In this document: positions 1 to 11,010 of the stretch, piece after piece | How positions within the stretch are numbered: the first letter of the stretch is position 1 | Layout of the letters: every line of letters begins with the position of its first letter | Origin: a virus | Lineage: Duplodnaviria > Heunggongvirae > Uroviricota > Caudoviricetes | Length of the DNA stretch: 11,010 bases | Reading direction: 5' to 3' (one strand) | IMG/VR virus record: IMGVR_UViG_2703718818_000014 | Coordinates: 1 to 11,010 of that record | Translations under genes and position numbers: made by a program | Notes under the pieces: generated by a model | Seen by the model: only the letters and a program-made list of their open reading frames with translations | Database searches by the model: none | What the model was told of the DNA's origin: nothing

Positions 1-1242
1 ATGGCGAGAAAAACACCCCCATTAACCACAGTACAGATCAAAGCAGCCAGACCAGCAGAAAAGGAATACACCCTACAGGACGGCGGAGGGCTTTTTCTCC
101 TGATCAAACCGTCCGGATCAAAACTCTGGAGATTTTCCTACTACCGACCATCGGACAAAAAAAGAATATTGCTGAGTTTTGGATCGCTTGATGATGTTTC
201 CCTGGCTGATGCCAGAAAACGCCGTAGCGAGTACAGGGCGTTAATTCGTGCCGGAACTGACCCGCAGGACCACGAGAGGCAAAAAAGAGAGACAGAGGCC
301 CGAAGACAAGGGAACACGTTCGAAAATGTGGCAACAGCATGGTACCAGGTGAAAATCAGCCAGAATCTGGCCCCCAATACGATTAAAGACATCTGGCGAT
401 CGCTGGAAAAATATGTATTCCCGTTCATCGGCAACACGCCAATAGACACCCTGACCGCTCGCAGGTTCGTTGAGGTGCTTACCCCCATCAAGGAACGTGG
501 CAACCTGGAAACACTCAAACGGGTTTTACAGCGCGTTAATGAGGTAATGGATTACGCCGCCAACAGTGGGCTGATTGATGCCAATCCGGCTATGAATGTG
601 CGTAAGGCGTTCCCCTCCCCTGTAAAAAAACATATGCCAACAATCCGCCCCGAACAGCTGCCGGAGCTTATGCAGGCTTTATCAGTATCGGCAACAGAAC
701 GGCAGACCAGATTACTGATTGAATGGCAGTTACTGACCGTAACCCGTCCCGTTGAAGCATCGTCGGCACGCTGGGAAGAAATCGACATGGAAGCGCAACG
801 CTGGACCATACCCGCCGGACGCATGAAGATGCGCCGCGACCACGTTATCCCGCTTTGTGACCAGGCTATGGCAGTGCTGGAGGCTATGAAACCAATCAGC
901 CACCACCGCGATTATGTTTTCCCGAGTCTGAAAGACCCACAGCAGCCGATGAACAGCCAGACCGCTAACGCAGCATTACGACGCATGGGATTCGCTGGCG
1001 TGCTGGTGTCTCATGGATTACGCGCCATATTCAGCACAGCAGCGAACGAAGAAGGCTTTGAGCCGGACGTAATAGAGGCCGCACTTGCCCACGTCGACAC
1101 CAACGAAGTCAGACGGGCATACAACCGGAGCAACTACATAGAAAAACGCATCGTGCTTATGCGCTGGTGGGGCGAATTTGTCGAGGCTGCGGCGACGGGC
1201 GTAACCCTCGCCAGTGGTAAAAGGGGTATCCGAGCCGTTTAG
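1..1242 (+). CDS. int: Tyrosine site-specific integrase, P4 / CP4-57 IntA-like (413 aa)
   Basis: ATG at position 1, 413 codons. N-terminal ...GGGLFLLIKPSGSKLWRFSYY... typical of P4-family integrase arm-binding domains; C-terminal HGLRAIFST and RRAYNRSNY match the catalytic H-x-x-R and tyrosine nucleophile regions. Length equals the CP4-57 IntA class. Confidence 0.93.
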   Translation: MARKTPPLTTVQIKAARPAEKEYTLQDGGGLFLLIKPSGSKLWRFSYYRPSDKKRILLSFGSLDDVSLADARKRRSEYRALIRAGTDPQDHERQKRETEARRQGNTFENVATAWYQVKISQNLAPNTIKDIWRSLEKYVFPFIGNTPIDTLTARRFVEVLTPIKERGNLETLKRVLQRVNEVMDYAANSGLIDANPAMNVRKAFPSPVKKHMPTIRPEQLPELMQALSVSATERQTRLLIEWQLLTVTRPVEASSARWEEIDMEAQRWTIPAGRMKMRRDHVIPLCDQAMAVLEAMKPISHHRDYVFPSLKDPQQPMNSQTANAALRRMGFAGVLVSHGLRAIFSTAANEEGFEPDVIEAALAHVDTNEVRRAYNRSNYIEKRIVLMRWWGEFVEAAATGVTLASGKRGIRAV

Positions 1243-1264
1243 CTGTACAGAAAACCAGTAAAAA

Positions 1265-1297
1265 CTACGAAAACCATTTAAAACCGTCGTATAATTG
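1265..1297 (+). promoter_or_regulatory. Candidate sigma70 promoter (perfect -10 TATAAT at 1290-1295, weak -35)
   Basis: TATAAT hexamer at 1290-1295 in the int/alpA intergenic region; no convincing TTGACA-like -35 at 17 bp spacing, so weak. Confidence 0.25.
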
Positions 1298-1319
1298 CAT
1301 CACATTTAACGACGAGGCC

Positions 1320-1571
1320 TTGAAAAATGAAACTGTTAAGATGCAAACAAATTTCAGATGCAATTGCGACGGGCTGCAACTGGCCCTGATGGTTCAGCAT
1401 GAATTTTGGTCAACCTACGATCCGGAGGACAGAACGACGGCCCCATCAAAAAAACAGGTAGTAGATTTCCTGGTATCCCGTGGGGCTTCCAGAAATCTGG
1501 CTGTAAGTATTGATAAGGTTGTACGTCCGGCATCCATGAAGACCGGAGGCAGGCCAAAAAAATGGCGGTAA
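1320..1571 (+). CDS. Hypothetical small protein (83 aa from TTG 1320; first ATG at 1341)
   Basis: ORF ends 8 nt before a strong intrinsic terminator; no clear Shine-Dalgarno and no recognisable family, so the call is tentative. Confidence 0.3.
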   Translation: MKNETVKMQTNFRCNCDGLQLALMVQHEFWSTYDPEDRTTAPSKKQVVDFLVSRGASRNLAVSIDKVVRPASMKTGGRPKKWR

Positions 1572-1581
1572 CAATCCTGAA

Positions 1582-1605
1582 AGCGGCAGAAATGCCGCTT
1601 TTTTT
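1582..1605 (+). terminator. Rho-independent terminator
   Basis: Stem AGCGGCA / TGCCGCT (7 bp), loop GAAA, followed by a run of 7 T. Confidence 0.7.
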
Positions 1606-1633
1606 ATAAATCCCTTTCAAATCATCAATATAA

Positions 1634-1720
1634 AAAACGGTGTATACCGTTTAAAAACGGTGAGTACTGTTTTTCCCTGCATCCGATGATTTACCGTATT
1701 TCTCACCGGAATACACCGGA
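1634..1720. promoter_or_regulatory. Repeat-rich putative operator/promoter region upstream of alpA
   Basis: Direct repeat AAAAACGGTG at 1634-1643 and 1654-1663; palindrome ACGGTgtatACCGT at 1637-1650; direct repeat CACCGGA at 1704-1710 and 1714-1720; all within 100 bp upstream of the alpA start. Confidence 0.3.
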
Positions 1721-1738
1721 TTAATGAGGTAAATCACG

Positions 1739-1945
1739 ATGGAAGCAATCAAAAAAGTCATCTTTCGCCAGGAAGTAAAAAAACTTATCCACATCAAGGC
1801 AGACAGCACGCTTCAAAGCATGATCAACGCCGGAGAATTTCCGCAGGGTTTTCGCGTTGGTTTACGCCGTCGCGGATGGTATGAGGAAGACGTAATCGCA
1901 TGGATGAAAGAACGTGAGCAGGAAGCACGCGGAACGGCTGCGTAA
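1739..1945 (+). CDS. alpA: AlpA / Vis-family prophage transcriptional regulator (excisionase-like HTH), 68 aa
   Basis: ATG with GAGG Shine-Dalgarno 10 nt upstream. The segment MINAGEFPQGFRVGLRRRGWYEEDVIAWM matches the AlpA family signature (AGxFP ... G.R...W...I..W). Confidence 0.85.
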   Translation: MEAIKKVIFRQEVKKLIHIKADSTLQSMINAGEFPQGFRVGLRRRGWYEEDVIAWMKEREQEARGTAA

Positions 1946-2095
1946 TGGTGTGAGGCATAACACGATGAACATAACAAAAAGCGCCCCGTTGCCGGAACGC
2001 CCTTGTGAACAATTAACCTGCTGCGCCTTATGTGTATGTGATCCCAAACATAAGCACGGGAATGATAGCCGCTATCAGGCTGGTGGGCAATGTAA

Positions 2096-2275
2096 TTACC
2101 CTTTGGGTTCTATGCCGCGTTGCTGTAATTCTTTGCGGATTATTCGCTTTATCCAGGCAGCAAGAGAATCATCGCCGTCATGTTGTTGTGCCTTTTCCAT
2201 CTTTTCCCGTAAGTCAGGATCTAAACGGAACTGGAACGGAGGATTACCACGCCTTTCGTTTTTGTGTGTTGACAC
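2096..2275 (-). CDS. Small ribbon-helix-helix (Arc/MetJ-like) DNA-binding protein, paralogue 1 (59 aa, GTG start)
   Basis: My minus-strand translation: MSTHKNERRGNPPFQFRLDPDLREKMEKAQQHDGDDSLAAWIKRIIRKELQQRGIEPKG. Beta-strand / helix A / helix B pattern typical of RHH repressors. Below the length cutoff of the supplied ORF track. Paralogous to the ORF at 2780..2971, sharing start context and the C-terminal RGIEPKG. Confidence 0.45.
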   Translation of the reverse strand: MSTHKNERRGNPPFQFRLDPDLREKMEKAQQHDGDDSLAAWIKRIIRKELQQRGIEPKG

Positions 2276-2343
2276 GTTAATTACACCCCATGTAATGTAT
2301 TTATGTGTAGTGACACATTACAGACAATCAACACAAAAAGCAA

Positions 2344-2374
2344 AGCCCGCTGGAGCTATGAACACCAACGGGCT
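2344..2374. other. Conserved stem-loop A (minus-strand intrinsic-terminator-like; alternatively part of a small regulatory RNA)
   Basis: AGCCCG-c-TGG / CCA-a-CGGGCT stem. On the minus strand the stem is followed by TTTGCTTTTTGTG. Flanks AAAAAGCAAAGCCC ... GGGCTTCTAACC are shared with stem-loop B at 3043-3075, with compensatory changes inside the stem. Confidence 0.4.
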
Positions 2375-2494
2375 TCTAACCAAACCATTAATTGAGGTAA
2401 CGATTATGGCTATAAAAGAGCATAGCTTACTCTTTATACACACACAAACGCCCCGGAAACGGAATAATCCGTTTCATAGTTCGGTTTTGTGCAC

Positions 2495-2722
2495 TCATCC
2501 TGGCGGTCGGTTTTTGCCGGATTTAAGCCGCCGTGGGTATTTATCGACAAAATCTTCAAGGGCAAATTTTTCTGGTGGCACTAAGCGCGGCGCTGGTGGT
2601 GGTATTTTTGTTCTGGTTAGTTCTTCCTCAAGTCTGGCGCAGGCTTCTGACTGCCTTTGCCGGATGATTTCATCATCTTGCGTTTGCGTGTCTTGTATTG
2701 GTGATAGTGTGTTGTTGGTCAT
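2495..2722 (-). CDS. Hypothetical protein (75 aa)
   Basis: ATG start with AGGG 9 nt upstream; hydrophilic non-repetitive sequence; lies downstream of RHH paralogue 2 on the same strand and upstream of the minus-strand terminator-like stem-loop A. No family recognised. Confidence 0.35.
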   Translation of the reverse strand: MTNNTLSPIQDTQTQDDEIIRQRQSEACARLEEELTRTKIPPPAPRLVPPEKFALEDFVDKYPRRLKSGKNRPPG

Positions 2723-2779
2723 GATACTGCCCTGTAAAGCAATGCGCCGGAGTACCTCACACCACGGCGCTGATAGTTT

Positions 2780-2971
2780 TTATCCTTTGGGTTCTATACC
2801 GCGCCGCTTTAGTTCAGTGCGCCCCAACTCTTTAAGCCAGTTGGCTAGGCTTATGCCGTCGCTCTGTGCTTCTTTATCGAATTGCTCTTTTAGCTCTGGA
2901 GAAATTCGCATTCTGAATTGTGGGGATTGCCCGTCCCCTTTAGGGCTTTTATCGCGTTTGATTGTTGACAA
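2780..2971 (-). CDS. Small ribbon-helix-helix (Arc/MetJ-like) DNA-binding protein, paralogue 2 (63 aa from TTG 2971; alternative ATG at 2911 gives 43 aa)
   Basis: Translation ...STIKRDKSPKGDGQSPQFRMRISPELKEQFDKEAQSDGISLANWLKELGRTELKRRGIEPKG, collinear with paralogue 1 including N-terminal (M)ST.K. AGGTGA lies 4 nt upstream of the TTG. Confidence 0.45.
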   Translation of the reverse strand: MSTIKRDKSPKGDGQSPQFRMRISPELKEQFDKEAQSDGISLANWLKELGRTELKRRGIEPKG

Positions 2972-2972
2972 G

Positions 2973-3013
2973 TGGTCACCTATTGAATTAGCCTTTCTAT
3001 TGTTAGGTGACCA
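2973..3013. promoter_or_regulatory. 10-bp inverted repeat, candidate operator (TGGTCACCTA ... TAGGTGACCA)
   Basis: Perfect 10-bp inverted repeat at 2973-2982 and 3004-3013 between the RHH paralogue 2 start and stem-loop B. The analogous position in module A has a different inverted repeat (TGTAATGT 2291-2298 / ACATTACA 2315-2322). Confidence 0.35.
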
Positions 3014-3042
3014 CCTTAACACAAGAGCACTTAAAAAAGCAA

Positions 3043-3075
3043 AGCCCCGCAAGTGTCATTACCACTCGCAGGGCT
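3043..3075. other. Conserved stem-loop B (paralogue of stem-loop A)
   Basis: AGCCC-c-GCAAGTG / CACTCGC-a-GGGCT. Same flanking sequence as stem-loop A; on the minus strand followed by TTTGCTTTTTT. Confidence 0.4.
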
Positions 3076-3105
3076 TCTAACCAACAACGTAAACTAGGAG
3101 CCGTT

Positions 3106-3663
3106 ATGGTTGCTGTAAATCATATACCACACCTTGTACACACACAAACGGCCTTTGTGTGGCGTTTTCTGGCCCTGAATATCGGAGAAAAAAACCAGTT
3201 GATCGCCAGTGTCGAAAATAGCTATGATTCCCGCGCACCTCATAAAACGGGTGCCGGGATTGGCGTCCTGGGCAAAACTGAAGCGCATAACACGCGCCCC
3301 GCGTGTTTTTTTGTGCCGCATAGTCACACCTTATCAATGGTGGGCTGTACGGGGGCGGAGCAATCCGCGCCGGTTTCTTCAGTGTCCGGTTACGCCAACC
3401 CTGTACAGTCCGCCACCAGCGAAATTGGCGTTTCCGGTGGCGGTTATCTTAACCACACTGAGGAGGCTGCCAACATGGCTACTATCCCTACCCTTGTACA
3501 TTCTCAAACCGCCTTTCTCTGGCGCTTTATCATCTTTGGCGCGTCAGAACATCAAATCATCCACGTAACCGCCTGGACGGAACGCGAAGCGCGTAACCGT
3601 TGCCCGTCAGGTTGTGTTGCTGTATTTGCCGCTCGTATTCGTCAGGGGTCACATCATGCGTAA
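3106..3663 (+). CDS. Tandem small-protein paralogue units B1 and B2 in one open frame (possible Icd-like proteins); B2 may initiate independently at 3475
   Basis: ATG 3106 with AGGAG 5 nt upstream. An internal ATG at 3475 has GAGGAGG 9 nt upstream and encodes MATIPTLVHSQTAFLWRFIIFGASEHQIIHVTAWTEREARNRCPSGCVAVFAARIRQG. B1 begins MVAVNHIPHLVHTQTAFVWRF..., and the frame stays open from 3106 to 3663 across an internal terminator-like hairpin. Family assignment is from memory of the motif only. Confidence 0.4.
   Translation: MVAVNHIPHLVHTQTAFVWRFLALNIGEKNQLIASVENSYDSRAPHKTGAGIGVLGKTEAHNTRPACFFVPHSHTLSMVGCTGAEQSAPVSSVSGYANPVQSATSEIGVSGGGYLNHTEEAANMATIPTLVHSQTAFLWRFIIFGASEHQIIHVTAWTEREARNRCPSGCVAVFAARIRQGSHHA
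3289..3312 (+). terminator. Intrinsic terminator / attenuator inside the B1-B2 leader
   Basis: Stem AACACGCG / CGCGTGTT with a short loop, followed by a T run (GTTTTTTTG). Confidence 0.5.
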
Positions 3664-3949
3664 AAACCGCTTGCAAAAAATTATCACGGGGCTGTATGCT
3701 TCCCCCGTCGCCCACATGGCGACCGGGTTTGACAGCCTGAATAAATTGGCGGACAGCCGCCCATATCCGATAAGCGGTTTTTTTGTGTCCGTAAACCTAC
3801 CCATACCCGCATTATGGCGGGGCGTAACGGGGGAGCCTTTGCGCTCGCTGGTTTCCCAATTTGCCAGTCTGTCAACCCTGTTACGTCTCGCCACCATGTT
3901 TGACAGCGTAGTAGCGAGACTCCTTAACATTAAATTGGGAGCCTTTCAC

Positions 3950-4123
3950 ATGGCTGTATCCGCACGCCCTTACTTTGTCTGGCGCTTTATGCAGTGCCAC
4001 CACAGCAACATTGATGTATTCACCGTTACCGCAGCCACTGAACGCGAAGCCCGCGCCCAGCTGCCGCACGCACATCTGATTCTTGTCGCCCGTATTCGTC
4101 AGGGGAAAACCTATGCACAATAA
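3950..4123 (+). CDS. Small-protein paralogue unit B3 (57 aa; possible Icd-like); frame is open upstream to ATG 3656
   Basis: ATG 3950 with GGGAG 8 nt upstream; MAVSARPYFVWRFMQCHHSNIDVFTVTAATEREARAQLPHAHLILVARIRQGKTYAQ shares F.WRF, TEREAR and ARIRQG with unit B2. The upstream in-frame extension (3656-3949) is homologous to the B1-B2 leader at nucleotide level but in a different reading frame, which argues it is non-coding. Confidence 0.45.
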   Translation: MAVSARPYFVWRFMQCHHSNIDVFTVTAATEREARAQLPHAHLILVARIRQGKTYAQ

Positions 4124-4373
4124 AACCACACCGGACGCAGCAGCCGCCGCGCTCACTACGCTGATGCATGCGCTGATTGATATTTCTGTTATTGCTGACA
4201 GGGCGCATAAGCACGCCACCAGTGAAACAGAATATGCTGGGGCTTTCGTTCCTCATTCGCTGGCGGTTATGCAACTTAGTGCGGATATGGCGCTGAATGA
4301 GGCCAAAGCCATCCTGATTGCTGATTGTGAAAATGGGGGGGGGTTATGCGTGATGATCGTTTTAATTCCCTGA
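4113..4373 (+). CDS. Hypothetical small protein (86 aa)
   Basis: First ATG of the frame, overlapping the stop of unit B3; first gene of a tightly packed run of small ORFs leading into the primase gene. Contains a G9 homopolymer near its 3' end. Confidence 0.4.
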   Translation: MHNKTTPDAAAAALTTLMHALIDISVIADRAHKHATSETEYAGAFVPHSLAVMQLSADMALNEAKAILIADCENGGGLCVMIVLIP

Positions 4374-4567
4374 AACAGGAATTTTCCGGCGTTCCTGATG
4401 ATGCGGTTGATGCGCTTTCGTTAATATCTGAAATTATGCGGGTGGCTTTTTTCTTTCTTTGCACTGATGAGCACAGAGATACAGGGCTAAATATTCTTGA
4501 TATTGCCGCTAACTATGCCGATTTCGTGACAGAAGCTGTTTTAAGAAAAACAACGGACGGGGATTAA
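4346..4567 (+). CDS. Hypothetical small protein (73 aa)
   Basis: ATG 4346 immediately after the G9 run, which doubles as its Shine-Dalgarno; overlaps the preceding ORF by 28 nt. Confidence 0.45.
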   Translation: MRDDRFNSLKQEFSGVPDDAVDALSLISEIMRVAFFFLCTDEHRDTGLNILDIAANYADFVTEAVLRKTTDGD

Positions 4568-4568
4568 T

Positions 4569-4802
4569 ATGCGTGATATTTATCTTGAAACAATAGACCG
4601 CGCATTTCTTGCACTTTCTCACAGTGAAAACATGCTGGAAATATTGCGCATATGGCTTGAAACACTTGGCGACAATGAACGCGACAAACAAAAATCAAGA
4701 ATTGCCACGGCATTAATAACGCTTCTTGAGCCTGTAATAATGGAACTGCAAGAAATAGATCTATTGCACGACAGATATAAAGAACAGCACACCGGAGAAT
4801 AA
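4569..4802 (+). CDS. Hypothetical small protein (77 aa)
   Basis: ATG 2 nt after the previous stop, preceded by GGACGGGGA; acidic helical-looking sequence. Confidence 0.5.
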   Translation: MRDIYLETIDRAFLALSHSENMLEILRIWLETLGDNERDKQKSRIATALITLLEPVIMELQEIDLLHDRYKEQHTGE

Positions 4803-4807
4803 AAATA

Positions 4808-5107
4808 ATGAAACTTAAATATTCTGGCTTAACTGCCAGTGGCAACACTCACCCTAAATTTACGCGCGGTGATATTTACCGCGACCAGTACGGCGGCACG
4901 GTAATGATTAAGGGCGTGGAAGAACGGCGTGTAACCTACCGCCGTGAAGGTTACGAATATGATTGCGTGATGCCTGTTTATCAGTTCCGGCGTGATTTTT
5001 CTCTGGTACAGACCGCGCCGCATAACGTGCCCACCAGCAACGCCAGGGCACGGGCAAACATCCAGAAGCTGAAAACCATGATTAACGGATTCAGGGGTAA
5101 AAAATGA
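4808..5107 (+). CDS. Hypothetical small protein (99 aa), translationally coupled to the primase gene
   Basis: ATG 4808 with GGAGA upstream; its stop overlaps the primase start in an ATGA arrangement. Resembles from memory small conserved proteins found beside primase genes in P4-like islands (unverified). Confidence 0.5.
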   Translation: MKLKYSGLTASGNTHPKFTRGDIYRDQYGGTVMIKGVEERRVTYRREGYEYDCVMPVYQFRRDFSLVQTAPHNVPTSNARARANIQKLKTMINGFRGKK

Positions 5108-6858
5108 AACTGGCACCGAACGTAAAACAGCAGTCACGCGGCATAAAACACAAAGGAACAGAAGTCATTATTTTTGCGGGTAGTGATGCCTGGGCACACG
5201 CGAAACAATGGCAGGAACATGATGCGCGTATGGCCGGAGATAATGAGCCTCCTGTGTGGCTTGGGGAGCAGCAGTTATCAGAGCTGGATAAGCTGCAAAT
5301 TGTGCCGGAAGGCAGAAAATCCGTGCGCATATTCAGGGCCGGATATCTTGCGCCAGTAATGATAAAGGCGATTGGCCAGAAGCTGGCGGCGGCAGGCGTA
5401 CAGGATGCAAATTTTTACCCTGATGGTATGCACGGTCAGAAGGTGGAGAACTGGCGCGAATATCTGGCCCGTGAGCGCCAGAATCTTTCTGATGGTCTGG
5501 TCATTGAGCTTCCGGTAAAGCAAAAGGCGCAACTTTCGCAGATGGCGGACAGTGAGCGCGCGCAGCTGCTTGCCGATCGCTTTGATGGCGTTTGCGTACA
5601 TCCTGAAAGTGAAATCGTTCACGTATGGCGCGGCGGGGTATGGTGTCCGGTCAGCACAATGGAGCTTAGCCGCGAAATGGTGGCGATCTATTCAGAGCAC
5701 AGGGCCACTTTCAGCAAGCGCGTAATCAATAACGCCGTGGAAGCGTTAAAAGTTATTGCCGAACCAATGGGCGAGCCGTCCGGCGATTTGCTGCCGTTCG
5801 CCAATGGTGCGCTTGACCTGAAAACGGGGGAATTTTCCCCGCACACGCCGGAGAACTGGATCACCACGCACAACGGCATTGAGTACACGCCACCAGCACC
5901 AGGGGAGAACATCCGCGATAACGCGCCAAACTTTCATAAATGGCTTGAGCACGCAGCCGGAAAAGACCCGCGCAAGATGATGCGTATATGTGCCGCGCTG
6001 TACATGATTATGGCGAACCGGTACGACTGGCAGATGTTTATTGAGGCCACCGGAGACGGCGGGAGCGGTAAAAGTACATTCACGCACATAGCCAGCCTTC
6101 TGGCAGGGAAACAGAACACGGTAAGCGCTGAAATGACGTCGCTTGATGATGCTGGTGGACGTGCGCAGGTTGTCGGGAGTCGTCTTATCGTCCTGGCTGA
6201 CCAGCCGAAATATACAGGCGAAGGAACGGGCATCAAGAAAATCACGGGCGGTGACCCCGTGGAAATTAACCCGAAATACGAAAAGCGTTTCACGGCTGTA
6301 ATCAGGGCGGTGGTGCTGGCGACCAACAATAACCCGATGATATTCACCGAACGGGCCGGAGGTGTGGCACGTCGTCGCGTGATTTTCCGTTTCGACAATA
6401 TCGTCAGTGAGGCCGAAAAAGACAGGGAGCTACCGGAAAAGATTGCGGCTGAAATCCCTGTCATTATCCGCCGATTGCTGGCGAACTTTACCGACCCTGA
6501 GAAGGCACGGGCTTTACTACTGGAACAGCGTGACGGTGATGAAGCACTGGCAATAAAGCAACAGACGGATCCGGTTATTGAGTTTTGCCAGTTCCTGAAT
6601 TTTCTGGAGGAAGCACGCGGCCTGATGATGGGCGGCGGTGGCGATTCAGTGAAGTACACGACCAGAAACAGCCTTTACCGCGTCTATCTGGCGTTTATGG
6701 CGTACGCAGGCAGGAGCAAACCGCTAAACGTAAATGACTTTGGCAAGGCTATGAAGCCAGCCGCGAAAGTTTACGGACATGAATATATTACGCGGAAAGT
6801 TAAAGGAGTAACGCAGACTAACGCAATAACAACAGACGATTGCGACGCGTTTTTATAA
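5104..6858 (+). CDS. Replication protein: P4-alpha-family primase/helicase C-terminal-type P-loop NTPase (SF3/D5-like), 584 aa
   Basis: Walker A GDGGSGKST, Walker B-like RLIVLADQP and SF3 motif C VVLATNNNP in the C-terminal half; sits directly upstream of an iteron array. Confidence 0.85.
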   Translation: MKLAPNVKQQSRGIKHKGTEVIIFAGSDAWAHAKQWQEHDARMAGDNEPPVWLGEQQLSELDKLQIVPEGRKSVRIFRAGYLAPVMIKAIGQKLAAAGVQDANFYPDGMHGQKVENWREYLARERQNLSDGLVIELPVKQKAQLSQMADSERAQLLADRFDGVCVHPESEIVHVWRGGVWCPVSTMELSREMVAIYSEHRATFSKRVINNAVEALKVIAEPMGEPSGDLLPFANGALDLKTGEFSPHTPENWITTHNGIEYTPPAPGENIRDNAPNFHKWLEHAAGKDPRKMMRICAALYMIMANRYDWQMFIEATGDGGSGKSTFTHIASLLAGKQNTVSAEMTSLDDAGGRAQVVGSRLIVLADQPKYTGEGTGIKKITGGDPVEINPKYEKRFTAVIRAVVLATNNNPMIFTERAGGVARRRVIFRFDNIVSEAEKDRELPEKIAAEIPVIIRRLLANFTDPEKARALLLEQRDGDEALAIKQQTDPVIEFCQFLNFLEEARGLMMGGGGDSVKYTTRNSLYRVYLAFMAYAGRSKPLNVNDFGKAMKPAAKVYGHEYITRKVKGVTQTNAITTDDCDAFL

Positions 6859-6869
6859 TTTGTTGCAAT

Positions 6870-7100
6870 GGCTGTCTACCCTGTCTACCTGAGTAAAGAA
6901 AAATACATTTAATTCAGTACATTAACTTGGGTAGACAGCCTTTTTTTACTGTCTACCTACTATCTACCCTCTCTACCTGATTTTACCTGAATCAGACAGG
7001 GAGGTAGATACGGGGTAGATAGTGGATAAAAGCACTCTACCCCACTGAAAGCCGCGCCATTACTGGCATGGTGGCCAGTAAGGTAGATAAGGTAGACAAG
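6870..7100. repeat. Iteron array / candidate origin of replication
   Basis: At least 11 copies of the core TCTACC / GGTAGA (mostly as octamers TGTCTACC or GGTAGACA / GGTAGATA) in both orientations: 6873-6880, 6882-6889, 6930-6937, 6950-6957, 6961-6968, 6971-6977, 7003-7010, 7014-7021, 7035-7041, 7082-7089, 7091-7098. Perfect 12-bp inverted repeat GGCTGTCTACCC (6870-6881) / GGGTAGACAGCC (6929-6940) flanks an AT-rich spacer; further inverted repeat TTACTGGC / GCCAGTAA at 7060-7081. Confidence 0.7.
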
Positions 7101-7146
7101 GGGAGGCACAACTCAAAACTTTTTAAACGAGGGGGTAAAAATAAAA

Positions 7147-7404
7147 ATGCGCACATCAGGAAAACTTAATAATCAGAAGAAGCAGCATAACCGCGCCATT
7201 GACCTTACAGAGCACTGGCTGAGAGTGGCGATAAAAATCATCGACCGCAACACGGGGGAAGGATACGCGAAAGCACATCCCGAACTGATAAGCGCATTCA
7301 TGACCACGACGGCGGCAAACTTTGCCACGCTGACAGAACGGGAGATTGCCGAAGCGGAACAGGTAACAACCATCAACGTTAAAACCGGAGAGGTGGAATC
7401 ATGA
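7147..7404 (+). CDS. Hypothetical protein (85 aa), translationally coupled to ssb
   Basis: ATG 7147 with GAGGGGG upstream; its stop overlaps the SSB start (ATGA). Confidence 0.5.
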   Translation: MRTSGKLNNQKKQHNRAIDLTEHWLRVAIKIIDRNTGEGYAKAHPELISAFMTTTAANFATLTEREIAEAEQVTTINVKTGEVES

Positions 7405-7811
7405 CAGCACAGATAGCAGCTTACGGGCGGCTGGTGGACGACCCGCAGGTAAAACAGACCAGCAAGGGCACACCAATGACGCTGGCACGTATGGCGGTAT
7501 CGTTGCCATGTAGTCAGGCGCAGGATGGGCAGGCTACGTTATGGCTATCGGTGATGGCATTTGGTAAGCAGGCCGACTTCCTGGCTAAACATCAAAAAGG
7601 CGACGTTGCCAGCGTATCCGGCACGATGCAGGTCAGCCAGTGGACCGGACAGAACGGGGAAATGCGGCAGGGTTATCAGGTTATTGCAGACAGCGTAATC
7701 AGTGCCCGTGCGGCACGTCCTGGCGGGAACAGACGCAAAACCACAGGCACACAGGGTAATCAGCCACCAGCGGGAGACGATGACCCCTACGGTGATGATA
7801 TTCCGTTCTGA
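7401..7811 (+). CDS. ssb: Single-stranded DNA-binding protein (SSB) homologue, 136 aa
   Basis: Strong Shine-Dalgarno GGAGAGGTGGA; OB-fold-like pattern (GRLVDDPQV ... FGKQADFLAKHQKGDVASVSGTMQVSQWTGQNGEMRQGYQVIADSV); C-terminus DDDPYGDDIPF matches the SSB acidic tail (DDDIPF). Confidence 0.8.
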   Translation: MTAQIAAYGRLVDDPQVKQTSKGTPMTLARMAVSLPCSQAQDGQATLWLSVMAFGKQADFLAKHQKGDVASVSGTMQVSQWTGQNGEMRQGYQVIADSVISARAARPGGNRRKTTGTQGNQPPAGDDDPYGDDIPF

Positions 7812-7819
7812 ACGCACAG

Positions 7820-7841
7820 GCCGGAGAAAATCCGGCTTTTT
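7820..7841 (+). terminator. Rho-independent terminator after ssb
   Basis: GCCGGA gaaaa TCCGGC followed by TTTTT; almost identical to the hairpin at 9731-9753. Confidence 0.75.
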
Positions 7842-7845
7842 GTAT

Positions 7846-7893
7846 CCAAAAAAAGCCCGATAAGTACAGGAGGAAGCTTATCGGGCTTTTGCT
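7846..7893. terminator. Bidirectional terminator-like hairpin
   Basis: 11-bp perfect stem AGCCCGATAAG / CTTATCGGGCT (7853-7863 / 7877-7887) flanked by an A7 run upstream and TTTTGCTT downstream. Confidence 0.65.
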
Positions 7894-7964
7894 TACGAGG
7901 TTAACAGCATGGTGACTACTGTTGCTGTAAATTATTTCATAATTTGCAACGCAACTCAATTTCA

Positions 7965-8025
7965 TTGCACAAAATGCAATCATGATTATAATCACAACTG
8001 GATGAACATCCAGTTATGGTTTTTT
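7965..8025 (+). promoter_or_regulatory. Candidate promoter and leader hairpin of the capsid operon
   Basis: -35 TTGCAC (7965-7970), 16-bp spacer, perfect -10 TATAAT (7987-7992); directly downstream an 8-bp stem AACTGGAT / ATCCAGTT (7996-8015) followed by a T6 run (8020-8025). Confidence 0.3.
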
Positions 8026-8048
8026 AAGTCAAAGAGGAATTTCTGACT

Positions 8049-8255
8049 ATGGCTGAAGAGAAAAAAGGCGGTGTTTCGGTGTACATAAGCCCCGAAATCG
8101 TGGAGGTGCTCAAGCAGCGCCACAAAAAAAACTATGAGGCTGGCGTAGCGGCTGGACTGGATCCGCTGATGACGCCGGAGCCGTCGATAGGTTCACTTGT
8201 GCGCTCTTATTTACTTGCGGCGCTTGGGATGCATAAAAATTATGGGGGTGAATAA
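8049..8255 (+). CDS. Hypothetical protein (68 aa), first gene of the capsid operon
   Basis: ATG 8049 with AGAGGA upstream; its stop overlaps the capsid gene start (TAATG). No family recognised. Confidence 0.5.
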   Translation: MAEEKKGGVSVYISPEIVEVLKQRHKKNYEAGVAAGLDPLMTPEPSIGSLVRSYLLAALGMHKNYGGE

Positions 8256-9310
8256 TGACAGGCAAAGCAACGGCACTTAACACTAACCAGCTTTTCATGT
8301 ACCTGAATCGCGGGGATATTGCGGATTTTAAATTCAGCCCTCTGTTTACTACGCTGTTTTTCCCGAACGTGGCGACATTCAGCACGCAAAACATCATGCT
8401 GGACACCCTGGACATTGAAGAGGTTACGATGTCGGCGTTTTGTTCGCCTATGGTGGGTAGTCAGGTCCAGCGCGATAAAGGGTACGAAACCAGCACGATT
8501 AAACCTGGATACATGAAGCCGAAGCACGAAATCGATCCAACGAAAACCATCATGCGCATGGCCGGAGAAGATCCGGCACAGCTTAACGACCCTACCTATC
8601 GCCGTATGCGCCTGATTACTGGCAATATGCGCCGCCAGGTAAACGCCATAAAAGCGCGCGTGGAATGGCTGGCGGTAAATGCGGTAACGACCGGAAAAAA
8701 CATCATTGAGGGCGAAGGCATAGAACGCTATGAAATCGACTGGAAGATACCGGAAAAAAACATCATAGAGCAGGCCGACGGTAAAAAATGGTCTGAGCAG
8801 GATAAAGACATACACGACCCAATATATGACATTGAACTATACGCAGATCAGGCAGGTTGCCCCGCCAACGTCATGATTATGGGCGTTGATGTATGGCGCA
8901 TGTTACGCAGCTTTAAAAAATTCCGTGAACTGTACGATCTCTCCCGTGGTTCAGAATCCGCCGCAGAGCTGGCATGTAAAAACCTGGGCGAAGTGGTGAG
9001 CTTTAAAGGCTATCTTGGTGATCTGGCCCTTATCGTCTATTCCGGCAAATACACTGACAGCGACGGCACAGAAAAATATTTCCTTGAGCCTGATTTGCTG
9101 GTCCTGGGCAACACCAACAATAAAGGGCTGGTGGCCTATGGTGCGATTATGGAACAGGAAGCGGTAAGAACGGGCGCAACGCAAAACATGTTTTACCCGA
9201 AAAACTGGATTGAAGACGGCGATCCGGCGATTGAGTACGTGCAGACACACAGCGCACCGCAGCCTGTTCCGGCAGATATTCGAAAATTTGTTACCGTCAA
9301 AATTGGTTAA
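8255..9310 (+). CDS. Major capsid protein, phage lambda gpE family (351 aa)
   Basis: Collinear with lambda gpE as I remember it: FKFSPLFTTLFF vs FKFDPLFLRLFF; PGYMKPKHEIDPTKTIMR vs PGYVKPKHEVNPQMTLRR; DPTYRRMRLITGNMR vs DPAYRRRRIIMQNMR; C-terminal YPKNWIEDGDPAIEY vs YPKNWVTTGDPAREF. Length close to gpE (341 aa). Confidence 0.9.
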   Translation: MTGKATALNTNQLFMYLNRGDIADFKFSPLFTTLFFPNVATFSTQNIMLDTLDIEEVTMSAFCSPMVGSQVQRDKGYETSTIKPGYMKPKHEIDPTKTIMRMAGEDPAQLNDPTYRRMRLITGNMRRQVNAIKARVEWLAVNAVTTGKNIIEGEGIERYEIDWKIPEKNIIEQADGKKWSEQDKDIHDPIYDIELYADQAGCPANVMIMGVDVWRMLRSFKKFRELYDLSRGSESAAELACKNLGEVVSFKGYLGDLALIVYSGKYTDSDGTEKYFLEPDLLVLGNTNNKGLVAYGAIMEQEAVRTGATQNMFYPKNWIEDGDPAIEYVQTHSAPQPVPADIRKFVTVKIG

Positions 9311-9321
9311 CGGTGGATTCT

Positions 9322-9657
9322 ATGAACACTCCATACATTGAGTTATTTGCAGGCAGTCAGCAGGTATCAACGACACTGGTACATTTTGCCGCTGATGCTG
9401 GCGTTATTCAGGAATTTACCCCGCTGATGCTGGCGGACAATGGCGAGTTTAAGCCGTGGGATGGTCAGGAATCTGGCAAGGCTGTTTATCTGACCTCGTA
9501 CCCCGTTGACACGTCGACGCAGAAATCAGCACAGTGCTATAAGACGGGGATATTTAATATCGCCGCCGTTAACTGGCCTGAGAGCGTCGACACCGATGCG
9601 AAAAAATGCGCCGCCTTTGCGGGTTCTGGCGTATCCGTTCAGCCGCTGGCGCGATAA
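9322..9657 (+). CDS. Head decoration protein, phage lambda gpD family (about 111 aa; alternative GTG start at 9313)
   Basis: TPLMLADNGEFKPWDG vs lambda gpD TPLMLDTSSRKLVAWDG; YKTGIFNIAAVNWPESVDTDAKKCAAFAGSGVSV vs [35 protein letters not shown]. Sits immediately after the capsid gene. Confidence 0.85.
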   Translation: MNTPYIELFAGSQQVSTTLVHFAADAGVIQEFTPLMLADNGEFKPWDGQESGKAVYLTSYPVDTSTQKSAQCYKTGIFNIAAVNWPESVDTDAKKCAAFAGSGVSVQPLAR

Positions 9658-9730
9658 GCAGGGGGAACGATGGCAGAAAGCCGGGCGATGACGGCGACAT
9701 CGATCGCATACTGAAAACCATCTGAGACAG

Positions 9731-9753
9731 GCCGGAGAAATCCGGCTTTTTTT
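9731..9753 (+). terminator. Rho-independent terminator after the decoration gene
   Basis: GCCGGA gaaa TCCGGC followed by T7; same hairpin as 7820-7841. Confidence 0.75.
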
Positions 9754-9930
9754 ACGGGTCCTTTCCGGCATATGGACCCGTTACGGGGCGGCGACCTCGC
9801 GGTTTTTCGCTATTTATGAGCCTTTTCAGGGGGGTGGTGGTGGTTTTGTTGTTTGCTCTATCTTTATGAATGAAAAGGGAAAGATGCAAACAATACACCA
9901 ACCTGAAGCAGTAATTAAGTTGGTGTATTA
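9754..9930 (+). other. cos site 1: lambda-type cosQ-like/cosN region with a non-lambda cosB
   Basis: CCGTTACG-GGGCGGCGACCT-CGCGGTTTTTCGCTATTTATGA, with the 12-nt cohesive-end sequence at 9786-9797 matching lambda cosN and its right flank. Downstream there are no lambda R-sites; instead G6(TGG)3 at 9826-9840, inverted repeat TTGTTTGC / GCAAACAA, and 11-bp inverted repeat AATACACCAAC (9892-9902) / GTTGGTGTATT (9919-9929) abutting the terS start. Confidence 0.75.
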
Positions 9931-10473
9931 ATGAAATCGCACCTGATGAACAAAAAAAACATGGCGAAAAGCTGCCGTGTAAGTGCGACAGCGTTCGACA
10001 AGTGGGGAGTGACTCCCGTTGAACGTAAAGGCCGTGAGGCGTTTTATGATGTTGCCAGCGTGATAGACAATAGGGTTAACAATGCAATTAGCCAGCTTAC
10101 AAACGACAAAGGCGATATTGATGATGCTGAACTCTTACGAGTCAGGATCAGATTACTGACAGCACAGGCGGAGGCGCAGGAACTTAAAAACGAGCGCGAT
10201 CGCGGTGACGTGATTGATACTGAGTTTTGCCTGTACGCGCTTTCAAAGCTGGCGAGTCAGATTTCATCAATCATGGACAGCCTCCCGCTTAATATGCAAA
10301 GGAGCTTCCCACAGATTCCCCCCGCCATGCTGGACAGGCTTAAAAGGGAAGTGGTTAAAGCCTGTAATGGCAGTGCCAGAGTTGCCGACAACCTCCCACA
10401 GATACTGGCTGATTACTTGAAAGAAACAACCGGAAACGTACCGGAAAAGTTGCTACAGAAGAAAGGCGAGTAA
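9931..10473 (+). CDS. Terminase small subunit, lambda gpNu1 family (180 aa; homologous start may be ATG 9946)
   Basis: C-terminal two-thirds collinear with lambda Nu1: LTAQAEAQELKNERDRGDVIDTEFCLYALSKLASQISSIMDSLPLNMQRSFP vs LTRAQADAQELKNARDSAEVVETAFCTFVLSRIAGEIASILDGLPLSVQRRFP. The N-terminal DNA-binding region is recognisably related but far more divergent. No obvious Shine-Dalgarno at either start. Confidence 0.88.
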   Translation: MKSHLMNKKNMAKSCRVSATAFDKWGVTPVERKGREAFYDVASVIDNRVNNAISQLTNDKGDIDDAELLRVRIRLLTAQAEAQELKNERDRGDVIDTEFCLYALSKLASQISSIMDSLPLNMQRSFPQIPPAMLDRLKREVVKACNGSARVADNLPQILADYLKETTGNVPEKLLQKKGE

Positions 10474-10479
10474 CCGCAG

Positions 10480-10697
10480 CGCAATTATTGAACAAAACTG
10501 AGAAACGACATGAAAGCGTCATAAATCGCCATTTCAGATGATTACCGTGTCGTTTCTTTTTATTGTGTATCTATTTAAAAACAAATAGTTATGTTCGAGA
10601 AGTACCGACATGATTTTTCCAGAAAAATTTTCATAAACAGATAAAAACCGCGAGGTCGCCGCCCCGTAACGGGCCATAATTCCAGGAAGGACCCGAC
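10480..10697 (-). other. cos site 2 (inverted): lambda-type cosQ-like/cosN with lambda-like cosB (R3-, R2-, R1-like elements)
   Basis: Reverse complement of 10653-10664 is GGGCGGCGACCT. The minus strand reads CCCGTTACG-cosN-CGCGGTTTTT...TTTATGAAAATTTTT...TCGGTACTTCTCGAACATAACT...AAAAAGAAACGACACGG...CTGAAATGGCGA...CATGTCGTTTCTCAGTTTTGTTCAATAATTG, collinear with the lambda left end through R3, R2 and R1 up to where the Nu1 ATG would be. There it meets the 3' end of the plus-strand terS. Confidence 0.75.
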
Positions 10698-10728
10698 GAC
10701 ACCAGACTATCAGAACGATGGGGGCACA

Positions 10729-11010
10729 ATGACAGAAGCCGAACTACTGCGATTAATCCGTCGCGTTGCCGGAATCAGCCAGCAGGCTGACGAACAGGCC
10801 ACGCAGCCGGACAGCGTGACCGCCGAAAATTATGCGCGTGTGGTTGCTGAGGTGATGCGCCGTGACGGTATTGAGCTTAACGGCGTGGATATGCGCGACA
10901 TACGGATCCGCGTTCTGGAAATGCTGGCCTACAATCGCCGCGTTGAACTGTATCGGGAGAAAGAAAAAATTACGTACCACTGGAAGAAGCCGGAGCGGTT
11001 ACGGCGATAA
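10729..11010 (+). CDS. Hypothetical protein (93 aa)
   Basis: ATG 10729 with GGGGG upstream; stop is the last codon of the window. Arg-rich C-terminus; no family recognised. Confidence 0.5.
   Translation: MTEAELLRLIRRVAGISQQADEQATQPDSVTAENYARVVAEVMRRDGIELNGVDMRDIRIRVLEMLAYNRRVELYREKEKITYHWKKPERLRR

What the first reader, a model, noticed from the sequence alone, without database searches (positions are those of the whole stretch)
2096..3110. Duplicated divergent regulatory modules with a structurally conserved stem-loop
Two modules, roughly 2096-2410 and 2780-3110, share the same architecture: a small ribbon-helix-helix gene on the minus strand with a non-ATG start and shared C-terminus RGIEPKG, then an inverted-repeat operator candidate, then a stem-loop with conserved flanks (AAAAAGCAAAGCCC ... 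GGGCTTCTAACC), then a Shine-Dalgarno and ATG of a plus-strand small ORF. The stem sequences differ between copies yet stay base-paired (GCTGG / CCAAC vs GCAAGTG / CACTCGC), a compensatory pattern that argues for a functional RNA structure. On the minus strand each stem is followed by a T-rich run, so it would act as an intrinsic terminator or as the 3' end of a cis-antisense RNA covering the start of the plus-strand ORF. Alternatively it belongs to a P1 C4 / P4 CI-type immunity RNA. The operator repeats differ (TGTAATGT / ACATTACA vs TGGTCACCTA / TAGGTGACCA), suggesting two switches with distinct specificity. In module A the plus-strand ORF appears degenerate.
Basis: partly seen in the sequence, partly recalled or inferred. 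Interest (0 to 1): 0.6.

Follow-up and report, generated by a model that had tools for sequence, protein, structure and literature searches.

The report
Repressor plus antisense-RNA switches in satellite
The two flagged stem-loops are the terminators of two copies of an undescribed ~78-nt antisense RNA gene, each paired with a small ribbon-helix-helix repressor, which together appear to keep the replication genes of a phage-satellite island switched off.

Summary
The window is a capsid-encoding PICI-like satellite. It has two paralogous ribbon-helix-helix (RHH) genes on the minus strand (2096-2275, 2780-2971). Each faces a plus-strand promoter whose TTGACA -35 overlaps the RHH start codon and whose -10 sits inside a module-specific inverted repeat.

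The stem-loops are RNA structures of the minus strand. In 63 distinct homologous hairpins the minus-strand fold is always the more stable, with 220 versus 19 G.U pairs. They are not C4/CI RNAs: Rfam places C4 at 3333-3420 and 3810-3898.

In 95 distinct homologues the only invariant columns upstream of the hairpin are T-A-n-n-n-T (a -10 hexamer) and an A eight bases later, while the overlapping codons vary. Between that A and the terminator lie the anti-start codon and a covarying hairpin carrying the anti-Shine-Dalgarno.

My reading is a conserved cis-antisense sRNA (about 3111->3033 and 2411->2335). It blocks translation of the first early ORF and adds to RHH repression and the downstream IsrK/C4 immunity. 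The module occurs across Enterobacterales and Orbales and matches no Rfam family. No transcript data were found, so expression is inferred.

The parts
2096..2275 (-). RHH-A: 59-aa ribbon-helix-helix repressor candidate with a GTG start
   Evidence: ORF. PHROG 228 Arc-like repressor, E 3.4e-6. NCBIfam YlcI_YnfO_N, E 0.003, below cut-off. AF2 model has pLDDT 79 with helices 20-33 and 38-53, and the top Foldseek hits are nearly all RHH proteins although E>1. 112 homologue clusters, all unnamed.
2269..2298 (+). P_early-A: -35 TTGACA 2269-2274 (overlaps the RHH-A start codon), 18-nt spacer, -10 TAATGT 2293-2298
   Evidence: Read. A TTGACA overlapping the RHH start occurs in 112 of 121 unique homologous intergenic regions.
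2291..2322 (.). Operator A: inverted repeat TGTAATGT (2291-2298) / ACATTACA (2315-2322). Each arm contains the -10 hexamer (TAATGT) of one of the two face-to-face promoters.
   Evidence: The GTAATGTGT-type repeat is found only with PPFQFRLD-type RHH proteins.
2315..2343 (-). P_RHH-A (inferred): -35 TTGCTT 2343->2338 inside the terminator U-tract, 17-nt spacer, -10 TAATGT 2320->2315
   Evidence: TTG-17/18-TAnnnT is present in 114 of 121 unique regions. TTG after the hairpin is at least 90% conserved.
2335..2411 (-). asRNA-A (inferred transcript, about 77 nt). +1 A at 2411, anti-start CAU 2408->2406, SL1 2402->2386 with loop CCUCAAU (anti-SD), terminator hairpin 2376->2342, U-tract to about 2335.
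   Evidence: CM R1 hit 2328-2417 (-), 73.4 bits, E 1e-16, though this sequence was in the seed. Fold -29 kcal/mol. Invariant A40.
2419..2424 (-). -10 hexamer of asRNA-A promoter: TATGCT (2424->2419)
   Evidence: T1, A2 and T6 are invariant in 95 distinct sequences. TAnnnT sits at a fixed offset in 87 of 91 unique segments.
2406..3080 (+). ORF_A: degenerate Icd-like leader ORF (MAIKEHSLLFIHTQT...) that stays open for 224 codons antisense to ORF75 and RHH-B. It stops at the TAA of the conserved CTTCTAACC, 26 nt before ATG_B. It is the in-frame end of a stop-free frame 1908-3080 that overlaps the 3' end of alpA.
   Evidence: No Pfam match. The same arrangement is seen in all 6 double-module loci.
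2495..2722 (-). ORF75: 75-aa hypothetical protein downstream of RHH-B
   Evidence: 17 homologue clusters, all from E. coli, 57-99% identical, no family.
2780..2971 (-). RHH-B: 63-aa ribbon-helix-helix repressor candidate with a TTG start. The SD AGGTG lies inside the operator arm.
   Evidence: 63 aa, TTG. PHROG 228, E 4.9e-7. Pfam HicB 20.4 bits, cut-off 21. PGAP names the S19-651 homologue 'YlcI/YnfO family protein'.
2965..2994 (+). P_early-B: -35 TTGACA 2965-2970 (overlaps the RHH-B start codon), 18-nt spacer, -10 TAGCCT 2989-2994
2972..3014 (.). Operator B: perfect 11-nt inverted repeat GTGGTCACCTA / TAGGTGACCAC flanking the -10 of P_early-B
   Evidence: I25. This repeat type is found only with SPQFRMRI-type RHH proteins.
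3013..3042 (-). P_RHH-B (inferred): -35 TTGCTT 3042->3037, 18-nt spacer, -10 TAAGGT 3018->3013
   Evidence: TAAGGT in 23 unique regions.
3033..3111 (-). asRNA-B (inferred transcript, about 79 nt). +1 A at 3111, anti-start CAU 3108->3106, SL1 3105->3086 with loop GCUCCUAGUUUA (anti-SD CUCCU 3100->3096), terminator hairpin 3077->3041 (15 pairs), U-tract to about 3033.
   Evidence: Terminator scan. Fold -28.5 kcal/mol. CM R1 hit 3027-3117 (-), 57.9 bits, with the sequence in the seed. An independent 98.5%-identical copy in strain ERL06-2497 also scores 57.9 bits.
3119..3124 (-). -10 hexamer of asRNA-B promoter: TATGAT (3124->3119)
3106..3663 (+). First early ORF, the target of asRNA-B. It has an Icd-like N-terminus, then an 'Ash' region overlapping the isrK-like and C4 RNAs, then a full Icd-like domain whose own ATG is at 3475.
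   Evidence: Pfam Phage_ASH, E 3.4e-17. NCBIfam phage_ICD_like, E 1.1e-16.
3235..3311 (+). isrK / P4 seqA-like RNA with terminator (context, outside the finding)
   Evidence: Rfam RF01394, 66 bits, gathering score 50.
3333..3420 (+). C4 / P4 CI-type immunity RNA, copy 1 (context, outside the finding)
   Evidence: Rfam RF01695, 77.6 bits, gathering score 45.
3810..3898 (+). C4 / CI-type immunity RNA, copy 2, preceded by the c4-a1b1 target motif at 3694-3743
   Evidence: Rfam RF01695, 74 bits. RF03163, 46.8 bits, gathering score 46.7.

Best explanation
Each module is a compact lysogeny-type switch guarding the satellite's early (replication) operon. It has three interlocked parts.

1. A small RHH dimer binds a module-specific inverted repeat that brackets the -10 of a strong plus-strand promoter (consensus TTGACA -35). 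This represses the promoter. Because the distal arm also carries the -10 of the RHH gene's own weak, face-to-face promoter, the RHH also autoregulates.

2. Inside codons 3-7 of the first early ORF, a minus-strand promoter fires a 77-79-nt cis-antisense RNA. It runs from +1 A 3111 to about 3033 in module B and from 2411 to about 2335 in module A. The RNA carries the anti-start codon, a stem-loop presenting the anti-Shine-Dalgarno sequence, and a strong intrinsic terminator, which is the flagged stem-loop. It pairs with almost the whole 5' leader of any early transcript that escapes repression and blocks ribosome binding.

3. By analogy with P4 kil/eta and P1 c4-icd, loss of translation of the leader ORF leaves the transcript open to termination at the IsrK/C4 immunity cassette downstream. 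The primase, capsid and packaging genes therefore stay silent.

The terminator also stops antisense transcription from running into the RHH promoter, whose -35 (TTGnnn) is embedded in the U-tract. Convergent firing of the early and antisense promoters about 110 bp apart would make the switch bistable.

The window carries two such modules of different specificity in series. Module A has lost its own Icd-like gene. Its promoter now points through ORF75 and RHH-B (antisense) into module B, so it probably acts as a second, separately repressed upstream promoter for the same operon.

Shown by computation: the sequence elements, the strand of the RNA structure, covariation, the promoter-like invariants, and operator/protein co-variation. 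Inferred: transcription of the asRNA, its effect on translation and termination, RHH binding, and the role of module A.
For: Strand and structure
- The hairpins fold at -29 and -28.5 kcal/mol on the minus strand and -14.3 and -16.3 on the plus strand.
- In RHH-anchored, hairpin-blind samples from IMG/VR, all 122 unique upstream regions carry a hairpin plus T-tract 63-75 nt before the RHH start.
- The 63 unique hairpins average -22.6 versus -16.7 kcal/mol, with 220 versus 19 G.U pairs, and 63 of 63 are more stable on the RHH strand.
- On an unfitted MAFFT alignment of 41 sequences less than 80% identical, 92.6% of cells pair, against 32-49% when partners are slid. 17 of 24 pairs show changes on both sides. 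The covariation score is 0.362 against 0.190 shuffled (0 of 500).
- The same helices read on the plus strand pair in only 75.3% of cells, with 7 G.U cells against 176.

Antisense promoter
- In the 95-sequence alignment the only invariant columns are T27, A28, T32 (TAnnnT), A40 and A73.
- TAnnnT sits exactly 10 or 4 nt before the anti-start CAT in 87 of 91 unique segments, as 13 different hexamers.
- The overlapping codons vary (QHT, KST, KCT, KFT, YDS, NDT, NSN, EHS, NHI).

Distribution
- A covariance model finds exactly two copies in the window, both on the minus strand.
- It finds one or two copies per locus in independent loci.
- The full module is present in about 38 of 43 species-level genomes of Enterobacterales and Orbales.

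RHH and operators
- The two proteins are paralogues with Arc-like PHROG matches and an RHH-like predicted fold.
- TTGACA overlaps the start codon in 112 of 121 regions.
- TTG-17/18-TAAnGT is present in 114 of 121.
- At least 7 operator classes each go with their own beta-strand sequence.

Downstream immunity
- C4, isrK and c4-a1b1 all score above their gathering thresholds.
- The P4 logic, in which translation of kil/eta prevents termination, is taken from PMC10111431.
Against: - No transcript, TSS or 3'-end data were found for any member. Rfam has no family. The EHEC Hfq-CRAC sRNA table shows no obvious entry, though I did not establish that strain Sakai carries the module.
- The antisense promoter has no conserved -35. 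It reads TTGTGT or TGTAAA at best, with a TGn extended -10 only in one subgroup, so its strength is unknown.
- The -10 invariants lie in coding sequence and all the loci are homologous. Descent plus an unknown constraint on the plus-strand mRNA cannot be fully excluded.
- The RHH assignment rests on sub-threshold or small-domain matches: Pfam HicB at 20.4 bits against a cut-off of 21, and Foldseek E>1.
- The terminator U-tract is interrupted (UUUGCUUUUU), so some read-through into the RHH gene is possible.
- The link to Rho- or C4-dependent termination is by analogy only.
Confidence: 0.7

Rival explanations
1. Terminator only. The hairpins are minus-strand intrinsic terminators that insulate the RHH promoter. 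In module A the hairpin would end the RHH-B/ORF75 transcript. No dedicated antisense RNA is made from a promoter inside the first ORF.
For: The hairpin plus T-tract and its strand are secure. Module A's hairpin lies about 120 nt downstream of ORF75 on the same strand. The antisense promoter has no clear -35.
Against: It does not explain the invariant TAnnnT and the A eight bases later, at a fixed distance from the anti-start codon, while the codons vary. It does not explain the covarying, G.U-containing SL1 that carries the anti-SD between that site and the terminator. In single-module islands there is no minus-strand gene upstream to terminate.
Confidence: 0.12
2. Attenuated leader of the RHH mRNA. 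The promoter inside the first ORF is the real RHH promoter. The '~78-nt RNA' is the prematurely terminated leader, and RHH expression depends on read-through of the hairpin. This is compatible with the short RNA also acting as an antisense regulator.
For: The RHH gene lies directly downstream on the same strand, 63-75 nt after the hairpin. The U-tract is interrupted by GC, which may allow read-through.
Against: A separate TTG-17/18-TAAnGT promoter sits between the hairpin and the RHH gene in 114 of 121 regions. It keeps its register while the operator sequence changes. The hairpins are strong, averaging -22.6 kcal/mol.
Confidence: 0.12
3. Plus-strand leader element. The hairpin and the conserved CTTCTAACCAAC would act in the early mRNA, for example as a nut-like boxB/boxA antitermination site, a processing site or a translational operator.
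For: It lies about 40 nt downstream of the predicted early TSS. GCUUCUAACCAA loosely resembles boxA (GCUCUUUAACAA; my own comparison, 8 of 12 positions). A second hairpin encloses the SD.
Against: The helices pair in 75.3% of cells on the plus strand against 92.6% on the minus, with 7 versus 176 G.U cells. All 63 hairpins are weaker on the plus strand. There is no U-tract on the plus strand.
Confidence: 0.04
4. The stem-loops are part of a P1 C4 / P4 CI-type immunity RNA.
For: The island does use such RNAs, and the first ORF is Icd-like.
Against: A cmscan of the whole window at E<=1 places C4 at 3333-3420 and 3810-3898 and isrK at 3235-3311, all on the plus strand. Nothing from that clan is found at 2337-2381 or 3036-3082.
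Confidence: 0.01

Closest known systems
Plasmid pMV158 copy control (CopG RHH repressor plus antisense RNA II) and plasmid R1 (CopB plus CopA RNA acting on the tap leader peptide). From my own knowledge of the literature.
   Same: A replication operon is under dual control. A small repressor acts at the promoter, and a short, terminator-ended countertranscript is complementary to the translation-initiation region of the first or leader ORF. In pMV158 the repressor is RHH.
   Different: Here the system sits in a chromosomally integrated phage satellite, not a plasmid. The repressor gene is divergent and face-to-face rather than the first gene of the operon. There is no detectable sequence relationship. 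The switch is stacked on an IsrK/C4 RNA immunity system.
Phage P22 immI (Mnt and Arc RHH repressors, overlapping Pant/Pmnt promoters, sar antisense RNA against the ant ribosome-binding site). From my own knowledge.
   Same: An RHH repressor with an operator in a pair of overlapping opposed promoters, plus a ~70-nt cis-antisense RNA that covers an RBS and ends at an intrinsic terminator. PHROG 228 'Arc-like repressor' is the best profile match.
   Different: The target is an Icd-like/Ash leader ORF of a replication operon, not an antirepressor. The asRNA promoter lies inside the target ORF. Protein similarity is only at superfamily level. No DNA similarity to any of 50,697 phage records for module A, and only three weak matches (67.7% identity) for module B.
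P4 immunity (CI RNA/seqA, kil nested in eta, PLE/PLL) and P1/P7 immI (C4 RNA, icd, ant)
   Same: The island carries C4 and isrK/seqA-like RNAs above their Rfam gathering scores and Icd-like ORFs. A stop-free frame starts next to the alpA (vis-like) gene and contains the leader ATG in frame, as kil lies within eta (P4 facts from PMC10111431).
   Different: The flagged hairpins are not C4/CI. I know of no report of an RHH repressor or a cis-antisense RNA at P4's early promoter. The phage collection holds no DNA similar to module A and only three weak matches to module B, so P4 would not share it, although I did not check that P4 is among the records.
YlcI/YnfO family (NCBIfam NF041551) and HicB-type RHH antitoxin domains
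   Same: Weak profile matches, and PGAP names the RHH-B homologue 'YlcI/YnfO family protein'.
   Different: Scores are below the curated cut-offs (17.6 against 30, and 20.4 against 21). No toxin partner is evident. All 112 RHH-A homologue clusters are unnamed.

Membership tests
Rfam C4 antisense RNA (RF01695) / P4 CI clan CL00128, for the flagged stem-loops | Match to the covariance model at or near the gathering score at the locus | tested here: not met
   A cmscan of the whole window at E<=1 finds C4 only at 3333-3420 (77.6 bits) and 3810-3898 (74 bits). There is nothing at 2337-2381 or 3036-3082.
Intrinsic (Rho-independent) terminator, minus strand | G+C-rich hairpin followed directly by a U-rich tract on the transcribed strand | tested here: met
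   Module B has 15 pairs (8 G-C) followed by GCTTTTTTAA. Folds are -29 and -28.5 kcal/mol. All 122 unique homologous regions have a hairpin plus T-tract.
Intrinsic (Rho-independent) terminator, minus strand | Structure selected in RNA of that strand (G.U pairs allowed, C.A avoided) | tested here: met
   220 versus 19 G.U pairs, and 63 of 63 more stable on the RHH strand. 92.6% versus 75.3% of cells paired.
Intrinsic (Rho-independent) terminator, minus strand | Transcripts end at the U-tract in vivo or in vitro | not testable with these tools
   No Term-seq or 3'-end data were available.
cis-encoded antisense (countertranscript) sRNA of the sar / RNA II / CopA kind | Own promoter on the strand opposite the target, close to the target's start | tested here: inconclusive
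   The -10 TAnnnT and an A eight bases later are invariant in 95 sequences. The hexamer sits at a fixed offset in 87 of 91 segments. No conserved -35 was found, and there are no TSS data.
cis-encoded antisense (countertranscript) sRNA of the sar / RNA II / CopA kind | Stem-loop exposing sequence complementary to the target's SD/AUG, conserved by covariation | tested here: met
   The SL1 helices (columns 24-29 with 39-45, and 17-20 with 51-54) are 87.7% and 98.8% paired, with compensatory CGUUA/UAACG <-> CAUUA/UAAUG <-> CGAUA/UAUCG changes. CCUC lies in or next to the loop.
cis-encoded antisense (countertranscript) sRNA of the sar / RNA II / CopA kind | A discrete small transcript is detectable and represses the target | not testable with these tools
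   No expression data were found in the literature searches.
Ribbon-helix-helix (Arc/MetJ/CopG) DNA-binding proteins | Sequence-profile membership | tested here: inconclusive
   PHROG 228 Arc-like repressor at E 3.4e-6 and 4.9e-7. Pfam HicB at 20.4 bits against a cut-off of 21. NCBIfam YlcI_YnfO_N at 17.6 bits against 30. PDB profile search gives only weak NikR and 2kel matches.
Ribbon-helix-helix (Arc/MetJ/CopG) DNA-binding proteins | N-terminal strand followed by two helices, about 45 residues | tested here: inconclusive
   The AF2 model (pLDDT 79) has helices 20-33 and 38-53 after an extended N-terminal segment. The strand is not formed in the monomer model. Nearly all top Foldseek hits are RHH proteins (NikR, ParG, CopG, Arc, AmrZ, PutA; rmsd 0.7-1.4 A over about 35 residues), but E>1 because the domain is so small.
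Ribbon-helix-helix (Arc/MetJ/CopG) DNA-binding proteins | Binds a palindromic or repeated operator at its own or a divergent promoter | not testable with these tools
   Indirect support only. Inverted repeats bracket the -10, and repeat sequence co-varies with the predicted beta-strand residues in at least 7 classes.
P4-type immunity region (CI/seqA RNAs; kil nested in eta; upstream late promoter) | CI (C4) and seqA (isrK) RNAs downstream of the early promoter | tested here: met
   RF01695 twice, RF01394 and RF03163, all above their gathering scores. They lie outside the finding's coordinates.
P4-type immunity region (CI/seqA RNAs; kil nested in eta; upstream late promoter) | Long ORF starting next to the vis/alpA gene that contains the first early ORF in frame, or delivers ribosomes to it | tested here: inconclusive
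   The frame 1908-3080 is stop-free, with ATG 2406 in frame. The frame antisense to the RHH gene is open in 123 of 139 loci, and in 32 of 39 representatives against 18.2 expected from synonymous shuffles. 95 of 121 loci end within 40 nt of, overlap, or read into the first ORF. There is no evidence of translation and no Pfam match.

The most novel reading that the evidence does not exclude
Gram-negative PICI / P4-like satellites carry a previously undescribed, widely conserved immunity layer: a family of specificity-diversified RHH repressors, each coupled to a dedicated cis-antisense sRNA. The repressor genes are embedded antisense in a deliberately stop-free 'eta-like' frame. Under this reading, transcription arriving from alpA or from an upstream module is translated straight through the repressor gene, operator and asRNA target. 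That strips off the asRNA, silences the repressor by interference, and delivers ribosomes to the first early ORF. The result is a translation-coupled override of three stacked repression systems (RHH, asRNA, IsrK/C4).
Probability: 0.3. Interest if true: 0.8.

Novelty: new variant of a known kind. Interest (0 to 1): 0.62.

Why it matters
How Gram-negative PICIs, capsid-forming PICIs and P4-like satellites stay silent and sense their helper is poorly understood. Published descriptions centre on AlpA and, for some elements, the IsrK/C4 RNAs (PMC10111431).

This work points to a concrete and testable master switch just upstream of those RNAs. It consists of a repressor family with at least seven operator specificities, which would set the immunity groups of satellites, and an unannotated sRNA gene that current pipelines miss. 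PGAP instead often calls a long 'hypothetical protein' on the opposite strand, or 'ash family' ORFs over the RNAs.

The same cassette also sits in front of a WYL-BREX defence locus on a plasmid. It may therefore be a portable regulatory module for satellite-borne defence cargo.

The covariance model and the coordinates given here make it straightforward to annotate the RNA, to look for it in existing RNA-seq data, and to design the mutational tests.

Tried and rejected
- C4/CI membership of the hairpins: rejected by cmscan.
- Plus-strand function (nut-like boxB/boxA, attenuator, 5' stabiliser): considered because of the position about 40 nt after the early TSS and a loose boxA resemblance. Rejected on strand asymmetry and the lack of a plus-strand U-tract.
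I used single proteins instead.
- The DNA pattern scan of viral contigs gave many chance matches, and only about 35 of 84 were real. It was used only as a first look because it fixes the flanks.
- RNAalifold on the MAFFT alignment recovered only part of the structure. I therefore specified the helices by hand and tested them with slid and shuffled controls.
- Searching the paper library for the sequences returned only unrelated primers.
- Esr41 and the EcOnc sRNAs of EHEC were checked as possible identities. Esr41 is in OI-43/SpLE1. EcOnc33 (~71 nt) lies downstream of Q in prophage Sp6. None corresponds, and I did not establish whether strain Sakai carries the module.
- A -35 for the antisense promoter was looked for and not found convincingly.
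- ORF75: no family in Pfam, NCBIfam or PHROGs, and only E. coli homologues. Its function is left open.

Full report
**Context**

The window is a phage satellite of the capsid-encoding PICI type. It carries a P4-type integrase (1-1242), an AlpA-like HTH (1739-1945), DUF4222, a D5_N/DUF5906 primase-helicase (5104-6858) and SSB. It also carries a lambda E-type major capsid protein, a head-decoration protein D and a Nu1 small terminase. A related E. coli island (S19-651, 90% identical over 85% of 1900-3500) sits at tRNA-Pro next to yejM and has the same two-module layout.

**Checking the observation**

- RHH-A is 2096-2275 (-), GTG start, 59 aa. RHH-B is 2780-2971 (-), TTG start, 63 aa. They are 51% identical and share RGIEPKG.
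- Each gene faces an intergenic region with an inverted repeat. Module A has TGTAATGT 2291-2298 / ACATTACA 2315-2322. Module B has a perfect 11-mer at 2972-2982 / 3004-3014.
- Then comes a stem-loop with the shared flanks AAAGCAAAGCCC...GGGCTTCTAACC (2337-2381 and 3036-3082), then an SD and ATG (2406 and 3106).
- The module-A ORF keeps only the first ~15 codons of the Icd-like leader.

**Which strand the stem-loop belongs to**

The two hairpins fold at -29.0 and -28.5 kcal/mol on the minus strand (z -5.4 and -4.3). On the plus strand they fold at only -14.3 and -16.3, because plus-strand C.A mismatches are minus-strand G.U pairs. On the minus strand each is followed by UUUGCUUUUU.

To test this without bias toward the hairpin, I fetched loci through the RHH proteins alone. 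That gave 157 IMG/VR loci and 43 species-level genomes.

- All 122 unique IMG/VR upstream regions have a hairpin plus T-tract 63-75 nt before the RHH start, on the RHH strand.
- The 63 distinct hairpins average -22.6 kcal/mol on that strand and -16.7 on the other. They contain 220 versus 19 G.U pairs. All 63 are more stable on the RHH strand.

The structure is therefore selected in minus-strand RNA and looks like an intrinsic terminator.

**Not a C4/CI RNA**

An Rfam scan of the whole window at E<=1 puts C4 at 3333-3420 (77.6 bits) and 3810-3898 (74 bits). It puts isrK (P4 seqA-like) at 3235-3311 and c4-a1b1 at 3694-3743, all on the plus strand and all outside the finding. Nothing from that clan lies at the flagged hairpins.

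**What ends at the terminator**

Single-module islands have no minus-strand gene upstream of the hairpin. What is conserved there is promoter-like.

- In a 95-sequence alignment the only invariant columns are T27, A28, T32, A40 and A73. The first three are T1, A2 and T6 of a -10 hexamer: 3124->3119 TATGAT in module B and 2424->2419 TATGCT in module A. A40 lies eight bases downstream (3111 and 2411), where a transcript would start.
- TAnnnT sits exactly 10 nt (or, in one leader type, 4 nt) before the complement of the start codon in 87 of 91 unique segments. It appears as 13 different hexamers, and other offsets are essentially empty.
- The plus-strand codons over the hexamer vary widely (QHT, KST, KCT, KFT, YDS, NDT, NSN, EHS, NHI). 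The constraint is therefore not on the protein.

Between the putative +1 and the terminator lie the anti-start CAU and a second hairpin, SL1. SL1 presents the anti-Shine-Dalgarno CCUC/CUCCU in or next to its loop, and its stem covaries (CGUUA/UAACG, CAUUA/UAAUG, CGAUA/UAUCG), again with G.U pairs only on this strand.

**Formal test of the structure**

I used a MAFFT alignment that was not fitted to the structure: 41 sequences less than 80% identical, 24 hand-specified pairs.

- 92.6% of cells pair, against 32-49% when partners are slid.
- 17 pairs have changes on both sides.
- The covariation score is 0.362 against 0.190 for shuffles (0 of 500).
- Read on the plus strand, the same helices pair in 75.3% of cells.

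A covariance model built from this alignment finds exactly two copies in the window, 2328-2417 and 3027-3117, both on the minus strand (both were in the seed). It finds one or two copies per locus elsewhere, including loci with unrelated neighbouring regulators.

I conclude that each module encodes a 77-79-nt cis-antisense RNA: asRNA-B about 3111->3033 and asRNA-A about 2411->2335. Transcription itself is inferred. I found no TSS, Term-seq or Northern evidence and no Rfam family. The promoter also lacks a convincing -35.

**The protein half of the switch**

- The RHH start codon overlaps a consensus TTGACA on the plus strand in 112 of 121 unique regions. This explains the invariant 'MST' N-terminus (xTG TCA ACA).
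- With an 17-18-nt spacer this gives plus-strand -10s (TAATGT 2293-2298 and TAGCCT 2989-2994) that lie within the inverted repeats.
- On the other strand, a nearly invariant TTG inside the terminator's U-tract is followed after 17-18 nt by TAAnGT in 114 of 121 regions. This fits a weak RHH promoter placed face-to-face with the early promoter, and it explains why a G is conserved in the middle of a U-tract.
- Operator sequence co-varies with the predicted DNA-reading beta-strand. PPFQFRLD goes with GTAATGTGT. SPQFRMRI goes with GTGGTCACCTA. PPFHMRI goes with GTGTACACCTA. APAFQVRI goes with GTGTGTACCTAT. SPTFQIRI goes with ACGTACGTA. Further classes exist.
- Hairpin type and leader type assort independently of RHH type, so the region is mosaic.
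- The RHH assignment itself is reasonable but not rigorous. PHROG 228 matches at E 3e-6 and 5e-7. Pfam and NCBIfam matches are sub-threshold. The AF2 model (pLDDT 79) has two helices after an extended N-terminus, and its best structural neighbours are nearly all RHH proteins, at non-significant E-values.

**How it most likely works**

RHH represses the early promoter and its own. The asRNA pairs with the leader of transcripts that escape, from about +30 to the fourth codon, and blocks initiation on the first early ORF (3106-3663; Icd-like N-terminus plus 'Ash' region).

In P4, translation of kil/eta is what prevents termination in the immunity region (PMC10111431). By analogy, an untranslated leader here would be terminated at the isrK-like terminator or the C4 system. 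The primase and morphogenetic genes would then stay off.

Convergent early and antisense promoters about 110 bp apart would sharpen the switch. The closest mechanistic precedents are pMV158 CopG/RNA II, R1 CopB/CopA-tap and P22 Mnt/Arc/sar (my own knowledge). There is no sequence relationship to them. The phage collection has no DNA match to module A and only three weak matches to module B.

**The two modules in series**

Module A keeps its repressor, both promoters and an intact asRNA gene, but has lost its Icd-like gene. Its leader ORF (ATG 2406) nevertheless stays open for 224 codons, antisense through ORF75 and RHH-B. It stops at the TAA of the conserved CTTCTAACC, 26 nt before ATG 3106.

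- All six double-module loci, with at least three different second regulators, behave the same way. The ORF ends 9-28 nt before the second ATG or reads into it in frame.
- The frame is open from 1908, overlapping the end of alpA.
- More generally, one frame antisense to the RHH gene is stop-free across the gene in 123 of 139 loci. This is more often than synonymous shuffles predict: 32 of 39 against 18.2.
- In 95 of 121 contexts the frame ends within 40 nt of, overlaps, or reads into the first early ORF.

This resembles P4's vis-eta-kil arrangement. It suggests a translation-coupled override from upstream promoters, but it is unproven, and I give it about 0.3.

**Distribution and novelty**

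The module is found in Shigella/Escherichia, Citrobacter, Klebsiella, Enterobacter, Serratia, Pantoea, Erwinia, Pectobacterium, Yersinia, Xenorhabdus and Providencia, and in the Orbales genera Gilliamella and Frischella. About 38 of 43 genomes have all the elements. The IG-B sequence matches 839 of 5,426 complete E. coli genomes, fully in 173 of them. All 112 RHH-A homologue clusters are unnamed.

I rate it a new variant of a known kind: countertranscript plus RHH dual control, here in satellites and stacked on IsrK/C4 immunity. Interest is moderate to high because it gives the field a testable master switch and an unannotated sRNA family.

Noticed in passing
window 1908-3080 (+); L086-L242: A single stop-free frame runs from the 3' end of alpA through the antisense of RHH-A, ORF75 and RHH-B and all three intergenic regions. 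ATG 2406 is in frame, and the frame stops 26 nt before ATG 3106. The equivalent frame is open in 123 of 139 homologous loci, and in 32 of 39 representatives against 18.2 expected from synonymous shuffles. This resembles P4 eta/kil.
   Followed up: partly
window 3106-4123 (+): The immunity region is itself repeated. There are three Icd-like ORF starts (ATG 3106, ATG 3475, and a third domain ending at 4123). Two isrK/c4-a1b1-like elements (3235-3311 and 3694-3784) and two C4 RNAs (3333-3420 and 3810-3898) are interleaved with them, so two complete IsrK-C4-Icd cassettes stand in tandem.
   Followed up: partly
window 3446-3473 (-): A promoter-like site (TTGGCA-16-TAAGAT) lies just downstream of the Icd-like ATG at 3475 and points antisense into C4 copy 1. 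It could make an anti-C4 transcript.
   Followed up: no
L243 (E. coli plasmid pECO-6dfa) 3321-3720: The same RHH / operator / asRNA / Icd-like-leader cassette (CM hit 87.3 bits) sits directly upstream of a WYL-domain gene and a BREX system on a 97.8-kb plasmid. The cassette also appears to control defence cargo.
   Followed up: partly
L287 (E. coli ERL06-2497) 4369-5112; L001 7180-7593: PGAP annotates the long plus-strand frame as a 247-aa hypothetical protein (WP_001304194.1) and omits the RHH gene on the other strand. 'Ash family protein' ORFs are called over the isrK/C4 RNAs. These are likely systematic annotation artefacts in this region.
   Followed up: partly
L015 2779-3160: In a sister island the second module has an unrelated 59-aa CopG-like regulator and different repeats (CTGGAATCCAG). 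It keeps the asRNA (CM 47.6 bits) with a different terminator stem and a weaker U-tract. The asRNA therefore pairs with more than one repressor family.
   Followed up: partly
window 2448-2470 (-): A small hairpin (GAAACGG-ATTATT-CCGTTTC) followed by a T/G-rich run lies just after ORF75 on the minus strand. It may be ORF75's own terminator, which would make asRNA-A independent of the RHH-B/ORF75 transcript.
   Followed up: no
L267, L276 (Citrobacter): Two RHH genes of this family stand in tandem on the same strand. The upstream copy replaces the asRNA region, giving a different arrangement of the module.
   Followed up: no
window 2495-2722 (-): ORF75 is a small protein found only in E. coli (17 clusters, 57-99% identity) with no family assignment. 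It travels with module A rather than with the variable second regulator: homology between the window and L015 ends exactly at the second regulator's stop codon.
   Followed up: partly

Follow-up and report, generated by a model that had tools for sequence, protein, structure and literature searches.

The window (the whole stretch of DNA analyzed, 11,010 nucleotides) belongs to a PICI/P4-like integrated phage satellite, with a gene content that includes an integrase, Arc-like repressors, a primase, SSB, lambda-type capsid E/D and Nu1. Within the early operon of this element, positions 3106-4123 carry two cassettes with the same order of parts: a predicted internal promoter, a1/b1 hairpins, a T7 run, a C4/CI RNA, a2/b2 targets and an Icd/Kil-like ORF (Table 1). 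We scanned the region with Rfam covariance models and found two matches to C4, one to isrK and one to c4-a1b1, all at or above the gathering score. The same models matched the CI and seqA RNAs of P4 and the C4 of a P1-like phage. Immediately downstream, the ORF at 4113..4373 opens a tightly packed run of genes that extends to DUF4222 (4808-5107) and a D5_N/DUF5906 primase (5104-6858). One downstream gene is split by a G8 run.

Table 1. Features of the two cassettes and of the reading frames around them, in window positions.
Feature	Position	Strand	Details
Predicted sigma-70 promoter, cassette 1	3199..3228	+	TTGATC-18-TATGAT; putative function
isrK/seqA-like leader RNA	3235..3311	+	RF01394, 66 bits (gathering 50); two hairpins, then intrinsic terminator
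a1, cassette 1	3260-3266	+	UUGGCGU, in isrK hairpin-2 loop
b1, cassette 1	3277-3283	+	ACUGAAG, just 3' of isrK hairpin 2
isrK intrinsic terminator	3289-3307 + T7 (to 3312)	+	8-bp GC-rich stem, then U7
C4/CI antisense RNA, copy 1 (C4#1)	3333..3420	+	RF01695, 77.6 bits (gathering 45); model positions 1-87 of 87; P4/lambdoid type
b' address of C4#1	3377-3385	+	CUUCAGUGU, hairpin-2 loop
a' address of C4#1	3392-3398	+	ACGCCAA, 3' junction
a2 of C4#1	3425-3431	+	UUGGCGU (downstream target block 3425..3466)
b2 of C4#1	3455-3461	+	ACACUGA
Weak predicted promoter, cassette 2	3671..3700	+	TTGCAA-18-TATGCT; putative, by homology to annotated P1 P1c4
c4-a1b1 element, cassette 2	3694..3784	+	RF03163 match 3694-3743, 46.8 bits (gathering 46.7, barely above)
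c4-a1b1 hairpins, cassette 2	3707-3739	+	Two hairpins, a1 in second loop, b1 immediately 3'
a1, cassette 2	3729-3735	+	UUGACAG
b1, cassette 2	3743-3749	+	AAAUUGG
T7 run, cassette 2	3778-3784	+	In c4-a1b1 element, after a GGCGG/CCGCC hairpin and then a weak stem
C4 antisense RNA, copy 2 (C4#2)	3810..3898	+	RF01695, 74.0 bits (gathering 45); model positions 1-87 of 87; P1/P7/D6 type
b' address of C4#2	3854-3862	+	UCCCAAUUU
a' address of C4#2	3869-3875	+	CUGUCAA, identical to P1 a'
a2 of C4#2	3900-3906	+	UUGACAG
b2 of C4#2	3932-3940	+	AAAUUGGGA, covers unit 3 Shine-Dalgarno GGGAG
Unit 2, Icd/Kil-like ORF	3475..3663	+	62 aa; NF033153, 57.3 bits; in frame, 3' end of long ORF 1
Unit 3, Icd/Kil-like ORF	3950..4123	+	57 aa; NF033153, 54.5 bits; in frame, 3' end of long ORF 2
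Long ORF 1, eta-like	3106..3663	+	185 aa; unit 1 (remnant), then isrK/C4#1 translation, then unit 2 in frame
Long ORF 2, eta-like	3656..4123	+	155 aa; spans a1b1 and C4#2, with unit 3 in frame at end
Next operon ORF	4113..4373	+	ATG overlaps unit 3 stop; AGGGG 7 nt upstream

The predicted promoter of cassette 1 ends 7 nt before the 5' end of isrK, a position that corresponds to that of P_LE in P4. The promoter of cassette 2 is weaker, scoring 8/12 and falling below the threshold of the scan; its homolog P1c4 reads TTGACC-17-TATAGT. The hairpins of cassette 2 agree with the description of the c4-a1b1 motif by Weinberg et al., in which a1 lies in the second of two hairpin loops and b1 immediately 3' of it. 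A preliminary description of this region, made from the sequence alone, had reported T-run hairpins in the leaders and suggested, from the first of them, attenuation between units. The strong hairpin with T7 at 3289-3312 is indeed present and is the isrK/seqA terminator, but the predicted stem before the second T run is only 3-4 bp, and the leaders are better described as genes for trans-acting antisense RNAs together with their targets. That the leaders are conserved as RNA and not as protein, also proposed there, is borne out by the Rfam matches.

The hallmark of the C4 family is a stable RNA of ~77 nt, released by processing (RNase P), that acts as a repressor in trans. Aligned to the annotated C4 of P1, the mature RNAs would span approximately 3339-3417 (C4#1) and 3816-3895 (C4#2). 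In the minimum-free-energy folds of both copies, a long closing stem encloses two hairpins, and across 19 sequences the C4 consensus has 24 pairs, 12 of them with compensatory changes, and one broken cell.

To every C4 loop and junction there is a perfect complement of 7-9 nt at collinear upstream and downstream positions, making eight sites. The address segments differ between the two C4 copies, and each copy matches its own four targets. Duplex energies were calculated for the address segments alone, as energies that include the flanking stems are uninformative because the conserved stems pair together. For pairing with the downstream targets they came to −15.0 kcal/mol (b'1:b2#1) and −10.0 kcal/mol (a'1:a2#1) in cassette 1, and to −11.3 kcal/mol (b'2:b2#2) and −8.7 kcal/mol (a'2:a2#2) in cassette 2. 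The pairing at b2 of cassette 1 extends into GAGGAGG (3460-3466), the Shine-Dalgarno sequence of unit 2. The cognate duplex was the strongest in 7/8 cases. One non-cognate duplex, that of a' of C4#1 with the b1 region of cassette 2, came to −9.4 kcal/mol. With their different addresses, the two C4 RNAs would form locks that are largely independent of each other, though this non-cognate duplex means that they may not be fully so.

The addresses and their targets also change together. We found 22 distinct address combinations among relatives, 21 of which retain at least 6 bp at all four sites and at fixed offsets. In the closest relative (L001), a' of cassette 2 differs from that of the window, and a1 and a2 have both changed to match. 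The order and spacing of the sites agree with the GenBank annotation of P1 (a1, b1, C4, a2, b2, icd, ant). Together, two copies of a C4 repressor with their targets, each before a Kil/Icd-like toxin gene, amount to a doubled form of a known RNA switch of satellite replication. We consider it likely that 3106-4123 is a pair of P4/P1-type antisense-RNA immunity cassettes in series, heading the replication operon of the satellite.

We infer by homology how each step of such a two-cassette system would operate. In the immune state, by analogy with P1 and P4, the internal promoter of each cassette would give rise to an untranslated leader transcript. Most transcripts of cassette 1 would end at the isrK terminator, and those that read through would be processed to a stable C4/CI RNA of ~80 nt. 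The C4 RNA would then pair, via the exposed b' in the hairpin-2 loop and a' at the 3' junction, with a1/b1 upstream and a2/b2 downstream. Pairing at b2 would cover the Shine-Dalgarno sequence of the Kil/Icd-like ORF and block its translation, and the resulting polarity or termination would shut off the coupled downstream genes up to the primase.

A different, or additional, role for the first leader would be activation of the IsrK type, in which the RNA of 3235-3311 acts in trans to remodel the read-through transcript or to titrate C4#1, and so turns on translation of the small ORF that follows, together with the genes coupled to it. Such a mechanism has been demonstrated at the isrK-orf45-anrP locus of Gifsy-1, in a study that also notes the structural homology of IsrK to P4 seqA (PMC4825925). 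In the window, the isrK match scores 66 bits with its strong terminator intact, and the predicted fold of the unit 2 leader sequesters both the a2 site and the Shine-Dalgarno sequence (z = −2.7). Competition of a1/b1 with a2/b2 for C4, a proposal relayed by Weinberg et al., would point the same way. Activation of this kind is compatible with C4 repression and does not exclude it, and cassette 2 lacks a strong terminator, so that a discrete short a1b1 RNA is doubtful there. We regard it as somewhat unlikely that IsrK-type activation replaces or supplements the repression by C4 set out above.

We then considered the proteins. The region had been described as holding three related small-protein units, starting at 3106, 3475 and 3950, that share the pattern F.WRF...TEREAR...ARIRQG and belong to an Icd-like family. 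All three ORF starts are present. Units 2 and 3 are paralogs with 42% identity (E = 5e-11); they carry the pattern and match the HMM for host cell division inhibitor Icd-like proteins (NF033153, cut-off 25 bits), as do P1 Icd and, at its C-terminus, the old P4 “cI” ORF. The PGAP annotation of relatives has the same 189-nt CDS as unit 2. Unit 1 is another matter: it resembles units 2 and 3 over its first ~27 residues only (56% identity, E = 2e-09), and it has neither TEREAR nor ARIRQG and no stop codon of its own, its frame continuing to 3663. The NF033153 search returned no Icd-like match for unit 1, so it lacks this family feature. Up to ~3189, the unit 1 region is 97-98% identical to intact Icd-like genes of other islands. 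Judging from these comparisons, unit 1 is what remains of the 5' end of an Icd-like gene, 28 codons that now serve as the N-terminus of the 185-aa ORF. Units 2 and 3 may inhibit cell division or kill the host, effects known from how P1 Icd is annotated and from P4 Kil (PMC10111431).

Two further statements about these units hold. The leaders of units 2 and 3 are homologous and collinear as DNA, with the homologous bases in different reading frames: the ATG lies 142 nt from the start of C4 in cassette 1 and 140 nt from it in cassette 2, and the long-frame product of cassette 1 has a Phage_ASH match while that of cassette 2 has none. The codons for ARIRQG, for their part, double as the Shine-Dalgarno sequence of the next gene, with CGTATTCGTCAGGGG located 7 nt before the ATGs at 3656 and 4113, each of which overlaps the preceding stop.

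The long ORFs require closer attention. Long ORF 1, which shares its frame with the open frame 3007..3663, is preceded by the Shine-Dalgarno sequence TAGGAG (3095-3100). Its residues 40-133 match Pfam PF10554 Phage_ASH (63.3 bits, gathering 26) and are the translation of isrK and C4#1; phrog_29966 matches it end to end (368 bits). The Pfam search found no Phage_ASH match in long ORF 2. This second ORF starts at an ATG that overlaps the unit 2 stop (ATGCGTAA), an overlap kept in 14/14 type-2 cassettes. PGAP annotates it as a 465-nt Icd-like CDS in one relative (L002) and as “frameshifted” in two others (L001 and L088). Neither a promoter scan nor inspection by eye revealed a convincing sigma-70 promoter upstream of 3106.

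Of 36 distinct variants, 34 have no stop in the frame that is in phase with the short ORF, against 0-9 stops in the other two frames; these variants are closely related and parts of the region have two of their three frames open, so this conservation of frame is suggestive and not decisive. In the window itself the in-phase frame has 0 stops, including the stretch from 3106 to 3475, and the other frames have 3-8. Type-2 cassettes of different length preserve the frame in two distinct ways. P1 and a P1-like phage, where the upstream ORF is absent, have 2 in-phase stops each. The overlapping stop and start codons would fit translational coupling, as annotated for P1 icd-ant. The long read-through frames (3007..3663 and 3614..4123) had been taken as untranslated, which is probably wrong given the open frames, the conserved ATG and the precedent of P4 eta/kil: according to PMC10111431 (citing Forti et al. 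1999), kil is nested in the same frame within eta, whose translation prevents termination and overrides immunity. In the induced state, by analogy with P4, transcripts from further upstream would be translated from the ATG at 3106. Ribosomes would cross isrK and C4#1 as far as the stop at 3663, restart at the overlapping ATG at 3656, and cross a1b1 and C4#2 as far as the stop at 4123, with a further restart at 4113. Translation would mask the target sites and prevent RNA folding and termination, and both locks would thus be bypassed together. The open frames and overlapping stop/start codons lend indirect support to the idea that translation of the long ORFs prevents immunity-specific termination.

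We weighed this against an array of three small paralogous Icd-like genes with cis-acting attenuator leaders, in which the short ORFs alone are translated and the long frames are accidental. In its favor, units 2 and 3 are each a genuine Icd-like ORF preceded by a Shine-Dalgarno sequence of its own, the two cassettes show no conservation of the peptide that their RNA genes would encode, PGAP flags long ORF 2 as frameshifted in the two relatives named above, and P1 has only the short icd gene. Such an array is nevertheless improbable, as unit 1 is a 28-codon remnant without a stop of its own, the leaders match Rfam C4 genes with covarying targets in trans, the in-phase frames are open and their overlapping ATG conserved, and P4 eta is translated and functional (PMC10111431).

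The closest counterparts of the two cassettes are found in different phages. In the P4 immunity region the order is P_LE - seqA - CI RNA - seqC - kil nested in eta - eps ... alpha primase, and its immunity factor is an RNA (PMC10111431, PMC4825925). Like the window, P4 has an Icd-like ORF (kil, 65 aa) in frame within a longer ORF that spans CI, the C4-start-to-ATG distance of cassette 1 (142 nt), an internal promoter within the long ORF (PMC10111431) and a position at the head of an operon ending in a primase. This nesting is found twice in the window: long ORF 1 holds the predicted promoter, isrK, C4#1 and unit 2, and long ORF 2 holds a1b1, C4#2 and unit 3. Unlike P4, the window has two cassettes in series, the second of P1 lineage, its primase is of the D5_N/DUF5906 type and the island has lambda-type capsid genes. 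Long ORF 1 also departs from eta in starting with an Icd-like stump and in being neither adjacent nor coupled to an alpA homolog; an AlpA-like ORF (1739-1945) lies 1.1 kb upstream, with two minus-strand Arc-like genes between.

Cassette 2 instead resembles the immI operon of P1 and P7 (P1c4/P2c4 - a1 b1 - C4 - a2 b2 - icd - ant1/ant2). It is 79-82% identical to the c4 regions of P1, P7 and D6, and shares with P1 an identical a' and identical a1/a2 sites, the order of a1, b1, a2 and b2, a b2-to-ATG distance of 18 nt and an Icd-like ORF that overlaps the next gene. It differs from P1 in its b' address, in its downstream cargo (replication genes, where P1 has an antirepressor) and in lying inside an open long ORF with apparent translational coupling, where P1 has in-phase stops. 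A third relative is the Salmonella Gifsy-1 isrK-orf45-anrP locus, which likewise has an isrK-type leader with a partly read-through intrinsic terminator, a processed RNA downstream (STnc1160) and a small ORF translationally coupled to the next gene (PMC4825925). Unlike the window, Gifsy-1 has a single cassette and an antirepressor-like cargo protein, its short RNA has a demonstrated activating effect on translation in trans, and a role for its C4-like RNA is not established in that study (PMC4825925).

The number of cassettes in relatives of the window is 0, 1 or 2, and the breakpoints, at ~3189/3190, ~3649 and ~4087, are sharp. Homology to islands with a single icd gene stops at ~3189. Comparison among these relatives shows that recombination placed the cassettes in a type of island whose first gene is otherwise a single Icd-like one, with Icd-like genes providing the homology and unit 1 as the leftover 5' stump. 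We ruled out a simple local tandem duplication because the lineages differ, cassette 1 being P4/lambdoid-like and cassette 2 P1-like. The arrangement icd-C4-icd was found in 111/5426 complete E. coli genomes (about 2%) and in about 20 of 80 IMG/VR loci, carrying a wide variety of addresses. The exact 58-nt type-2 scaffold pattern had no match in a set of one genome per species. Three IMG/VR loci on contigs of ~50 kb with the same C4#1 address (L015, L024 and L025) had pointed to a full-size helper phage that has the address of cassette 1; we dropped this candidate, as BLAST placed all three in the same satellite family and the best matches among curated phage genomes were only ~77% identical.

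A decaying, non-functional scar of recombination between Icd-like genes would also account for a region that is clearly mosaic, with sharp breakpoints, a truncated unit 1 and a downstream gene split by the G8 run. We judge this very unlikely in view of the perfect complementarity between effector and target at all eight sites, the intact C4 folds, the open frames and the recurrence of icd-C4-icd in E. coli genomes and IMG/VR loci. Very unlikely, too, is that the conserved feature is the protein (an “Ash family”/Bro-network protein and a long Icd-like protein), with nucleotide conservation as mere coding conservation: the Phage_ASH and phrog_29966 matches and the RefSeq annotation of an “ash family protein” and a 465-nt Icd-like CDS favor it, but the two cassettes read the same bases in different frames, with no Ash match for cassette 2, changes in the C4 stems compensate one another at the level of RNA, address segments vary in concert with target sites that are not adjacent to them, P1 carries the RNA yet has in-phase stops, and P4 immunity is known to be an RNA (PMC10111431, PMC4825925).

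The RNA switch itself is already known, its component parts and mechanism being textbook P1 and P4 biology. What is new is the two-cassette, mixed-lineage arrangement, a modest variant that does not overturn current understanding. We tentatively suggest, as a reading that we hold to be possible and somewhat more doubtful than not, that the two locks, one P4/lambdoid-type and one P1-type, sit on one stop/start-coupled chain of ORFs with open frames and unconstrained peptide, so that a single upstream translation event carries ribosomes over both RNA genes and overrides both locks. If true, an island in its resting state would have immunity against competing satellites or phages of two classes, and the hypervariable a'/b' segments, of which two scaffolds with almost no variation carry at least 22 combinations, would form an evolved, natural library of independent RNA repressors under diversifying selection.

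For annotation, the RefSeq labels of this region (“ash family protein (pseudo),” “Icd-like” and “Icd-like, frameshifted”) resolve into a coherent regulatory module, and what Pfam Phage_ASH and several PHROG families model is, for the most part, translated RNA genes. Address segments that covary with their targets supply a ready-made collection of natural RNA repressor/target pairs that differ in address, and the cassettes offer a testable case of translation as an antitermination relay. For the biology of these elements, the arrangement indicates that P4/P1-style RNA immunity cassettes can be stacked and that some PICI-like satellites gate their replication by such immunity, layered on an island that is otherwise of the protein-repressor type.

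The leaders before the second and third of three small ORFs (units 1, 2 and 3, all present with starts at 3106, 3475 and 3950, as claimed) are, judged by sequence comparison, known RNA genes. The preliminary description had proposed that the two leaders are homologous and conserved as nucleotides; they are indeed collinear, and conservation as RNA was borne out by four known elements at Rfam gathering thresholds, the same models matching the P4 seqA region, P4 CI RNA and the C4 of a P1-like phage. Cassette 1 comprises isrK, the first C4 copy (C4#1) and unit 2, and cassette 2 comprises c4-a1b1, C4#2 and unit 3. The C4 fold showed compensatory changes in 12 of 24 pairs (19 sequences). Cassette 2 shared 79-82% identity with the P1, P7 and D6 c4 regions, and cassette 1 resembled versions in P4, SfV, Stx and other lambdoid phages. 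The two cassettes are thus of different lineages, which rules out simple local duplication as the source of the array.

Features of the satellite and its two RNA cassettes (window coordinates)
Feature	Position	Detail
Tyrosine integrase	1-1242	
AlpA-like helix-turn-helix protein	1739-1945	
Small Arc/YlcI-YnfO-like ribbon-helix-helix gene	2096-2275	minus strand
Its paralog	2780-2923	minus strand
Array of units 1-3	3106-4123	between minus-strand Arc-like genes and small ORFs
Long ORF 1	3106-3663	185 aa; contains predicted promoter (3199-3228), isrK, C4#1, unit 2
isrK	3235-3311	66 bits; gathering score 50 (Rfam)
a1, cassette 1	3260-3266	isrK hairpin-2 loop
b1, cassette 1	3277-3283	
C4 antisense RNA copy 1	3333-3420	77.6 bits; gathering score 45 (Rfam)
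b', cassette 1	3377-3385	CUUCAGUGU
a', cassette 1	3392-3398	ACGCCAA
a2, cassette 1	3425-3431	
b2, cassette 1	3455-3461	continues into GAGGAGG Shine-Dalgarno sequence
Long ORF 2	3656-4123	155 aa; contains weaker predicted promoter, a1b1, C4#2, unit 3
c4-a1b1	3694-3743	46.8 bits; gathering score 46.7 (Rfam)
a1, cassette 2	3729-3735	
b1, cassette 2	3743-3749	
C4 antisense RNA copy 2	3810-3898	74.0 bits; gathering score 45 (Rfam)
b', cassette 2	3854-3862	UCCCAAUUU
a', cassette 2	3869-3875	CUGUCAA
a2, cassette 2	3900-3906	
b2, cassette 2	3932-3940	covers GGGAG Shine-Dalgarno sequence
Small ORFs and DUF4222 gene		between the array and the primase
D5_N/DUF5906 primase	5104-6858	
SSB		listed after primase
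Lambda-type major capsid E, decoration protein D, Nu1-type small terminase		after SSB

The three units had been described as encoding related, possibly Icd-like, proteins. Units 2 and 3 are paralogous, at 42% identity (E = 5e-11), and an HMM check upheld the assignment for both, with matches to NCBIfam NF033153 ("host cell division inhibitor Icd-like protein") at 57.3 and 54.5 bits, respectively (cut-off 25). Unit 1 is not a like member: it resembles the other two only over its first ~27 residues, profile searches found no family match for it, and the first stop codon in its frame is at 3663.

Each C4 exposes two address segments, the hairpin-2 loop (b') and the 3' junction (a'); these names, and those of the upstream (a1, b1) and downstream (a2, b2) targets, follow P1 nomenclature (P1 GenBank record; Weinberg et al.). 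The a' of P1 is identical to that of cassette 2. Since about five single 7-mers per C4 are expected by chance in the interval, the argument for these targets rests on covariation. A C4 profile search across 80 IMG/VR loci with Icd-like relatives yielded two scaffolds with almost no variation, bearing 22 distinct scaffold/b'/a' combinations. Comparison of these established that addresses and targets covary: 21 of the 22 had complementarity of at least 6 bp at all four sites at fixed offsets, the lone exception being P4, in which the search window used did not reach the upstream site. In the closest relative (L001), the cassette 2 a' is CUGCUAA, unlike that of the window, and a1 and a2 are both changed to match. 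Duplex energies of the address segments alone favoured cognate pairs. The standout non-cognate duplex, C4#1 a' with the b1#2 region (-9.4 kcal/mol), and a possible pairing of C4#2 b' with a2#1 (-5.3 kcal/mol) would arise because the 9-mer AAAUUGGCG occurs at both 3422-3430 (a2 region, cassette 1) and 3743-3751 (b1 region, cassette 2); as other double-cassette relatives lack the shared 9-mer, it is probably a coincidence of alleles. A minus-strand promoter-like site (TTGGCA-16-TAAGAT, 3446-3473) lies opposite the a2/b2 sites and Shine-Dalgarno sequence of unit 2, in antisense orientation.

The relatives also reveal a mosaic origin. Islands of the L005 and L006 type (L006 is from an O157:H7 strain) carry a single Icd-like gene first in the operon, without C4. 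The 5' 28 codons and upstream region of this gene are 97-98% identical to window 2717-3189, and its body aligns with either unit 2 (85%) or the final part of unit 3 (91%). Cassette 1 alone is present in L018 and L022-L025 (window 3071-3649 joined to 4087); cassette 2 alone, after an Icd-like gene, in the L041 type and L088; and both in L001, L002, L007, L009-L013, L027 and L036. Breakpoints recur at ~3189/3190, ~3649 and ~4087, so recombination inside Icd-like genes moves the cassettes and has left unit 1 as a stump. The icd-to-a1b1-to-C4-to-icd junction was found in 111 of 5426 complete E. coli genomes (coverage at least 80%).

Homologous C4 bases do fall in different reading frames, as had been noted, with 142 nt from C4 to ATG in cassette 1 and 140 nt in cassette 2. 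Because of this, and because the cassette 2 frame has no Phage_ASH similarity, the peptide across the RNA genes is not the conserved feature. To this extent the case made against translation of the long frames is correct, but the open frame itself is conserved. Reading in phase with the ATG of the downstream Icd-like ORF meets no stop over the whole RNA cassette in 34 of 36 distinct variants, which are related by descent, while the other two frames have 0-9 stops, two frames being open over parts of the region. Within the window the in-phase frame has no stops in either cassette; the others have 8 and 3 (cassette 1) and 6 and 6 (cassette 2). The overlap of ATG 3656 with the unit 2 stop (ATGCGTAA) is kept in 14/14 type-2 cassettes, and type-2 variants whose loop lacks 1 nt restore the frame by gaining 1 nt at either of two places. 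In P1 and a P1-like phage the cassette has no ORF upstream of it, and each of them has two in-phase stops. Taken on these comparisons, translation of the long frames is probable. The preliminary description was partly confirmed in its observation and partly supported in its interpretation.

Pfam PF10554 (Phage_ASH) matches window 3223-3504, corresponding to residues 40-133 of ORF 3106-3663, a region labelled "ash family protein" (pseudo) in RefSeq. Phage_ASH, phrog_29966, phrog_3960, phrog_821 and others all align with what the isrK/seqA and C4/CI RNA genes encode when translated, so these families are for the most part models of RNA genes in a single reading frame. The same matches occur in P4 (8168-8584, minus strand), where the old "cI gene product" ORF combines Phage_ASH with an Icd-like part. 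In RefSeq, long Icd-like coding sequences of L001 (4623-5087) and L088 (1597-2061) are tagged "frameshifted" by PGAP though the frame is open, likely reflecting RNA-cassette length variants (+1/-1) that read ~90 nt in another frame than the reference protein.

The window is an integrated phage satellite. Its two Arc/YlcI-YnfO-like genes share a C-terminal ...RRGIEPKG and are likely the island's protein repressors, so protein and RNA control appear to be combined. A perfect 11-bp inverted repeat (GTGGTCACCTA ... TAGGTGACCAC, 2972-2982/3004-3014) between the divergent Arc-like gene and ATG 3106 resembles an operator at which the island's protein repressor would bind; no good sigma-70 promoter turned up next to it. 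The 5' untranslated stretch preceding 3106 holds a minus-strand 15-bp hairpin followed by a T-run (3041-3077), resembling a terminator of leftward transcripts. This feature overlaps the TTG at which ORF 2780..3052 begins in the mechanical listing; the real Arc-like gene probably begins at an ATG near 2923. Terminator-like sites numbered 7 in a scan of 2700-4500, against 2.6 expected from shuffles. Downstream, ORFs 4113-4373 and 4346-4567 match the N- and C-terminal halves of phrog_2512 (positions 1-77 and 78-146), a single 435-nt gene in L001 and L088; the frameshift at a G8 run (4335-4342) may be a real split, may mark a tract prone to slippage or may be an error of sequencing.

The system belongs with the well-known RNA immunity of P4 and of the P1 immI operon, already noted in Gram-negative PICIs (PMC10111431). 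In P4, a 65-aa Icd-like ORF lies in frame inside a longer frame that spans CI, with 152 codons open upstream. According to the passages of PMC10111431 that cite Forti et al. 1999, a constitutive promoter lies inside eta and its transcript is terminated via CI and seqA RNA interactions; Kil, a truncated form, is translated on read-through; and only transcription from an upstream promoter gives full-length Eta, whose translation prevents termination. This eta/kil model fits the window twice, in ORF 3106-3663 and ORF 3656-4123, each with its RNA genes nested inside. The P1 promoter P1c4 is homologous to the weaker predicted promoter of the second. Following P1 and P4, the internal promoters would be constitutive, the leaders would be processed to ~80-nt C4 RNAs, repression would act by Shine-Dalgarno occlusion at b2 plus termination or polarity, and translation of the long ORFs would override immunity. 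More speculatively, the short isrK RNA may also be a trans-activator or C4 sponge, as at Gifsy-1 (PMC4825925), and two locks may serve for tighter silencing, for immunity against two classes of heteroimmune competitor, or for both.

Our literature search found no description of the stacked arrangement, with its two lineages, two addresses and coupled open frames. It recurs in E. coli, and its parts are routinely annotated piecemeal.

Follow-up and report, generated by a model that had tools for sequence, protein, structure and literature searches.

The island and its early operon

The DNA analysed here (the window) is the 11,010-nucleotide stretch at positions 1 to 11,010 of the IMG/VR virus record IMGVR_UViG_2703718818_000014. 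Between positions 4113 and 5107 its + strand carries four small open reading frames, ORF1 (86 aa, ATG start; 4113-4373), ORF2 (73 aa; 4346-4567), ORF3 (77 aa; 4569-4802) and ORF4 (99 aa; 4808-5107), which overlap or nearly abut and run into a replicase gene (584 aa; 5104-6858, + strand) of the P4-family primase/helicase type, recognized by matches to D5_N, DUF5906, Pox_D5 and TIGR01613 (P4-family primase_Cterm). An earlier sequence-only reading had described this packing of frames of 73-99 aa, ending in an ATGA overlap at 5104, and had placed it in a satellite; the coordinates and junctions are as it claimed, and the satellite can now be named. On gene content and nucleotide identity, the window is classed as a PICI, a phage satellite, of the EcCICFT073/Nissle type. 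The island beside tRNA-Pro in Nissle 1917 matches it with 93.5% identity at 80% coverage, and the order of the early genes (int, alpA, Icd-like, small ORFs, rgdR, pri) is the same in EcCICFT073/Nissle 1917 and in the window. The integrase (1-1242) and AlpA (1739-1945) genes are co-oriented with pri-rep, rgdR is present, packaging genes lie downstream and the element measures ~10-12 kb, as described for Gram-negative PICIs of the EcCICFT073 type (PMC6092414); further PICI genes in the window encode SSB, capsid, a decoration protein and TerS. ORF1 to ORF4 occupy the central part of the early (replication) operon in this EcCICFT073/Nissle-1917-type Gram-negative PICI.

The four ORFs are more than chance frames, because they have PHROG (E = 1e-28 to 1e-41) and Pfam matches, their dN/dS values are low (0.21-0.36, in the + strand frames) and the public contigs that carry their exact window products number from 345 to at least 1,000. 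Genes of the cluster are found in ~1,400 of 5,426 complete E. coli genomes. In blastn searches of phage GenBank records the cluster was without a match, and a protein-pattern scan of one genome per species gave 30 pattern matches, none of which was confirmed. PADLOC defence models matched neither ORF1-4 nor a fused ORF1/2 at E values up to 1. The ORF1 and ORF2 halves, ORF3 and ORF4 were compared with one another as possible paralogues, and this was rejected, all hhalign probabilities being below 1%. Repeats between 3900 and 5300 were short, chance-level matches, and iterons were not found there. The published accounts of EcCIMP1 and the HE-PICIs (PMC11773190, PMC10111431), and a literature search on poly-G tracts or phase variation in PICIs, yielded no information about these genes.

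A C4 antisense RNA and an Icd-like ORF precede a coupled chain

The position given earlier for the cluster, between an immunity region and the replication gene, was borne out, with C4 RNAs and Icd-like ORFs on its 5′ side and the replicase on its 3′ side. Gathering-level Rfam matches place isrK at 3235-3311 (66 bits) and two copies of the C4 antisense RNA (RF01695) at 3333-3420 and, on the + strand, at 3810-3898; the two copies score 77.6 and 74 bits against a cut-off of 45. A c4-a1b1 target element (a1/b1; RF03163) at 3694-3743 scores 46.8 bits, with a cut-off of 46.7. The Icd-like ORF (3950-4123, + strand, ATG at 3950) matches NCBIfam NF033153 (phage_ICD_like, E = 9.7e-15), and its Shine-Dalgarno sequence (GGGAG, ~3937-3941) overlaps the site at 3932-3940 to which C4 copy 2 is complementary over 9 nt; the same copy is complementary over 8 nt to 3701-3708. 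The immunity region differs from that of EcCICFT073/Nissle in that the window has two C4/Icd-like modules.

These elements resemble the immI operon of P1 and P7 (c4, a/b targets, icd, ant). As in that operon, a C4 RNA, a and b targets and an Icd-like ORF with a C4-complementary Shine-Dalgarno sequence and ribosome-binding site are all present, and the genes downstream are start/stop-coupled to icd. However, no Ant gene follows the Icd-like ORF: ORF1-4 have no match to Ant, KilA or Bro, their sole Pfam assignment is DUF4222, and the chain in the window runs instead through ORF1/2, ORF3 and rgdR to the replicase, to which we infer that C4 control extends. In P1, expression of ant is reported to need expression of icd (PMC8201110).

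Every junction from the Icd-like ORF to the replicase is tight. The Icd-like frame and ORF1 overlap at the ATG of ORF1, the Icd-like stop codon (TAA, 4121-4123) lying inside the first codons of ORF1; ORF1 and ORF2 overlap by 28 nt; gaps of 1 nt and 5 nt separate ORF2 from ORF3 and ORF3 from ORF4; and ORF4 meets the replicase in the ATGA overlap at 5104. Shine-Dalgarno-like pairing at the starts amounts to -6.2 to -6.6 kcal/mol, and to -11.1 kcal/mol at ORF2, against a mean background of -2.7 in the window. The tight coupling into the replication gene that had been proposed is upheld by the ATGA junction, which is kept in 78 of 78 related loci, and by the search for + strand terminator-like sites, which found none between ~3310 and 5460. 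A C4-antisense-RNA/Icd-like switch may thus plausibly be relayed by the coupled chain to the replicase.

ORF1 and ORF2 are two halves of PHROG 2512

ORF1 matches positions 1-77 of phrog_2512 (E = 1.1e-33), and also phrog_5146, whereas ORF2 matches positions 78-146 of the same profile (E = 7e-28), and also phrog_24341 (E = 4e-41). Both halves of this 154-position profile are therefore present in the window, collinear and adjacent, but not in a single frame. A homopolymeric tract of nine G residues (G9; 4335-4343, + strand), which lies at the junction of the two halves and encodes a Gly-Gly(-Gly) linker, shifts the frame, and virtual repair to G7 or G10 yields a single chain of 154/155 aa. As a product of the G9 tract, ORF1 consists of the N half (residues 1-77) and a nine-codon out-of-frame tail, LCVMIVLIP. 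A related locus with G7 (L002) has a single 154-aa CDS, and the gene is split in another with G8 (L001), in Nissle 1917 (G8) and in the window. In the Nissle island the pair is annotated as two hypothetical CDSs, which overlap by 8 nt (ATG/TGA), in contrast to the 28-nt overlap and 9-aa tail in the window. All of the best 120 fused-form homologues are 148-161 aa in length, and at least 118 of these 120 keep the Met at the junction.

On these profile matches, ORF1 and ORF2 are best described as one bipartite gene, joined or separated by a mutable G-run in different strains. Because they are the two halves of PHROG 2512, the 'four ORFs' are, as far as sequence and profile comparison can tell, three gene families (PHROG 2512, PHROG 2196 and RgdR) and not four independent genes; the four frames of the sequence-only reading are real and conserved, but its first two belong together.

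The downstream half is equipped with a start of its own. The ATG of ORF2 lies 2 nt past the G tract, so placed that the G-run forms a Shine-Dalgarno-like element, and its anti-Shine-Dalgarno pairing stays at -11.1 kcal/mol throughout the range G7 to G10. Nearly all loci keep both halves intact, ORF2 (73 or 77 aa) whatever the length of the tract. Selection on the two halves is similar in either arrangement, with dN/dS values of 0.21 in fused and 0.22 in split alleles for the N half, and of 0.36 and 0.34, respectively, for the C half; this agreement is no proof of a functional split form, because with a quickly switching tract the pairs that are now split could have accumulated their differences in the fused state. 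At least 1,000 contigs carry the exact 86-aa product of ORF1, and 582 carry that of ORF2. Relatives with less than 50% identity include stand-alone N halves, as well as stand-alone C halves that begin exactly at profile position 78 with the same Met. Some distant relatives are split without any run, and a distant fused relative without a G-run also exists.

An AF2 model of the fused ORF1/2 protein is all-helical, with a disordered linker at the Gly-Gly encoded by the tract, at low confidence (pLDDT 53), and was read for secondary structure only. Foldseek comparison of this model with the PDB returned generic helical bundles only (best E = 0.83), and sequence searches of the PDB with fused ORF1/2 and with ORF4 gave chance matches only (E >= 0.5).

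The G tract varies rapidly among related loci

The tract is G9 in the window, G8 in L001 and G7 in L002, and in a census of 92 loci it ranged from G7 to G12, with length 8 in 40 loci, 7 in 24, 9 in 17, 10 in four, 11 in three and 12 in three; a few tracts were interrupted. The census loci were retrieved with a DNA pattern that fixes 12 and 13 nt flanking the tract, and the census therefore under-samples diverged relatives. In-frame tracts make up 28 of the 92 (30%), which is not distinguishable from one third (p = 0.58). On a tree of 73 tips, parsimony required a minimum of 35 tract changes, with 35.7 expected after shuffling, and tract length is thus without phylogenetic signal. Tract length differs within six pairs of loci whose 425-nt flanks are identical and within three near-identical pairs (no more than 6 differences in 1,200 nt), and the tract changes at least 13 times faster than the average site. 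Synonymous interruptions are present in only 4 of the 73 unique sequences, while nearby four-fold degenerate sites have a mean minor-allele fraction of 0.20. Interrupted tracts that are 'locked' out of frame (GGGGGTGG, GGGGTGGG and GGGGAGGGGGGG) occur in eight loci. The tract shares with SSR contingency loci that it is a coding homopolymer of at least 7 nt and length-polymorphic among close relatives.

Switching is nevertheless not extremely fast, because identical-flank clusters (of four, three and two members) each have one tract length; 11 Nissle-like genomes with identical scores likewise share one. The frame of the tract showed no association with replicase type or with ORF2 length, all frame states occurring with every replicase type. 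Exact probes for G7, G8, G9 and G10 each found matches of 100% identity in complete genomes, where annotation alternates consistently between one and two CDSs. At a threshold of at least 99% identity these probes matched 596, 418, 406 and 259 of 889 records, counts which are inflated by ~239 truncated alignments and by multi-island genomes and so serve only to show that the four lengths occur with the matching one- or two-CDS annotation.

ORF3, RgdR and the replicase N-terminal domain

The sequence-only reading had found no assignable motif in any of the four ORFs. For ORF4 this was overturned by profile search, which matched it to DUF4222 (Pfam PF13973) over profile positions 1-53 of 53, with 85.7 bits (cut-off 27) and E = 1.6e-24. 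ORF4 (rgdR) is identical at 93 of 99 positions (94%) to C1493 of CFT073 and at 80 of 99 (81%) to the annotated RgdR WP_000770148.1, and it is a full-length orthologue of ECs1581, above the >77% homology reported for RgdR orthologues (PMC3378721). The RGD tripeptide and the lysine that were shown to be important in RgdR, R20-G21-D22 and K35 (PMC3378721), are both kept (...KFT-R20-G21-D22-IYRDQYGGTVMI-K35). By sequence orthology, then, ORF4 is identified as the known regulator RgdR. RgdR, the one member studied by experiment, is described as regulating host LEE and motility genes, and C1493 activated LEE1 and T3S and repressed motility (PMC3378721); every E. coli PICI analysed in another study is stated to encode RgdR (PMC6092414). 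The AF2 model of ORF4 (mean pLDDT 74, core 87-90) shows a small beta barrel at its core (aa 21-66) with a basic helix at the C-terminus (aa 77-96), and Foldseek related it, as a matter of fold class only, to small barrels of the KOW, SH3, PWWP and DUF1653 types (E of 2e-4 or weaker; in the PDB, E >= 0.02).

Like the published RgdR proteins (ECs1581 of the OI-51/CP-933C island in E. coli O157:H7, and C1493), the ORF4 product is 99 aa long, has the key residues and is encoded directly 5′ of the island replicase, and we found no structural difference between them. What we add is that ORF3, rgdR and the replicase N-terminal domain make up one conserved block with an invariant ATGA, a point that the RgdR papers we consulted do not discuss. 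ORF3 matches phrog_2196 (E = 1.1e-40) and has 530 homologues, all of them unnamed E. coli proteins; its dN/dS is 0.24-0.34. A relative lies directly upstream of rgdR in the OI-51 island of O157 (hmmsearch E = 2.9e-9), and ORF3 is the conserved partner immediately 5′ of rgdR. At the other end of the block, the first ~125-160 residues of the replicase (5104 to ~5590) are a domain common to otherwise unrelated PICI replicases. Identity to a replicase of the RepA-helicase type is 63% over the N-terminal 125 aa, and identity to one of the DUF927 type is 83% over 163 N-terminal aa, with no similarity further on in either case; the phrog_2850 match covers residues 1-130. Thus, ORF3, RgdR and the common replicase N-terminal domain are a conserved core, and the ORF1/2 slot is replaceable: OI-51 carries unrelated ORFs of 61 and 63 aa there.

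Discussion

The locus is mostly ordinary, and our main result is a correction: the cluster is the early operon that is standard in a well-known family of E. coli satellites, in which the last small gene is the published RgdR and the 'first two genes' make up a single bipartite gene. The one modest new twist is the poly-G run that joins or separates ORF1 and ORF2. Taken as a whole, we consider it probable, with some reserve, that this PICI early operon is a C4-gated, coupled chain of three families, in which ORF1 and ORF2 are joined or split by the poly-G run and are followed by the block of ORF3, RgdR and the replicase. ORF1 and ORF2 would form an all-helical protein of two modules, and the length of the tract at the linker would set whether it is made as one chain of 154/155 aa or as two. 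In the window, G9 would give separate modules, with ORF2 translated from its own ATG by ribosomes coming from ORF1 and the G-run acting as its Shine-Dalgarno sequence; fused and split arrangements both appear to be functionally acceptable.

In the same account, ORF3 and RgdR would be a conserved pair, always followed by an ATGA-linked replicase with the same N-terminal domain, and they may act alongside that domain. The reported action of RgdR on LEE and motility would then be a side effect on the host. It is their conserved adjacency that suggests this link to the replicase, the published RgdR phenotypes being those of host genes and not of PICI replication. The chain as a whole (Icd-like ORF, ORF1, ORF2, ORF3, rgdR, replicase) sits 3′ of a P1/P7-type C4 RNA with a target that overlaps the ribosome-binding site of the Icd-like ORF. 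Given its tight start/stop coupling, it would most likely relay the C4 RNA switch to the replicase by translational coupling and polarity.

The sequence-only reading had proposed the small genes, from position, as candidates for helper-interaction, derepression or interference functions. It is unlikely, in our view, that ORF1/2 and ORF3 at least are helper-interaction, derepression or interference factors like P4 epsilon or P1 Ant. Their place does match that of epsilon, ORF151 and ORF106 in the P4 left operon (cI, epsilon, ORF151, ORF106, alpha), where three co-oriented small genes likewise separate an RNA-based immunity region from a primase-helicase; P1 ant also comes after c4-icd (PMC8201110), and the exchange of the ORF1/2 slot in OI-51 for unrelated 61- and 63-aa ORFs would suit a helper- or host-specific accessory role. 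However, epsilon, ORF151 and ORF106 are without sequence or profile similarity to ORF1-4, and the window replicase is shorter than that of P4 (584 aa against 777 aa) and different at its N-terminus. Homology to P4 epsilon, ORF151, ORF106, the cI-region ORF and ORF88 was rejected, all hmmsearch and hhalign comparisons being non-significant: the best, epsilon against the N half, had a probability of 5%, and ORF151 aligned with DUF4222 over 45 columns at a probability of 0.6% and has no Pfam DUF4222 match of its own. Epsilon scores 170 bits to PF25738 and ORF106 211 bits to DUF5375, and ORF1-4 match neither. Moreover, ORF1/2 and ORF3 have no Pfam, NCBIfam or PADLOC assignment, the known phenotypes of RgdR are in host genes (PMC3378721), and induction and packaging interference in E. 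coli PICIs are ascribed to AlpA and Rpp, respectively, both encoded elsewhere in the element (PMC6092414, PMC6739421). Position is what speaks for a helper-related role of ORF1/2 and ORF3, and we regard such a role as doubtful.

It is conceivable, although we think it fairly improbable, that the poly-G run is a true phase-variation locus, in which reversible slippage toggles ORF1/2 between fused and split, or between on and off. This might include altered coupling and polarity onto rgdR and the replicase, with subpopulations that differ in satellite behaviour. Several observations favour such a locus: pure tracts of G7-G11 vary among near-identical loci, without phylogenetic signal and at no less than 13 times the average-site rate; synonymous interruptions are rare (4/73) despite variable four-fold degenerate sites nearby (0.20); and both halves are preserved, as they should be if each lineage is regularly 'on'. 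However, the in-frame fraction equals the neutral one third, and so no tract state appears to be favoured. Within clonal groups the tract has a single length, which speaks against very high rates, and distant relatives are stably split without a G-run. SSR contingency loci are, furthermore, uncommon in E. coli. In comparison with the poly-G contingency loci of Neisseria, Haemophilus and Campylobacter, and with Klebsiella rmpA (bioRxiv 10.1101/2025.09.12.675794), the tract is alike in being a coding poly-G of rapidly changing length that is found in all three frames in the population. It differs in having no preferred frame and in that an out-of-frame tract does not obviously silence the gene, since ORF2 can start from its own ATG at the tract, behind a strong Shine-Dalgarno sequence; switching within a clone is, for this tract, a candidate property.

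A more specific form of the same idea, which we think quite improbable, is that the G tract is a heritable, reversible switch in the satellite replication operon, where slippage among G7-G10 toggles between one and two chains and, the operon being a translationally coupled chain gated by the C4 RNA, also resets the hand-on of ribosomes to rgdR and the replicase. If this were true, clonal populations would hold satellites that differ in inducibility or replication and in RgdR-dependent regulation of virulence and motility. Satellite behaviour and RgdR-dependent virulence regulation would then be tied to phase variation, and an E. coli PICI would carry an SSR contingency locus.

That ORF1/ORF2 is a frameshift pseudogene of a 154-aa gene, with ORF2 as an untranslated remnant, seems very improbable. 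Beside the G7 and G10 alleles the window does look frameshifted, its first frame ending nine codons past the tract, but ~70% of loci are out of frame and ORF2 is intact in nearly all of them. The dN/dS of the C half is still 0.34 in split alleles, hundreds to at least 1,000 contigs carry the exact split products, and the ATG is conserved behind a strong Shine-Dalgarno-like run, with stand-alone C halves that use the same Met in relatives of less than 50% identity. We give even less credence to the proposal that every tract length yields some full-length protein through slippage of RNA polymerase or the ribosome, which would make the DNA frame largely irrelevant. Long homopolymer runs can support transcriptional slippage, and the absence of a frame preference would fit this too, but the cases documented in E. 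coli mainly involve runs of at least nine A or T, not G; in addition, interrupted tracts are locked out of frame in eight loci and distant relatives are split without a run. Sequencing or assembly error at the homopolymer is an extremely improbable source of the length differences, even though homopolymers of eight or more bases are error-prone on some platforms, as at least 1,000 contigs carry the exact G9 product, the G5, G8 and G9 products are each on tens to hundreds, G7-G10 probes match complete genomes at 100% identity with consistent CDS annotation and identical-flank clusters agree.

The coupled, C4-gated early operon that we favour offers two leads. The first is the role of RgdR for the satellite itself, where it and ORF3 are always start/stop-coupled to the N-terminal domain of a replicase, a domain common to three unrelated replicase types. 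The second is the possible gating of a replication operon by the C4 antisense RNA/Icd-like module directly upstream of it. For annotation, the consequence is more immediate: thousands of E. coli genomes list the products of this bipartite gene inconsistently, as one or as two hypothetical proteins, by the length of the G-run alone.

The small-ORF cluster and its element

The four small ORFs ahead of the replicase gene are tightly packed on the plus strand: ORF1 (4113-4373; 86 aa), ORF2 (4346-4567; 73 aa), ORF3 (4569-4802; 77 aa) and ORF4 (4808-5107; 99 aa). The replicase follows on the same strand (5104-6858; 584 aa), with matches to D5_N, DUF5906, Pox_D5 and TIGR01613 ('primase, P4 family'). 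The upstream Icd-like ORF, with its TAA at 4121-4123, is overlapped by the ORF1 ATG; ORF1 and ORF2 overlap by 28 nt, gaps of 1 nt and 5 nt separate ORF2 from ORF3 and ORF3 from ORF4, and an ATGA overlap joins ORF4 to the replicase. All four ORFs of the sequence-only reading, with their coordinates and junctions (including the ATGA at the replicase start), are thus borne out. Shine-Dalgarno-like pairing at the cluster starts is -6.2 to -6.6 kcal/mol, and -11.1 at ORF2, against a window background mean of -2.7, and a scan of the window found no plus-strand terminator-like site from about 3310 to 5460. The ORFs are not chance frames, because all four match PHROG families (E = 1e-28 to 1e-41), the plus-strand frames have dN/dS of 0.21-0.36, identical products are encoded on 345 to at least 1,000 public contigs, and the cluster DNA is present in about 1,400 of 5,426 complete E. 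coli genomes. Comparison of the four products with one another revealed no paralogy.

The window encodes an integrase, AlpA, Icd-like ORFs, the small-ORF cluster, the replicase, SSB, capsid, decoration protein and TerS, and 80% of its length aligns at 93.5% identity with an island of E. coli Nissle 1917 that, there and in related strains, adjoins tRNA-Pro and has the same gene order. On this gene content and alignment, the element is a Gram-negative PICI of EcCICFT073 type, with the features given in PMC6092414. P4 has epsilon (Pfam 'Derepression'), ORF151 and ORF106 (DUF5375) at the corresponding place, flanked by cI and alpha, but sequence and profile comparison detected no similarity of ORF1-4 to any of the three, and no PADLOC model matched the cluster products. 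The proposal that the cluster senses a helper is therefore unsupported. What holds from that proposal is that the ORFs form a satellite operon of coupled genes, located between the immunity and replication functions; the treatment of ORF1 and ORF2 as separate, and the absence of any motif, do not. In kind, most of the cluster is already known as a PICI early operon with rgdR. What is new is modest: a bipartite gene that a poly-G tract makes polymorphic between fused and split forms, with no preferred frame, a conserved block of ORF3, RgdR and the replicase N-domain, and a C4/Icd module directly upstream of the cluster.

A bipartite gene and its G tract

ORF1 matches positions 1-77, and ORF2 positions 78-146, of the 154-position PHROG 2512, and the two are halves of one family, parted by a G-run, and not separate genes. 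The run at their junction is G9 (4335-4343), and no other G or C homopolymer in the window exceeds 6. In the related E. coli locus L002 the run is G7 and there is a single 154-aa CDS; in L001 (NZ_AP042585.1) and Nissle 1917 it is G8, and two CDSs overlap by 8 nt. Likewise, in silico tracts of G7 and G10 give proteins of 154 and 155 aa, and at G8 or G9 the gene is split. Fused proteins are frequent and varied; the 120 best homologues of this form range from 148 to 161 aa, reach down to 79% identity and have the junctions ENGGVM (88), ENGGGVM (23) and ENGGGM (6). An exhaustive PHROG 2512 profile search of 1.84 billion representative proteins returned only 62 clusters, among them many N halves standing alone (profile 1-77), some of which end with no G-run, stand-alone C halves beginning exactly at profile position 78, and a diverged fused form with its halves linked by 'NAPGIM'; members of the clusters with stand-alone halves are less than 50% identical to one another. 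The AF2 model of the fused protein, which is of low confidence (pLDDT 53), has a long helical hairpin over residues 9-73, then a disordered linker (residues 74-79) at the tract-encoded Gly-Gly and finally three helices.

A pattern anchored on both flanks was used to score tract length at 92 loci, drawn from the window, two E. coli genomes and IMG/VR contigs. Lengths of 8 (40 loci, 5 of them interrupted), 7 (24) and 9 (17) were the most frequent, followed by 10 (4), 11 (3) and 12 (3). On a coding-flank tree of 73 unique sequences, the minimum number of length changes (35) equals the shuffled expectation (35.7), so the tract has no phylogenetic signal; it changes at least 13 times faster than the average site. 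Six pairs of loci have identical 425-nt flanks and different tract lengths, and three pairs with no more than six differences across 1,200 nt of flank also vary in length; where flanks are fully identical, the clusters (4, 3 and 2 members) have one length each. Exact G7, G8, G9 and G10 probes each have 100% matches in complete genomes, with counts that serve as bounds only, and the annotation beneath them is one CDS for G7 and G10 and two for G8. Sequencing error is not a sufficient cause of this variation, since the window's exact 86-aa G9 product is found on at least 1,000 contigs.

On the simplest reading, ORF1 and ORF2 would be partner modules that work fused or as two chains, and the mutable G-run would toggle the two architectures at little or no cost. 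That the tract is a true phase-variation locus, as so changeable a run might suggest, we consider unlikely; in-frame tracts make up 28 of the 92 (30%), no different from one third (p = 0.58). Every replicase type and every ORF2 variant occurs with all frame states. It is more doubtful still that the split form is an inactivated gene. The N half is intact at all census loci and ORF2 is 73 or 77 aa with few exceptions; dN/dS is 0.21 among fused and 0.22 among split alleles for the N half, and 0.36 and 0.34 for the C half, and both halves are maintained in every tract state. Recoding at the G-run is marginally less probable again. The ORF2 ATG starts 2 nt past the tract, this internal Met is kept in at least 118 of 120 fused proteins, and at every tract length the G-run supplies ORF2 with the strongest anti-Shine-Dalgarno pairing in the cluster. 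Our literature search found no paper that describes the G tract.

Nine IMG/VR loci have interrupted tracts (GGGGGTGG at three, GGGGTGGG at two, GGGGAGGGGGGG at three and GGGGGGGGTGG at one). Since all nine are out of frame, the split state is 'locked' in these alleles. This census sample contains no in-frame allele that is locked, although ENGWVM among the fused proteins suggests that one exists.

ORF4, ORF3 and the replicase N-terminal domain

The statement that no motif could be assigned fails for ORF4, which matches Pfam DUF4222 at 85.7 bits (cut-off 27). Its identity is 81% to an O157:H7 gene annotated as rgdR and 94% to CFT073 C1493; ORF4 is RgdR. RgdR (ECs1581) activates LEE1/type III secretion and represses motility, as does C1493; R20 of its RGD motif and K35 are important for function, and its DNA binding is only weak and non-specific (PMC3378721). 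ORF4 retains R20-G21-D22 and K35. Its AF2 model (mean pLDDT 74, core 87-90) is a small beta-barrel of five strands (residues 21-66) with a basic helix after it (residues 77-96). Foldseek matches were to KOW, SH3 and PWWP-type barrels (E at least 0.02) and to uncharacterised phage or DUF1653 proteins (E at least 2e-4), which give a fold class and no function.

ORF3 belongs to PHROG 2196, and its 530 homologues are all unnamed E. coli proteins; a relative (E = 2.9e-9) lies directly upstream of rgdR in the O157 OI-51 island. The literature yielded no paper that gives ORF1/2 or ORF3 a function. The ATGA overlap of rgdR and replicase is present at 78 of the 78 loci scored, and three unrelated catalytic replicase types follow rgdR: D5_N/P4 primase, RepA-helicase and DUF927. 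All have one N-terminal domain in common, about 125-160 aa long (63% identical over 125 aa and 83% over 163 aa; window 5104-5590, L001 7052-7420, OI-51 locus 5312-5800), which matches phrog_2850 and no Pfam family, and no similarity was detected beyond it in these comparisons. The recombination breakpoint between replicase types therefore lies inside the replicase gene, and not at the rgdR junction. The conserved unit is therefore ORF3, RgdR and the replicase N-domain, and what can be exchanged is the ORF1/2 slot and, in the replicase, the catalytic part. From this conserved adjacency, we infer that RgdR, and perhaps ORF3, may act with the N-domain in the satellite's own replication or its control.

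In the OI-51 island (4402-4778), two unrelated ORFs of 61 and 63 aa, neither with a Pfam match, fill the ORF1/2 slot, and the position between the Icd-like ORF and ORF3 thus looks like a variable cargo position.

The upstream C4/Icd module

The 'immunity' region contains isrK (3235-3311), two copies of C4 antisense RNA (3333-3420 and 3810-3898) and the a1/b1 target element of C4 (3694-3743), all above the Rfam gathering score. The long mechanical ORFs at 3007-3663 and 3614-4123 therefore consist mainly of RNA genes, together with two short Icd-like ORFs at 3475-3663 and 3950-4123, and the C4/Icd module is duplicated in the window. The ORF immediately before ORF1 matches NF033153 (Icd-like). 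Nine nucleotides of C4 copy 2 are complementary to AAATTGGGA (3932-3940), a site that overlaps the Shine-Dalgarno sequence of the Icd-like ATG at 3950, and 8 nt of the same copy are complementary to a site within a1/b1.

In the P1/P7 immI operon, the ant gene lies downstream under the control of C4 RNA and Icd, and apparently needs icd to be expressed (PMC8201110). The window has a C4 RNA, an a1/b1 target and an Icd-like ORF in that same layout. The P1 mechanism is reportedly one of translational coupling plus polarity, in work attributed to Citron & Schuster 1990 and Riedel et al. 1993. Given the shared layout, we propose the coupled chain as the route of the C4 gate, which would reach the replicase through an unbroken series of coupled ORFs; this gating is suggested by the anatomy of the region.

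Other features of the islands

Two paralogous ribbon-helix-helix-like small genes lie on the minus strand (2096-2275 and 2780-3052). Both proteins have RRGIEPKG as a C-terminal motif, and in relatives the corresponding genes are assigned to the YlcI/YnfO family. Each gene lies upstream of a C4/Icd-like module and is divergent from it, which suggests a duplicated regulatory cassette.

The window also carries a lambda-gpE-type major capsid protein (8255-9310), a head decoration protein (9313-9657) and a small terminase subunit (9931-10473), labelled from the annotation of their Nissle 1917 counterparts. The islands of L002 and the OI-51 locus have HK97-type capsid, protease and portal genes in their place; packaging modules are thus exchanged and the ORF3-rgdR-replicase N-domain core kept. 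The island of L001, the cluster's closest relative, interrupts a prophage gene for the terminase large subunit, of which partial CDSs flank it on either side (1009-2013 and 12775-13075). This makes it a helper-embedded PICI such as PMC10111431 describes, and one of its genes is a ClpP-protease/major-capsid fusion.

What the first reader, a model, noticed from the sequence alone, without database searches (positions are those of the whole stretch)
4335..4343. G9 homopolymer at the overlap of two small ORFs, where one extra G would fuse them
A run of nine G (4335-4343) lies in the 3' part of ORF 4113..4373 and is the only Shine-Dalgarno for ORF 4346..4567. By my reading of the codons, a +1 change in tract length puts the two ORFs in the same frame and yields a fusion protein. 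Homopolymers of this length are prone to slipped-strand mispairing and to sequencing or assembly error, so this could be a phase-variable or programmed-frameshift junction, or simply a miscalled tract.
Basis: seen in the sequence. Interest (0 to 1): 0.4.

Follow-up and report, generated by a model that had tools for sequence, protein, structure and literature searches.

The report
Variable poly-G junction between two satellite genes
The nine-G run is real and sits where two small genes of an E. coli phage satellite overlap; its length differs from strain to strain (7 to 11 G), so the two genes are separate in some strains and fused in others, which looks like an ordinary mutational hot spot rather than a programmed device.

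Summary

The window is an EcCICFT073-type phage-inducible chromosomal island. The two ORFs lie in its tightly packed early operon, after C4 antisense RNA/Icd-like modules and before DUF4222 and the primase.

- **Length polymorphism.** In 142 homologous loci retrieved without regard to frame, the tract is G7 (33), G8 (61), G9 (29), G10 (5) or G11 (2), with 12 interrupted variants. 27% are fused.
- **Fast change.** Loci with identical flanks often differ in tract length, so the tract changes much faster than its surroundings. It is nevertheless stable within clones (O157:H7 G7, ST73 G8).
- **Real allele.** The window's exact G9-frame protein occurs on at least 1000 public contigs, so it is not a one-off miscall.
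- **Two genes.** More distant relatives encode the two halves as separate ~75-aa proteins, the second starting at this same Met. A G-run serves as its ribosome-binding site.

Best reading: an expanded poly-G Shine-Dalgarno at a translationally coupled junction that acts as a slippage hot spot and is probably near-neutral. Nothing supports programmed frameshifting. Adaptive phase variation is untested.

The parts
4335..4343 (+). G9 homopolymer. It encodes Gly-Gly-Gly near the 3' end of ORF1 and is the Shine-Dalgarno-like element for ORF2. Its length is polymorphic (G7-G11) among homologues.
   Evidence: sequence; length survey
4113..4373 (+). ORF1, 86 aa in this G9 allele (tail ...ENGGGLCVMIVLIP*). 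It matches phrog_5146 and the N-terminal half of phrog_2512; function unknown. Its ATG overlaps the stop of the Icd-like ORF.
4346..4567 (+). ORF2, 73 aa (MRDDRFNSLKQEF...). It matches phrog_24341 and the C-terminal half of phrog_2512; function unknown. Its Met is invariant in fused and split homologues and is residue 1 of stand-alone relatives.
4346..4373 (+). 28-nt overlap of ORF1 and ORF2 that is specific to the G9 frame. In the commonest G8 allele the overlap is the 8-nt ATGCGTGA.
3614..4123 (+). Icd-like ORF as listed mechanically (the NF033153 domain is at aa 121-163, and the true start is probably internal). Its stop overlaps the ORF1 start.
3235..3898 (+). Regulatory RNA region upstream of the operon: isrK (3235-3311), C4 antisense RNA (3333-3420 and 3810-3898) and C4 target a1b1 (3694-3743).
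4569..6858 (+). The downstream genes of the same compact operon: ORF3 (4569-4802, phrog_2196), DUF4222 (4808-5107) and a D5_N/DUF5906 primase-helicase (5104-6858).

Best explanation
The G9 run is an expanded poly-G Shine-Dalgarno and glycine-codon run at the junction of two small, translationally coupled genes. They lie in the early operon of an EcCICFT073-type phage-inducible chromosomal island: C4 RNA / Icd-like, then ORF1, ORF2, ORF3, DUF4222 and the primase.

ORF1 and ORF2 are separate genes in origin. The run is a replication-slippage hot spot, so its length drifts between lineages, mostly from G7 to G11. Length modulo 3 decides among three states:
- **G8 or G11:** ORF1 stops at the TGA inside ATGCGTGA. 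This is the commonest allele, and the same arrangement is seen where ORF2 follows a different gene.
- **G9 or G12:** ORF1 stops 28 nt into ORF2. This is the window's state.
- **G7, G10 or G13:** ORF1 reads through into ORF2 as a 150-152 aa fusion.

In every state the ORF2 Met and the G-rich ribosome-binding site are kept, so both halves should be made. The polymorphism is therefore probably close to neutral.

Shown: the tract, the frames, the polymorphism, its speed relative to the flanks, and the stand-alone relatives. Inferred: slipped-strand mispairing as the cause, use of the run as a Shine-Dalgarno, translational coupling, and near-neutrality.
For: 1. **Length survey without regard to frame.** An exact DNA pattern with a variable gap found 89 viral-contig and 53 metagenome loci. 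Tract alleles were G7 33, G8 61, G9 29, G10 5 and G11 2, plus 12 interrupted alleles. Overall 27% are fused, 50% are in the G8 frame and 23% in the G9 frame. After collapsing to 106 distinct flank-haplotype/allele combinations the counts are 25, 54 and 27. The distribution has one peak at 8 and shows no 3-nt periodicity.
2. **Speed.** Of 18 groups of loci with identical 230+230 nt flanks, 8 contain more than one tract length. Among pairs with zero differences in 420 flanking nt, 32% differ in tract length. With one or two flank differences the discordance is already at saturation, about 0.67.
3. **Two genes.**
   - Among 62 cluster representatives at 50% identity in 1.84 billion proteins, about 33 match only profile positions up to about 84.
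   - Fifteen are 47-78 aa proteins whose residue 1 aligns to profile position 79, the Met. Only about 10 span the junction.
   - ORF2 also follows an unrelated 127-aa gene ('caGGGGGGtaaacATGcgtga', same TGA-in-ATGCGTGA coupling; L048). ORF1 is also followed by an unrelated gene (L054).
4. **ORF2 start conserved.** The Met after the tract is invariant in 20 fused proteins found by protein search.
5. **G-runs as Shine-Dalgarno.** Other junctions in this operon use G4-G6 runs 5-6 nt before the ATG. G-rich tetramers were reported to act as Shine-Dalgarno sequences and drive initiation in E. coli reporters (PMC4066793).
6. **Both states persist.** Exact 65-mers in 5426 complete genomes: G7 350 (O157:H7 strains head the hit list), G8 130 (including Nissle 1917, and ATCC 25922), G9 25 and G10 8. 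The ST73 islands examined all carry G8.
7. **The window's allele is common.** The exact 86-aa ORF1 is on at least 1000 contigs, next to either a D5-type primase or an AAA_25 helicase.
Against: - A perfect G-run is retained in about 90% of alleles, even where the two protein halves have diverged to 56-62% identity. The 40 nt on each side are the best-conserved part of the gene (partly by ascertainment). This could mean selection for mutability or for an RNA-level function, rather than simple Shine-Dalgarno maintenance or a recombination junction.
- No expression data exist. Use of the run as a Shine-Dalgarno, translational coupling and production of both halves in every state are inferences.
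- The function of both proteins is unknown (no Pfam or NCBIfam match; PHROGs of unknown function; AlphaFold2 pLDDT 52). Near-neutrality therefore cannot be checked against a phenotype.
- Some length differences between assemblies could be sequencing errors.
Confidence: 0.62

Rival explanations
1. Adaptive phase variation (a contingency locus). The tract is maintained because stochastic, reversible switching between split and fused forms, or changes in ORF2 expression, diversify the satellite's behaviour, for example its induction threshold, helper specificity or interference.
For: - The tract is long for E. coli and kept as a perfect run in about 90% of alleles across diverged backbones.
- Its length changes faster than 420 nt of flank.
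- All three frames are common.
- The preceding junction in related islands carries an A7/A8 run that also toggles a fusion.
- The location, just downstream of the C4/icd immunity switch, is a plausible regulatory position.
Against: - The tract is stable within clones. The ST73 islands examined are all G8, and 350 complete genomes headed by O157:H7 carry G7.
- The switch does not turn ORF2 off, because its own ATG and Shine-Dalgarno persist in every allele.
- The length distribution has one peak and no frame periodicity, as pure mutation pressure would give.
- All 12 interrupted, stabilised alleles are in split frames.
- No phenotype is known, and no literature was found.
Confidence: 0.13
2. 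One gene, broken here. The 150-aa fusion is the functional protein, and the window's G9 allele, like the G8 alleles, is a frameshift pseudogene or loss-of-function variant.
For: - Fused 150-154 aa proteins are numerous and span 73-99% identity.
- G7 is the commonest allele in complete genomes (350 genomes).
- PHROGs has a family for the fused form (phrog_2512).
Against: - Split alleles are the majority once clonal oversampling is reduced (81 of 106 haplotype-allele combinations).
- Distant relatives are mostly stand-alone halves, with the C-terminal half starting exactly at this Met.
- Each half occurs with other partners.
- Both halves stay intact and conserved in split alleles, and the G9-frame ORF1 is on at least 1000 contigs.
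- The well-studied, transferable EcCICFT073 comes from a strain closely related to Nissle and ATCC 25922 (my own knowledge, not checked here), whose islands carry the split G8 allele. CFT073 itself was not fetched.
Confidence: 0.1
3. Recoding. Ribosomal -1 frameshifting on G_GGG_GGG, or RNA polymerase slippage on the G9 run, makes a functional amount of the ORF1-ORF2 fusion from the split allele.
For: - A homopolymeric heptamer allows perfect tRNA-Gly re-pairing in the -1 frame, and a -1 shift gives exactly the G10 product.
- Low-level compensatory frameshifting on a G-run is documented for herpes simplex thymidine kinase (review PMC5009743).
Against: - The frame relationship is not conserved: G8 alleles would need a +1 shift, G9 a -1 shift and G7 none.
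- There is no significant downstream structure (z = 0.08).
- G_GG.G_GG.U gave 0.018% in E. coli without a stimulator (PMC4066793).
- Efficient bacterial transcriptional slippage is documented for runs of 9 A or T, not G (PMC5009743).
Confidence: 0.06
4. Sequencing or assembly error. The true tract in this genome is G8 or G10.
For: - Homopolymers of this length are error-prone on several platforms.
- One pair of assemblies of the ATCC 25922 lineage differs by one base in an A8 run nearby.
Against: - The exact G9-frame protein is on at least 1000 contigs and in 1719 index blocks from independent assemblies.
- G9 is found in 29 of 142 independently retrieved loci and in 25 complete genomes.
Confidence: 0.05

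Closest known systems
Simple-sequence contingency loci (poly-G/C tracts in coding regions of Campylobacter, Neisseria, Haemophilus, Bordetella; homopolymeric tracts in general, PMC2831843, PMC1891110)
   Same: A G-run of 7 or more inside a coding region. Its length differs between near-identical strains and changes the reading frame downstream.
   Different: - The host is mismatch-repair-proficient E. coli, and the tract is stable within clones.
- The change does not switch a gene off. It joins or separates two genes, and the second keeps its own start.
- No phenotype or switching rate has been measured.
Translationally coupled overlapping genes in phage early operons (ATGA / TGA-in-ATG junctions), including the P1 immI operon c4-icd-ant
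   Same: - The Shine-Dalgarno of the downstream gene lies inside the 3' end of the upstream gene, and stop and start overlap.
- The operon is preceded by C4 antisense RNA, its a1b1 targets and an icd-like ORF, as in P1 immI (P1 organisation from my own knowledge).
   Different: - Here the Shine-Dalgarno is a long pure G-run that is mutationally unstable.
- The genes after icd are not homologous to P1 ant, as far as tested (no family match).
Herpes simplex virus thymidine kinase G-string (run of 7 G) indel mutants with low-level compensatory frameshifting
   Same: A one-base indel in a G-run shifts the frame, and low-level ribosomal slippage on the run could restore some full-length product (PMC5009743).
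   Different: - That is a eukaryotic virus under drug selection, and the out-of-frame product is useless.
- Here the downstream part has its own initiation site, and no frameshifting has been shown.
EcCICFT073-type phage-inducible chromosomal islands (PMC6092414)
   Same: - Gene set: integrase, AlpA-like regulator, primase, lambda-E-like capsid and decoration homologues, terS-like gene.
- About 93% nucleotide identity over 80% of the window to the island at tRNA-Pro/yejM in Nissle 1917 and ATCC 25922.
   Different: - The window's island is a mosaic variant that is not present as such in 5426 complete genomes.
- The small genes between icd and the primase, including this junction, are not characterised in that paper.

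Membership tests
SSR-mediated phase-variable (contingency) locus | Hypermutable simple-sequence tract in a coding region or promoter, with length polymorphism between otherwise identical sequences | tested here: met
   G7-G11 alleles were found. Of 18 identical-flank groups, 8 are polymorphic, and 32% of zero-difference pairs differ in tract length.
SSR-mediated phase-variable (contingency) locus | A tract-length change switches expression of a gene product on or off | tested here: inconclusive
   The length changes fused versus split and the ORF1 tail. ORF2 keeps its own ATG and Shine-Dalgarno in all alleles. No expression data exist.
SSR-mediated phase-variable (contingency) locus | High-frequency reversible switching within clonal populations | not testable with these tools
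   This needs read-level or fluctuation data. Indirectly, the tract is stable in the ST73 islands examined (G8) and in 350 complete genomes headed by O157:H7 (G7).
Programmed -1 ribosomal frameshift site | Slippery heptamer X_XXY_YYZ in the zero frame | tested here: met
   G_GGG_GGG lies at 4337-4343 in the ORF1 frame. This motif class is very inefficient in E. coli (PMC4066793).
Programmed -1 ribosomal frameshift site | Stimulatory RNA structure 5-9 nt downstream, or another conserved stimulator | tested here: not met
   The fold of 4320-4420 has z = 0.08 against shuffles, and no structure sits at the right spacing.
Programmed -1 ribosomal frameshift site | The frame relationship of the two ORFs is conserved among homologues | tested here: not met
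   All three frame relationships are common: 27%, 50% and 23%.
Transcriptional slippage site | Run of about 9 or more A or T, giving heterogeneous mRNA | tested here: not met
   The run is G, not A or T. Documented efficient bacterial cases are A or T runs (PMC5009743). mRNA heterogeneity is not testable here.
Translationally coupled overlapping gene pair | A Shine-Dalgarno-like element within the upstream gene a few nt before the downstream ATG, with the upstream stop overlapping or close to that ATG | tested here: met
   The sequence is GGGGGGGGG-TT-ATG. The ORF1 stop is 28 nt (G9) or 8 nt (G8) past the ATG. The same coupling is seen with a different upstream gene.
Translationally coupled overlapping gene pair | The downstream ORF exists as an independent gene in relatives | tested here: met
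   Fifteen cluster representatives begin at profile position 79, the Met. PHROGs has separate families for each half.
EcCICFT073-type PICI | Integrase, AlpA-type regulator, primase/replicase, and capsid and decoration homologues in an island of about 11 kb | tested here: met
   Supported by the Pfam and PHROG matches, by the annotated homologous islands and by the description of c1499 and c1500 in PMC6092414.
EcCICFT073-type PICI | Helper-phage-dependent induction and transfer | not testable with these tools
   This is an experimental property.

The most novel reading that the evidence does not exclude
The poly-G run, together with the A7/A8 run at the preceding junction in related islands, is a genuine contingency locus of a phage satellite. 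Stochastic switching between separate and covalently fused forms of small early proteins, just downstream of the C4/icd immunity switch, would diversify how island lineages respond to helper phages. It would be the first simple-sequence phase-variable locus described in a PICI, and it would operate in mismatch-repair-proficient E. coli.
Probability: 0.1. Interest if true: 0.6.

Novelty: new member of a known kind. Interest (0 to 1): 0.3.

Why it matters
- **Annotation.** These islands are very common in E. coli: about 900 of 5426 complete genomes carry this junction. Annotation pipelines alternately call one 150-aa or two ~75-aa hypothetical proteins, and recognising the variable G-run explains that inconsistency.
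- **Experiments.** The tract is a natural handle for anyone studying the uncharacterised genes between the immunity region and the replicase of EcCICFT073-type satellites.
- **If functional.** If the split or fused state turned out to change satellite behaviour, it would be a new kind of heritable heterogeneity in phage satellites.
- **As it stands.** It is most likely a mutational hot spot of small consequence.

Tried and rejected
- **Structure of the fused protein.** AlphaFold2 on P0001 with a 22-sequence alignment gave pLDDT 52.5 and pTM 0.41: all helical, with the C-terminal half below 50. That is too poor for a fold search, so none was run.
- **Internal paralogy.** I tested whether ORF1, ORF2 and ORF3 are tandem paralogues. 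hhalign probabilities were about 1% or less, so the idea was rejected.
- **Known families.** Pfam and NCBIfam gave nothing for ORF1, ORF2 or the fusion. PHROGs gave only families of unknown function.
- **Phage genomes.** tblastn of the fusion against 50,697 phage records found no match, so my suspected link to P4 orf151 is not supported.
- **Other species.** The genome-contig scan (one genome per species) gave only two loci, in Shigella flexneri and Escherichia ruysiae. By this scan, the family seems essentially confined to Escherichia and Shigella.
- **Frameshift stimulator.** The RNA fold around the tract is not better than shuffles.
- **Local signals.** The promoter and terminator scan listed no promoter-like or terminator-like site at or adjacent to the tract.
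- **Literature.** Searches on PICIs or prophages together with homopolymers or phase variation found nothing on this locus.
- **Length differences among ST73 islands.** The differences of 1 to 3 nt lie outside the ORF1-ORF2 tract, which is G8 in both. By the shift in annotated gene coordinates they fall in the intergenic stretch after the SSB gene.
- **Minus-strand ORF.** The 4276-4464 ORF across the tract was considered. It is antisense to two supported genes and would be frameshifted by the same polymorphism, so I treated it as spurious.

Full report
**Observation**

The window has nine consecutive G at 4335-4343, flanked by T and TT, with an ATG at 4346. It is the only G9/C9 run in the 11 kb. 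Dinucleotide-preserving shuffles expect 0.06 such runs, and 8 of 200 shuffles have one or more.

ORF1 runs from the ATG at 4113 to the stop at 4371-4373 (86 aa). ORF2 runs from 4346 to 4567 (73 aa). Editing the tract in silico gives three outcomes:
- G7, G10 and G13 give a single ORF of 150, 151 and 152 aa.
- G8 and G11 end ORF1 at ...GGGYA*, with the TGA inside ATGCGTGA.
- G6, G9 and G12 end it at ...GGGLCVMIVLIP*.

**Context**

The window is a phage satellite island. Its parts are:
- a tyrosine integrase (1-1242) and an AlpA/excisionase-like regulator (1739-1945);
- an Arc/HicB-like gene on the minus strand;
- two Icd-like ORFs, then ORF1, ORF2 and ORF3 (4569-4802);
- DUF4222 (4808-5107), a D5_N/DUF5906 primase-helicase (5104-6858) and an SSB;
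- a lambda-E-type capsid homologue (8255-9310) and, by comparison with annotated relatives, a decoration homologue and a terS-like gene.

It is about 93% identical over 80% of its length to the island next to tRNA-Pro/yejM in E. coli Nissle 1917 and ATCC 25922. Its gene content matches the description of EcCICFT073, with capsid homologue c1499 and decoration homologue c1500 (PMC6092414).

Rfam finds isrK (3235-3311), two C4 antisense RNAs (3333-3420, 3810-3898) and a C4 target element (3694-3743) upstream of the Icd-like ORFs. This is a P1 immI-like c4-icd arrangement (P1 organisation from my own knowledge). From the Icd-like ORF to the primase, the genes overlap or are separated by a few nucleotides, so translational coupling along the operon is likely (inference).

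**Homologues: fused and split**
- E. coli OkiPb01698 and W24 have G8 and two annotated genes of 79 and 73 aa. Strain 95-3322 has G7 and one 150-aa gene.
- A protein search with the hypothetical fusion found 495 proteins. The top 120 were almost all full-length fusions of 150, 151, 152 or 154 aa at 73-99% identity.
- All of these carry ...ILIADCEN-G(2-4)-VMRDDRFNSLKQEF..., and the Met after the glycines is invariant.
- PHROGs contains a family for the fusion (phrog_2512) and separate families for each half (phrog_5146, phrog_24341), all of unknown function.

**Tract-length survey**

To avoid favouring fused forms, I searched public viral and metagenome contigs with a DNA pattern. It fixed 12 nt on the left and 16 nt on the right and left the tract free.

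| Allele | Loci (n = 142) |
|---|---|
| G7 | 33 |
| G8 | 61 |
| G9 | 29 |
| G10 | 5 |
| G11 | 2 |
| Interrupted (GGGGGTGG, GGGGTGGG, GGGGTTGG, GGGGGGGGTGG, GGGGAGGGGGGG, GGGGGGGGGGAG) | 12 |

- By frame, 38 loci (27%) are fused, 71 (50%) are in the G8 frame and 33 (23%) in the G9 frame.
- After collapsing to 106 distinct flank-haplotype/allele combinations, the counts are 25, 54 and 27.
- All 12 interrupted alleles are in split frames.
- In 5426 complete E. coli genomes, exact 65-mers spanning the tract occur in 350 genomes for G7 (O157:H7 strains head the hit list), 130 for G8 (including Nissle 1917), 25 for G9 and 8 for G10.

**Rate relative to the flanks**
- Of 18 groups of loci with identical 230+230 nt flanks, 8 contain more than one tract length.
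- Among pairs of loci with no difference in 420 flanking nt, 32% differ in tract length.
- With one or two flank differences, discordance (0.58-0.76) is already at the saturation value of 0.67.

The tract therefore changes at least as fast as all 420 neighbouring sites together. This agrees with the known steep rise of indel rates with homopolymer length, even in repair-proficient E. coli (my own knowledge of mutation-accumulation studies).

The tract is not wildly unstable, however. The five ST73-type islands examined all have G8. Most of the 25 best whole-window matches have the same island length, and 350 complete genomes, with O157:H7 strains at the top of the list, keep G7.

**Is the window's G9 real?**

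The exact 86-aa ORF1, which includes the G9-frame tail, is present on at least 1000 contigs (the counting cap) and in 1719 index blocks. It lies in islands with different upstream genes and with either a D5-type primase or an AAA_25 helicase. So G9 is a common natural allele. An error in this particular assembly cannot be excluded without reads, but it is unlikely.

**One gene or two?**

A profile of the fused protein was scored against 1.84 billion cluster representatives and found only 62 clusters. These split as follows:
- about 33 are 50-135 aa proteins matching only the first half;
- 15 are 47-78 aa proteins whose first residue aligns to profile position 79, the Met after the tract;
- about 10 span the junction.

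ORF2 also occurs behind an unrelated 127-aa gene, with the junction 'caGGGGGGtaaacATGcgtga'. There the upstream stop is the same TGA inside ATGCGTGA as in the G8 allele (L048). In Escherichia ruysiae that other junction has itself expanded to G9 (L085). ORF1 also occurs in front of an unrelated small gene, with 'aatggcGGGGGcgattATG' (L054).

The two halves are thus separable genes. The G-run is the ribosome-binding site of the downstream one, and G8 reproduces the general coupling geometry. The fusion is a derived state that is evidently tolerated.

**Programmed recoding?**
- The frame relationship is not conserved.
- Folding 4320-4420 gives -25.7 kcal/mol against -26.0 ± 3.4 for shuffles (z = 0.08).
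- G_GG.G_GG.U gave the lowest -1 frameshifting of all heptamers tested in E. coli without a stimulator (0.018%). The same study noted that G-rich motifs act as Shine-Dalgarno sequences (PMC4066793).
- Efficient bacterial transcriptional slippage is documented for runs of 9 A or T (PMC5009743).

Low-level slippage cannot be excluded, but nothing points to a programmed event.

**Interpretation**

The G9 run is best read as an expanded poly-G Shine-Dalgarno and glycine run at a coupled gene junction. It behaves as a slipped-strand hot spot. Its length drifts around a mode of 8 with no sign of frame-specific selection, giving split (two geometries) or fused products while always keeping the downstream start. 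I put this at about 0.62.

The rivals are:
- adaptive phase variation (0.13);
- a single gene that is broken here (0.10);
- functional recoding (0.06);
- a miscall (0.05).

What remains unexplained is why a perfect G-run, and the roughly 40 nt around it, are so well conserved across backbones whose flanking protein sequence has diverged to 56-62% identity. Part of this is ascertainment. The rest could reflect Shine-Dalgarno and start-region constraint, a recombination junction between exchangeable modules, or selection for mutability.

**Novelty and interest**

I found no description of this tract. The kind of feature, a hypermutable homopolymer at a gene junction, is well known, so this is a new member of a known kind. 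It has practical value for annotation and modest biological interest unless a phenotype is shown.

Noticed in passing
window 3235-3898: Rfam finds isrK (3235-3311), two full-length C4 antisense RNAs (3333-3420, 3810-3898) and a C4 a1b1 target element (3694-3743). They sit in front of two successive Icd-like ORFs (ending 3663 and 4123). This looks like a tandemly duplicated P1 immI-like c4-icd module at the head of the island's early operon.
   Followed up: partly
L228 3722-3729 (E. coli ATCC 25922) versus L229 (strain 25DN): Two assemblies of the same strain lineage are identical over 11.7 kb except for A8 versus A7 at the junction just upstream of the ORF1-like gene. A7 fuses the upstream 76-aa ORF to it (146 aa, WP_251120848.1). 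Together with G7, this explains the 224-aa triple fusions P0057, P0059 and P0061. It could be a real mutation or an assembly error.
   Followed up: partly
L085 1999-2007 (Escherichia ruysiae): ORF2 is preceded here by a different upstream gene, and the Shine-Dalgarno G-run at that junction is G9. It is G6 in the E. coli loci L048, L050 and L053. G-run expansion at junctions in this operon is therefore recurrent.
   Followed up: no
window 1914-3663: The long mechanical ORFs 1914-3080 (388 aa) and 3007-3663 (218 aa) are not matched by genes annotated in close relatives, apart from the Icd-like C-terminal domain of the second. The region instead holds a minus-strand YlcI/YnfO/Arc-like gene (2780-3052) and RNA genes. 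These long ORFs are probably not real genes.
   Followed up: partly
window 9952-9959 and 8124-8131: There are two A8 runs. The one at 9952-9959 lies eight codons into the terS-like ORF (9931-10473) and is conserved in the ATCC 25922 island. I did not check it for length variation.
   Followed up: no
L234-L241, L001, L242: The identical ORF1-ORF2-ORF3-DUF4222 block sits in front of either a D5-type primase or an AAA_25/RepA helicase. It occurs in islands with either lambda-E-type capsid and decoration genes or a ClpP-protease/capsid fusion (capsid-forming type). The early module is exchanged between satellite backbones.
   Followed up: no
L242 (E. coli O157:H7 PV15-279, island between roxA and phoQ): The O157:H7 island carries the G7 fused allele with a different C-terminus (154 aa, ending ...PEDVSHA) that overlaps the next gene. 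It also carries a PerC-family regulator. G7 is the commonest exact allele in complete genomes (350), and O157:H7 strains head that hit list.
   Followed up: partly

Follow-up and report, generated by a model that had tools for sequence, protein, structure and literature searches.

The 288-bp spacer immediately 3' of the pri gene in this E. coli phage satellite is already known: it has been published as the ori of Gram-negative phage-inducible chromosomal islands (PICIs), and experiments on the identical sequence were reported in 2018 (Fillol-Salom et al. 2018, ISME J, PMC6092414). The window, by which we mean the whole 11,010-bp stretch of viral DNA analysed here, carries this spacer at 6859-7146, where 288 of 288 positions are identical to EcCICFT073 (1383996-1384283 of the CFT073 chromosome, NC_004431.1, from which that island was taken). 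We therefore consider it very probable that 6859-7146 is the vegetative replication origin of an EcCICFT073-type Gram-negative PICI. Since the same 288 bp have been mapped and found to be needed for replication in EcCICFT073, the feature itself is ordinary. What is added here is a map of the origin's anatomy, with its iteron consensus cTRTCTACCY, its five mirror pairs about the axis 6985/6986 and a conserved block that is not an iteron, together with direct evidence that the replication modules of PICIs and phage P4 are homologous.

The island and its published origin

The window is a Gram-negative PICI. It carries int, alpA and pri, co-oriented, is about 11 kb long, contains two cosN sites and has a chromosomal att site. 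The genes and the spacer that matter for the argument are as follows.

1-1242: tyrosine integrase with an arm-binding domain
1739-1945: AlpA-like HTH regulator
4808-5107: DUF4222 protein
5104-6858, + strand: pri, encoding a 584-aa 'primase family' protein (Pri)
6859-7146, no strand assigned: the whole intergenic ori region
7147-7404, + strand: ORF85 (phrog_1231), co-oriented with pri
7401-7811, + strand: SSB (Pfam SSB, E=1.8e-16)
8255-9310: λ E-like major capsid protein
9313-9657: λ D-like decoration protein
9931-10473: Nu1-like protein

The origins of E. coli PICIs have been described as iterons around an AT-rich region, located immediately 3' of the initiator gene (PMC6092414), and the spacer in the window has both the position and the arrangement of the EcCICFT073 pri-ori. 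In the published experiments, a thermosensitive plasmid carrying pri-ori gave rise to colonies at 44 °C, whereas the pri-Δori and Δpri-ori constructs gave significantly fewer; for the ori deletion, colony numbers are reported as 'significantly reduced', and abolition is not stated there (PMC6092414). The first-pass annotation, made from the sequence alone, had read the repeats as an iteron origin on which the product of the neighbouring gene acts, which agrees with the requirement of this sequence for plasmid maintenance in EcCICFT073. The autonomous-replication assay of pri plus this region that it recommended had, in substance, already been carried out on the identical sequence.

On the window, the published forward primer falls at 5060-5080 and the Δori reverse primer at 6842-6862, while the pri-ori reverse primer corresponds to about 7149-7169, matching there except for one G missing in the text copy and thus giving no gapless match. 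From these positions, the published Δori deletion equals window 6863-7169 and covers all 11 iterons. Besides the iterons, the cloned pri-ori fragment holds a conserved GC-rich block and the beginning of the ORF that follows, so that these constructs prove neither sufficiency nor necessity of the iterons by themselves.

The window and EcCICFT073 share the flanking gene order DUF4222-pri-ORF85-SSB, the lambda E/D-like capsid genes and two cos sites, and their Pri proteins are 99.3% identical (4 of 584 residues differ). The exact lambda cosN (GGGCGGCGACCT) occurs twice in the window, at 9786-9797 on the + strand and at 10653-10664 on the - strand; the two copies flank the Nu1-like gene and correspond to cos.1 and cos.2 of EcCICFT073 as published. 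The islands differ in that EcCICFT073 has another ORF where the window has the Nu1-like gene, and in their integrases and insertion sites. Table S1 of PMC6092414 places EcCICFT073 at ycfD-phoQ, and EcCIATCC25922 and EcCIED1a.1 at the yejM/tRNA-Pro site. The integrase and insertion site of the window are those of the yejM/tRNA-Pro group, which includes the latter two islands, and strains such as E. coli Nissle 1917 have the same island next to tRNA-Pro, between yejM and yejO. The order pri-ORF85-SSB is identical in all annotated relatives, and ORF85 and SSB (7147-7811) probably belong to the same replication module as pri.

Compared over its full length with EcCICFT073, the window is a mosaic in which only 4291-9826 and 10618-11010 align. 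The replication and capsid modules are 91-96% identical, while the integrase and regulatory left arm (1-4290) and the Nu1-like region (9827-10617) have no alignment to that island. The complete E. coli genomes in our collection each cover at most 82% of the window.

Anatomy of the repeat cluster

The window contains 11 copies of the hexamer TCTACC (6 on the + strand, 5 on the - strand), all of them inside 6875-7096. The cluster spans 222 bp, and there are zero copies elsewhere in the 11 kb from int to the far cos site. In 200 dinucleotide-preserving shuffles of the whole window, the expectation was 2.5 copies (sd 1.5, maximum 7), and none of the 200 reached 11. The earlier count of at least 11 copies of TCTACC or GGTAGA, in both orientations and next to the replication gene, is thus borne out, the number being exactly 11. 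The stop codon of pri occupies 6856-6858 and iteron 1 starts 15 bp past it, at 6873; from there the elements of the origin follow one another in this order.

6873-6889, + strand: iterons 1 and 2, TGTCTACC c TGTCTACC, direct and 9 bp apart; core kept in 59 of 61 unique relatives
6890-6928, no strand assigned: AT-rich stretch of 39 bp, 79% A+T, between iterons 2 and 3; AT-rich in all aligned relatives
6930-6937, - strand: iteron 3, TGTCTACC, within the right arm of a perfect 12-bp inverted repeat
6950-6977, + strand: iterons 4, 5 and 6 (TGTCTACC, TATCTACC, TCTCTACC), with spacings of 11 and 9 bp
6977-6995, no strand assigned: centre of dyad symmetry, axis 6985/6986, with the small inverted repeat CTGATT-N7-AATCAG
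7003-7021, - strand: iterons 7 and 8, TATCTACC twice, 11 bp apart; TCTAC kept in 61 of 61 unique relatives
7034-7041, + strand: iteron 9, ACTCTACC
7043-7072, no strand assigned: conserved GC-rich block CACTGAAAGCCGCGCCATTACTGGCATG, which contains the left arm (TTACTGGC) of an 8-bp inverted repeat
7082-7098, - strand: iterons 10 and 11 (TATCTACC, TGTCTACC), 9 bp apart, mirroring iterons 2 and 1

Alignment of the 11 copies gives the consensus cT(G/A)TCTACC(C/T), i.e., cTRTCTACCY, and within runs on the same strand the spacing is 9 or 11 bp. Four octamers make up the set, TGTCTACC (five copies), TATCTACC (four), TCTCTACC and ACTCTACC (one each). The octamer named by the first-pass annotation was TGTCTACC; its TCTACC core holds for the whole array, but as a description of the iteron it is over-specific, occurring in only 5 of the 11 copies.

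Ten of the 11 iterons form five exact mirror pairs (1/11, 2/10, 3/9, 4/8 and 5/7) about a single axis at 6985/6986. The core coordinates of each pair sum to 13971, the long inverted repeats I1 and I2 are centred on the same axis, and the axis coincides with the inverted repeat CTGATT-N7-AATCAG. The perfect 12-bp inverted repeat around an AT-rich spacer that had been noticed earlier is present as described, its arms being GGCTGTCTACCC at 6870-6881 and GGGTAGACAGCC at 6929-6940. The 47 bp between the arms consist of iteron 2 and the AT-rich 39 bp, the latter with 79% A+T against 50% for the whole window, and we presume that this stretch is the melting site.

A further 8-bp palindrome had also been reported. 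A search of the repeat region for a contiguous self-complementary 8-mer found none, and what was probably meant are the two 8-bp arms of an inverted repeat, TTACTGGC at 7060-7067 and GCCAGTAA at 7074-7081, which a 6-nt loop separates; only the left arm is conserved in relatives. That arm belongs to the GC-rich block at 7043-7072, which hardly varies among the 61 unique origins, whichever of the two iteron alleles described below they carry, while the adjoining spacer diverges. Strings like CACTGAAAGCCGCGCCATTACTGGCATG also occur among quite different repeats 3' of an alpha-like gene in Aeromonas tecta (L011).

A scan of 6700-7300 found no sigma-70-like promoter, and its single terminator-like site lies inside ORF85 on the opposite strand. 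DnaA boxes are not enriched (12 found against 9.5 expected), and the lone 8/9 match within the ori, at 7021-7029, is not conserved in relatives. A plasmid-type iteron theta origin of the RepA/Pi/TrfA kind was considered and rejected on this lack of DnaA-box enrichment and on the nature of the initiator, which is an SF3 helicase and not a Rep_3 protein. Rfam gave no matches in the ori; all its matches in the window lie at 3235-3898. These gathering-score matches comprise isrK (3235-3311), C4 antisense RNA (3333-3420 and 3810-3898) and a c4-a1b1 target (3694-3743), and together they make up, in the Icd-like region, an RNA immunity module of the P4/P1 type. Similar RNA matches in Gram-negative PICIs have been mentioned before (PMC10111431).

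Pri and its homologues in P4 and SaPIs

As judged from its sequence, Pri is the initiator, combining an SF3 helicase with a predicted C-terminal origin-binding domain. Its Pfam domains are D5_N (residues 153-282), DUF5906 (316-417, the SF3 P-loop region) and Pox_D5 (487-575). The protein is homologous to two characterised origin-binding SF3 initiators. Residues 141-573 align to residues 324-756 of the P4 α protein with 41% identity over 434 aa (E=1e-112), and SaPI5 PriRep, whose cryo-EM structure is 7OLA, is matched by residues 194-432 (E=3.8e-15). In addition, phmmer matched residues 488-576 to the origin-binding domain of P4 α, for which a crystal structure exists (1KA8, E=1.1e-6). Two features can be placed on the window from these comparisons.

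6565-6831, + strand: predicted winged-helix origin-binding domain, codons 488-576, from the 1KA8 match
6730-6774, + strand: predicted third (recognition) helix, codons 543-557, corresponding to helix 64-78 of a low-confidence AF2 model, where local pLDDT is highest

The second of these comes from a single-sequence AlphaFold2 model of Pri 480-584 with a mean pLDDT of 61.5, of which we used only the helix boundaries, as a weak indication. A Foldseek search of the PDB with this model gave no match at E<=0.001, the best hits being ORC/Cdc6 winged helices at E>2. The model is poor, and it is the sequence match that ties Pri to 1KA8.

The first-pass annotation had called pri a primase/helicase gene, and the helicase half of that name is sound, since an SF3 helicase is present. 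The primase half is a database label. No primase domain was detected in Pri, residues 1-150 of which match no Pfam or NCBIfam family, and a direct alignment gave no counterpart of α residues 1-323, the primase-carrying part. Without that part of α, 'primase' in the name of Pri is an inherited family label and not a domain finding. The N-terminal 140 residues (window 5104-5523) are the most variable part of the protein among relatives and have only a weak PHROG match, to phrog_1139.

The P4 system resembles that of the window in having an initiator homologous to Pri and octameric repeats in both orientations. In the annotated P4 record, crr lies immediately downstream of α and ori is separate, with 16 'ori type 1 repeats' in total, 11 of which are exactly TGTTCACC. 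The repeats were read from this record, as a literature search for TGTTCACC returned unrelated primer sequences only. The first-pass annotation had referred to type I iterons bound by α in ori and crr, and the record agrees; its remark that the window octamer is two positions away is likewise correct, TGTCTACC and TGTTCACC differing at positions 4 and 5. Its view of an initiator analogous to α with a different specificity is in line with the homology of Pri to both the helicase and the origin-binding part of α.

In P4, as in the window, a repeat cluster lies directly 3' of the initiator gene. The similarity extends to the arrangement of the repeats, as a crr unit read in the direction of α has the pattern −, +, (+), + / 35-bp spacer / −, −, which is the same pattern as that of iterons 3 to 8 of the window. 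However, the two systems differ in several respects. The P4 octamer is TGTTCACC and that of the window TRTCTACC; P4 has ori and crr 4.5 kb apart, whereas the window has one cluster; the 120-bp tandem duplication of crr has no equivalent, a search of the window having found no 120-bp direct repeat; and Pri lacks the N-terminal primase domain of α. For these reasons membership of the P4 system was rejected, and the PICI origin is best seen as a homologue of the α-proximal repeat region of P4 with another octamer. PICIs and P4 are treated in PMC6092414 as independently evolved elements; the alignments given here bear directly on the homology of their replication modules.

The Rep proteins of SaPIs are helicases that load themselves; through a C-terminal winged-helix domain they bind to iterons placed around an AT-rich centre immediately 3' of rep. 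Pri has a homologous SF3 ATPase and, by prediction, the C-terminal winged-helix domain, and the window ori has the same layout of 6-12 short iterons directly 3' of the gene, with opposite orientations on the two sides of an AT-rich region. Pri and the window ori thus follow the SaPI-type Rep/ori plan, iteron binding being predicted. The differences are the Gram-positive host of the SaPIs, their unrelated iteron sequences, a similarity that is detected in the ATPase domain only, and the placement of the AT-rich region, which is roughly central in SaPI origins but sits between iterons 2 and 3 of 11 in the window. A more distant parallel is offered by the core origins of SV40 and the papillomaviruses, where dyad-symmetric short repeats lie by an AT-rich element and an SF3 helicase binds its own origin. 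The five mirror pairs of the window fit that logic, as an analogy and without a claim of homology.

The broader comparison of α-like genes draws on P4, Morganella, Serratia and Aeromonas. An α-like gene of Morganella is followed by 11 TGTTCAT repeats that begin ++ / AT-rich / −, like iterons 1 to 3 of the window. At most of the α-like loci of Pantoea and Erwinia, no clear repeat family was found in the 420 bp 3' of the gene.

Relatives, origin alleles and other readings of the repeats

The spacer is present in 564 of 5,426 complete E. coli genomes. E. coli genomes, IMG/VR contigs and a single Shigella genome together yielded 90 Pri/ori pairs, and all 90 origins contain 9-12 repeats with the TCTAC core. 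Loss of the iterons from otherwise collinear relatives had been named in the first-pass annotation as an observation that would count against an origin; every one of the 90 keeps them. Among the 61 unique origins, conservation averages 0.91 in the iteron core columns and 0.73 in the other columns of 6873-7098 (Mann-Whitney p=2.5e-11). Between flanks that are 94-100% identical, the identity of the ori drops to 44-76% while the positions of the iterons are kept, as expected for a protein-binding array and not for a neutral spacer.

The origins fall into two alleles. The T allele has iterons of the form T(G/A)TCTACC and the layout ++/AT/−/+++/−−/+/−−, and the C allele has C(C/A/T)TCTACC (CNTCTACC) and the layout ++/AT/−−/++/−−/+/−−.

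Three other functions for the repeats were weighed against an origin. P4 crr, the α-proximal repeat cluster, is an enhancer with the start site of replication elsewhere. The cluster in the window is placed like crr, immediately 3' of an α homologue, and its central layout resembles a crr unit; it could accordingly be a cis-acting replication enhancer from which Pri would loop to the true origin elsewhere in the island. Such an arrangement calls for a second cluster, and the 11-kb window has no TCTACC outside the one described, nor a direct duplication like the 120 bp of crr. Moreover, pri and this region by themselves sustained a plasmid (PMC6092414), and we regard the enhancer reading as quite improbable. 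Slightly less probable again is that the repeats are mainly operators, used by Pri or by a different protein of the island or the helper to control the downstream SSB, capsid and packaging genes. Initiators of iteron replicons commonly autoregulate, the array does lie between pri and co-oriented downstream genes, and the non-iteron block at 7043-7072 shares the spacer with a conserved stretch by the ribosome-binding site. Against this stand the lack of a sigma-70-like promoter or terminator in the scanned 6700-7300, the impaired replication that follows deletion of the region (PMC6092414), and the description of Gram-negative PICIs as unidirectional operons driven from upstream (PMC10111431). 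A regulatory role that coexists with origin function is possible.

Among the products of the island are a Nu1-like protein and an integrase that has an arm-binding domain, and both classes of protein bind short repeats; the cluster might accordingly also be imagined as a packaging (cos/pac) site for the Nu1-like small terminase or as a set of arm-type integrase sites. The exact lambda cosN copies are by the Nu1-like gene, the att sites are at the ends of the island, and the iteron allele goes with the 3' end of pri and not with int or terS. With cosN and att located elsewhere, this reading is effectively refuted.

With the spacer taken as a replication origin, its use may be pictured as follows. 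Upon induction by a helper phage and excision of the island, Pri would be made, and its C-terminal domains would bind the 11 cTRTCTACCY iterons, without ATP if the homology to P4 α and SaPI Rep is a guide. Judging from the layout of the iterons, Pri oligomers would be placed in opposite orientation on both sides of the AT-rich 39 bp. By analogy, this stretch would then melt and helicase hexamers would load themselves, and the mirror symmetry makes it probable that there would be one for each direction. The island SSB, encoded just 3', and host enzymes could then complete the fork, as in the SaPI Rep and P4 α systems. The studies of P4 α behind this scheme are reportedly those of Ziegelin et al. 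in 1993 and 1995 and of Yeo et al. in 2002.

The two alleles of the origin are associated with a small part of Pri. In 79 unique gene/ori pairs, only 3 of the 201 variable Pri columns predict the ori allele, namely 544 (accuracy 0.99), 545 (0.91) and 547 (0.99), whereas every other column reaches at most 0.72 against a baseline of 0.54. Depending on the allele, residue 544 is N or A, residue 545 is D or E, and residue 547 is G or S. Winged-helix proteins usually recognise DNA through their third helix. In the alignment with the α origin-binding domain, the three residues fall at the beginning of this helix, and in the low-confidence model they lie in helix 543-557. However, synonymous sites at 6732-6828 predict the allele equally well, the association starting abruptly at 6732. 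In addition, a T-type origin stands next to a C-type helix (NVAEFSKAM) in a single one of the 90 relatives (L052; IMGVR_UViG_3300029303_000153, about 3100-3550). Either this contig arose by natural recombination, and would then speak against a strict specificity of the alleles, or it is a chimera produced in metagenome assembly. Given the linked synonymous sites and this exception, co-adaptation is inseparable from a shared haplotype block and is not claimed. At the level of sequence, the data describe a recombining haplotype block of helix plus ori, and they indicate that the origin module is exchanged between islands in the manner of a cassette.

A more speculative proposal, which we hold to be possible but rather doubtful, is that E. 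coli PICIs comprise two specificity (incompatibility) groups, N544-D545-x-G547 with T-type iterons and A544-E545-x-S547 with C-type iterons, swapped as a helix-plus-ori cassette of ~400 bp, and that the mirror pairs are a platform for two opposed Pri hexamers. If so, two PICIs in one cell could replicate without cross-talk, and the suggested role of three residues in iteron specificity might be useful in the design of compatible synthetic PICI or P4 delivery vectors. The divergence of the origin can be followed along window 6679-7146 in comparisons with three relatives (L002, L005 and L058), where the last ~180 bp of pri are 88-92% identical and the ori 44-76%.

Follow-up and report, generated by a model that had tools for sequence, protein, structure and literature searches.

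The 11,010-nucleotide stretch of DNA analysed here (the window) is an EcCICFT073-like Gram-negative PICI of E. coli, i.e. a phage satellite, and the last gene of its replication transcription unit encodes a bona fide bacterial-type single-stranded DNA-binding protein (SSB) of 136 amino acids. The best explanation for this gene, and one that is probably correct, is that its product is an accessory SSB of the satellite replication module, which recruits host partners via its acidic C-terminal tip. What the analysis shows directly is the identity of the gene, its fold and tip, its synteny and conservation, and the purifying selection acting on it. The features of the window to which the argument refers are as follows.

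1-1242, + strand: integrase (PF00589, NF007246)
1739-1945, + strand: AlpA-like ORF (weak match, 17.8 bits, below the cut-off of 21)
3235-3898: two C4 antisense RNAs, isrK and a c4-a1b1 target among Icd-like ORFs (Rfam)
4808-5107, + strand: DUF4222 protein (profile matches)
5104-6858, + strand: Pri-Rep, P4-family primase/D5_N/DUF5906 (SF3-type helicase)
6859-7146: intergenic region with iterons
6875-7096, both orientations: replication origin with 11 TCTACC iterons
7147-7404, + strand: ORF85, phrog_1231 family
7387-7397, + strand: Shine-Dalgarno (SD)-like GGAGAGGTGGA for SSB, within the 3' end of ORF85 (read from the sequence)
7401-7811, + strand: SSB ORF, 136 amino acids (PF00436, TIGR00621, phrog_44)
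7401-7712, + strand: OB-fold domain of SSB, residues 1-104 (PF00436 over residues 5-99, AlphaFold2, Foldseek)
7713-7775, + strand: disordered linker of SSB, residues 105-125 (pLDDT below 50)
7776-7811, + strand: acidic C-terminal tip of SSB, DDDPYGDDIPF, and stop codon (sequence)
7818-7838 with a T-run, and 7853-7887 with TTTT, + strand: two tandem terminator-like hairpins (terminator scan)
8255-9310, + strand: lambda-E-like capsid protein (profile matches)
9313-9657, + strand: D-like decoration protein (profile matches)
9931-10473, + strand: Nu1-like protein (PF07471, phrog_57)

The integrase, the AlpA-like gene, the P4-family primase and the capsid and decoration homologues are satellite hallmarks, and the original prediction that the SSB is carried by a satellite thus holds, with the element identified as an EcCICFT073-type PICI. 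The layout is that of a Gram-negative PICI, with the integrase at one end, an AlpA-like ORF (weak) and one-strand genes, every assigned gene of the window lying on the + strand. As in other PICIs, the pri-rep gene is followed by an iteron origin. The label cf-PICI was considered and dropped, because the window stops with only a capsid, a decoration and a Nu1-like gene in view, and the first two of these are also present in classical EcCICFT073. Helper-phage-dependent induction, packaging and transfer have been experimentally shown for EcCICFT073 itself only (PMC6092414, PMC6739421).

Several features outside the replication genes were also recorded. At 3235-3898, RNAs are interleaved with repeated Icd-like ORFs: Rfam places isrK RNA at 3235-3311, C4 antisense RNAs at 3333-3420 and 3810-3898, and a c4-a1b1 target at 3694-3743, an arrangement resembling a duplicated RNA immunity region of the P1/P4 type within the PICI. 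Two small ORFs on the minus strand (2096-2275 and 2780-3052) have a common C-terminal motif, ...LA(A/N)W(I/L)K...EL(Q/K)(Q/R)RGIEPKG; the CFT073 counterpart is annotated as belonging to the YlcI/YnfO family, and one of the two has a weak, sub-threshold HicB match. Additionally, the Nu1-like small-terminase homologue (180 amino acids, 9931-10473) occupies the position of RppA (c1503) in EcCICFT073, and tblastn found no counterpart of it in the CFT073 locus. With this protein in place of RppA, the packaging-redirection module differs from that of the prototype EcCICFT073.

The SSB ORF (7401-7811, + strand) encodes a protein with the C-terminus ...QPPAGDDDPYGDDIPF. It had originally been described as a 136-amino-acid, OB-fold-like protein ending in DDDPYGDDIPF, and both the coordinates and the description are correct. 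The profile search passes the cut-offs of PF00436 (60.5 bits versus 26) and TIGR00621 (58.2 bits versus 53.95), the protein matches phrog_44 (E=7e-40), a family named 'single strand DNA binding protein', and there are sequence matches to 24 PDB SSB sequences. Structure prediction likewise finds the OB fold, whose absence would have counted against the original description. An AlphaFold2 model made from 18 homologues (pTM 0.62) has an OB beta-barrel with one helix over residues 1-100, composed of strands 2-11, 16-19, 25-35 and 45-54, a helix at 55-62, and strands 69-82 and 88-101; block-mean pLDDT is mostly 84-94, falling to 73-75 across the loop region of residues 31-50, and residues 105-128 and 131-136 are predicted to be disordered (pLDDT below 50). 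In a Foldseek search against the PDB, the best 50 matches are all bacterial SSBs (probability 1.00, E down to 2.4e-9), and the five-stranded barrel with its capping helix can be superimposed on solved SSBs.

Conservation among homologues follows the same division into core, linker and tip. The aromatic residues W48, F54 and W81 are invariant, and three of the four ssDNA-stacking positions of E. coli SSB are kept; the protein is predicted to bind ssDNA. The linker comprises approximately 20-25 residues, and indels are confined to it, giving homologues of 122-149 amino acids. The canonical acidic ...DDIPF tip, which had been noted from the outset, is present and conserved: about 110 of the 120 homologues listed end in a (D/N)IPF-type tip or a near variant, and D132, P135 and F136 are invariant in the alignment.

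The gene stands in a clear replicative context. Pri-Rep matches PF08706, PF19263 and PF03288 (Pfam), TIGR01613 (109.1 bits versus a cut-off of 108.7) and the DNA primase family phrog_864, is 99.3% identical to the EcCICFT073 primase, and is the replication initiator, with its gene immediately 5' of the origin. The window has 11 TCTACC sites, and every one of them lies in 6875-7096, in both orientations; 2.5 would be expected in the whole window, and none of 200 shuffles reached 11. The origin region also contains repeat families and inverted arms, and the GC profile is at 30% in 6880-6939. The DNA from 6860 to 7811 is 99.3% identical to the EcCICFT073 region downstream of pri, within which the functionally tested EcCICFT073 origin falls (PMC6092414). 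In that element, rep and ori maintain a plasmid, and deletion of either impairs maintenance (Fillol-Salom et al. 2018, PMC6092414); the iteron origin of the window fits the PICI origin organisation of the same study. The ORF85-SSB pair starts approximately 50 nt 3' of the iteron origin, after the P4-family primase-helicase, and the proposed location of the SSB next to an origin is thus borne out.

Comparison with EcCICFT073 extends through the SSB gene and stops there. The gene order of pri, iteron ori, ORF85 (with ATGA overlap) and SSB is common to both elements; EcCICFT073 SSB (WP_000126698.1) is identical to the window SSB at 134 of 136 residues, and the hypothetical protein upstream of it (WP_001260558.1) to ORF85 at 82 of 85, whereas the EcCICFT073 integrase is of another type and only 25% identical. 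RefSeq annotates the two CFT073 genes as 'hypothetical protein' followed by 'single-stranded DNA-binding protein'. The similarity to EcCICFT073 breaks off precisely at the stop codon of SSB (window 7811-8048). In CFT073, perC follows after 10 nt, whereas the window has the two terminator hairpins and an AT-rich spacer, followed by the packaging genes, forming a sharp mosaic junction after SSB.

ORF85 and SSB are tightly arranged. As originally proposed, the 85-amino-acid upstream ORF overlaps the SSB start, the TGA stop of ORF85 sharing 4 nt (ATGA) with the SSB ATG. A GAGG lies 7 nt 5' of this ATG, inside ORF85, and judging from the sequence GGAGAGGTGGA may serve as the SSB ribosome-binding site. 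Translation of the two genes may be coupled through the ATGA overlap. Another SD-like sequence, GAGGGGG, is found at 7129-7135, 11 nt 5' of the ORF85 start. On the + strand, the terminator scan detected no terminator-like site from the 3' end of the primase gene as far as the stop codon of SSB. The hairpins at 7818-7887 (RNA fold -38.1 kcal/mol, z = -5.05) are putative terminators of the early/replication transcription unit, and SSB is the last gene of that unit, which runs ...DUF4222, Pri-Rep primase-helicase, iteron ori, ORF85, SSB, terminators.

The same arrangement recurs in a set of 80 IMG/VR loci with an ORF85 homologue at 80% identity or above; a separate scan of genome contigs, with search patterns drawn too narrowly, gave just 4 loci. 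SSB lies directly 3' of ORF85 in 76 of the 80 loci, and the same 4-nt overlap is conserved in 63 of these 76 pairs. Nine pairs have an 11-nt gap and two a 311-nt insertion, and for the remaining two the computation gave an overlap of 8 nt at a codon other than ATG, which is probably an artefact of start back-extension. At one locus the contig ends short of the SSB position, and at three (L063, L066 and L069) ORF85 is followed directly by perC. Across the 80 loci, the upstream primase ranges from 27% to 99% identity to that of the window, and the ORF85-SSB pair thus travels among different replicons. Each gene also occurs without the other; for instance, in satellites of E. albertii and of Klebsiella, SSB without ORF85 lies directly 3' of other primases. 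SSB follows primase and ori in satellites of at least four primase types (584 amino acids; 711 amino acids, E. albertii; 942 amino acids, P4-alpha-like, Klebsiella; and 816 amino acids, Klebsiella).

Variants of the cassette were seen in Klebsiella and elsewhere. In K. pneumoniae NZ_CP033626.1 (locus L177, 7212-8035), a non-homologous ORF of 126 amino acids occupies the position of ORF85 and shares 4 nt with the start of SSB, and the SSB tail reads ...PPFDDSIPL; a homologue of the 126-amino-acid protein adjoins an ORF85-like gene in a metagenomic locus (L149). This record (22.9 kb) and OW969629.1 (L176, 10.6 kb) are circular and filed as non-mobilizable 'plasmids' with a satellite-type primase-SSB module. 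L177 also carries integrase, Icd-like, DUF4222 and PerC genes, and the L176 SSB is truncated to 104 amino acids and has no tip. Instead of plasmids, both may be satellites in an excised or episomal state. In four IMG/VR loci (L011, L055, L058 and L077), SSB is truncated or frameshifted before the acidic tip in an otherwise intact cassette.

These truncated genes, together with the three loci in which SSB is missing, would be expected if SSB and ORF85 were a decaying remnant of a prophage replication module, carried along with no current function. Such a reading is highly improbable given the remainder of the set: 68 of the 76 SSB genes have an ATG start and an uninterrupted frame down to a ...PF end, and the ATGA overlap is retained in most pairs. 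Over hundreds of pairs, median pairwise NG86 dN/dS is 0.18 for SSB and 0.19 for ORF85, low values that mark both as real genes under purifying selection. Furthermore, megablast finds SSB-homologous DNA in 1103 of 5426 complete E. coli genomes, about a fifth, with 1369 of 1370 such places being chromosomal; only 21 plasmid records have a relative of SSB. Among 50,697 phage records, tblastn gave no match to ORF85 or a distant relative of it, and no close relative of SSB was found, every match being below 60% identity; the phage SSB matches are mostly to Firmicute phage SSBs, and the best among the matches listed has approximately 35% identity. Therefore, neither SSB nor ORF85 appears to be a recent copy from a sequenced phage.

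The replication module also frames what can be said of ORF85. Its product matches phrog_1231 over residues 6-85 (E=1.4e-47) with the core motif ...ID..G-EGYAKAHPELISAFM-TAA-NF, and has no match in Pfam or NCBIfam and no PDB sequence match (best E=1.2). The AlphaFold2 model is a low-confidence helical hairpin (pLDDT 60, pTM 0.27), so the small protein is probably helical. A profile search of 1.84 billion representative proteins returned 770 relatives at E<=1e-3, giving a family of at least 770 clusters at 50% identity. These are mostly 60-190 amino acids long, with the core ...A(I/V)xxID..(F/L)G(E/D)GYAKxHPEL(I/V)AAFMxTAAxDF; distant members also match phrog_1231, a function-unknown family, and are placed in early/replication regions of metagenomic and viral contigs. 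Their direct neighbours include DUF5906 helicases (four times), VapE-like, Prim-Pol/PriCT_2 and PolA proteins, and SNF2 helicases, which ties the family to replication modules generally. In contrast, the 55 direct neighbours include just one PF00436 SSB and a single Enc34-type ssDNA binder, and tblastn detects PICI-type SSBs in only 2 of 90 distant loci. A role for ORF85 as a universal partner of SSBs was therefore rejected, primase, helicase and polymerase neighbours being commoner than SSBs and the Klebsiella satellites having a non-homologous 126-amino-acid ORF at the same overlapping position. Tight ORF85-SSB pairing instead characterises enterobacterial satellites.

Beyond its first 12-15 residues, ORF85 is nearly invariant. 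Those N-terminal residues come in three classes, MHTSGKLN.., MTAKHTKK.. and MK.NRKQPHY.. (window 7147-7190; loci L006-L085), and the classes track both the type of primase encoded upstream and whether TCTACC iterons are present. The classes reflect either a breakpoint of recombination inside the gene or replicon-specific contacts. In view of the neighbours of its distant members, ORF85 is most likely an accessory protein of the replication module, with Pri-Rep, SSB or DNA as candidate partners. A bolder and rather unlikely proposal is that ORF85 and phrog_1231 constitute an unrecognised replisome accessory factor of phages and satellites, e.g. an adaptor between the SF3/D5 primase-helicase and SSB-coated DNA, that in enterobacterial satellites later became translation-coupled to a dedicated SSB. 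A replicon-specific N-terminus and an invariant C-terminal part would fit such a two-faced adaptor, and an intragenic recombination breakpoint fits them equally.

With regard to SSB itself, a role as replication accessory is indicated by co-orientation with Pri-Rep, by terminators that occur only after SSB, and by a position 3' of primase and ori that does not depend on the type of primase; it is also indicated by the retention of both a DNA-binding core and a host-docking tip. On this basis, induction by a helper phage would lead Pri-Rep to bind the TCTACC iterons, melt the AT-rich core and unwind the island. The island SSB, made in step with ORF85 via the ATGA overlap, would coat the single strands exposed by the island helicase, and its ...DDIPF tip would dock host SSB-interacting proteins, e.g. 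the chi subunit of Pol III and other E. coli SSB partners. Docking of host partners through the SSB tip is established for E. coli SSB. Replication of the satellite could in this way become less dependent on a limited host SSB pool while the helper also replicates.

Synteny favours this replication role, but it amounts to guilt by association. In PICIs, the genes 3' of ori frequently have interference or accessory functions. SSB is accessory and not essential, since EcCICFT073 rep and ori alone maintain a plasmid (PMC6092414), 3 of the 80 loci do without SSB and several alleles are truncated. Because pri and ori suffice without it, the contribution of SSB may be small or conditional.

The same dispensability for rep-ori function (PMC6092414) would be expected if SSB were not a fork protein and its tip instead served mainly to titrate away, or else redirect, the host proteins that interact with SSB (ExoI, RecJ, RecQ, PriA, chi and UDG). 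This is an unlikely role; its outcome would be to shield satellite DNA intermediates or to handicap the DNA metabolism of helper or host. A canonical tip that is strongly conserved, joined to a linker that is free to vary, would suit a competitor of this kind, and a phage SSB-like protein with an FDDDIPF tip has been proposed to disturb ExoI-dependent processes (bioRxiv 10.64898/2026.04.29.721553). However, the ssDNA-contacting aromatics and the whole OB core are as constrained as the tip, which a pure tip decoy would not need, and the position of SSB is always within the replication module. The 2019 EcCICFT073 screen was considered as an exclusion of a role in lambda interference and was rejected for that purpose, as primer mapping places its clones from the capsid gene c1499; the published interference screen starts 3' of SSB, with SSB and ORF85 lying outside it.

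Phage SSB-like proteins with a C-terminal tip can also trigger DRT10 (bioRxiv 10.64898/2026.04.29.721553), and PICIs are described in general terms as carriers of accessory and defence-related genes (PMC10085698, PMC6092414). Both observations would accord with an SSB that counteracts, or is sensed by, host anti-phage systems of retron or DRT type and so shapes which hosts a satellite-helper pair can use. This is improbable, more so than competition for host partners, because there is no defence-gene link in the window or the related loci, where the neighbours are primase, ori, perC or packaging genes. The preferred reading remains that of an accessory SSB acting in satellite replication.

SSB was already known as an annotation (RefSeq) and is near-identical to a gene of the best-studied Gram-negative PICI, and its identification in itself adds little. 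A survey by Barcia-Cruz et al., 2023 lists SSB, Primase and DUF5906 under 'Replication' in Gram-negative PICIs (PMC10111431). The other PICI, cf-PICI and satellite papers checked make no mention of SSB, and the literature searched contained no functional study, by deletion or assay, of a PICI SSB or of ORF85. What is new is that the conservation of the ORF85-SSB cassette has been put in numbers, that the cassette is seen to move among replicon types, and that ORF85 has been assigned to a large, uncharacterised family linked to replication modules. If SSB matters for satellite replication or for competition for host replisome partners, it would represent one way in which satellites secure resources beside their helper. 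Similarly, if ORF85 is a replisome accessory factor, an annotation would become available for a large family of phage proteins that have no assigned function.

Overall, the satellite SSB resembles known SSBs in plan and differs from them in detail. It has an OB fold, a disordered linker and an acidic ...DDIPF tip in common with E. coli SSB (P0AGE0), to which it is only 26% identical. W48, F54 and W81 align with the base-stacking W54, F60 and W88 of E. coli SSB, whereas W40 is replaced by C37 and H55, a tetramer residue, by L49, and the W40 loop is three residues shorter. With W40 and H55 not conserved and the loop shortened, the binding mode and the stability of the predicted oligomer may differ from those of E. 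coli SSB. The satellite protein is also shorter (136 versus 178 amino acids), with a linker of ~20-25 rather than ~60 residues, and it scores 25.9 bits against the enterobacterial SSB subfamily model NF006533, far under the cut-off of 260.

The best structural matches are to the short Firmicute SSBs, namely SsbA and SsbB of S. aureus and of B. subtilis, which have a compact OB domain of ~100 residues, target-normalised TM-scores of 0.73-0.78 and 24-28% identity to the satellite SSB. This match concerns the OB core only, as the solved chains span 97-112 residues and have no tail to compare, and the Firmicute proteins differ in host lineage and genomic context. The DRT10 trigger Bas52_0087 is likewise an SSB-like fold from a mobile element with a C-terminal FDDDIPF-type tip, a likeness drawn from its published description; it has two OB folds and is much larger than the satellite SSB. 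Membership in the conjugative-plasmid SSB family (NF010292/PRK13732) was rejected, at 24.9 bits versus a cut-off of 265. Plasmid SSBs can complement host ssb mutants. The SSBs of F-type conjugative plasmids lie in the plasmid leading region, whereas the satellite SSB adjoins a vegetative iteron origin, and yet both are SSBs of mobile elements that have retained a host-type tip.

Follow-up and report, generated by a model that had tools for sequence, protein, structure and literature searches.

Lambda gpE- and gpD-like genes form part of the conserved late operon of a probable classical Gram-negative PICI

We analyzed a stretch of 11,010 nt of DNA (hereafter the window; features lie on the + strand unless stated otherwise), which very probably represents the coding portion of a classical PICI of Gram-negative bacteria ('Type A'), from the EcCIATCC25922/EcCIED1a.1 att group, with positions 8049-9657 constituting its conserved late 'capsid morphogenesis' operon. 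A preliminary description of this DNA had reported full-length gpE- and gpD-like genes together with a third ORF (68 aa) in this segment, and Pfam and PHROG searches confirmed them. The capsid/decoration pair consists of genuine HK97-fold shell-protein and gpD-like homologues that are maintained by selection. Most likely, the pair serves as a conditional accessory that would co-assemble with helper head proteins under particular helpers. Neither the element nor its small terminase (TerS) and its homologues of capsid and decoration proteins are new, all of them being catalogued already. Their discovery value is small: the capsid gene is a published core component of PICIs, and a crystal structure of the orthologous protein exists.

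Sequence comparison showed that the window is 99.99% identical to three loci (L010, L011 and L015), where the island is flanked by tRNA-Pro/yejM on one side and by yejO/narP on the other. The att repeats (TTTTAGTTATACGTTT) lie 11,732 bp apart and delimit islands of about 11.7 kb at the yejM/tRNA-Pro site. The repeat agrees with the published att sequence of the 'yejM-luxR' PICIs, an att group catalogued by Fillol-Salom et al. (2018; Table S1). The island presents the hallmarks by which PICIs are recognized: a left-end integrase whose att site is specific to the family and not used by prophages, a regulator of the alpA type in the same orientation as int, a primase-replicase module with an iteron origin behind it, a capsid-morphogenesis gene downstream of the origin (8255-9310), a small terminase homologue (9931-10473) accompanied by two lambda cosN sites, and an att-to-att size of 11,732 bp, inside the expected range of about 10-15 kb. 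The PICI core used by SatelliteFinder comprises the integrase, the alpA regulator, the primase-replicase, capsid morphogenesis and TerS; elements with all five components are termed 'Type A', and 97% of these are found in E. coli (PMC10085698). Among the reference GN-PICIs, 21 of 29 carry a capsid gene (PMC10111431).

It had been proposed that the element is a helper-dependent satellite and not a fragment of a lambdoid prophage, and both its gene order and its chromosomal flanks bear this out. The products Nu1, D and E of lambda belong to the same Pfam families as their counterparts in the window (35%, 37% and 43% identity, respectively, in full-length alignments) and cosN is identical, but the lambda order is cos-Nu1-A-W-B-C-Nu3-D-E, whereas the window reads orf68-E-D-cos-Nu1, with a divergent cosB and without A, W, B or C. 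The described order (orf, E-like, D-like, cos, Nu1-like) was correct, with cosN at 9786-9797. The window was also said to lack portal, protease/scaffold, large terminase (TerL) and tail genes. This holds within the window and beyond it, as an inventory of ORFs and Pfam matches revealed no tail, lysis, portal, connector, protease or TerL gene in the island or its flanks. At L010, L011 and L015, where an adjacent head and tail module was looked for, chromosomal genes flank the island instead. A lambdoid prophage or prophage remnant was rejected on the basis of the non-native head order and of these chromosomal flanks.

The left part of the window carries the integration, regulation and replication genes. 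The tyrosine integrase (positions 1-1242; 413 aa; Pfam Arm-DNA-bind_3, Phage_int_M and Phage_integrase) shares 95-98% amino acid identity with the integrases of Nissle/ATCC 25922-type islands. It is followed by a gene for an AlpA-like HTH regulator (1739-1945; 68 aa), whose Pfam Phage_AlpA match (E = 0.003) falls under the curated cut-off; the homologue of this gene in L018, also 68 aa long, has a precomputed PF05930 match. Induction of PICIs requires AlpA (PMC6092414). A P4-type RNA immunity region spans positions 3235-3898, with gathering-level Rfam matches to isrK (3235-3311), to two C4 antisense RNAs (3333-3420 and 3810-3898) and to the c4-a1b1 target (3694-3743), which fits the zone of 'immunity repressor RNAs' described previously (PMC10111431). 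The P4-alpha/D5-type primase-helicase (5104-6858; 584 aa; Pfam D5_N, DUF5906 and Pox_D5) shares 99% amino acid identity with the primases of EcCICFT073 and of the Nissle island. Repeat analysis placed an iteron-type origin, as had been described, at positions 6867-7101 (no strand assigned), where TGTCTACC / GGTAGAYA repeats occur in both orientations (families D1-D3 and D6; inverted pairs I1-I13). PICI origins have been mapped directly 3' of the primase gene (PMC6092414). An 85-aa ORF (phrog_1231) and a gene for an SSB of 136 aa (PHROG, Pfam SSB) occupy positions 7147-7811.

This chassis had been called P4-type, a label that we replace with PICI-type. The island resembles P4 in its alpha-type primase-helicase, its AlpA and its C4/CI-type RNA immunity; in contrast, its cos is of the lambda type and not of the P2 type, and it possesses capsid-family genes, of which P4 has none. 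The P4 core list that Moura de Sousa and Rocha drew up in 2021 reportedly includes Sid, Psu and Delta. Beyond int, the primase, the capsid gene and terS, the + strand ORF list offers no credible candidate as long as Sid (about 244 aa) or Psu (about 190 aa); the absence of Sid, Psu and Delta is judged here by ORF size, and longer + strand ORFs overlap the immunity zone. There is therefore no candidate for sid, psu or delta, and membership of the P4-like satellites was rejected on this ground. Beyond the assigned genes, the ORFs that were scanned match only PHROGs of unknown function.

The capsid gene (8255-9310) encodes a 351-aa homologue of the lambda gpE-family (HK97-fold) major capsid proteins, as supported by Pfam, PHROG and PDB searches. 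The protein matches nearly the whole Phage_cap_E profile (PF03864; E = 2e-50; 172.2 bits relative to a cut-off of 22.9) as well as phrog_29, major head protein (2e-107), and it aligns to lambda gpE with 43% identity over 327 aa. A PDB sequence search returned 3BQW from CFT073 (E = 1.4e-232) and lambda gpE 7VI9 (E = 1.9e-81). The former is the crystal structure of c1499 of EcCICFT073, to which the protein is 96.3% identical. The best phage homologue presents 47% identity and no phage capsid scores higher. All the homologues of 55%-100% identity whose context was examined are located in PICI-type islands. Homologous capsid proteins of Edwardsiella and Serratia share 54-64% identity with the query. 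A scan of genome contigs with the capsid protein as query confirmed no locus. This capsid clade is an old one that occurs only in satellites.

The decoration gene (9322-9657) encodes a 111-aa homologue of the lambda gpD/phage 21 SHP family, supported by Pfam (HDPD, PF02924; 3.7e-18; 66.2 bits relative to a cut-off of 29.1) and by the PDB entry 1TD0 (E = 5.9e-14). Its ORF is open from a GTG at 9313 (9313-9657), but the annotations of the relatives begin with the ATG at 9322, and this start is the more likely one. The protein is 37% identical to lambda gpD and is the orthologue of EcCICFT073 c1500 (96.4% amino acid identity). The operon had been described as containing three genes, which is accurate for the window; in the relatives, however, the late operon comprises four genes, the fourth of which (137 aa) has been deleted here. 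Alignment to L006, L001 and L005 revealed the scar of a 358-bp out-of-frame deletion at 9667-9714, which leaves a 14-codon remnant of the fourth gene and has its junction at the 9-bp repeat ACGATGGCA; the loci L010 to L015 carry the same junction. The intact gene is a homologue of c1501 and matches phrog_53 'head maturation protease' in the C-terminal part of that family (2.7e-9), and a PDB sequence search with the 137-aa ORF of the relatives returned nothing significant. We consider its product to be Nu3-like, given this scaffold-like match to the C-terminal region of Nu3/gpC. The set of E-like, D-like and TerS genes had been singled out as a minimal combination worth characterizing. It looks minimal because the deletion removed the Nu3-like gene, and it otherwise corresponds to the five-component 'Type A' PICI (PMC10085698) and is present in EcCIATCC25922.

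The late operon was also thought to possess its own promoter and terminator. The terminator was recovered by the terminator scan at 9729-9748 (hairpin and T-run); its hairpin sequence is the same as that of 7818-7838, and it is kept in the relatives, where it lies 3' of the 137-aa gene. The promoter is less clear, as a consensus scan returned none on the + strand. A promoter-like region at 7965-8026 (TTGCAC, 16 nt, TATAAT, then the palindrome CTGGATGAACATCCAG at 7998-8013 and a T-run) is nevertheless invariant or nearly so across eight islands, although its flanks vary, and the TATAAT (7987-7992) is invariant in all the relatives compared. The consensus scan misses this candidate because its -35 element matches at only three of six positions. 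Positions 7965-7992 may thus act as the late-operon promoter, which we regard as a weak assignment. Further upstream, two hairpin/T-run terminators provide insulation between the replication genes and the late module (7818-7891): the first (7818-7838) was identified by the terminator scan and the second (7855-7891; GCCCGATAAG...CTTATCGGGC followed by TTTT) was recognized by reading the sequence and is kept in the relatives.

The first gene of the operon, orf68 (8049-8255; 68 aa; phrog_3255), ends with a stop codon that overlaps the ATG of the capsid gene (TAATG). Its product had no match in Pfam, NCBIfam or PADLOC. An AF2 single-sequence model presented two helices (pLDDT 74.5), and a Foldseek search of this model against the PDB yielded nothing significant, the best hit being the DNA-binding domain of TraM (E = 1.8). 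Its sequence pattern raises the weak idea of a ribbon-helix-helix regulator. The NCBIfam and PADLOC scans assigned no family to the late-module proteins, and a known defence system is therefore unsupported.

Downstream of the operon, a first cos site (cos1; 9755-9826) lies upstream of terS in lambda-like orientation and contains an exact match to the lambda cosN 12-mer (9786-9797); the match to lambda covers about 40 nt, beyond which cosB diverges. Phage cos regions were the only near match in a nucleotide search of the phage database. The position of cos between the decoration gene and terS had been recognized, but an inverted second copy had been overlooked: cos2 (10624-10695, - strand) harbors another exact cosN (10653-10664), and the complementarity of its 72-nt arm to cos1 is 82%. 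Two cosN sites are found in all the E. coli relatives examined, and EcCICFT073 has likewise been described with two (PMC6092414). The terS gene (9931-10473) encodes a full-length Nu1-family small terminase of 180 aa (Pfam Phage_Nu1, PF07471; 9e-23; 81.1 bits relative to a cut-off of 30; phrog_57, 1.6e-51), for which a PDB sequence search returned nothing significant. It is 97.8% identical to the EcCIATCC25922/Nissle TerS, 46% to N15 gp1 and 35% to lambda Nu1 end to end, and the identity to lambda is uneven along the protein, with 26% in the DNA-binding domain, 51% in the central region and 29% in the C-terminal region. The C-terminal region of lambda Nu1 binds gpA; that of the island TerS shows no special conservation that would point to recruitment of TerL (29-34% identity to the Nu1 of lambda or of helpers). 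In EcCICFT073 the slot of TerS is occupied by RppA; TerS and Rpp alternate at this place, flanked by the inverted cos sites. In L014, which has neither, no credible ORF was found between the cos sites. The last gene of the island, orf93 (10729-11010; phrog_1561), is present in all relatives, and a PDB sequence search with its product found nothing significant.

The closest known elements are those of the EcCIATCC25922/EcCIED1a.1 group and the Nissle 1917 island, which share the att site and the integrase type of the window. The gene order of EcCIATCC25922 is the same throughout: int, alpA, immunity zone, primase, ori, SSB, orf68, capsid, decoration, cos, TerS, inverted cos and orf93. Relative to the window, this group presents 94.6% (capsid), 97.3% (decoration) and 97.8% (TerS) amino acid identity, but it retains the 137-aa Nu3-like gene that the window has lost through the 358-bp deletion, its orf68 allele differs (70% amino acid identity) and the immunity zone (2100-4290) is mosaic. 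The model GN-PICI EcCICFT073 has the same architecture, two inverted lambda-type cosN sites and orf93. However, it has another integrase and another att site (roxA-phoQ), it has PerC and an intact 137-aa gene, and in place of TerS it possesses RppA (144 aa), for which BLASTP detected no similarity to the window's TerS. In CFT073, two other regions that we inspected are lambdoid prophages, and the EcCICFT073 island lies in a third region. HE-PICIs (11capE type; Mageeney et al. 2023) share the replication and late modules with the window but have integrases of another clade and reside inside helper late genes, whereas the island of the window is chromosomal, beside tRNA-Pro.

We then considered the selection acting on the late genes. 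The seven copies of the capsid and decoration genes that we compared are all intact and do not differ in length, and their dN/dS is about 0.1 (capsid, 0.07-0.15 among the compared island copies; decoration, 0.04-0.18, with the exception of one low-divergence pair at 0.30). These values are comparable to those of the integrase (0.06-0.11) and close to those of the primase (0.03-0.08). Both genes are thus under strong purifying selection, and the possibility that they are pseudogenes, raised at the outset as a potential refutation, is not borne out. The whole module was found in 598 of 5,426 complete E. coli genomes (about 11%), and carriers of the pair include O157:H7, Nissle 1917 and CFT073. 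The loss of one late-operon gene by deletion, together with the capsid deletions without phenotype in EcCICFT073, could be taken as signs that the module is a decaying, functionless fragment of the head region of a lambdoid prophage. This is extremely improbable: the E-D-cos-Nu1 order differs from that of lambda, the seven copies are intact and constrained, the module is kept across Escherichia and Salmonella islands with capsid homologues in Edwardsiella and Serratia, and the island is delimited by precise att sites and has the whole PICI chassis. This explanation is refuted by the data on selection and conservation.

By analogy with its relatives, a lambdoid helper would induce the island in an alpA-dependent manner, and Int would excise it while replication proceeds from the iteron origin with the primase-helicase, as established for the PICI family. 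The island TerS would then read the island-specific cosB beside the lambda-identical cosN and may recruit the TerL of the helper, such that island concatemers would be cut and packed. Packaging would take place into full-size heads built by the helper, and helper tails would finish the particle, as established for EcCICFT073. Four copies of the island would amount to 46.9 kb, about one lambda genome. In EcCICFT073, deletion of c1499 or c1500 left both transfer and interference with lambda unchanged, and all DNA that had been packaged was of phage size (PMC6092414). The phages covered by those deletion tests were lambda, phi80 and the CFT073 prophage alone, and as of January 2025 EcCICFT073 and EcCIEDL933 were the only experimentally characterized PICIs of E. 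coli (PMC11773190). The strong purifying selection is hard to reconcile with the absent phenotype of the c1499 and c1500 deletions. Judging from its dispensable EcCICFT073 orthologues, the pair is probably not what carries the island, in transfer or in lambda interference.

The preliminary description had favored a capsid-forming strategy, in which the island supplies its own E-like and D-like shell and borrows the portal, protease/scaffold, TerL and tails, possibly producing satellite-specific, smaller capsids. The genes are intact, strongly constrained and confined to a satellite-only clade, the relatives add a gene with a scaffold-like match to the C-terminal part of Nu3/gpC, and the island brings a TerS and a cos of its own. 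There are also precedents, as the capsid homologue Ccm of SaPIbov5 directs small capsids and PmCI172 combines small capsids with a capsid homologue (PMC6092414), and the published tests on EcCICFT073 concern an Rpp-type and not a TerS-type island. Like the window, SaPIbov5 and PmCI172 are cos-packaged islands that encode an HK97-fold homologue of the helper capsid; Ccm redirects assembly to small capsids, whereas c1499, the orthologue of the window capsid, showed no size redirection and no phenotype. The capsid-forming reading is unsupported because the c1499 and c1500 deletions were neutral and packaged DNA was of phage size in EcCICFT073. The scaffold-like gene has moreover been deleted in the lineage of the window, which is nevertheless widespread, and the island measures a quarter of the lambda genome, a length that fits the packaging of tetramers into full-size heads. 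The genes that define cf-PICIs (portal, protease, connector, TerL) are also absent. The cf-PICI EcCIEDL933 has a related int, alpA and rep chassis and encodes a capsid protein and TerS as the window does, but cf-PICIs encode protease, portal, head-tail connectors, HNH and TerL and make their own small capsids, and we found no portal, protease, connector, HNH or TerL gene up to the att sites. Phylogenies of the capsid and of TerS separate PICIs from cf-PICIs almost perfectly (PMC10085698). An island-built shell is therefore unlikely.

Alternatively, the pair could consist of interference or defence factors that poison head assembly in the helper or in competing, non-helper lambdoid phages. Interference is a conserved PICI trait with a precedent in Ccm, and such a role would accommodate strong selection despite the absent transfer phenotype. 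We regard it as improbable, as deletion of c1499 or c1500 failed to restore lambda plaques, only c1503 (RppA) blocked lambda or phi80 when the post-ori genes of EcCICFT073 were expressed singly, and there was no PADLOC match. Rather differently, the module could be a spare copy of helper head genes, suited to islands that live embedded in helper head genes. The same late module with the same scar and an identical capsid protein is indeed found in L012 and L013, where the islands interrupt a lambdoid prophage between gpW and gpC; in L021 a 55%-identical variant lies inside gene E, and a backup role has been proposed (PMC10111431). However, chromosomal islands such as that of the window retain the genes, islands inserted in the portal gene have no portal gene, and the same study states that redundancy is not essential (PMC10111431). 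Since the capsid is only 43-47% identical to lambdoid gpE, substitution for the gpE of the helper is doubtful, and we consider a spare-copy function very unlikely.

The pair is thus most likely a conditional accessory to helper-built heads. The puzzle is that a satellite-only pair is strongly selected, while the sole functional tests, conducted in EcCICFT073, gave no phenotype. It is narrowed by three comparative results, namely the satellite-only capsid clade, the loss of the Nu3-like gene in this lineage and the alternation of TerS and Rpp in one slot, all of which leave the classification as a PICI unchanged. There is a slim chance that TerS-type islands differ from the Rpp-type EcCICFT073 and might use the pair to build or remodel heads with their natural helpers, which would have phage 21/lambda-like cos sites. 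If true, chimeric or smaller shells could be assembled on the portal, protease and scaffold of the helper, which would account for why genes without a laboratory phenotype are under strong purifying selection and would represent a minimal shell-supplying strategy between classical PICIs and cf-PICIs.

The window carries a classical Gram-negative PICI (phage-inducible chromosomal island), an already known category. The satellite chassis was found as in the preliminary description: Pfam searches identified an integrase, an AlpA-like HTH protein, a D5/P4-type primase-helicase and an SSB, and a repeat search placed the iterons of the origin (TGTCTACC) at 6867-7101. The exact capsid protein is recorded in many assemblies, and the entire window is matched at 99.99% identity by three loci (L010, L011 and L015). 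These show the island flanked by tRNA-Pro(ggg) downstream of yejM on one side and by yejO/narP on the other, with att repeats 11,732 bp apart (1659-13406 in L011). Downstream of orf93 only ~0.6 kb of non-coding DNA remains, so the window comprises the island's entire coding part. No portal, protease, TerL or tail gene was found downstream within the island in the three loci, which extends to the att sites the absence first noted for the window; nor does the adjacent sequence hold the head and tail module of an ordinary small prophage.

The island's att sequence agrees with that of the 'yejM-luxR' group, which includes EcCIATCC25922, EcCIED1a.1 and others (Fillol-Salom et al. 2018, Table S1). 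EcCIATCC25922, which shares identical proteins with the Nissle 1917 island, presents the order int, alpA, immunity zone, primase, SSB, orf68, capsid, decoration, 137-aa ORF, TerS and orf93; its capsid, decoration and TerS proteins are respectively 94.6%, 97.3% and 97.8% identical to the window's. EcCICFT073, the model Gram-negative PICI, has the same gene order but carries RppA (c1503) in the TerS slot, and its capsid (c1499) and decoration (c1500) proteins are each 96% identical to those studied here. The CFT073 capsid protein is the one deposited as PDB 3BQW under the title 'putative capsid protein of prophage' (E=1.4e-232 with the window capsid). SatelliteFinder defines five PICI core components (integrase, regulator, primase-replicase, capsid morphogenesis and small terminase); 375 'Type A' PICIs with all five were detected, and E. 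coli accounts for 97% of these (PMC10085698). A capsid gene is present in 21 of the 29 reference Gram-negative PICIs (Mageeney et al., PMC10111431). As of 2025, only EcCICFT073 and EcCIEDL933 were counted as experimentally characterised among E. coli PICIs (PMC11773190).

The same authors described the RNA immunity zone of such islands (Mageeney et al., PMC10111431), to which our Rfam matches on the + strand at 3235-3898 correspond (isrK, two C4 RNAs and a c4-a1b1 target). Here an RNA immunity unit of the P4/P1 type is duplicated, and three Icd-like repeats on the + strand are interspersed with it. Two paralogous YlcI/YnfO-like small ORFs on the - strand (2096-2275 and 2780-3052), one with a weak HicB match, both end in ...ELxxRGIEPKG. 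The pair lies opposite the Icd-like genes, in a mosaic immunity zone that is the window's least conserved part among relatives.

The late operon (8049-9657) consists of three closely packed, intact + strand genes, and the homology to lambda gpE and gpD initially proposed for it was confirmed. Downstream of orf68 (8049-8255; 68 aa), the 351-aa product of 8255-9310 matches Pfam Phage_cap_E over almost the full profile (E=2e-50) and the PHROG 'major head protein' (2e-107), and is 43% identical to lambda gpE across 327 residues. The product of 9313-9657 matches Pfam HDPD (3.7e-18) and, in a PDB sequence search, the structures of phage 21 SHP and lambda gpD, with 37% identity to the latter protein. 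The decoration gene of relatives is annotated from an ATG corresponding to 9322, giving 111 aa, and this is probably the true start. Across the islands compared, orf68 falls into two allele groups with 67-70% amino acid identity between them, whereas the adjoining, translationally coupled capsid gene is 93-99% identical, which points to a recombination breakpoint at their boundary. In a 55%-identical relative, the predicted 463-aa protein P0030 contains both Phage_cap_E and HDPD domains. This apparent capsid-decoration fusion, or sequencing frameshift, has a domain arrangement consistent with the E-then-D order of this lineage.

The operon was also thought to possess its own promoter and terminator. 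The terminator, a hairpin with a T-run, is present at 9729-9748 (+ strand), and two further terminators of this type lie upstream of the operon. An almost identical hairpin, AGGCCGGAGAAA(A)TCCGGCTT plus T-run, occurs both after SSB (7818-7838) and after the capsid operon (9729-9748). For the promoter, a consensus scan of the + strand returned none, and the candidate is a promoter-like stretch upstream of orf68 (7965-8026, +), conserved in eight islands, with an invariant TATAAT at 7987-7992, a weak -35 and then an invariant palindrome. The palindrome, CTGGATGAACATCCAG, overlaps the expected transcription start and is followed by a T-run; this region may act as an operator or as a barrier to read-through. 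These signals suggest that the capsid operon forms a late unit that is insulated and has a promoter of its own.

In the packaging region, the exact lambda cosN 12-mer was confirmed between the decoration gene and terS (9786-9797, +; arm 9755-9826), but a second exact, inverted copy had been missed (10653-10664; arm 10624-10695). Both sites lie within 72-nt inverted arms bracketing terS. The match to lambda extends over about 40 nt around cosN, beyond which cosB diverges. The full-length TerS (9931-10473, +; 180 aa) matches the Pfam Nu1 family (9e-23) and aligns with lambda Nu1 over its whole length at 35% identity, with 51% identity in the central region and only 26% in the DNA-binding domain. 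Judging from these sequences, the island TerS would bind an island-specific cosB and would recruit helper TerL. In relatives the arms bracket TerS (180 aa), RppA (144 aa) or, in the L014 locus, no ORF, and RppA of EcCICFT073 has no BLASTP similarity to the window TerS. The inverted arms may be recombination points exchanging packaging-specificity cassettes. The alternation of TerS, RppA and no ORF in this slot bears on the question of Rpp origin raised in PMC6739421.

The island had been proposed to follow a capsid-forming strategy, possibly altering capsid size. Published tests on orthologues do not support this proposal. Deletion of c1499 or c1500 in EcCICFT073 neither restored lambda plaques nor changed transfer, a c1499::cat replacement gave good transfer, and the authors found no phenotype for c1499 (PMC6092414). 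DNA packaged with lambda was all phage-sized, 'ruling out' size redirection (PMC6092414). Four copies of 11.73 kb make 46.9 kb, about one lambda genome (~97%); given the known packaging limits of lambda, the island length fits the packaging of multimers into full-size heads that was reported for EcCICFT073. Moreover, capsid-forming PICIs are defined by portal, protease, connectors, HNH and TerL, none of which is present here. At the family level, induction is helper- and alpA-dependent, excision Int-dependent, replication primase/ori-dependent and packaging cos-type, into full-size helper heads (PMC6092414). The published tests covered EcCICFT073; for TerS-type islands of the yejM-luxR att group there is a small residual probability that the capsid/decoration pair supplies a shell or redirects capsid size.

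The 'minimal' appearance of the module is a secondary loss within a successful lineage, since a shared deletion removed a fourth gene. Relatives carry a 137-aa homologue of c1501 in the operon (16991-17404 in L001; also in L005, L006, L007, L008 and L016). Its product matches PHROG 53 'head maturation protease' in the C-terminal part of the profile (2.7e-9) and aligns weakly with the lambda Nu3 C-terminus (E=0.06), so it is probably a capsid-binding domain of the scaffold type. One RefSeq record names it 'head-tail connector'. The window has lost this gene through an out-of-frame deletion of 358 bp between 9-bp direct repeats (ACGATGGCA), which left a 14-codon remnant and a scar at 9667-9714 (+). 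The identical scar, around position 11412 in L010-L015, was found in all six loci encoding the identical capsid protein (two of them helper-embedded) and spans three island backbones, two of them chromosomal (with and without TerS) and the third helper-embedded. Loss of this gene in a successful lineage therefore does not favor a shell-building role.

The capsid and decoration genes are not decaying, contrary to what would be expected of pseudogenes. Across seven island copies they are equal in length, with pairwise dN/dS of 0.02-0.15 for the capsid gene and 0.04-0.18 for the decoration gene, except one low-divergence pair at 0.30 (synonymous divergence ≤0.30 and ≤0.19, respectively). These values are comparable to those of the integrase (0.06-0.11) and close to those of the primase (0.03-0.08), and they exclude a functionless remnant. 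The entire three-gene module was found in 598 of 5,426 complete E. coli genomes, O157:H7 among them (≥91% nucleotide identity). None of 50,697 phage records contains a capsid >47% identical to the window's, and nucleotide-level phage matches were limited to the two cos regions. Protein homologues graded from 95% down to 54% identity occur in Escherichia, Salmonella, Edwardsiella, Lelliottia, Serratia and Cedecea, and all contexts examined (55%-100% identity) are PICI-type islands in which E and D are followed by a variable slot and then by Nu1 or Rpp. In these records and contexts the capsid clade occurs only in satellites, and this graded, satellite-only distribution speaks for an old association with satellites and against a recent acquisition from a helper.

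Some islands that carry this late module are embedded in head genes of lambdoid prophages (helper-embedded configuration). In L012 and L013 the island lies between gpW and gpC, its capsid protein is identical to the window's, and the insertion target appears to be the portal gene; in L021 the island lies inside gene E. The capsid/decoration pair might serve as a backup for helper-embedded islands, or as interference factors. Our best guess is that it would be a conditional accessory co-assembling with the head proteins of particular helpers. The strong constraint on the capsid and decoration genes stands beside the absent phenotype of the orthologue deletions.

Follow-up and report, generated by a model that had tools for sequence, protein, structure and literature searches.

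The 11,010-bp stretch of DNA analysed here (the window) is a phage-inducible chromosomal island (cos-PICI) of E. coli of the EcCIIHE3034 type, in which two oppositely oriented lambda-type packaging sites, cos1 and cos2, stand on either side of a small terminase gene, terS. We propose that the island could be packaged from cos1 via its own TerS, or from cos2 via the helper's own terminase, and we give this reading a probability of about 0.6. The opposed pair itself is not new. The earlier note knew of no such arrangement in described PICIs, but in EcCICFT073 the same inverted pair encloses rppA and was published in 2018-19 as cos1/cos2 (Fillol-Salom et al. 2018 ISME J, PMC6092414; 2019 Mol Cell, PMC6739421), and EcCIIHE3034, which is 98 % identical to our segment, has been named as a PICI and is listed among those that encode TerS. 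What appears to be undescribed in the literature searched is the pairing of cos1 with TerS, a phage-type cos2 with switching alleles, and the accessory nature of cos2.

Identity and distribution of the island

The window carries a tyrosine integrase gene at its left end (1-1242; PF00589, E=3.6e-29) and a replication module with a D5_N primase (5104-6858) and an SSB. The only morphogenetic genes in the 11 kb are an E-like capsid gene, a D-like decoration gene and terS; lysis, tail and large-terminase genes are absent, and the size is that of a cos-PICI (about 10-12 kb). The two cos sites lie either side of the packaging-specificity gene in the positions and orientations seen in EcCICFT073. The dedicated attachment site of EcCIIHE3034, free of prophages, is cspD-clpS (PMC6092414 Table S1); the IHE3034 copy, 98 % identical, indeed sits between cspD and clpS, and the window itself ends at the island ends.

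The whole 1,031-bp segment was recovered (98 % identity, coverage of 80 % or more) from 487 of 5,426 complete E. coli genomes and from dozens of IMG/VR contigs. Together with EcCICFT073, this answers the call of the earlier note for the same inverted-cos layout in other genomes. About 9 % of the complete E. coli genomes thus carry this island type, among them Nissle 1917, O157:H7 and neonatal-meningitis strains. A cross-species scan of genome contigs with capsid and TerS alignments gave pattern matches, none of which was confirmed as a relative, and the cross-species comparison was instead based on IMG/VR contigs and contigs encoding related proteins.

Two inverted nicking modules around terS

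A repeat search found two arms, 9755-9826 and 10624-10695, which are 72 nt long and 82 % complementary. Inside them lies a perfect inverted core of 31 bp (9777-9807 versus 10643-10673), the longest exact inverted repeat of the window, while 20 shuffles gave 12-20 bp. The earlier note had described this core as well as the similarity reaching past it, and both are real, although its coordinates for the first copy (9778-9808) were off by 1 nt. Its claim that both copies carry a full nicking module holds as well: the cosQ core GGGTCCT, the lambda cohesive end GGGCGGCGACCT and I2-like sequence are present in each. The nick coordinate G1 is 9786 on the plus strand for cos1 and 10664 on the minus strand for cos2. 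The features of the region are as follows.

9754-9785, plus strand: cosQ1 (core GGGTCCT at 9756-9762) and spacer to the nick site; aligns with lambda cosQ
9786-9797, plus strand: cosN1 cohesive end GGGCGGCGACCT, identical to lambda by sequence comparison
9798-9834, plus strand: I2-like segment of cos1 (CGCGGTTTTTCGCTATTTATGAG...), aligned with lambda and N15 I2
9835-9853, plus strand: candidate TerS-binding site, R3 equivalent, TGGTGGTGGTTTTGTTGTT, bp 50-68 from the nick; from conservation and likeness to N15
9895-9907, plus strand: cosB1 block ACACCAACCTGAA, invariant in 48 unique cos1 regions
9931-10473, plus strand: terS, 180 aa, small terminase of the Nu1/gp1 family (Pfam PF07471, E=9e-23; phrog_57, E=1.6e-51)
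10474-10499, minus strand: inner end of the putatively captured phage cos, Nu1 5'-leader-like, GTTTTGTTCAATAATTGCGC; from alignment with PhiR5_1, CFT073 phage 4 and lambda
10500-10514, minus strand: R1-like element TTCATGTCGTTTCTC, bp about 152 from the cos2 nick; direct repeat of R3, inverted repeat of R2
10545-10558, minus strand: R2-like element AAGAAACGACACGG, bp about 107; inverted relative to R3 and R1
10559-10593, minus strand: I1-like segment, A/T-rich, which separates R3 from R2 where lambda has its IHF site; aligned with lambda I1
10594-10613, minus strand: R3-like element TCATGTCGGTACTTCTCGAA, bp about 52; core TGTCGGTACTTCTCGAA
10614-10652, minus strand: I2 segment of cos2, from alignment; pi=0.04
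10653-10664, minus strand: cosN2 cohesive end (AGGTCGCCGCCC on the plus strand); pi=0.006 among 28 unique sequences
10665-10697, minus strand: cosQ2 (core GGGTCCT, 10688-10694 on the plus strand); pi=0.002
10729-11010, plus strand: orf93 (phrog_1561), conserved right-hand neighbour

A scan for promoters around the cos sites gave no promoter-like sites, and the 'terminators' predicted at both cosN consist of the G+C-rich cohesive-end sequence followed by T's. In islands without cos2, orf93 starts 11 nt after terS. Joint arrival of cos2 and an orf93-like phage gene was considered and rejected, because no homologue of orf93 was found in 50,697 phage records.

The cos1 site and the small terminase

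cos1 is universal among the loci compared: cosQ1 was found upstream of every terS relative examined, and cosN1 always lies 145 nt before the terS ATG (about 85 loci). The cohesive-end sequence of cosN1 varies among related islands, and the I2-like segment is near-invariant in 48 unique cos1 regions. On the cosB side, comparison with phage cosB regions gave z values of only 2-4 and lambda-type R repeats are absent; the earlier note saw non-lambda repeats after this copy. A parallel is N15, whose cosB has a single R3 (Feiss laboratory work, PMC9026076). As in N15, cos1 is without lambda-type R2, I1 and R1, and at the R3 position it has the block TGGTGGTGGTTTTGTTGTT, invariant in the 48 unique E. 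coli regions and represented by GGTGGTGGTGTTGTTGTT at the same place in the Citrobacter and Enterobacter islands. The block is similar to N15 R3, GAGGTTGTTGTTT, which was mapped to bp 48-60 (PMC9026076); the two share TTGTTGTT, a short match that is offset by about 9 bp; the block of cos1 is extended by (GGT)3 and lies that much further from cosN. cos1 differs from N15 also in the position of the start codon (bp 146 versus 89) and in the second invariant block of cosB1, 9895-9907, which has no counterpart there. In the window this second block forms the left arm of an 11-bp inverted repeat (9893-9903/9920-9930), the right arm of which is not conserved in the 48 regions.

The product of terS belongs clearly to the Phage_Nu1 family (PF07471, 81 bits versus a cut-off of 30). 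BLASTP aligned it over its full length to N15 gp1 (46 % identity, E=4e-53) and to lambda Nu1 (35 % identity, E=2e-34), and N15 gp1 is the closest relative also in the recognition helix, where the AFDKWGV segment is identical. The protein is made up of a predicted N15-like DNA-binding domain at the N-terminus, which aligns with the N15 and lambda domains, a Nu1-like C-terminal region, in which residues about 127-166 can be aligned to the C-terminus of lambda Nu1, and a 12-aa tail that N15 gp1 does not have; no TerL gene adjoins it, which is another difference from N15. The AlphaFold model is of low confidence (pLDDT 56), with an N-terminal helix, helix, beta-hairpin and helix at pLDDT <50. A sequence search of solved structures matched TerS to none of the solved Nu1 or Rpp chains. 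Nor did we detect similarity to RppA (17 % identity; hhalign E=0.79). Rpp proteins are 135-153 aa long, have no TerL-binding tail and act only as heterodimers with the phage TerS, a description that does not fit the 180-aa TerS.

The diversity of terS at the three codon positions, 0.030/0.025/0.098, points to purifying selection. The DNA-binding domain is almost invariant in E. coli, and TAFDKWG is invariant even in the 59 %-identical TerS proteins of Citrobacter and Enterobacter. An invariant cosB1 travels with an invariant N15 gp1-like domain from E. coli to Citrobacter and Enterobacter, which supports the reading of cos1 as a private site. Because of its fixed place before terS, its invariant N15 R3-like block and the N15 gp1-like domain of TerS, cos1 is probably the island's own packaging site; TerS may bind it at TGGTGGTGGTTTTGTTGTT, and the C-terminal region may bind the helper TerL. 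If the C-terminal alleles of TerS tracked the cohesive-end type of cosN1, adaptation to a helper TerL would be suggested; no such link was seen, and the idea was dropped.

cos2 as a probable captured phage cos

cos2 contains the lambda-type elements cosQ, cosN, I2, R3, an I1-like segment, R2 and R1 in the same order, orientation and spacing as lambda, together with GGGTCCT and a 12-nt cohesive end identical to that of lambda. Its cosB has the three-repeat layout, in which R3 and R1 are direct and lie at about bp 50 and 155, with an inverted R2 at about bp 105; the R-like repeats are at bp 52/107/152 compared with 53/108/155 in lambda. The collinearity with lambda cosB on the minus strand, read earlier from the letters of the window, is thus borne out, and the alignment to phage cos regions that had been proposed as a check proved highly significant: past bp 31, z reached 9.7 against lambda, 14.1 against CFT073 prophage 4 and 13.9 against PhiR5_1. 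In the alignment, the I1-like segment keeps cataact..tgttttta of lambda I1. The R sites themselves are 21/PhiR5_1-like rather than lambda-like. Many cos sites of E. coli prophages match the R3 stretch at 94 % identity, and its core TGTCGGTACTTCTCGAA is identical to R3 of CFT073 prophage 4, which encodes a phage 21-type TerS (PMC9026076). cosQ2 is an island-specific cosQ variant common to cos2 of EcCICFT073.

At the inner end, phage homology stops 3-6 nt before the position of the phage Nu1 ATG and abuts the terS stop codon, much as the earlier note had described. Unlike in lambda, no Nu1 or A gene follows in the same orientation; the next gene is terS, which runs in the opposite direction, and the site belongs to a satellite island without a large terminase gene. 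Since the phage homology is bounded by cosQ and the Nu1 leader, the captured piece would span all recognised cos elements without flanking phage sequence. On these alignments, cos2 is a complete phage-type cos, apparently captured from phages. The term 'recombination scar', suggested earlier as an alternative, fits this origin; it does not explain the conserved nicking core or the R sites that change together.

Alleles, distribution and constraint of cos2

Three cosB2 alleles were found. R3, R2 and R1 switch together between constant flanks, the inner junction included, and every allele has all three R sites intact and resembles a real phage cos. The closest phage to the allele of the window (allele a) is PhiR5_1, only 82 % identical, and allele b is similar to phage SerU-LTIIb. 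The cos2 of EcCICFT073 is 93 % identical over 179 nt to the cos of phage PhiR12, just upstream of the PhiR12 Nu1 gene, and the L008-type cos2 is 86-88 % identical to the cos of phi458/mEp460. We expected genomes with allele a to hold a prophage with a matching cosB. This was not seen at the sensitivity of megablast, as in each of 101 genomes the allele matched at one place.

About a third of the close relatives have no cos2 (23 of 76 informative loci), and in a further 10 loci a remnant is left, with cosB2 and half of cosN deleted. The distant islands of Citrobacter and Enterobacter have a single cos and never cos2. Moreover, the same slot took up a phage cos on at least two occasions, and the junctions differ (T1/T2 versus T3). 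cos2 is hence an accessory module, gained and lost. Single-cos relatives had been named beforehand as evidence for a chimera or an assembly artefact; such elements exist, but what they indicate is the gain and loss of cos2.

The core of cos2 (cosQ2-cosN2-I2) has 10 segregating sites among 75, as low a fraction as at terS codon positions 1+2. By Fisher tests, in which independence is overstated because the compared sequences are related, this fraction is below that of terS position 3 (0.44; p=1e-6), and the core varies less than the spacer next to it (p=0.015) and less than the core of cos1 (p=0.018). The low diversity could also reflect recombinational spread, and the coordinated change of the R sites could be due to recent copying from phages and not to selection within the island.

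Comparison with known satellite systems

EcCICFT073 is the nearest system in the literature. It has cos1 at position 2559 (plus strand) of its locus (L005), rppA at 2660-3094 and cos2 at 3309 (minus strand), and shares with the window the gene order of E-like capsid, D-like decoration, cos1(+), packaging-specificity gene, cos2(-) and orf93. The flanking genes are 89-96 % identical to those of the window, and there is little or no difference in the cosQ1-cosN1 and cosN2-cosQ2 arms. As in EcCICFT073, only one of the two sites appears to be specific to the island. Deletion of cos1 in EcCICFT073 lowers transfer, deletion of cos2 raises it and the double deletion abolishes it (PMC6092414). Each cloned site renders a plasmid transducible; both sites work, and cos1 is the island-specific one (PMC6092414; PMC6739421). 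These experiments, the invariant cosB1 with its TerS domain and the phage-type cosB2 alleles lend support to the earlier suggestion of a private cos beside a helper-compatible one.

The two islands differ in the protein encoded between the sites, a 135-aa Rpp in EcCICFT073 versus a 180-aa Nu1/gp1-type TerS in the window, and the window's island probably replaces the helper TerS rather than pairing with it. The repeats in cosB1 are ACC in EcCICFT073 and GGT in the window, i.e. on the opposite strand, and the cosB2 alleles differ. Both cosB regions of EcCICFT073 were published as unlike phage cosB, and that of cos2 was called "completely divergent" (PMC6092414; PMC6739421). By alignment, the match to PhiR12 corrects the view that this cos2 is without a phage-like cosB.

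EcCIIHE3034 and EcCI18098 are named PICIs that 'encode TerS' (PMC6092414 Table S1). They are 98 % identical to the window over cos1-terS-cos2 and have the same cosB2 allele, but carry about 360 bp more than the window, a 137-aa ORF located after the decoration gene and before cos1. EcCIIHE3034 is barely mobilised by resident prophages (fewer than 1 to 40 transductants). The literature searched yielded no analysis of the packaging sites of these terS-type islands. In pac SaPIs, too, the satellite's own small terminase redirects the helper's large terminase to the satellite site, and two putative cos sites were reported for SaPIbov4 (PMC6092414). SaPIs, both pac and cos (SaPIbov4/SaPIbov5), differ in protein families and hosts, and we found no description in the literature searched of one that combines its own TerS with a private cos and a helper-type cos.

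Proposed packaging routes and alternatives

We infer from the sequences that in the window's island cos1 is read by TerS and cos2 by the helper terminase. In cos1, a lambda-type nicking and termination module (cosQ, cosN, I2) would be joined to an island-specific cosB. The island TerS would bind the TGGTGGTGGTTTTGTTGTT block by its predicted N15 gp1-like winged-helix domain and recruit the helper large terminase by its Nu1-like C-terminal region, after which rightward packaging would start from cos1. cos2 would be the complete cos of a helper phage, captured inverted between terS and orf93 and reaching from cosQ to the Nu1 leader; read by the TerS/TerL holoenzyme of the helper, it would start packaging of the same concatemer towards the left. 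By both routes the product would be a complete island unit whose cohesive ends are compatible. The cosB part of cos2 would be swapped with phage cos regions, so that islands would carry different helper specificities. Cutting both sites in one unit would release a 0.88-kb terS fragment and leave dead ends, so cos2 may be costly where cos1 works well and would then often be lost.

More tentatively, and short of an even chance, we suggest that cos2 is adaptive, an exchangeable 'helper adaptor' that arises by repeated capture of the cos of local helpers, always inverted and beside the packaging gene of the island, is altered by swaps of cosB alleles and provides two packaging routes. cos1 would be used via TerS or Rpp, and cos2 via the unmodified helper terminase when that pairing fails.

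Part of the same evidence can be read the other way, namely that cos2 was left behind by recombination between island and phage, has no function or does mild harm, is kept by linkage and is slowly being lost, and that only cos1 matters. Its absence from 23 loci and decay in 10, the Citrobacter and Enterobacter islands that never carry it, the raised transfer of EcCICFT073 after its deletion and the matching prophage that megablast did not find in the 101 genomes all agree with such a remnant. We nevertheless consider it unlikely, as the nicking core is as constrained as the non-synonymous sites of terS and more conserved than the cos1 core, the three R sites are intact in all alleles and change together, the captured piece runs from the first to the last recognised cos element without flanking phage sequence, and captures with different junctions were made at least twice at the same slot. 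Moreover, cos2 alone gives residual transfer in EcCICFT073, which only the double deletion abolishes.

cos2 might also act as a decoy against the helper, many copies of a helper cos titrating terminase or provoking unproductive cuts and so lowering phage yield; in terS-type islands it would then stand in for the missing Rpp-type interference. The helper-type cosB2 with alleles differing by helper specificity, the lack of Rpp in these islands and the high copy number that induced PICIs reach (PMC6092414) would suit a decoy. However, Rpp-type EcCICFT073 also has cos2, which therefore does not replace Rpp, and cosQ2, which a decoy does not need, is the most conserved part of the site (pi=0.002). 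We regard both the decoy and its substitution for Rpp as improbable.

The inverted repeats, 31 bp perfect and 72 nt at 82 %, are a possible substrate for homologous recombination that could flip the 0.87-kb terS segment and switch between two packaging states. This is very improbable, since by a tblastn check of flank orientation the capsid, decoration, terS and orf93 genes are co-oriented in all of about 85 loci, cos2 is never inverted and no inverted isomer was seen, while the full-length matches in complete genomes are all single collinear pieces. An assembly artefact or chimeric contig, for which nothing but the unusual look of the arrangement speaks, is refuted by the recurrence of the segment in the 487 complete genomes, the EcCICFT073 and IHE3034 references and many independent metagenome-derived contigs. 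Lateral transduction was considered as a reason for the opposed sites and rejected, as according to the literature it does not occur in cos phages, and a cos at the terminus would be missing.

Implications

PICIs are vehicles for the spread of virulence genes and anti-phage defence genes in E. coli. What keeps two cos sites in this family is a question raised by the group that first found them, and the comparative data make it concrete and testable: the resemblance of cos2 to a helper-phage cos may be the explanation. The alleles suggest candidate helpers, PhiR5_1-like or 21-like phages for the allele of the window, PhiR12 for EcCICFT073 and phi458/mEp460 for the third type, and satellite-helper pairings may also be readable from sequence. 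If cos2 is indeed a helper adaptor, the helper range of an island would be predictable from its cos2 sequence.

The inverted cos pair

The window carries genes for an integrase, a primase of D5 type, an SSB, a capsid protein resembling lambda E, a D-like decoration protein and TerS, together with a 93-aa ORF (orf93). A repeat search recovered the inverted cos pair, here cos1 (+ strand, upstream of terS) and cos2 (- strand, between terS and orf93), which an earlier note had described from the sequence alone. The observation is confirmed and its interpretation is supported in part.

9755-9826 and 10624-10695: inverted arms, 72 nt, 82% complementary
9777-9807 and 10643-10673: perfect core of the inverted repeat, 31 bp
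9786 (+) and 10664 (-): first base of the lambda 12-nt cohesive end GGGCGGCGACCT, present in both copies
9931-10473: terS, 180-aa ORF between the copies

The claimed 31-bp perfect repeat was borne out with copy-1 coordinates shifted by 1 nt; the window has no longer exact inverted repeat, and shuffles reach 12-20 bp. Both copies have the proposed nicking module, with the cosQ core GGGTCCT and an I2-like sequence beside the cohesive end. The gene they flank is Nu1-like as stated (Pfam Phage_Nu1 E=9e-23, phrog_57), and its product is a full-length member of the Nu1/gp1 family. At 9729-9748 we noticed a terminator-like hairpin of 8 pairs (5 G-C), the T run of which leads straight into cosQ1; the capsid-decoration transcript may terminate here, just upstream of cos1.

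The earlier reading of one private and one helper-type cos stands, but the layout is not new to PICIs, because it has been published for EcCICFT073 as cos1 and cos2 (PMC6092414, PMC6739421). EcCICFT073 has the same gene order as the window, and its opposed pair (2559 (+) and 3309 (-) of our locus L005) surrounds rppA as the window pair surrounds terS. Each of its sites rendered a plasmid transducible when cloned; deletion of cos1 lowered transfer, deletion of cos2 raised it and the double deletion abolished it, and only the cosB of cos1 responds to Rpp (PMC6092414, PMC6739421). At the sequence level we found no relationship between TerS and RppA, although at the R3 position of cos1 the window has (GGT)n (9835-9846) and EcCICFT073 has (ACC)n on the opposite strand (L005 2609-2621), at nearly equal distance from cosN. 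The phi458-type cos has CACCACCA at bp 51-58 (counted from the nick, as below).

Island identity and distribution

Of 5,426 complete E. coli genomes, 487 carry the cos1-terS-cos2 segment at 98% identity, by which an assembly artefact is effectively excluded. In strain IHE3034 the island sits between cspD and clpS and is the named PICI EcCIIHE3034, noted as TerS-encoding (PMC6092414 Table S1). The probiotic strain Nissle 1917 has the same island type with the cosB2 allele of the window (98.6% identity).

Some 360 bp that separate the decoration gene from cos1 in IHE3034 and CFT073 are missing from the window (window 9658-9753 vs 11601-12060 of locus L001). Relatives carry there a 127-137-aa ORF, in some annotated as AlpA-like or helix-turn-helix; 14 codons of it are left in the window (9669-9713), and the short form also occurs in L044-L046. 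Pfam, PHROGs, NCBIfam and PADLOC gave no match for the 388-aa ORF at 1914-3080, which lies between the integrase and the regulatory region; accessory or defence genes often occupy this position in such islands. The overlapping long ORFs at 3007-3663 and 3614-4123 have C-terminal Icd-like cell-division-inhibitor domains (NF033153, E=1.7e-16 and 8.8e-14), and in each case the true gene probably covers just the short C-terminal part, which is how IHE3034 is annotated.

Some terS-type islands are embedded in prophages (L007 6332-8699; L091-L094 6122-8513), where FI, head-tail and tail genes come after a truncated major capsid gene of lambda type. They are of the same kind as the helper-embedded PICIs described in PMC10111431, and every one seen has a single cos.

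cos2 resembles a phage cos

On the minus strand, the alignment of cos2 with lambda begins at cosQ and extends almost to the start of Nu1, as the earlier note had proposed, and comparison of the cosB regions bore this out. Past bp 31, cos2 scored z=9.7 against lambda, 14.1 against CFT073 prophage 4, which encodes a 21-type TerS (PMC9026076), and 13.9 against PhiR5_1; for cos1 the values were only 2-4. cos2 has direct R-like repeats at bp 52 and 152 and an inverted one at bp 107; the corresponding lambda positions are 53, 155 and 108. The stretch homologous to phages begins with cosQ and closes with AATTGC, which is 3-6 nt short of the Nu1 ATG of PhiR5_1 and coincides with the terS stop codon on the opposite strand; the captured piece therefore runs from the first to the last recognised cos element, without flanking phage sequence.

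The cos2 of EcCICFT073 (L005 3095-3345) has the repeat ATGTCCGGTT at bp 51, 108 and 138. Over 179 nt it matches, at 93% identity, the cos that phages PhiR12_1 to PhiR12_5 have directly 5′ of their own Nu1 and A genes (1501-1679 of L098, the PhiR12_1 locus). On this match, these phages are the obvious candidates for cognate helpers of EcCICFT073. A third cos2 type shows 86-88% identity with the cos of phi458 and mEp460, which lies 5′ of another kind of small terminase. Judged by sequence similarity, cos2 is in every type examined a copy of a real helper-phage cos, the nearest phage in our collection reaching 82% for allele a (window form) and 73% for allele b (GATCC form). The cosB regions of EcCICFT073 were published as 'completely divergent' (PMC6092414), a description explained by the set of phages that could be compared in 2018; the link of its cos2 to a phage cos was not found in the literature searched.

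cos1 and TerS

TerS is 46% identical to N15 gp1 (E=4e-53) and 35% to lambda Nu1 (E=2e-34), both alignments covering the N-terminal DNA-binding region. Its recognition segment AFDKWGV is that of N15, and TAFDKWG is invariant down to proteins of 59% identity, whereas the C-terminal third is divergent. In 80 of 85 loci cos1 lies exactly 145 nt 5′ of the terS ATG, the exceptions having a 3-nt shift or another called terS start. Two blocks of cos1, TGGTGGTGGTTTTGTTGTT (bp 50-68) and ACACCAACCTGAA, do not vary across the 48 unique E. coli sequences compared; at the position of the former, islands from Citrobacter and Enterobacter carry GGTGGTGGTGTTGTTGTT. The single R3 of N15, GAGGTTGTTGTTT, was mapped to bp 48-60 (PMC9026076). 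We infer that the island TerS binds the bp 50-68 block, from a motif match that is short and offset by ~9 bp; the structure model of TerS was too weak to inform this.

Despite the invariant cosB1 blocks, the cohesive end of cos1 varies, with GGGCGTCAGGCG, GGGCGGCAGACG, GGGCGGAAGGCG and GGGCGGCTGACG among the variants of related islands (L007, L008, L056, L086), while cosB1 and the TerS DNA-binding domain are unchanged. In some islands (L016, L017, L025-L028) the cos1 and cos2 ends differ by one base.

Variation and constraint of cos2

We surveyed 80 IMG/VR loci with TerS relatives (80-98% identity) and E. coli genome loci of different mosaic classes.

State of cos2 in the surveyed loci (three loci reassigned by eye)
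Window type: 30
Window-type remnant (cosQ2 kept; cosB2 deleted along with half of cosN): 10
Related type with different cosN: 3
Third type (insertion behind codon 4 of orf93, start duplicated): 10
Absent (orf93 11 nt after terS): 23
Cut by contig end: 9

The TerS of some cos2-less islands is 94-98% identical to that of the window over residues 1-174/178, so closely related islands have gained and lost cos2. Islands from Citrobacter and Enterobacter (TerS 59% identical) have one cos and lack cos2. Among third-type islands, L075 has five tandem ATGACC repeats at the orf93 start (~3290-3330) and the others a single duplicated start (ATGACCGAAGCC ... ATGACCGAGACC). An invertible switch of the terS segment is effectively excluded, since capsid, decoration and orf93 always share the orientation of terS in the surveyed loci.

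The constant parts of window-type cos2 are cosQ2, cosN2, I2 and the junction on the terS side. The R3-to-R1 stretch is very diverse (pi 0.22-0.40 vs 0.10 at terS third codon positions) because it exists in three forms, each with a common core in all three R elements: TGTCG (window), GATCC, which is similar to the cos of phage SerU-LTIIb, and a prophage-4/21-like form.

Segregating fraction in 28 unique window-type sequences (p vs cos2 core)
cos2 core (10623-10697): 0.13 (10/75)
terS codon positions 1+2: 0.14 (p=1)
terS position 3: 0.44 (p=1e-6)
Neighbouring spacer: 0.35 (p=0.015)
cos1 core: 0.30 (p=0.018)

These figures, from sequences that share kinship, are consistent with purifying selection on the nicking/termination module of cos2; recombinational spread of one cos2 version could give an equal picture.

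Proposed role of cos2

Lambda terminase binds cosB and nicks cosN; it then remains on the side of cosB and moves away from cosQ, stopping when it reaches the next cos from its cosQ side. Island TerS with helper TerL would accordingly package rightward from cos1, past cos2 in its non-terminating orientation, to the next cos1, and helper TerS/TerL would package leftward from cos2 to the next cos2, so that by either route a whole unit would result and its cohesive ends would be the same. If both sites in one unit were cut, there would be a cost, since a 0.88-kb terS fragment would be freed and the remaining ends would have identical, non-complementary overhangs; such a cost fits the raised transfer of EcCICFT073 after deletion of cos2 and the observation that natural islands have often lost it. 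In return, cos2 would offer the benefit of a second entry for helpers whose TerL fails to pair with the island TerS, which is plausible but unproven. That cos2 is instead a neutral or harmful remnant seems unlikely, and a role as terminase decoy less likely still.

The island belongs to the cos1/cos2 PICI family and is of the terS type. Its inverted-cos layout will not surprise the specialist; what is new is the comparative evidence on the nature of cos2, and with the cos2 allele system and the phage matches the published question of why the family keeps two cos sites becomes directly testable.

Follow-up and report, generated by a model that had tools for sequence, protein, structure and literature searches.

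A Nu1-family small terminase gene beside its own cos site in an Escherichia coli phage satellite without a large terminase

Results

The 11,010-nt window analysed here covers a whole EcCICFT073-type PICI, which borders on host genes. The island encodes int, AlpA-like, DUF4222, D5-type primase, SSB, gpE-like, gpD-like and terS products, followed by a 93-aa ORF that is also found downstream of rppA in EcCICFT073 (Table 1). A second, inverted cos (cos2, 10474-10694, minus strand) lies just downstream of terS, which fills exactly the rppA slot of EcCICFT073 between the inverted cos1 and cos2. Islands with this backbone at the chromosomal site of EcCICFT073 carry either rppA or the satellite terS. 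A 137-aa gene upstream of cos1 is deleted in the window.

Neither terL nor portal, tail or lysis genes were found in this int-alpA-primase island, and terL was likewise absent from the identical copies and from each of about 12 copies and every relative inspected. In three copies with 99.99% identity (L004, L005, L007), the element extends from int as far as the 93-aa ORF, after which come genes of the host, namely the autotransporter gene (yejO in L014), narP and ccm; relatives have host genes on both flanks. An earlier sequence-only reading had seen no large terminase in the window and had allowed for one just beyond it; the absence extends to the whole element, and the neighbouring genes are those of the host. 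The ORF at 9931-10473 is a genuine small-terminase (DNA-recognition) gene of an 11-kb E. coli phage satellite that has no large terminase.

Table 1 Features of the terS-cos region, in window coordinates
Feature	Position	Strand	Description
Terminator-like hairpin, then T-run	9729-9748	+	Between gpD-like gene and cos1; kept in relatives
cosQ-like block of cos1	9756-9768	+	GGGTCCTTTCCGG
cos1 cohesive end (cosN)	9786-9797	+	GGGCGGCGACCT; identical to lambda
I2-like segment of cos1	9798-9819	+	Directly 3' of cosN
cosB of cos1	9832-9930	+	Satellite-specific; from repeats and alignment with N15 cos and two other satellites
R3-like block in cosB of cos1	9836-9856	+	GGTGGTGGTTTTGTTGTTTGC; N15-like GTTGTT core
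Inverted copy of R3-like block	9886-9903		In cosB of cos1
Direct copy of R3-like block	9919-9929		Abuts terS start codon
terS	9931-10473	+	180-aa Nu1-family small terminase, intact ORF
cosB of cos2	10474-10630	-	Phage-type, R3-I1-R2-R1, positions equivalent to lambda
R1' of cos2	10498-10513	-	CATGTCGTTTCTCAG
R2' of cos2	10545-10559	-	Inverted
I1-like segment of cos2	10571-10593	-	
R3' of cos2	10596-10613	-	TCATGTCGGTACTTCTCG; 21/phage-4 type
I2-like segment of cos2	10631-10652	-	
cos2 cohesive end	10653-10664	-	GGGCGGCGACCT
cosQ-like block of cos2	10682-10694	-	
93-aa ORF	10729-11010	+	Conserved; PHROG 1561, unknown function; last island gene

The terS product matches Pfam Phage_Nu1 (PF07471; E=9e-23, 81.1 bits, cutoff 30) and PHROG 57 'terminase small subunit' (E=1.6e-51), and BLASTP aligns it over its full length with lambda Nu1 (62/178 identities, 35%, E=2e-34; residues 6-166 covered). 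Its start codon is backed by the N termini of the N15 and L008 proteins, and the N-terminal string quoted in the sequence-only reading was correct, reading from M6. A family profile reaches the lambda TerS DNA-binding domain (DBD) chain 6hn7_B at positions 6-84 (E=0.008); a single-sequence phmmer search against PDB chains returned nothing meaningful. The comparison with Nu1 suggested earlier is positive at the profile level. The AlphaFold2 model, built from a 19-sequence alignment, was of a quality too low to support a fold search (pLDDT 48.7, pTM 0.26), and the structural claim is limited to the order of secondary-structure elements (helix-helix-strand-strand-helix), which at this low confidence is consistent with a winged helix-turn-helix (wHTH).

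Family, length and cos-terS layout are shared with lambda gpNu1. The gene adjoins cosN-cosB on the right side, as in the Nu1 family, and the ATG is offset from cosN by +146 here, by +191 in lambda and by +89 in N15. Unlike in lambda, terS does not overlap an A gene, and the family trait of a terS followed by an overlapping terL of the same genome is missing. Promoter prediction gave no sigma-70 promoter, and the terminator stands ahead of cos1.

Three regions can be told apart in the protein, namely an N15-type wHTH (residues ~1-48), a conserved helical core (~73-140) and a satellite-type C-terminal domain (141-180) that ends in the tail ETTGNVPEKLLQKKGE. Identity to lambda Nu1 is 37% over residues 1-48, 12% over 49-72, 58% over 73-96, 47% over 97-140 (about 51% for the core, 73-140) and 26% over 141-166, and the 14-aa tail (167-180) has no lambda counterpart. 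Good conservation relative to lambda therefore appears only in the central core, and the description of the C-terminal two-thirds as highly lambda-like, with a much more divergent N terminus, does not hold. In lambda, the proposed gpA-binding part is the last ~40 residues of Nu1 (PMC9026076). Judged by its sequence, the putative TerL-binding end of the satellite protein is not lambda-like; it is an allele specific to satellites, and its tail is unique. The term 'hybrid', chosen for a supposedly lambda-like TerL-interacting end, is not supported. An exhaustive HMMER search of 1.84 billion representatives gave a best non-satellite match of ≤47% identity that left the tail uncovered, and the same search, used to look for a helper through a phage or prophage TerS with the satellite C terminus, gave none above 47%. 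For the single helper pair that was identified directly, helper Nu1 and satellite TerS share only about 20-40% identity in this domain. No phage TerS shares the domain, and TerL binding is therefore predicted from family-level homology; the Nu1-family end motif (L/I)P..L..Y(L/I) is retained.

The N-terminal domain, called divergent in the sequence-only reading, is by sequence comparison the known N15/D3 subtype of the Nu1 family, and its origin as a novel satellite invention is not supported. The closest phage TerS is N15 gp1, with 60% identity over residues 1-48 and 46% overall (E=4e-53), and the recognition-helix region reads SATAFDKWGV in the satellite and SVQAFDKWGV in N15. The C-terminal half of N15 gp1 is nearly identical to that of lambda and terL follows, whereas the satellite has its own C-terminal allele and no terL. 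A natural protein that joins a non-lambda DBD to a lambda-like C terminus is N15 gp1 itself. The segment most conserved between satellite and phage TerS is RLT.AQA.AQELKN.R of the core (73-96, 58-70% identity). For core and C terminus together, the nearest phage TerS is that of PhiR5_1 (PV340545), with 70% identity over 73-96, 61% over 97-140 and 42% over 141-166; it has a 21-type DBD, in contrast to the N15 type in the window, and no such tail, and a terL gene comes next.

The cohesive end of the satellite is the lambda sequence and not that of N15. The same cosQ-like block stands before cosN in EcCICFT073 and in prophages of the lambda-like kind. Similarity to phages ends at the I2 segment, at about 9831, and a search for a phage carrying the cosB of cos1 found none. 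The lambda R core TGTCGTTTCY occurs in the window only at 10501-10510 and 10548-10557 and not in the cosB of cos1, in agreement with the earlier statement that terS adjoins a cos whose cosB lacks lambda R-sites. N15 has a simple cosB (R3 only), to which the 'Monarch' tripartite cosB is related, and both N15 and the satellite have an R3 or R3-like site with a GTTGTT core to the right of cosN. The GTTGTT core of cos1 lies at bp 63-68 from the cohesive end, after (GGT)n, and N15 R3 at bp ~48-60; the satellite block is ~9 bp farther from cosN than N15 R3, and in lambda this spacing is critical (PMC4669245). Across the window the N15 R3 pattern has 7 matches against 4.6 expected, which is not significant alone.

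The second cos was, like the N15-type N-terminal domain, missed in the sequence-only reading. As far as R2, it shares 82% identity with the PhiR5_1 cos. Its cosQ-cosN-I2 part is an inverted copy of that of cos1, in an inverted repeat of 72 nt with 82% complementarity (arms 9755-9826 and 10624-10695).

Across satellite loci, the cosB type of cos1 tracks the DBD type of TerS in ten out of ten cases. Eight loci have the N15-type DBD and a cos1 that contains GGTGGTGGT(T/G)TTGTT(G/A)TT; the other two (L014, L023) share the DBD type of PhiR5_1 TerS, and their cos1 contains 21-type CATGTCGGTACTTCT sites. The cosB type of cos2 is independent of DBD type, and helper-embedded copies keep terS and cos1 without cos2. 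For these reasons cos2, with its lambda/21-like R sites, was rejected as the TerS target.

Over the first 48 aa, nearly all full-length E. coli variants show 94-100% conservation (83-85% in the two most divergent), and the C-terminal domain is under purifying selection (dN/dS 0.11-0.26). The C-terminal 40 aa form discrete recombinant alleles, at which synonymous divergence jumps from 0.11 to ~0.9. These alleles parallel the mosaic TerL N termini of phages, such as those of phage 4 and PhiR5_1, whose TerL proteins are 95% identical overall and 50% in the first 60 aa. Copies lying within lambda-gpA prophages have the more lambda-like of the TerS alleles, which shares the pattern LDE.IP..LS.Y.

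A homologue of the 3' half of terS was present in 793 of the 5,426 complete E. coli genomes (~15%), including O157:H7, O145 and O55 strains. All 60 matches sampled across the ranking of these genomes were annotated only as 'terminase small subunit', and none overlapped terL. Frameshifted (UM146) and truncated or fused (P0082, P0083, P0086) copies of terS also occur.

Discussion

We consider it somewhat probable that the terS product and the cosB of cos1 form a cognate pair that recruits a helper TerL, and satellite TerS would then probably direct the packaging motor of the helper to the cos site of the satellite itself. The N15-type winged helix would bind the GTTGTT-containing R3-like site or sites about 50-70 bp to the right of the lambda-type cosN, the Nu1-type core would oligomerise, and the C-terminal domain would engage the N terminus of a lambdoid helper TerL. 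The helper TerL would nick the satellite cosN and package satellite concatemers rightwards from cos1, and satellite TerS would compete with helper TerS for it. DNA binding at cos1, TerL contact and the identity of the helper are what we infer here.

The packaging specificity of the N15/D3 subtype has been studied: mutating the GTTGTT core of N15 R3 lowers the yield about 100-fold, and N15-specific DNA is packaged by lambda- or 21-specific terminases at <1e-3 (PMC4669245). Given that lambda- and 21-type terminases do not use an N15-type cosB, the island address would be unreadable by the helper's own TerS. Several observations count against the cognate-pair model, namely the unmatched C-terminal domain, the ~9-bp spacing shift, the poor AlphaFold2 model and the TerS-encoding islands IHE3034 and 18098, which in 2018 tests showed no transfer after induction of resident prophages (PMC6092414). 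Counted on the same side are the terminator before cos1, the lack of a predicted sigma-70 promoter, the frameshifted and fused copies and the deleted 137-aa gene.

A close parallel in logic is SaPI TerS_S of Staphylococcus aureus, which is also a satellite-encoded TerS homologue on an island without terL. Paired with the TerL of the helper, SaPI TerS brings packaging to the site that the island itself carries (summarised in PMC6739421, PMC6092414). However, it is of the pac/headful type and belongs to an unrelated TerS family, whereas satellite TerS is a Nu1-family, cos-type protein behind a lambda-type cosN, with a role in packaging that is predicted from sequence. The preference of the sequence-only reading for SaPI-TerS-like logic over an Rpp adaptor stands as the most economical reading, the protein being unrelated to RppA although it occupies the rppA slot.

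An adaptor role is nevertheless the strongest rival, though we regard it as unlikely. Here satellite TerS would form mixed oligomers with helper TerS through the helical core, with the satellite subunit giving cos1 specificity and the C terminus of helper TerS bringing TerL. Rpp proteins (RppA/B/C) of EcCICFT073-type PICIs share the island backbone and slot with satellite terS, and both protein types supply a winged-helix DBD for a PICI-specific cosB. Rpp works through helper TerS, with which it acts as a heterodimer (PMC6739421, PMC9026076), and transfer of EcCICFT073 requires helper TerS (PMC6739421, PMC6092414). The exact match of the slot, the fact that the core is the segment best conserved between satellite and phage TerS, and a satellite C terminus that matches no known helper TerS would all fit this role. 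However, an adaptor would not need the C-terminal domain: Rpps (135-154 aa) are 30-40 aa shorter and lack such a TerL-binding end (PMC9026076), whereas satellite TerS, at 180 aa, is a full-length Nu1 homologue with the Nu1 C-terminal half, kept under purifying selection and with its family end motif intact. RppA and satellite TerS also have no detectable sequence similarity (BLASTP E=1.2). A kinship of the two DBDs was rejected on that value, and the Rpp helix is lambda-like and not N15-like.

It is improbable that satellite TerS acts mainly as an interference factor, which would titrate helper TerL or poison helper TerS oligomers while the satellite is packaged through cos2 by the unmodified helper terminase. 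The complete phage-type cosB of cos2 and its likeness to the PhiR5_1 cos would suit such a role, and in EcCICFT073 each of the two cos sites is functional (PMC6092414), but it is the cosB of cos1 and not that of cos2 that covaries with the DBD, and cos2 is the site missing from helper-embedded copies. Moreover, deletion of cos1 in EcCICFT073 lowered transfer and deletion of cos2 raised it (PMC6092414), and interference and self-packaging can coexist. Very improbable is that terS is an inert remnant of a decayed packaging module from a lambdoid prophage, as the frameshifted and truncated or fused copies could suggest, or an ordinary terS with terL just outside the window, since the element is complete with host genes at its bounds and no terL, and the spread of homologues of the 3' half over 793 genomes, a dN/dS well below 1, the conserved N-terminal 48 aa and the covariation of DBD and cosB all speak against it.

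The cognate pair could be part of a larger arrangement, which we put forward as speculative and, taken as a whole, somewhat unlikely. The inverted cosQ-cosN-I2 copies may flank a 'packaging-specificity cassette' that can be exchanged (cosB1 - terS or rpp - cosB2), in which a single recombination at the conserved cosN arms would switch between TerS replacement and Rpp adaptation. The terS version might then be a two-key module, with an orthogonal N15-type DBD/cosB pair unreadable by lambda- or 21-type helper terminases and interchangeable C-terminal alleles matched to classes of helper TerL N terminus, and the second cos might serve as a helper-type fallback or a decoy address.

Catalogues of such islands already list this class of terS gene, and Gram-negative PICIs have previously been reported to carry TerS genes; experimental work on a Nu1-type PICI TerS was not found in searches of the literature. 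That a satellite TerS redirects packaging is already the default assumption of the field, and SatelliteFinder includes it in its definition of PICIs (PMC10085698). What counts is the detail and confirmation by experiment, not a new principle. With a homologue of its 3' half in ~15% of complete E. coli genomes, the gene is relevant to island movement. If the cognate-pair reading is true, enterobacterial cos-packaging satellites use two solutions at one locus, TerS replacement and the Rpp adaptor of EcCICFT073. The satellites would also offer a naturally shuffled collection of DNA-binding ends, cosB sites and TerL-binding ends, from which one could map the way in which lambda-family TerS proteins choose their DNA and their motor.

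Results

The window corresponds to one complete, small integrative element. Three loci that are 99.99% identical to the whole of it (L004, L005 and L007) abut a host autotransporter gene (yejO in locus L014), narP and the ccm operon, and relatives in complete genomes lie in split tqsA, with host sequence on both flanks (L001), or between the host genes cspD/yljB and clpS (UM146) or roxA and phoQ (L020). The near-identical loci and these relatives have no terL (large terminase), portal, tail or lysis genes. The sequence-only reading would have been refuted by a terL of the same element just beyond the window; because the host-bounded copies contain none, it holds on this point. The identical TerS protein is recorded in 289 blocks of an assembly collection.

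The element is a satellite of the type of EcCICFT073, a Gram-negative PICI. It has its own gpE-like capsid and gpD-like decoration genes (8255-9657), yet lacks genes for a portal, protease or scaffold; according to the literature, EcCICFT073 transfer does not require the capsid gene. Compared with EcCICFT073, L001 and L002, a deletion of ~350 bp at ~9667-9675, common to all 99.99%-identical copies, takes out most of a 137-aa gene that is otherwise conserved, its usual place being between the decoration gene and cos1 (the plus-strand cos upstream of terS). In relatives this gene is annotated as an HTH regulator and has an AlpA-like Pfam match. The long ORFs listed over ~1914-4300 are probably non-coding. 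In E. coli CREC-629 (L019, cspD/clpS site) the whole satellite is tandemly repeated at one attachment site, and in its record the 3' half of terS is matched six times, with at least two complete copies arranged head to tail.

Features of the element and of its two cos sites
Feature	Position	Strand	Remark
P4-type integrase	1-1242
AlpA-like regulator, small	1739-1945
isrK	3235-3311		Rfam match
C4 antisense RNA, first	3333-3420		Rfam match
c4-a1b1 target	3694-3743		Rfam match
C4 antisense RNA, second	3810-3898		Rfam match
DUF4222 protein	4808-5107
D5-type primase	5104-6858
SSB	7401-7811
Major capsid protein	8255-9310		lambda gpE-like
Decoration protein	9313-9657		gpD-like
cos1 cosQ-like block	9756-9768	+
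cos1 cohesive end GGGCGGCGACCT	9786-9797	+	identical to lambda
cos1 I2-like segment	9798-9819	+
Exchanged block	9827-10617		L013:2601-3264 (rppA); L020:12639-13430 (terS)
cos1 cosB first block GGTGGTGGTTTTGTTGTTTGC	9836-9856	+
Inverted partial copy of GGTGGTGGTTTTGTTGTTTGC block	9886-9903		cos1 cosB
Direct copy of GGTGGTGGTTTTGTTGTTTGC block	9919-9929		cos1 cosB
TerS ORF under study	9931-10473	+
cos2 cosB, phage-type	10474-10630	-	lambda-equivalent positions
cos2 R3' TCATGTCGGTACTTCTCG		-	near-identical to R3 of CFT073 prophage 4 (21-type)
cos2 I1-like segment		-	within cosB
cos2 R2' AAAGAAACGACACGG		-	inverted, lambda-like
cos2 R1' CATGTCGTTTCTCAG		-	lambda-like
cos2 cohesive end	10653-10664	-
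Conserved 93-aa ORF	10729-11010

The 180-aa product of terS is a small terminase, as proposed earlier (Pfam Phage_Nu1, E=9e-23; PHROG 57 'terminase small subunit', E=1.6e-51). It aligns end to end in BLASTP with lambda Nu1 (35%, E=2e-34), the TerS of lambdoid phage PhiR5_1 (40%, E=1e-41) and N15 gp1 (46%, E=4e-53), the top match in the phage collection, and the satellite-family profile matches the crystallised lambda TerS DNA-binding domain (DBD) 6hn7_B over positions 6-84 (E=0.008). The start at ATG 9931 is backed by the N-termini of N15 gp1 (MAVLLNK) and a diverged satellite copy (MTQHLLNK).

Identity of the window TerS to four relatives, by region
Residues	lambda	N15	PhiR5_1	L014 satellite
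1-48	37%	60%	29%	31%
49-72	12%	29%	12%	16%
73-96	58%	45%	70%	58%
97-140	47%	45%	61%	68%
141-166	26%	34%	42%	57%
167-180 (tail)	none	7%	none	85%

The sequence-only reading of a much more divergent N-terminus joined to a lambda-like C-terminal two-thirds does not survive this comparison. The N-terminal third is no more diverged from lambda than the remaining protein taken together, and belongs to the already known N15 subtype (recognition-helix region SATAFDKWGV, compared with SVQAFDKWGV in N15 gp1), which is also that of Pseudomonas D3/F10-like phages. High conservation is confined to the central helical core, and the last ~40 residues, the proposed gpA-binding region in lambda (PMC9026076; PMC4669245), are the least lambda-like. 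Whereas N15 gp1 is the natural protein with a non-lambda DBD and a lambda-like C-terminus, the window TerS is a different mosaic, with an N15-type DBD, a core nearest PhiR5_1 and its own C-terminal end.

When 1.84 billion representatives were searched exhaustively with HMMER, using the C-terminal 84 residues as query, only three covered the tail, one full-length (194 aa, the L014-type satellite TerS) and two fragments with a satellite-type tail; all other matches end at about query residue 70, at identities of up to 47%. Comparison of 104 homologues, each 160 aa or longer, gives identities over residues 1-48 of 94-100% for almost every full-length E. coli variant, the two most diverged having 83-85%; over the final 40 residues, identities cluster into separate classes of ~95, 70, 50 and 20%. 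Synonymous divergence between the window and L015 is 0.11 over the first quarter of the gene and jumps to 0.9-1.0 over its second half, which points to recombination. The C-terminal domain is under purifying selection, with dN/dS values over the C-terminal half of 0.22-0.26 when compared with L015 and 0.11-0.12 when compared with L014. The family-wide end motif (L/I)P..L..Y(L/I) is kept. Decayed or rearranged terS alleles also occur (proteins P0086, P0082, P0083 and P0091; L002:13482-14023), some frameshifted, UM146 included; one is a 232-aa in-frame fusion of TerS ~1-128 with the downstream 93-aa ORF, in which the C-terminal domain and cos2 are deleted.

Similarity of cos1 to phages stops at ~9831, and its cosB shows no lambda R core, in agreement with the earlier reading. 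Its three blocks follow the forward/inverted/forward order of lambda R3-R2-R1. In a MAFFT alignment the block at 9836-9856 pairs with N15 R3, with GTTGTT invariant, although in N15 this core lies ~9 bp nearer cosN than in the satellites; mutation of the GTTGTT part of N15 R3 cuts yield ~100-fold (PMC4669245). The sequence-only reading had not linked cos2 (10474-10694, minus strand), directly 3' of terS, to the gene. It repeats cosQ-cosN-I2 in inverted orientation (arms of 72 nt, 82% complementary), and the PhiR5_1 cos is 82% identical to it through R2. Satellites with a 21/PhiR5_1-type DBD (L014:6430-6673 and 7259-7480; L023) have a different cosN sequence (GGGGTACGTGTA...), and in such variants the two cos sites of a single element have different central cosN bases.

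We tabulated TerS DBD type against cosB type in ten satellite loci, and the cos1 type matches the DBD in 10/10. The window, L001, L020, L019, L021, L022, L015 and L008 combine an N15-type DBD with a GGTGGTGGT(T/G)TTGTT(G/A)TT block, and L014 and L023 a 21/PhiR5_1-type DBD with 21-type CATGTCGGTACTTCT sites. The cos2 cosB type is independent of the DBD: lambda/21-type in the window and L001, 'CAGATCC' type in L020, L014 and L023, and a third type in L019, L021 and L022. Satellites embedded in helper prophages (L015, L008) lack cos2 and keep cos1 and terS. Because the DBD tracks cos1 rather than cos2, and embedded copies do without cos2, cos1 is the predicted cognate partner of terS.

The late region of EcCICFT073 (L013) runs capsid, decoration, 137-aa gene, cos1, 144-aa protein, inverted cos2 and 93-aa ORF, and thus matches that of the window element with the 144-aa protein in the place of terS. 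By its length and its position beside cos1 this protein is RppA (PMC6739421, PMC9026076), the packaging-redirecting adaptor. It has no sequence similarity to TerS (E=1.2), and its helix region VNRTTIRAW is lambda-like, in contrast to the N15-like window TerS. The island of strain Z1323HEC0423, which occupies the EcCICFT073 chromosomal site (roxA/phoQ), shares the backbone but has terS where EcCICFT073 has rppA; homology is 94-99% outside a non-homologous segment (792 bp in one island, 664 bp in the other) whose breakpoints lie ~41 bp inside each inverted cosN. Thus cosB1-gene-cosB2 behaves as an exchangeable cassette that has the inverted cos arms as its borders.

In two E. coli genomes a satellite with a 180-aa family TerS (WP_000835282) sits inside the portal gene of a lambda-like prophage. 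The L016 host prophage combines a cosB of lambda type with a TerL identical to lambda gpA and a TerS (nohD) that is essentially lambda Nu1; embedding and annotation are the same in L018, and both match the 'helper-embedded satellite' arrangement (bioRxiv 10.1101/2022.07.18.500453). Enterobacter/Citrobacter relatives (L008-L011, 59% identity) are seated in the capsid E gene of lambdoid prophages. Embedded TerS satellites (L015/L016, L018; L008-L011) are directly identified satellite-helper pairs. The C-terminal allele of the lambda-embedded copies (...LDENIPLMLSDYL...) is nearer lambda (...LDELIPGLLSEYI...) than is the window allele (...ADNLPQILADYL...), which is nearer PhiR5_1 (...AEKLPEMLDEYL...). 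TerL N-termini are mosaic in phages (phage 4 and PhiR5_1 are 95% identical overall, 50% over the first 60 residues). The alleles suggest, from very few independent cases, that TerS C-termini are matched to TerL types. Resident prophages did not mobilise the TerS-encoding islands of IHE3034 and 18098 (PMC6092414).

Discussion

The most likely reading, which we hold with moderate confidence, is that the satellite TerS replaces the helper TerS. Its N15-type DBD would read cos1, its core would oligomerise and its C-terminal domain would recruit the helper TerL, which would cleave the common cosN, followed by rightward packaging. The lambda-embedded copies, in which satellite and helper have cosN in common and differ in cosB and TerS DBD type, fit this model. 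N15-specific DNA is packaged by lambda- and 21-specific terminases at <1e-3 (PMC4669245), hence the island address would be insulated from helper TerS. An Rpp-like hetero-oligomer of satellite and helper TerS, the main rival, agrees with the very high conservation of the TerS core and the lack of a phage TerS with a matching C-terminus, but the satellite keeps a selected C-terminal domain that Rpp proteins dispense with, and we regard it as unlikely. A mainly interfering TerS, with packaging through cos2, is improbable, and an inert relic is highly improbable.

Gram-negative PICIs have been known to carry TerS genes since 2018 (PMC6092414), the 'small terminase' is one of five core components defining PICIs, with a stated role in redirecting packaging (PMC10085698), and the gene is routinely annotated as 'terminase small subunit'. 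The window gene thus belongs to an already catalogued class, and the redirection logic of the sequence-only reading is the default assumption of the field. A homologue of the terS 3' half is present in 793 of 5426 complete E. coli genomes. The N15-type identity of the DBD/cosB pair, DBD-cosB covariation, the allelic TerS C-terminus and terS/rpp cassette exchange at inverted cos sites were not found in the searchable literature. Rather than a new principle, they provide a good experimental handle.
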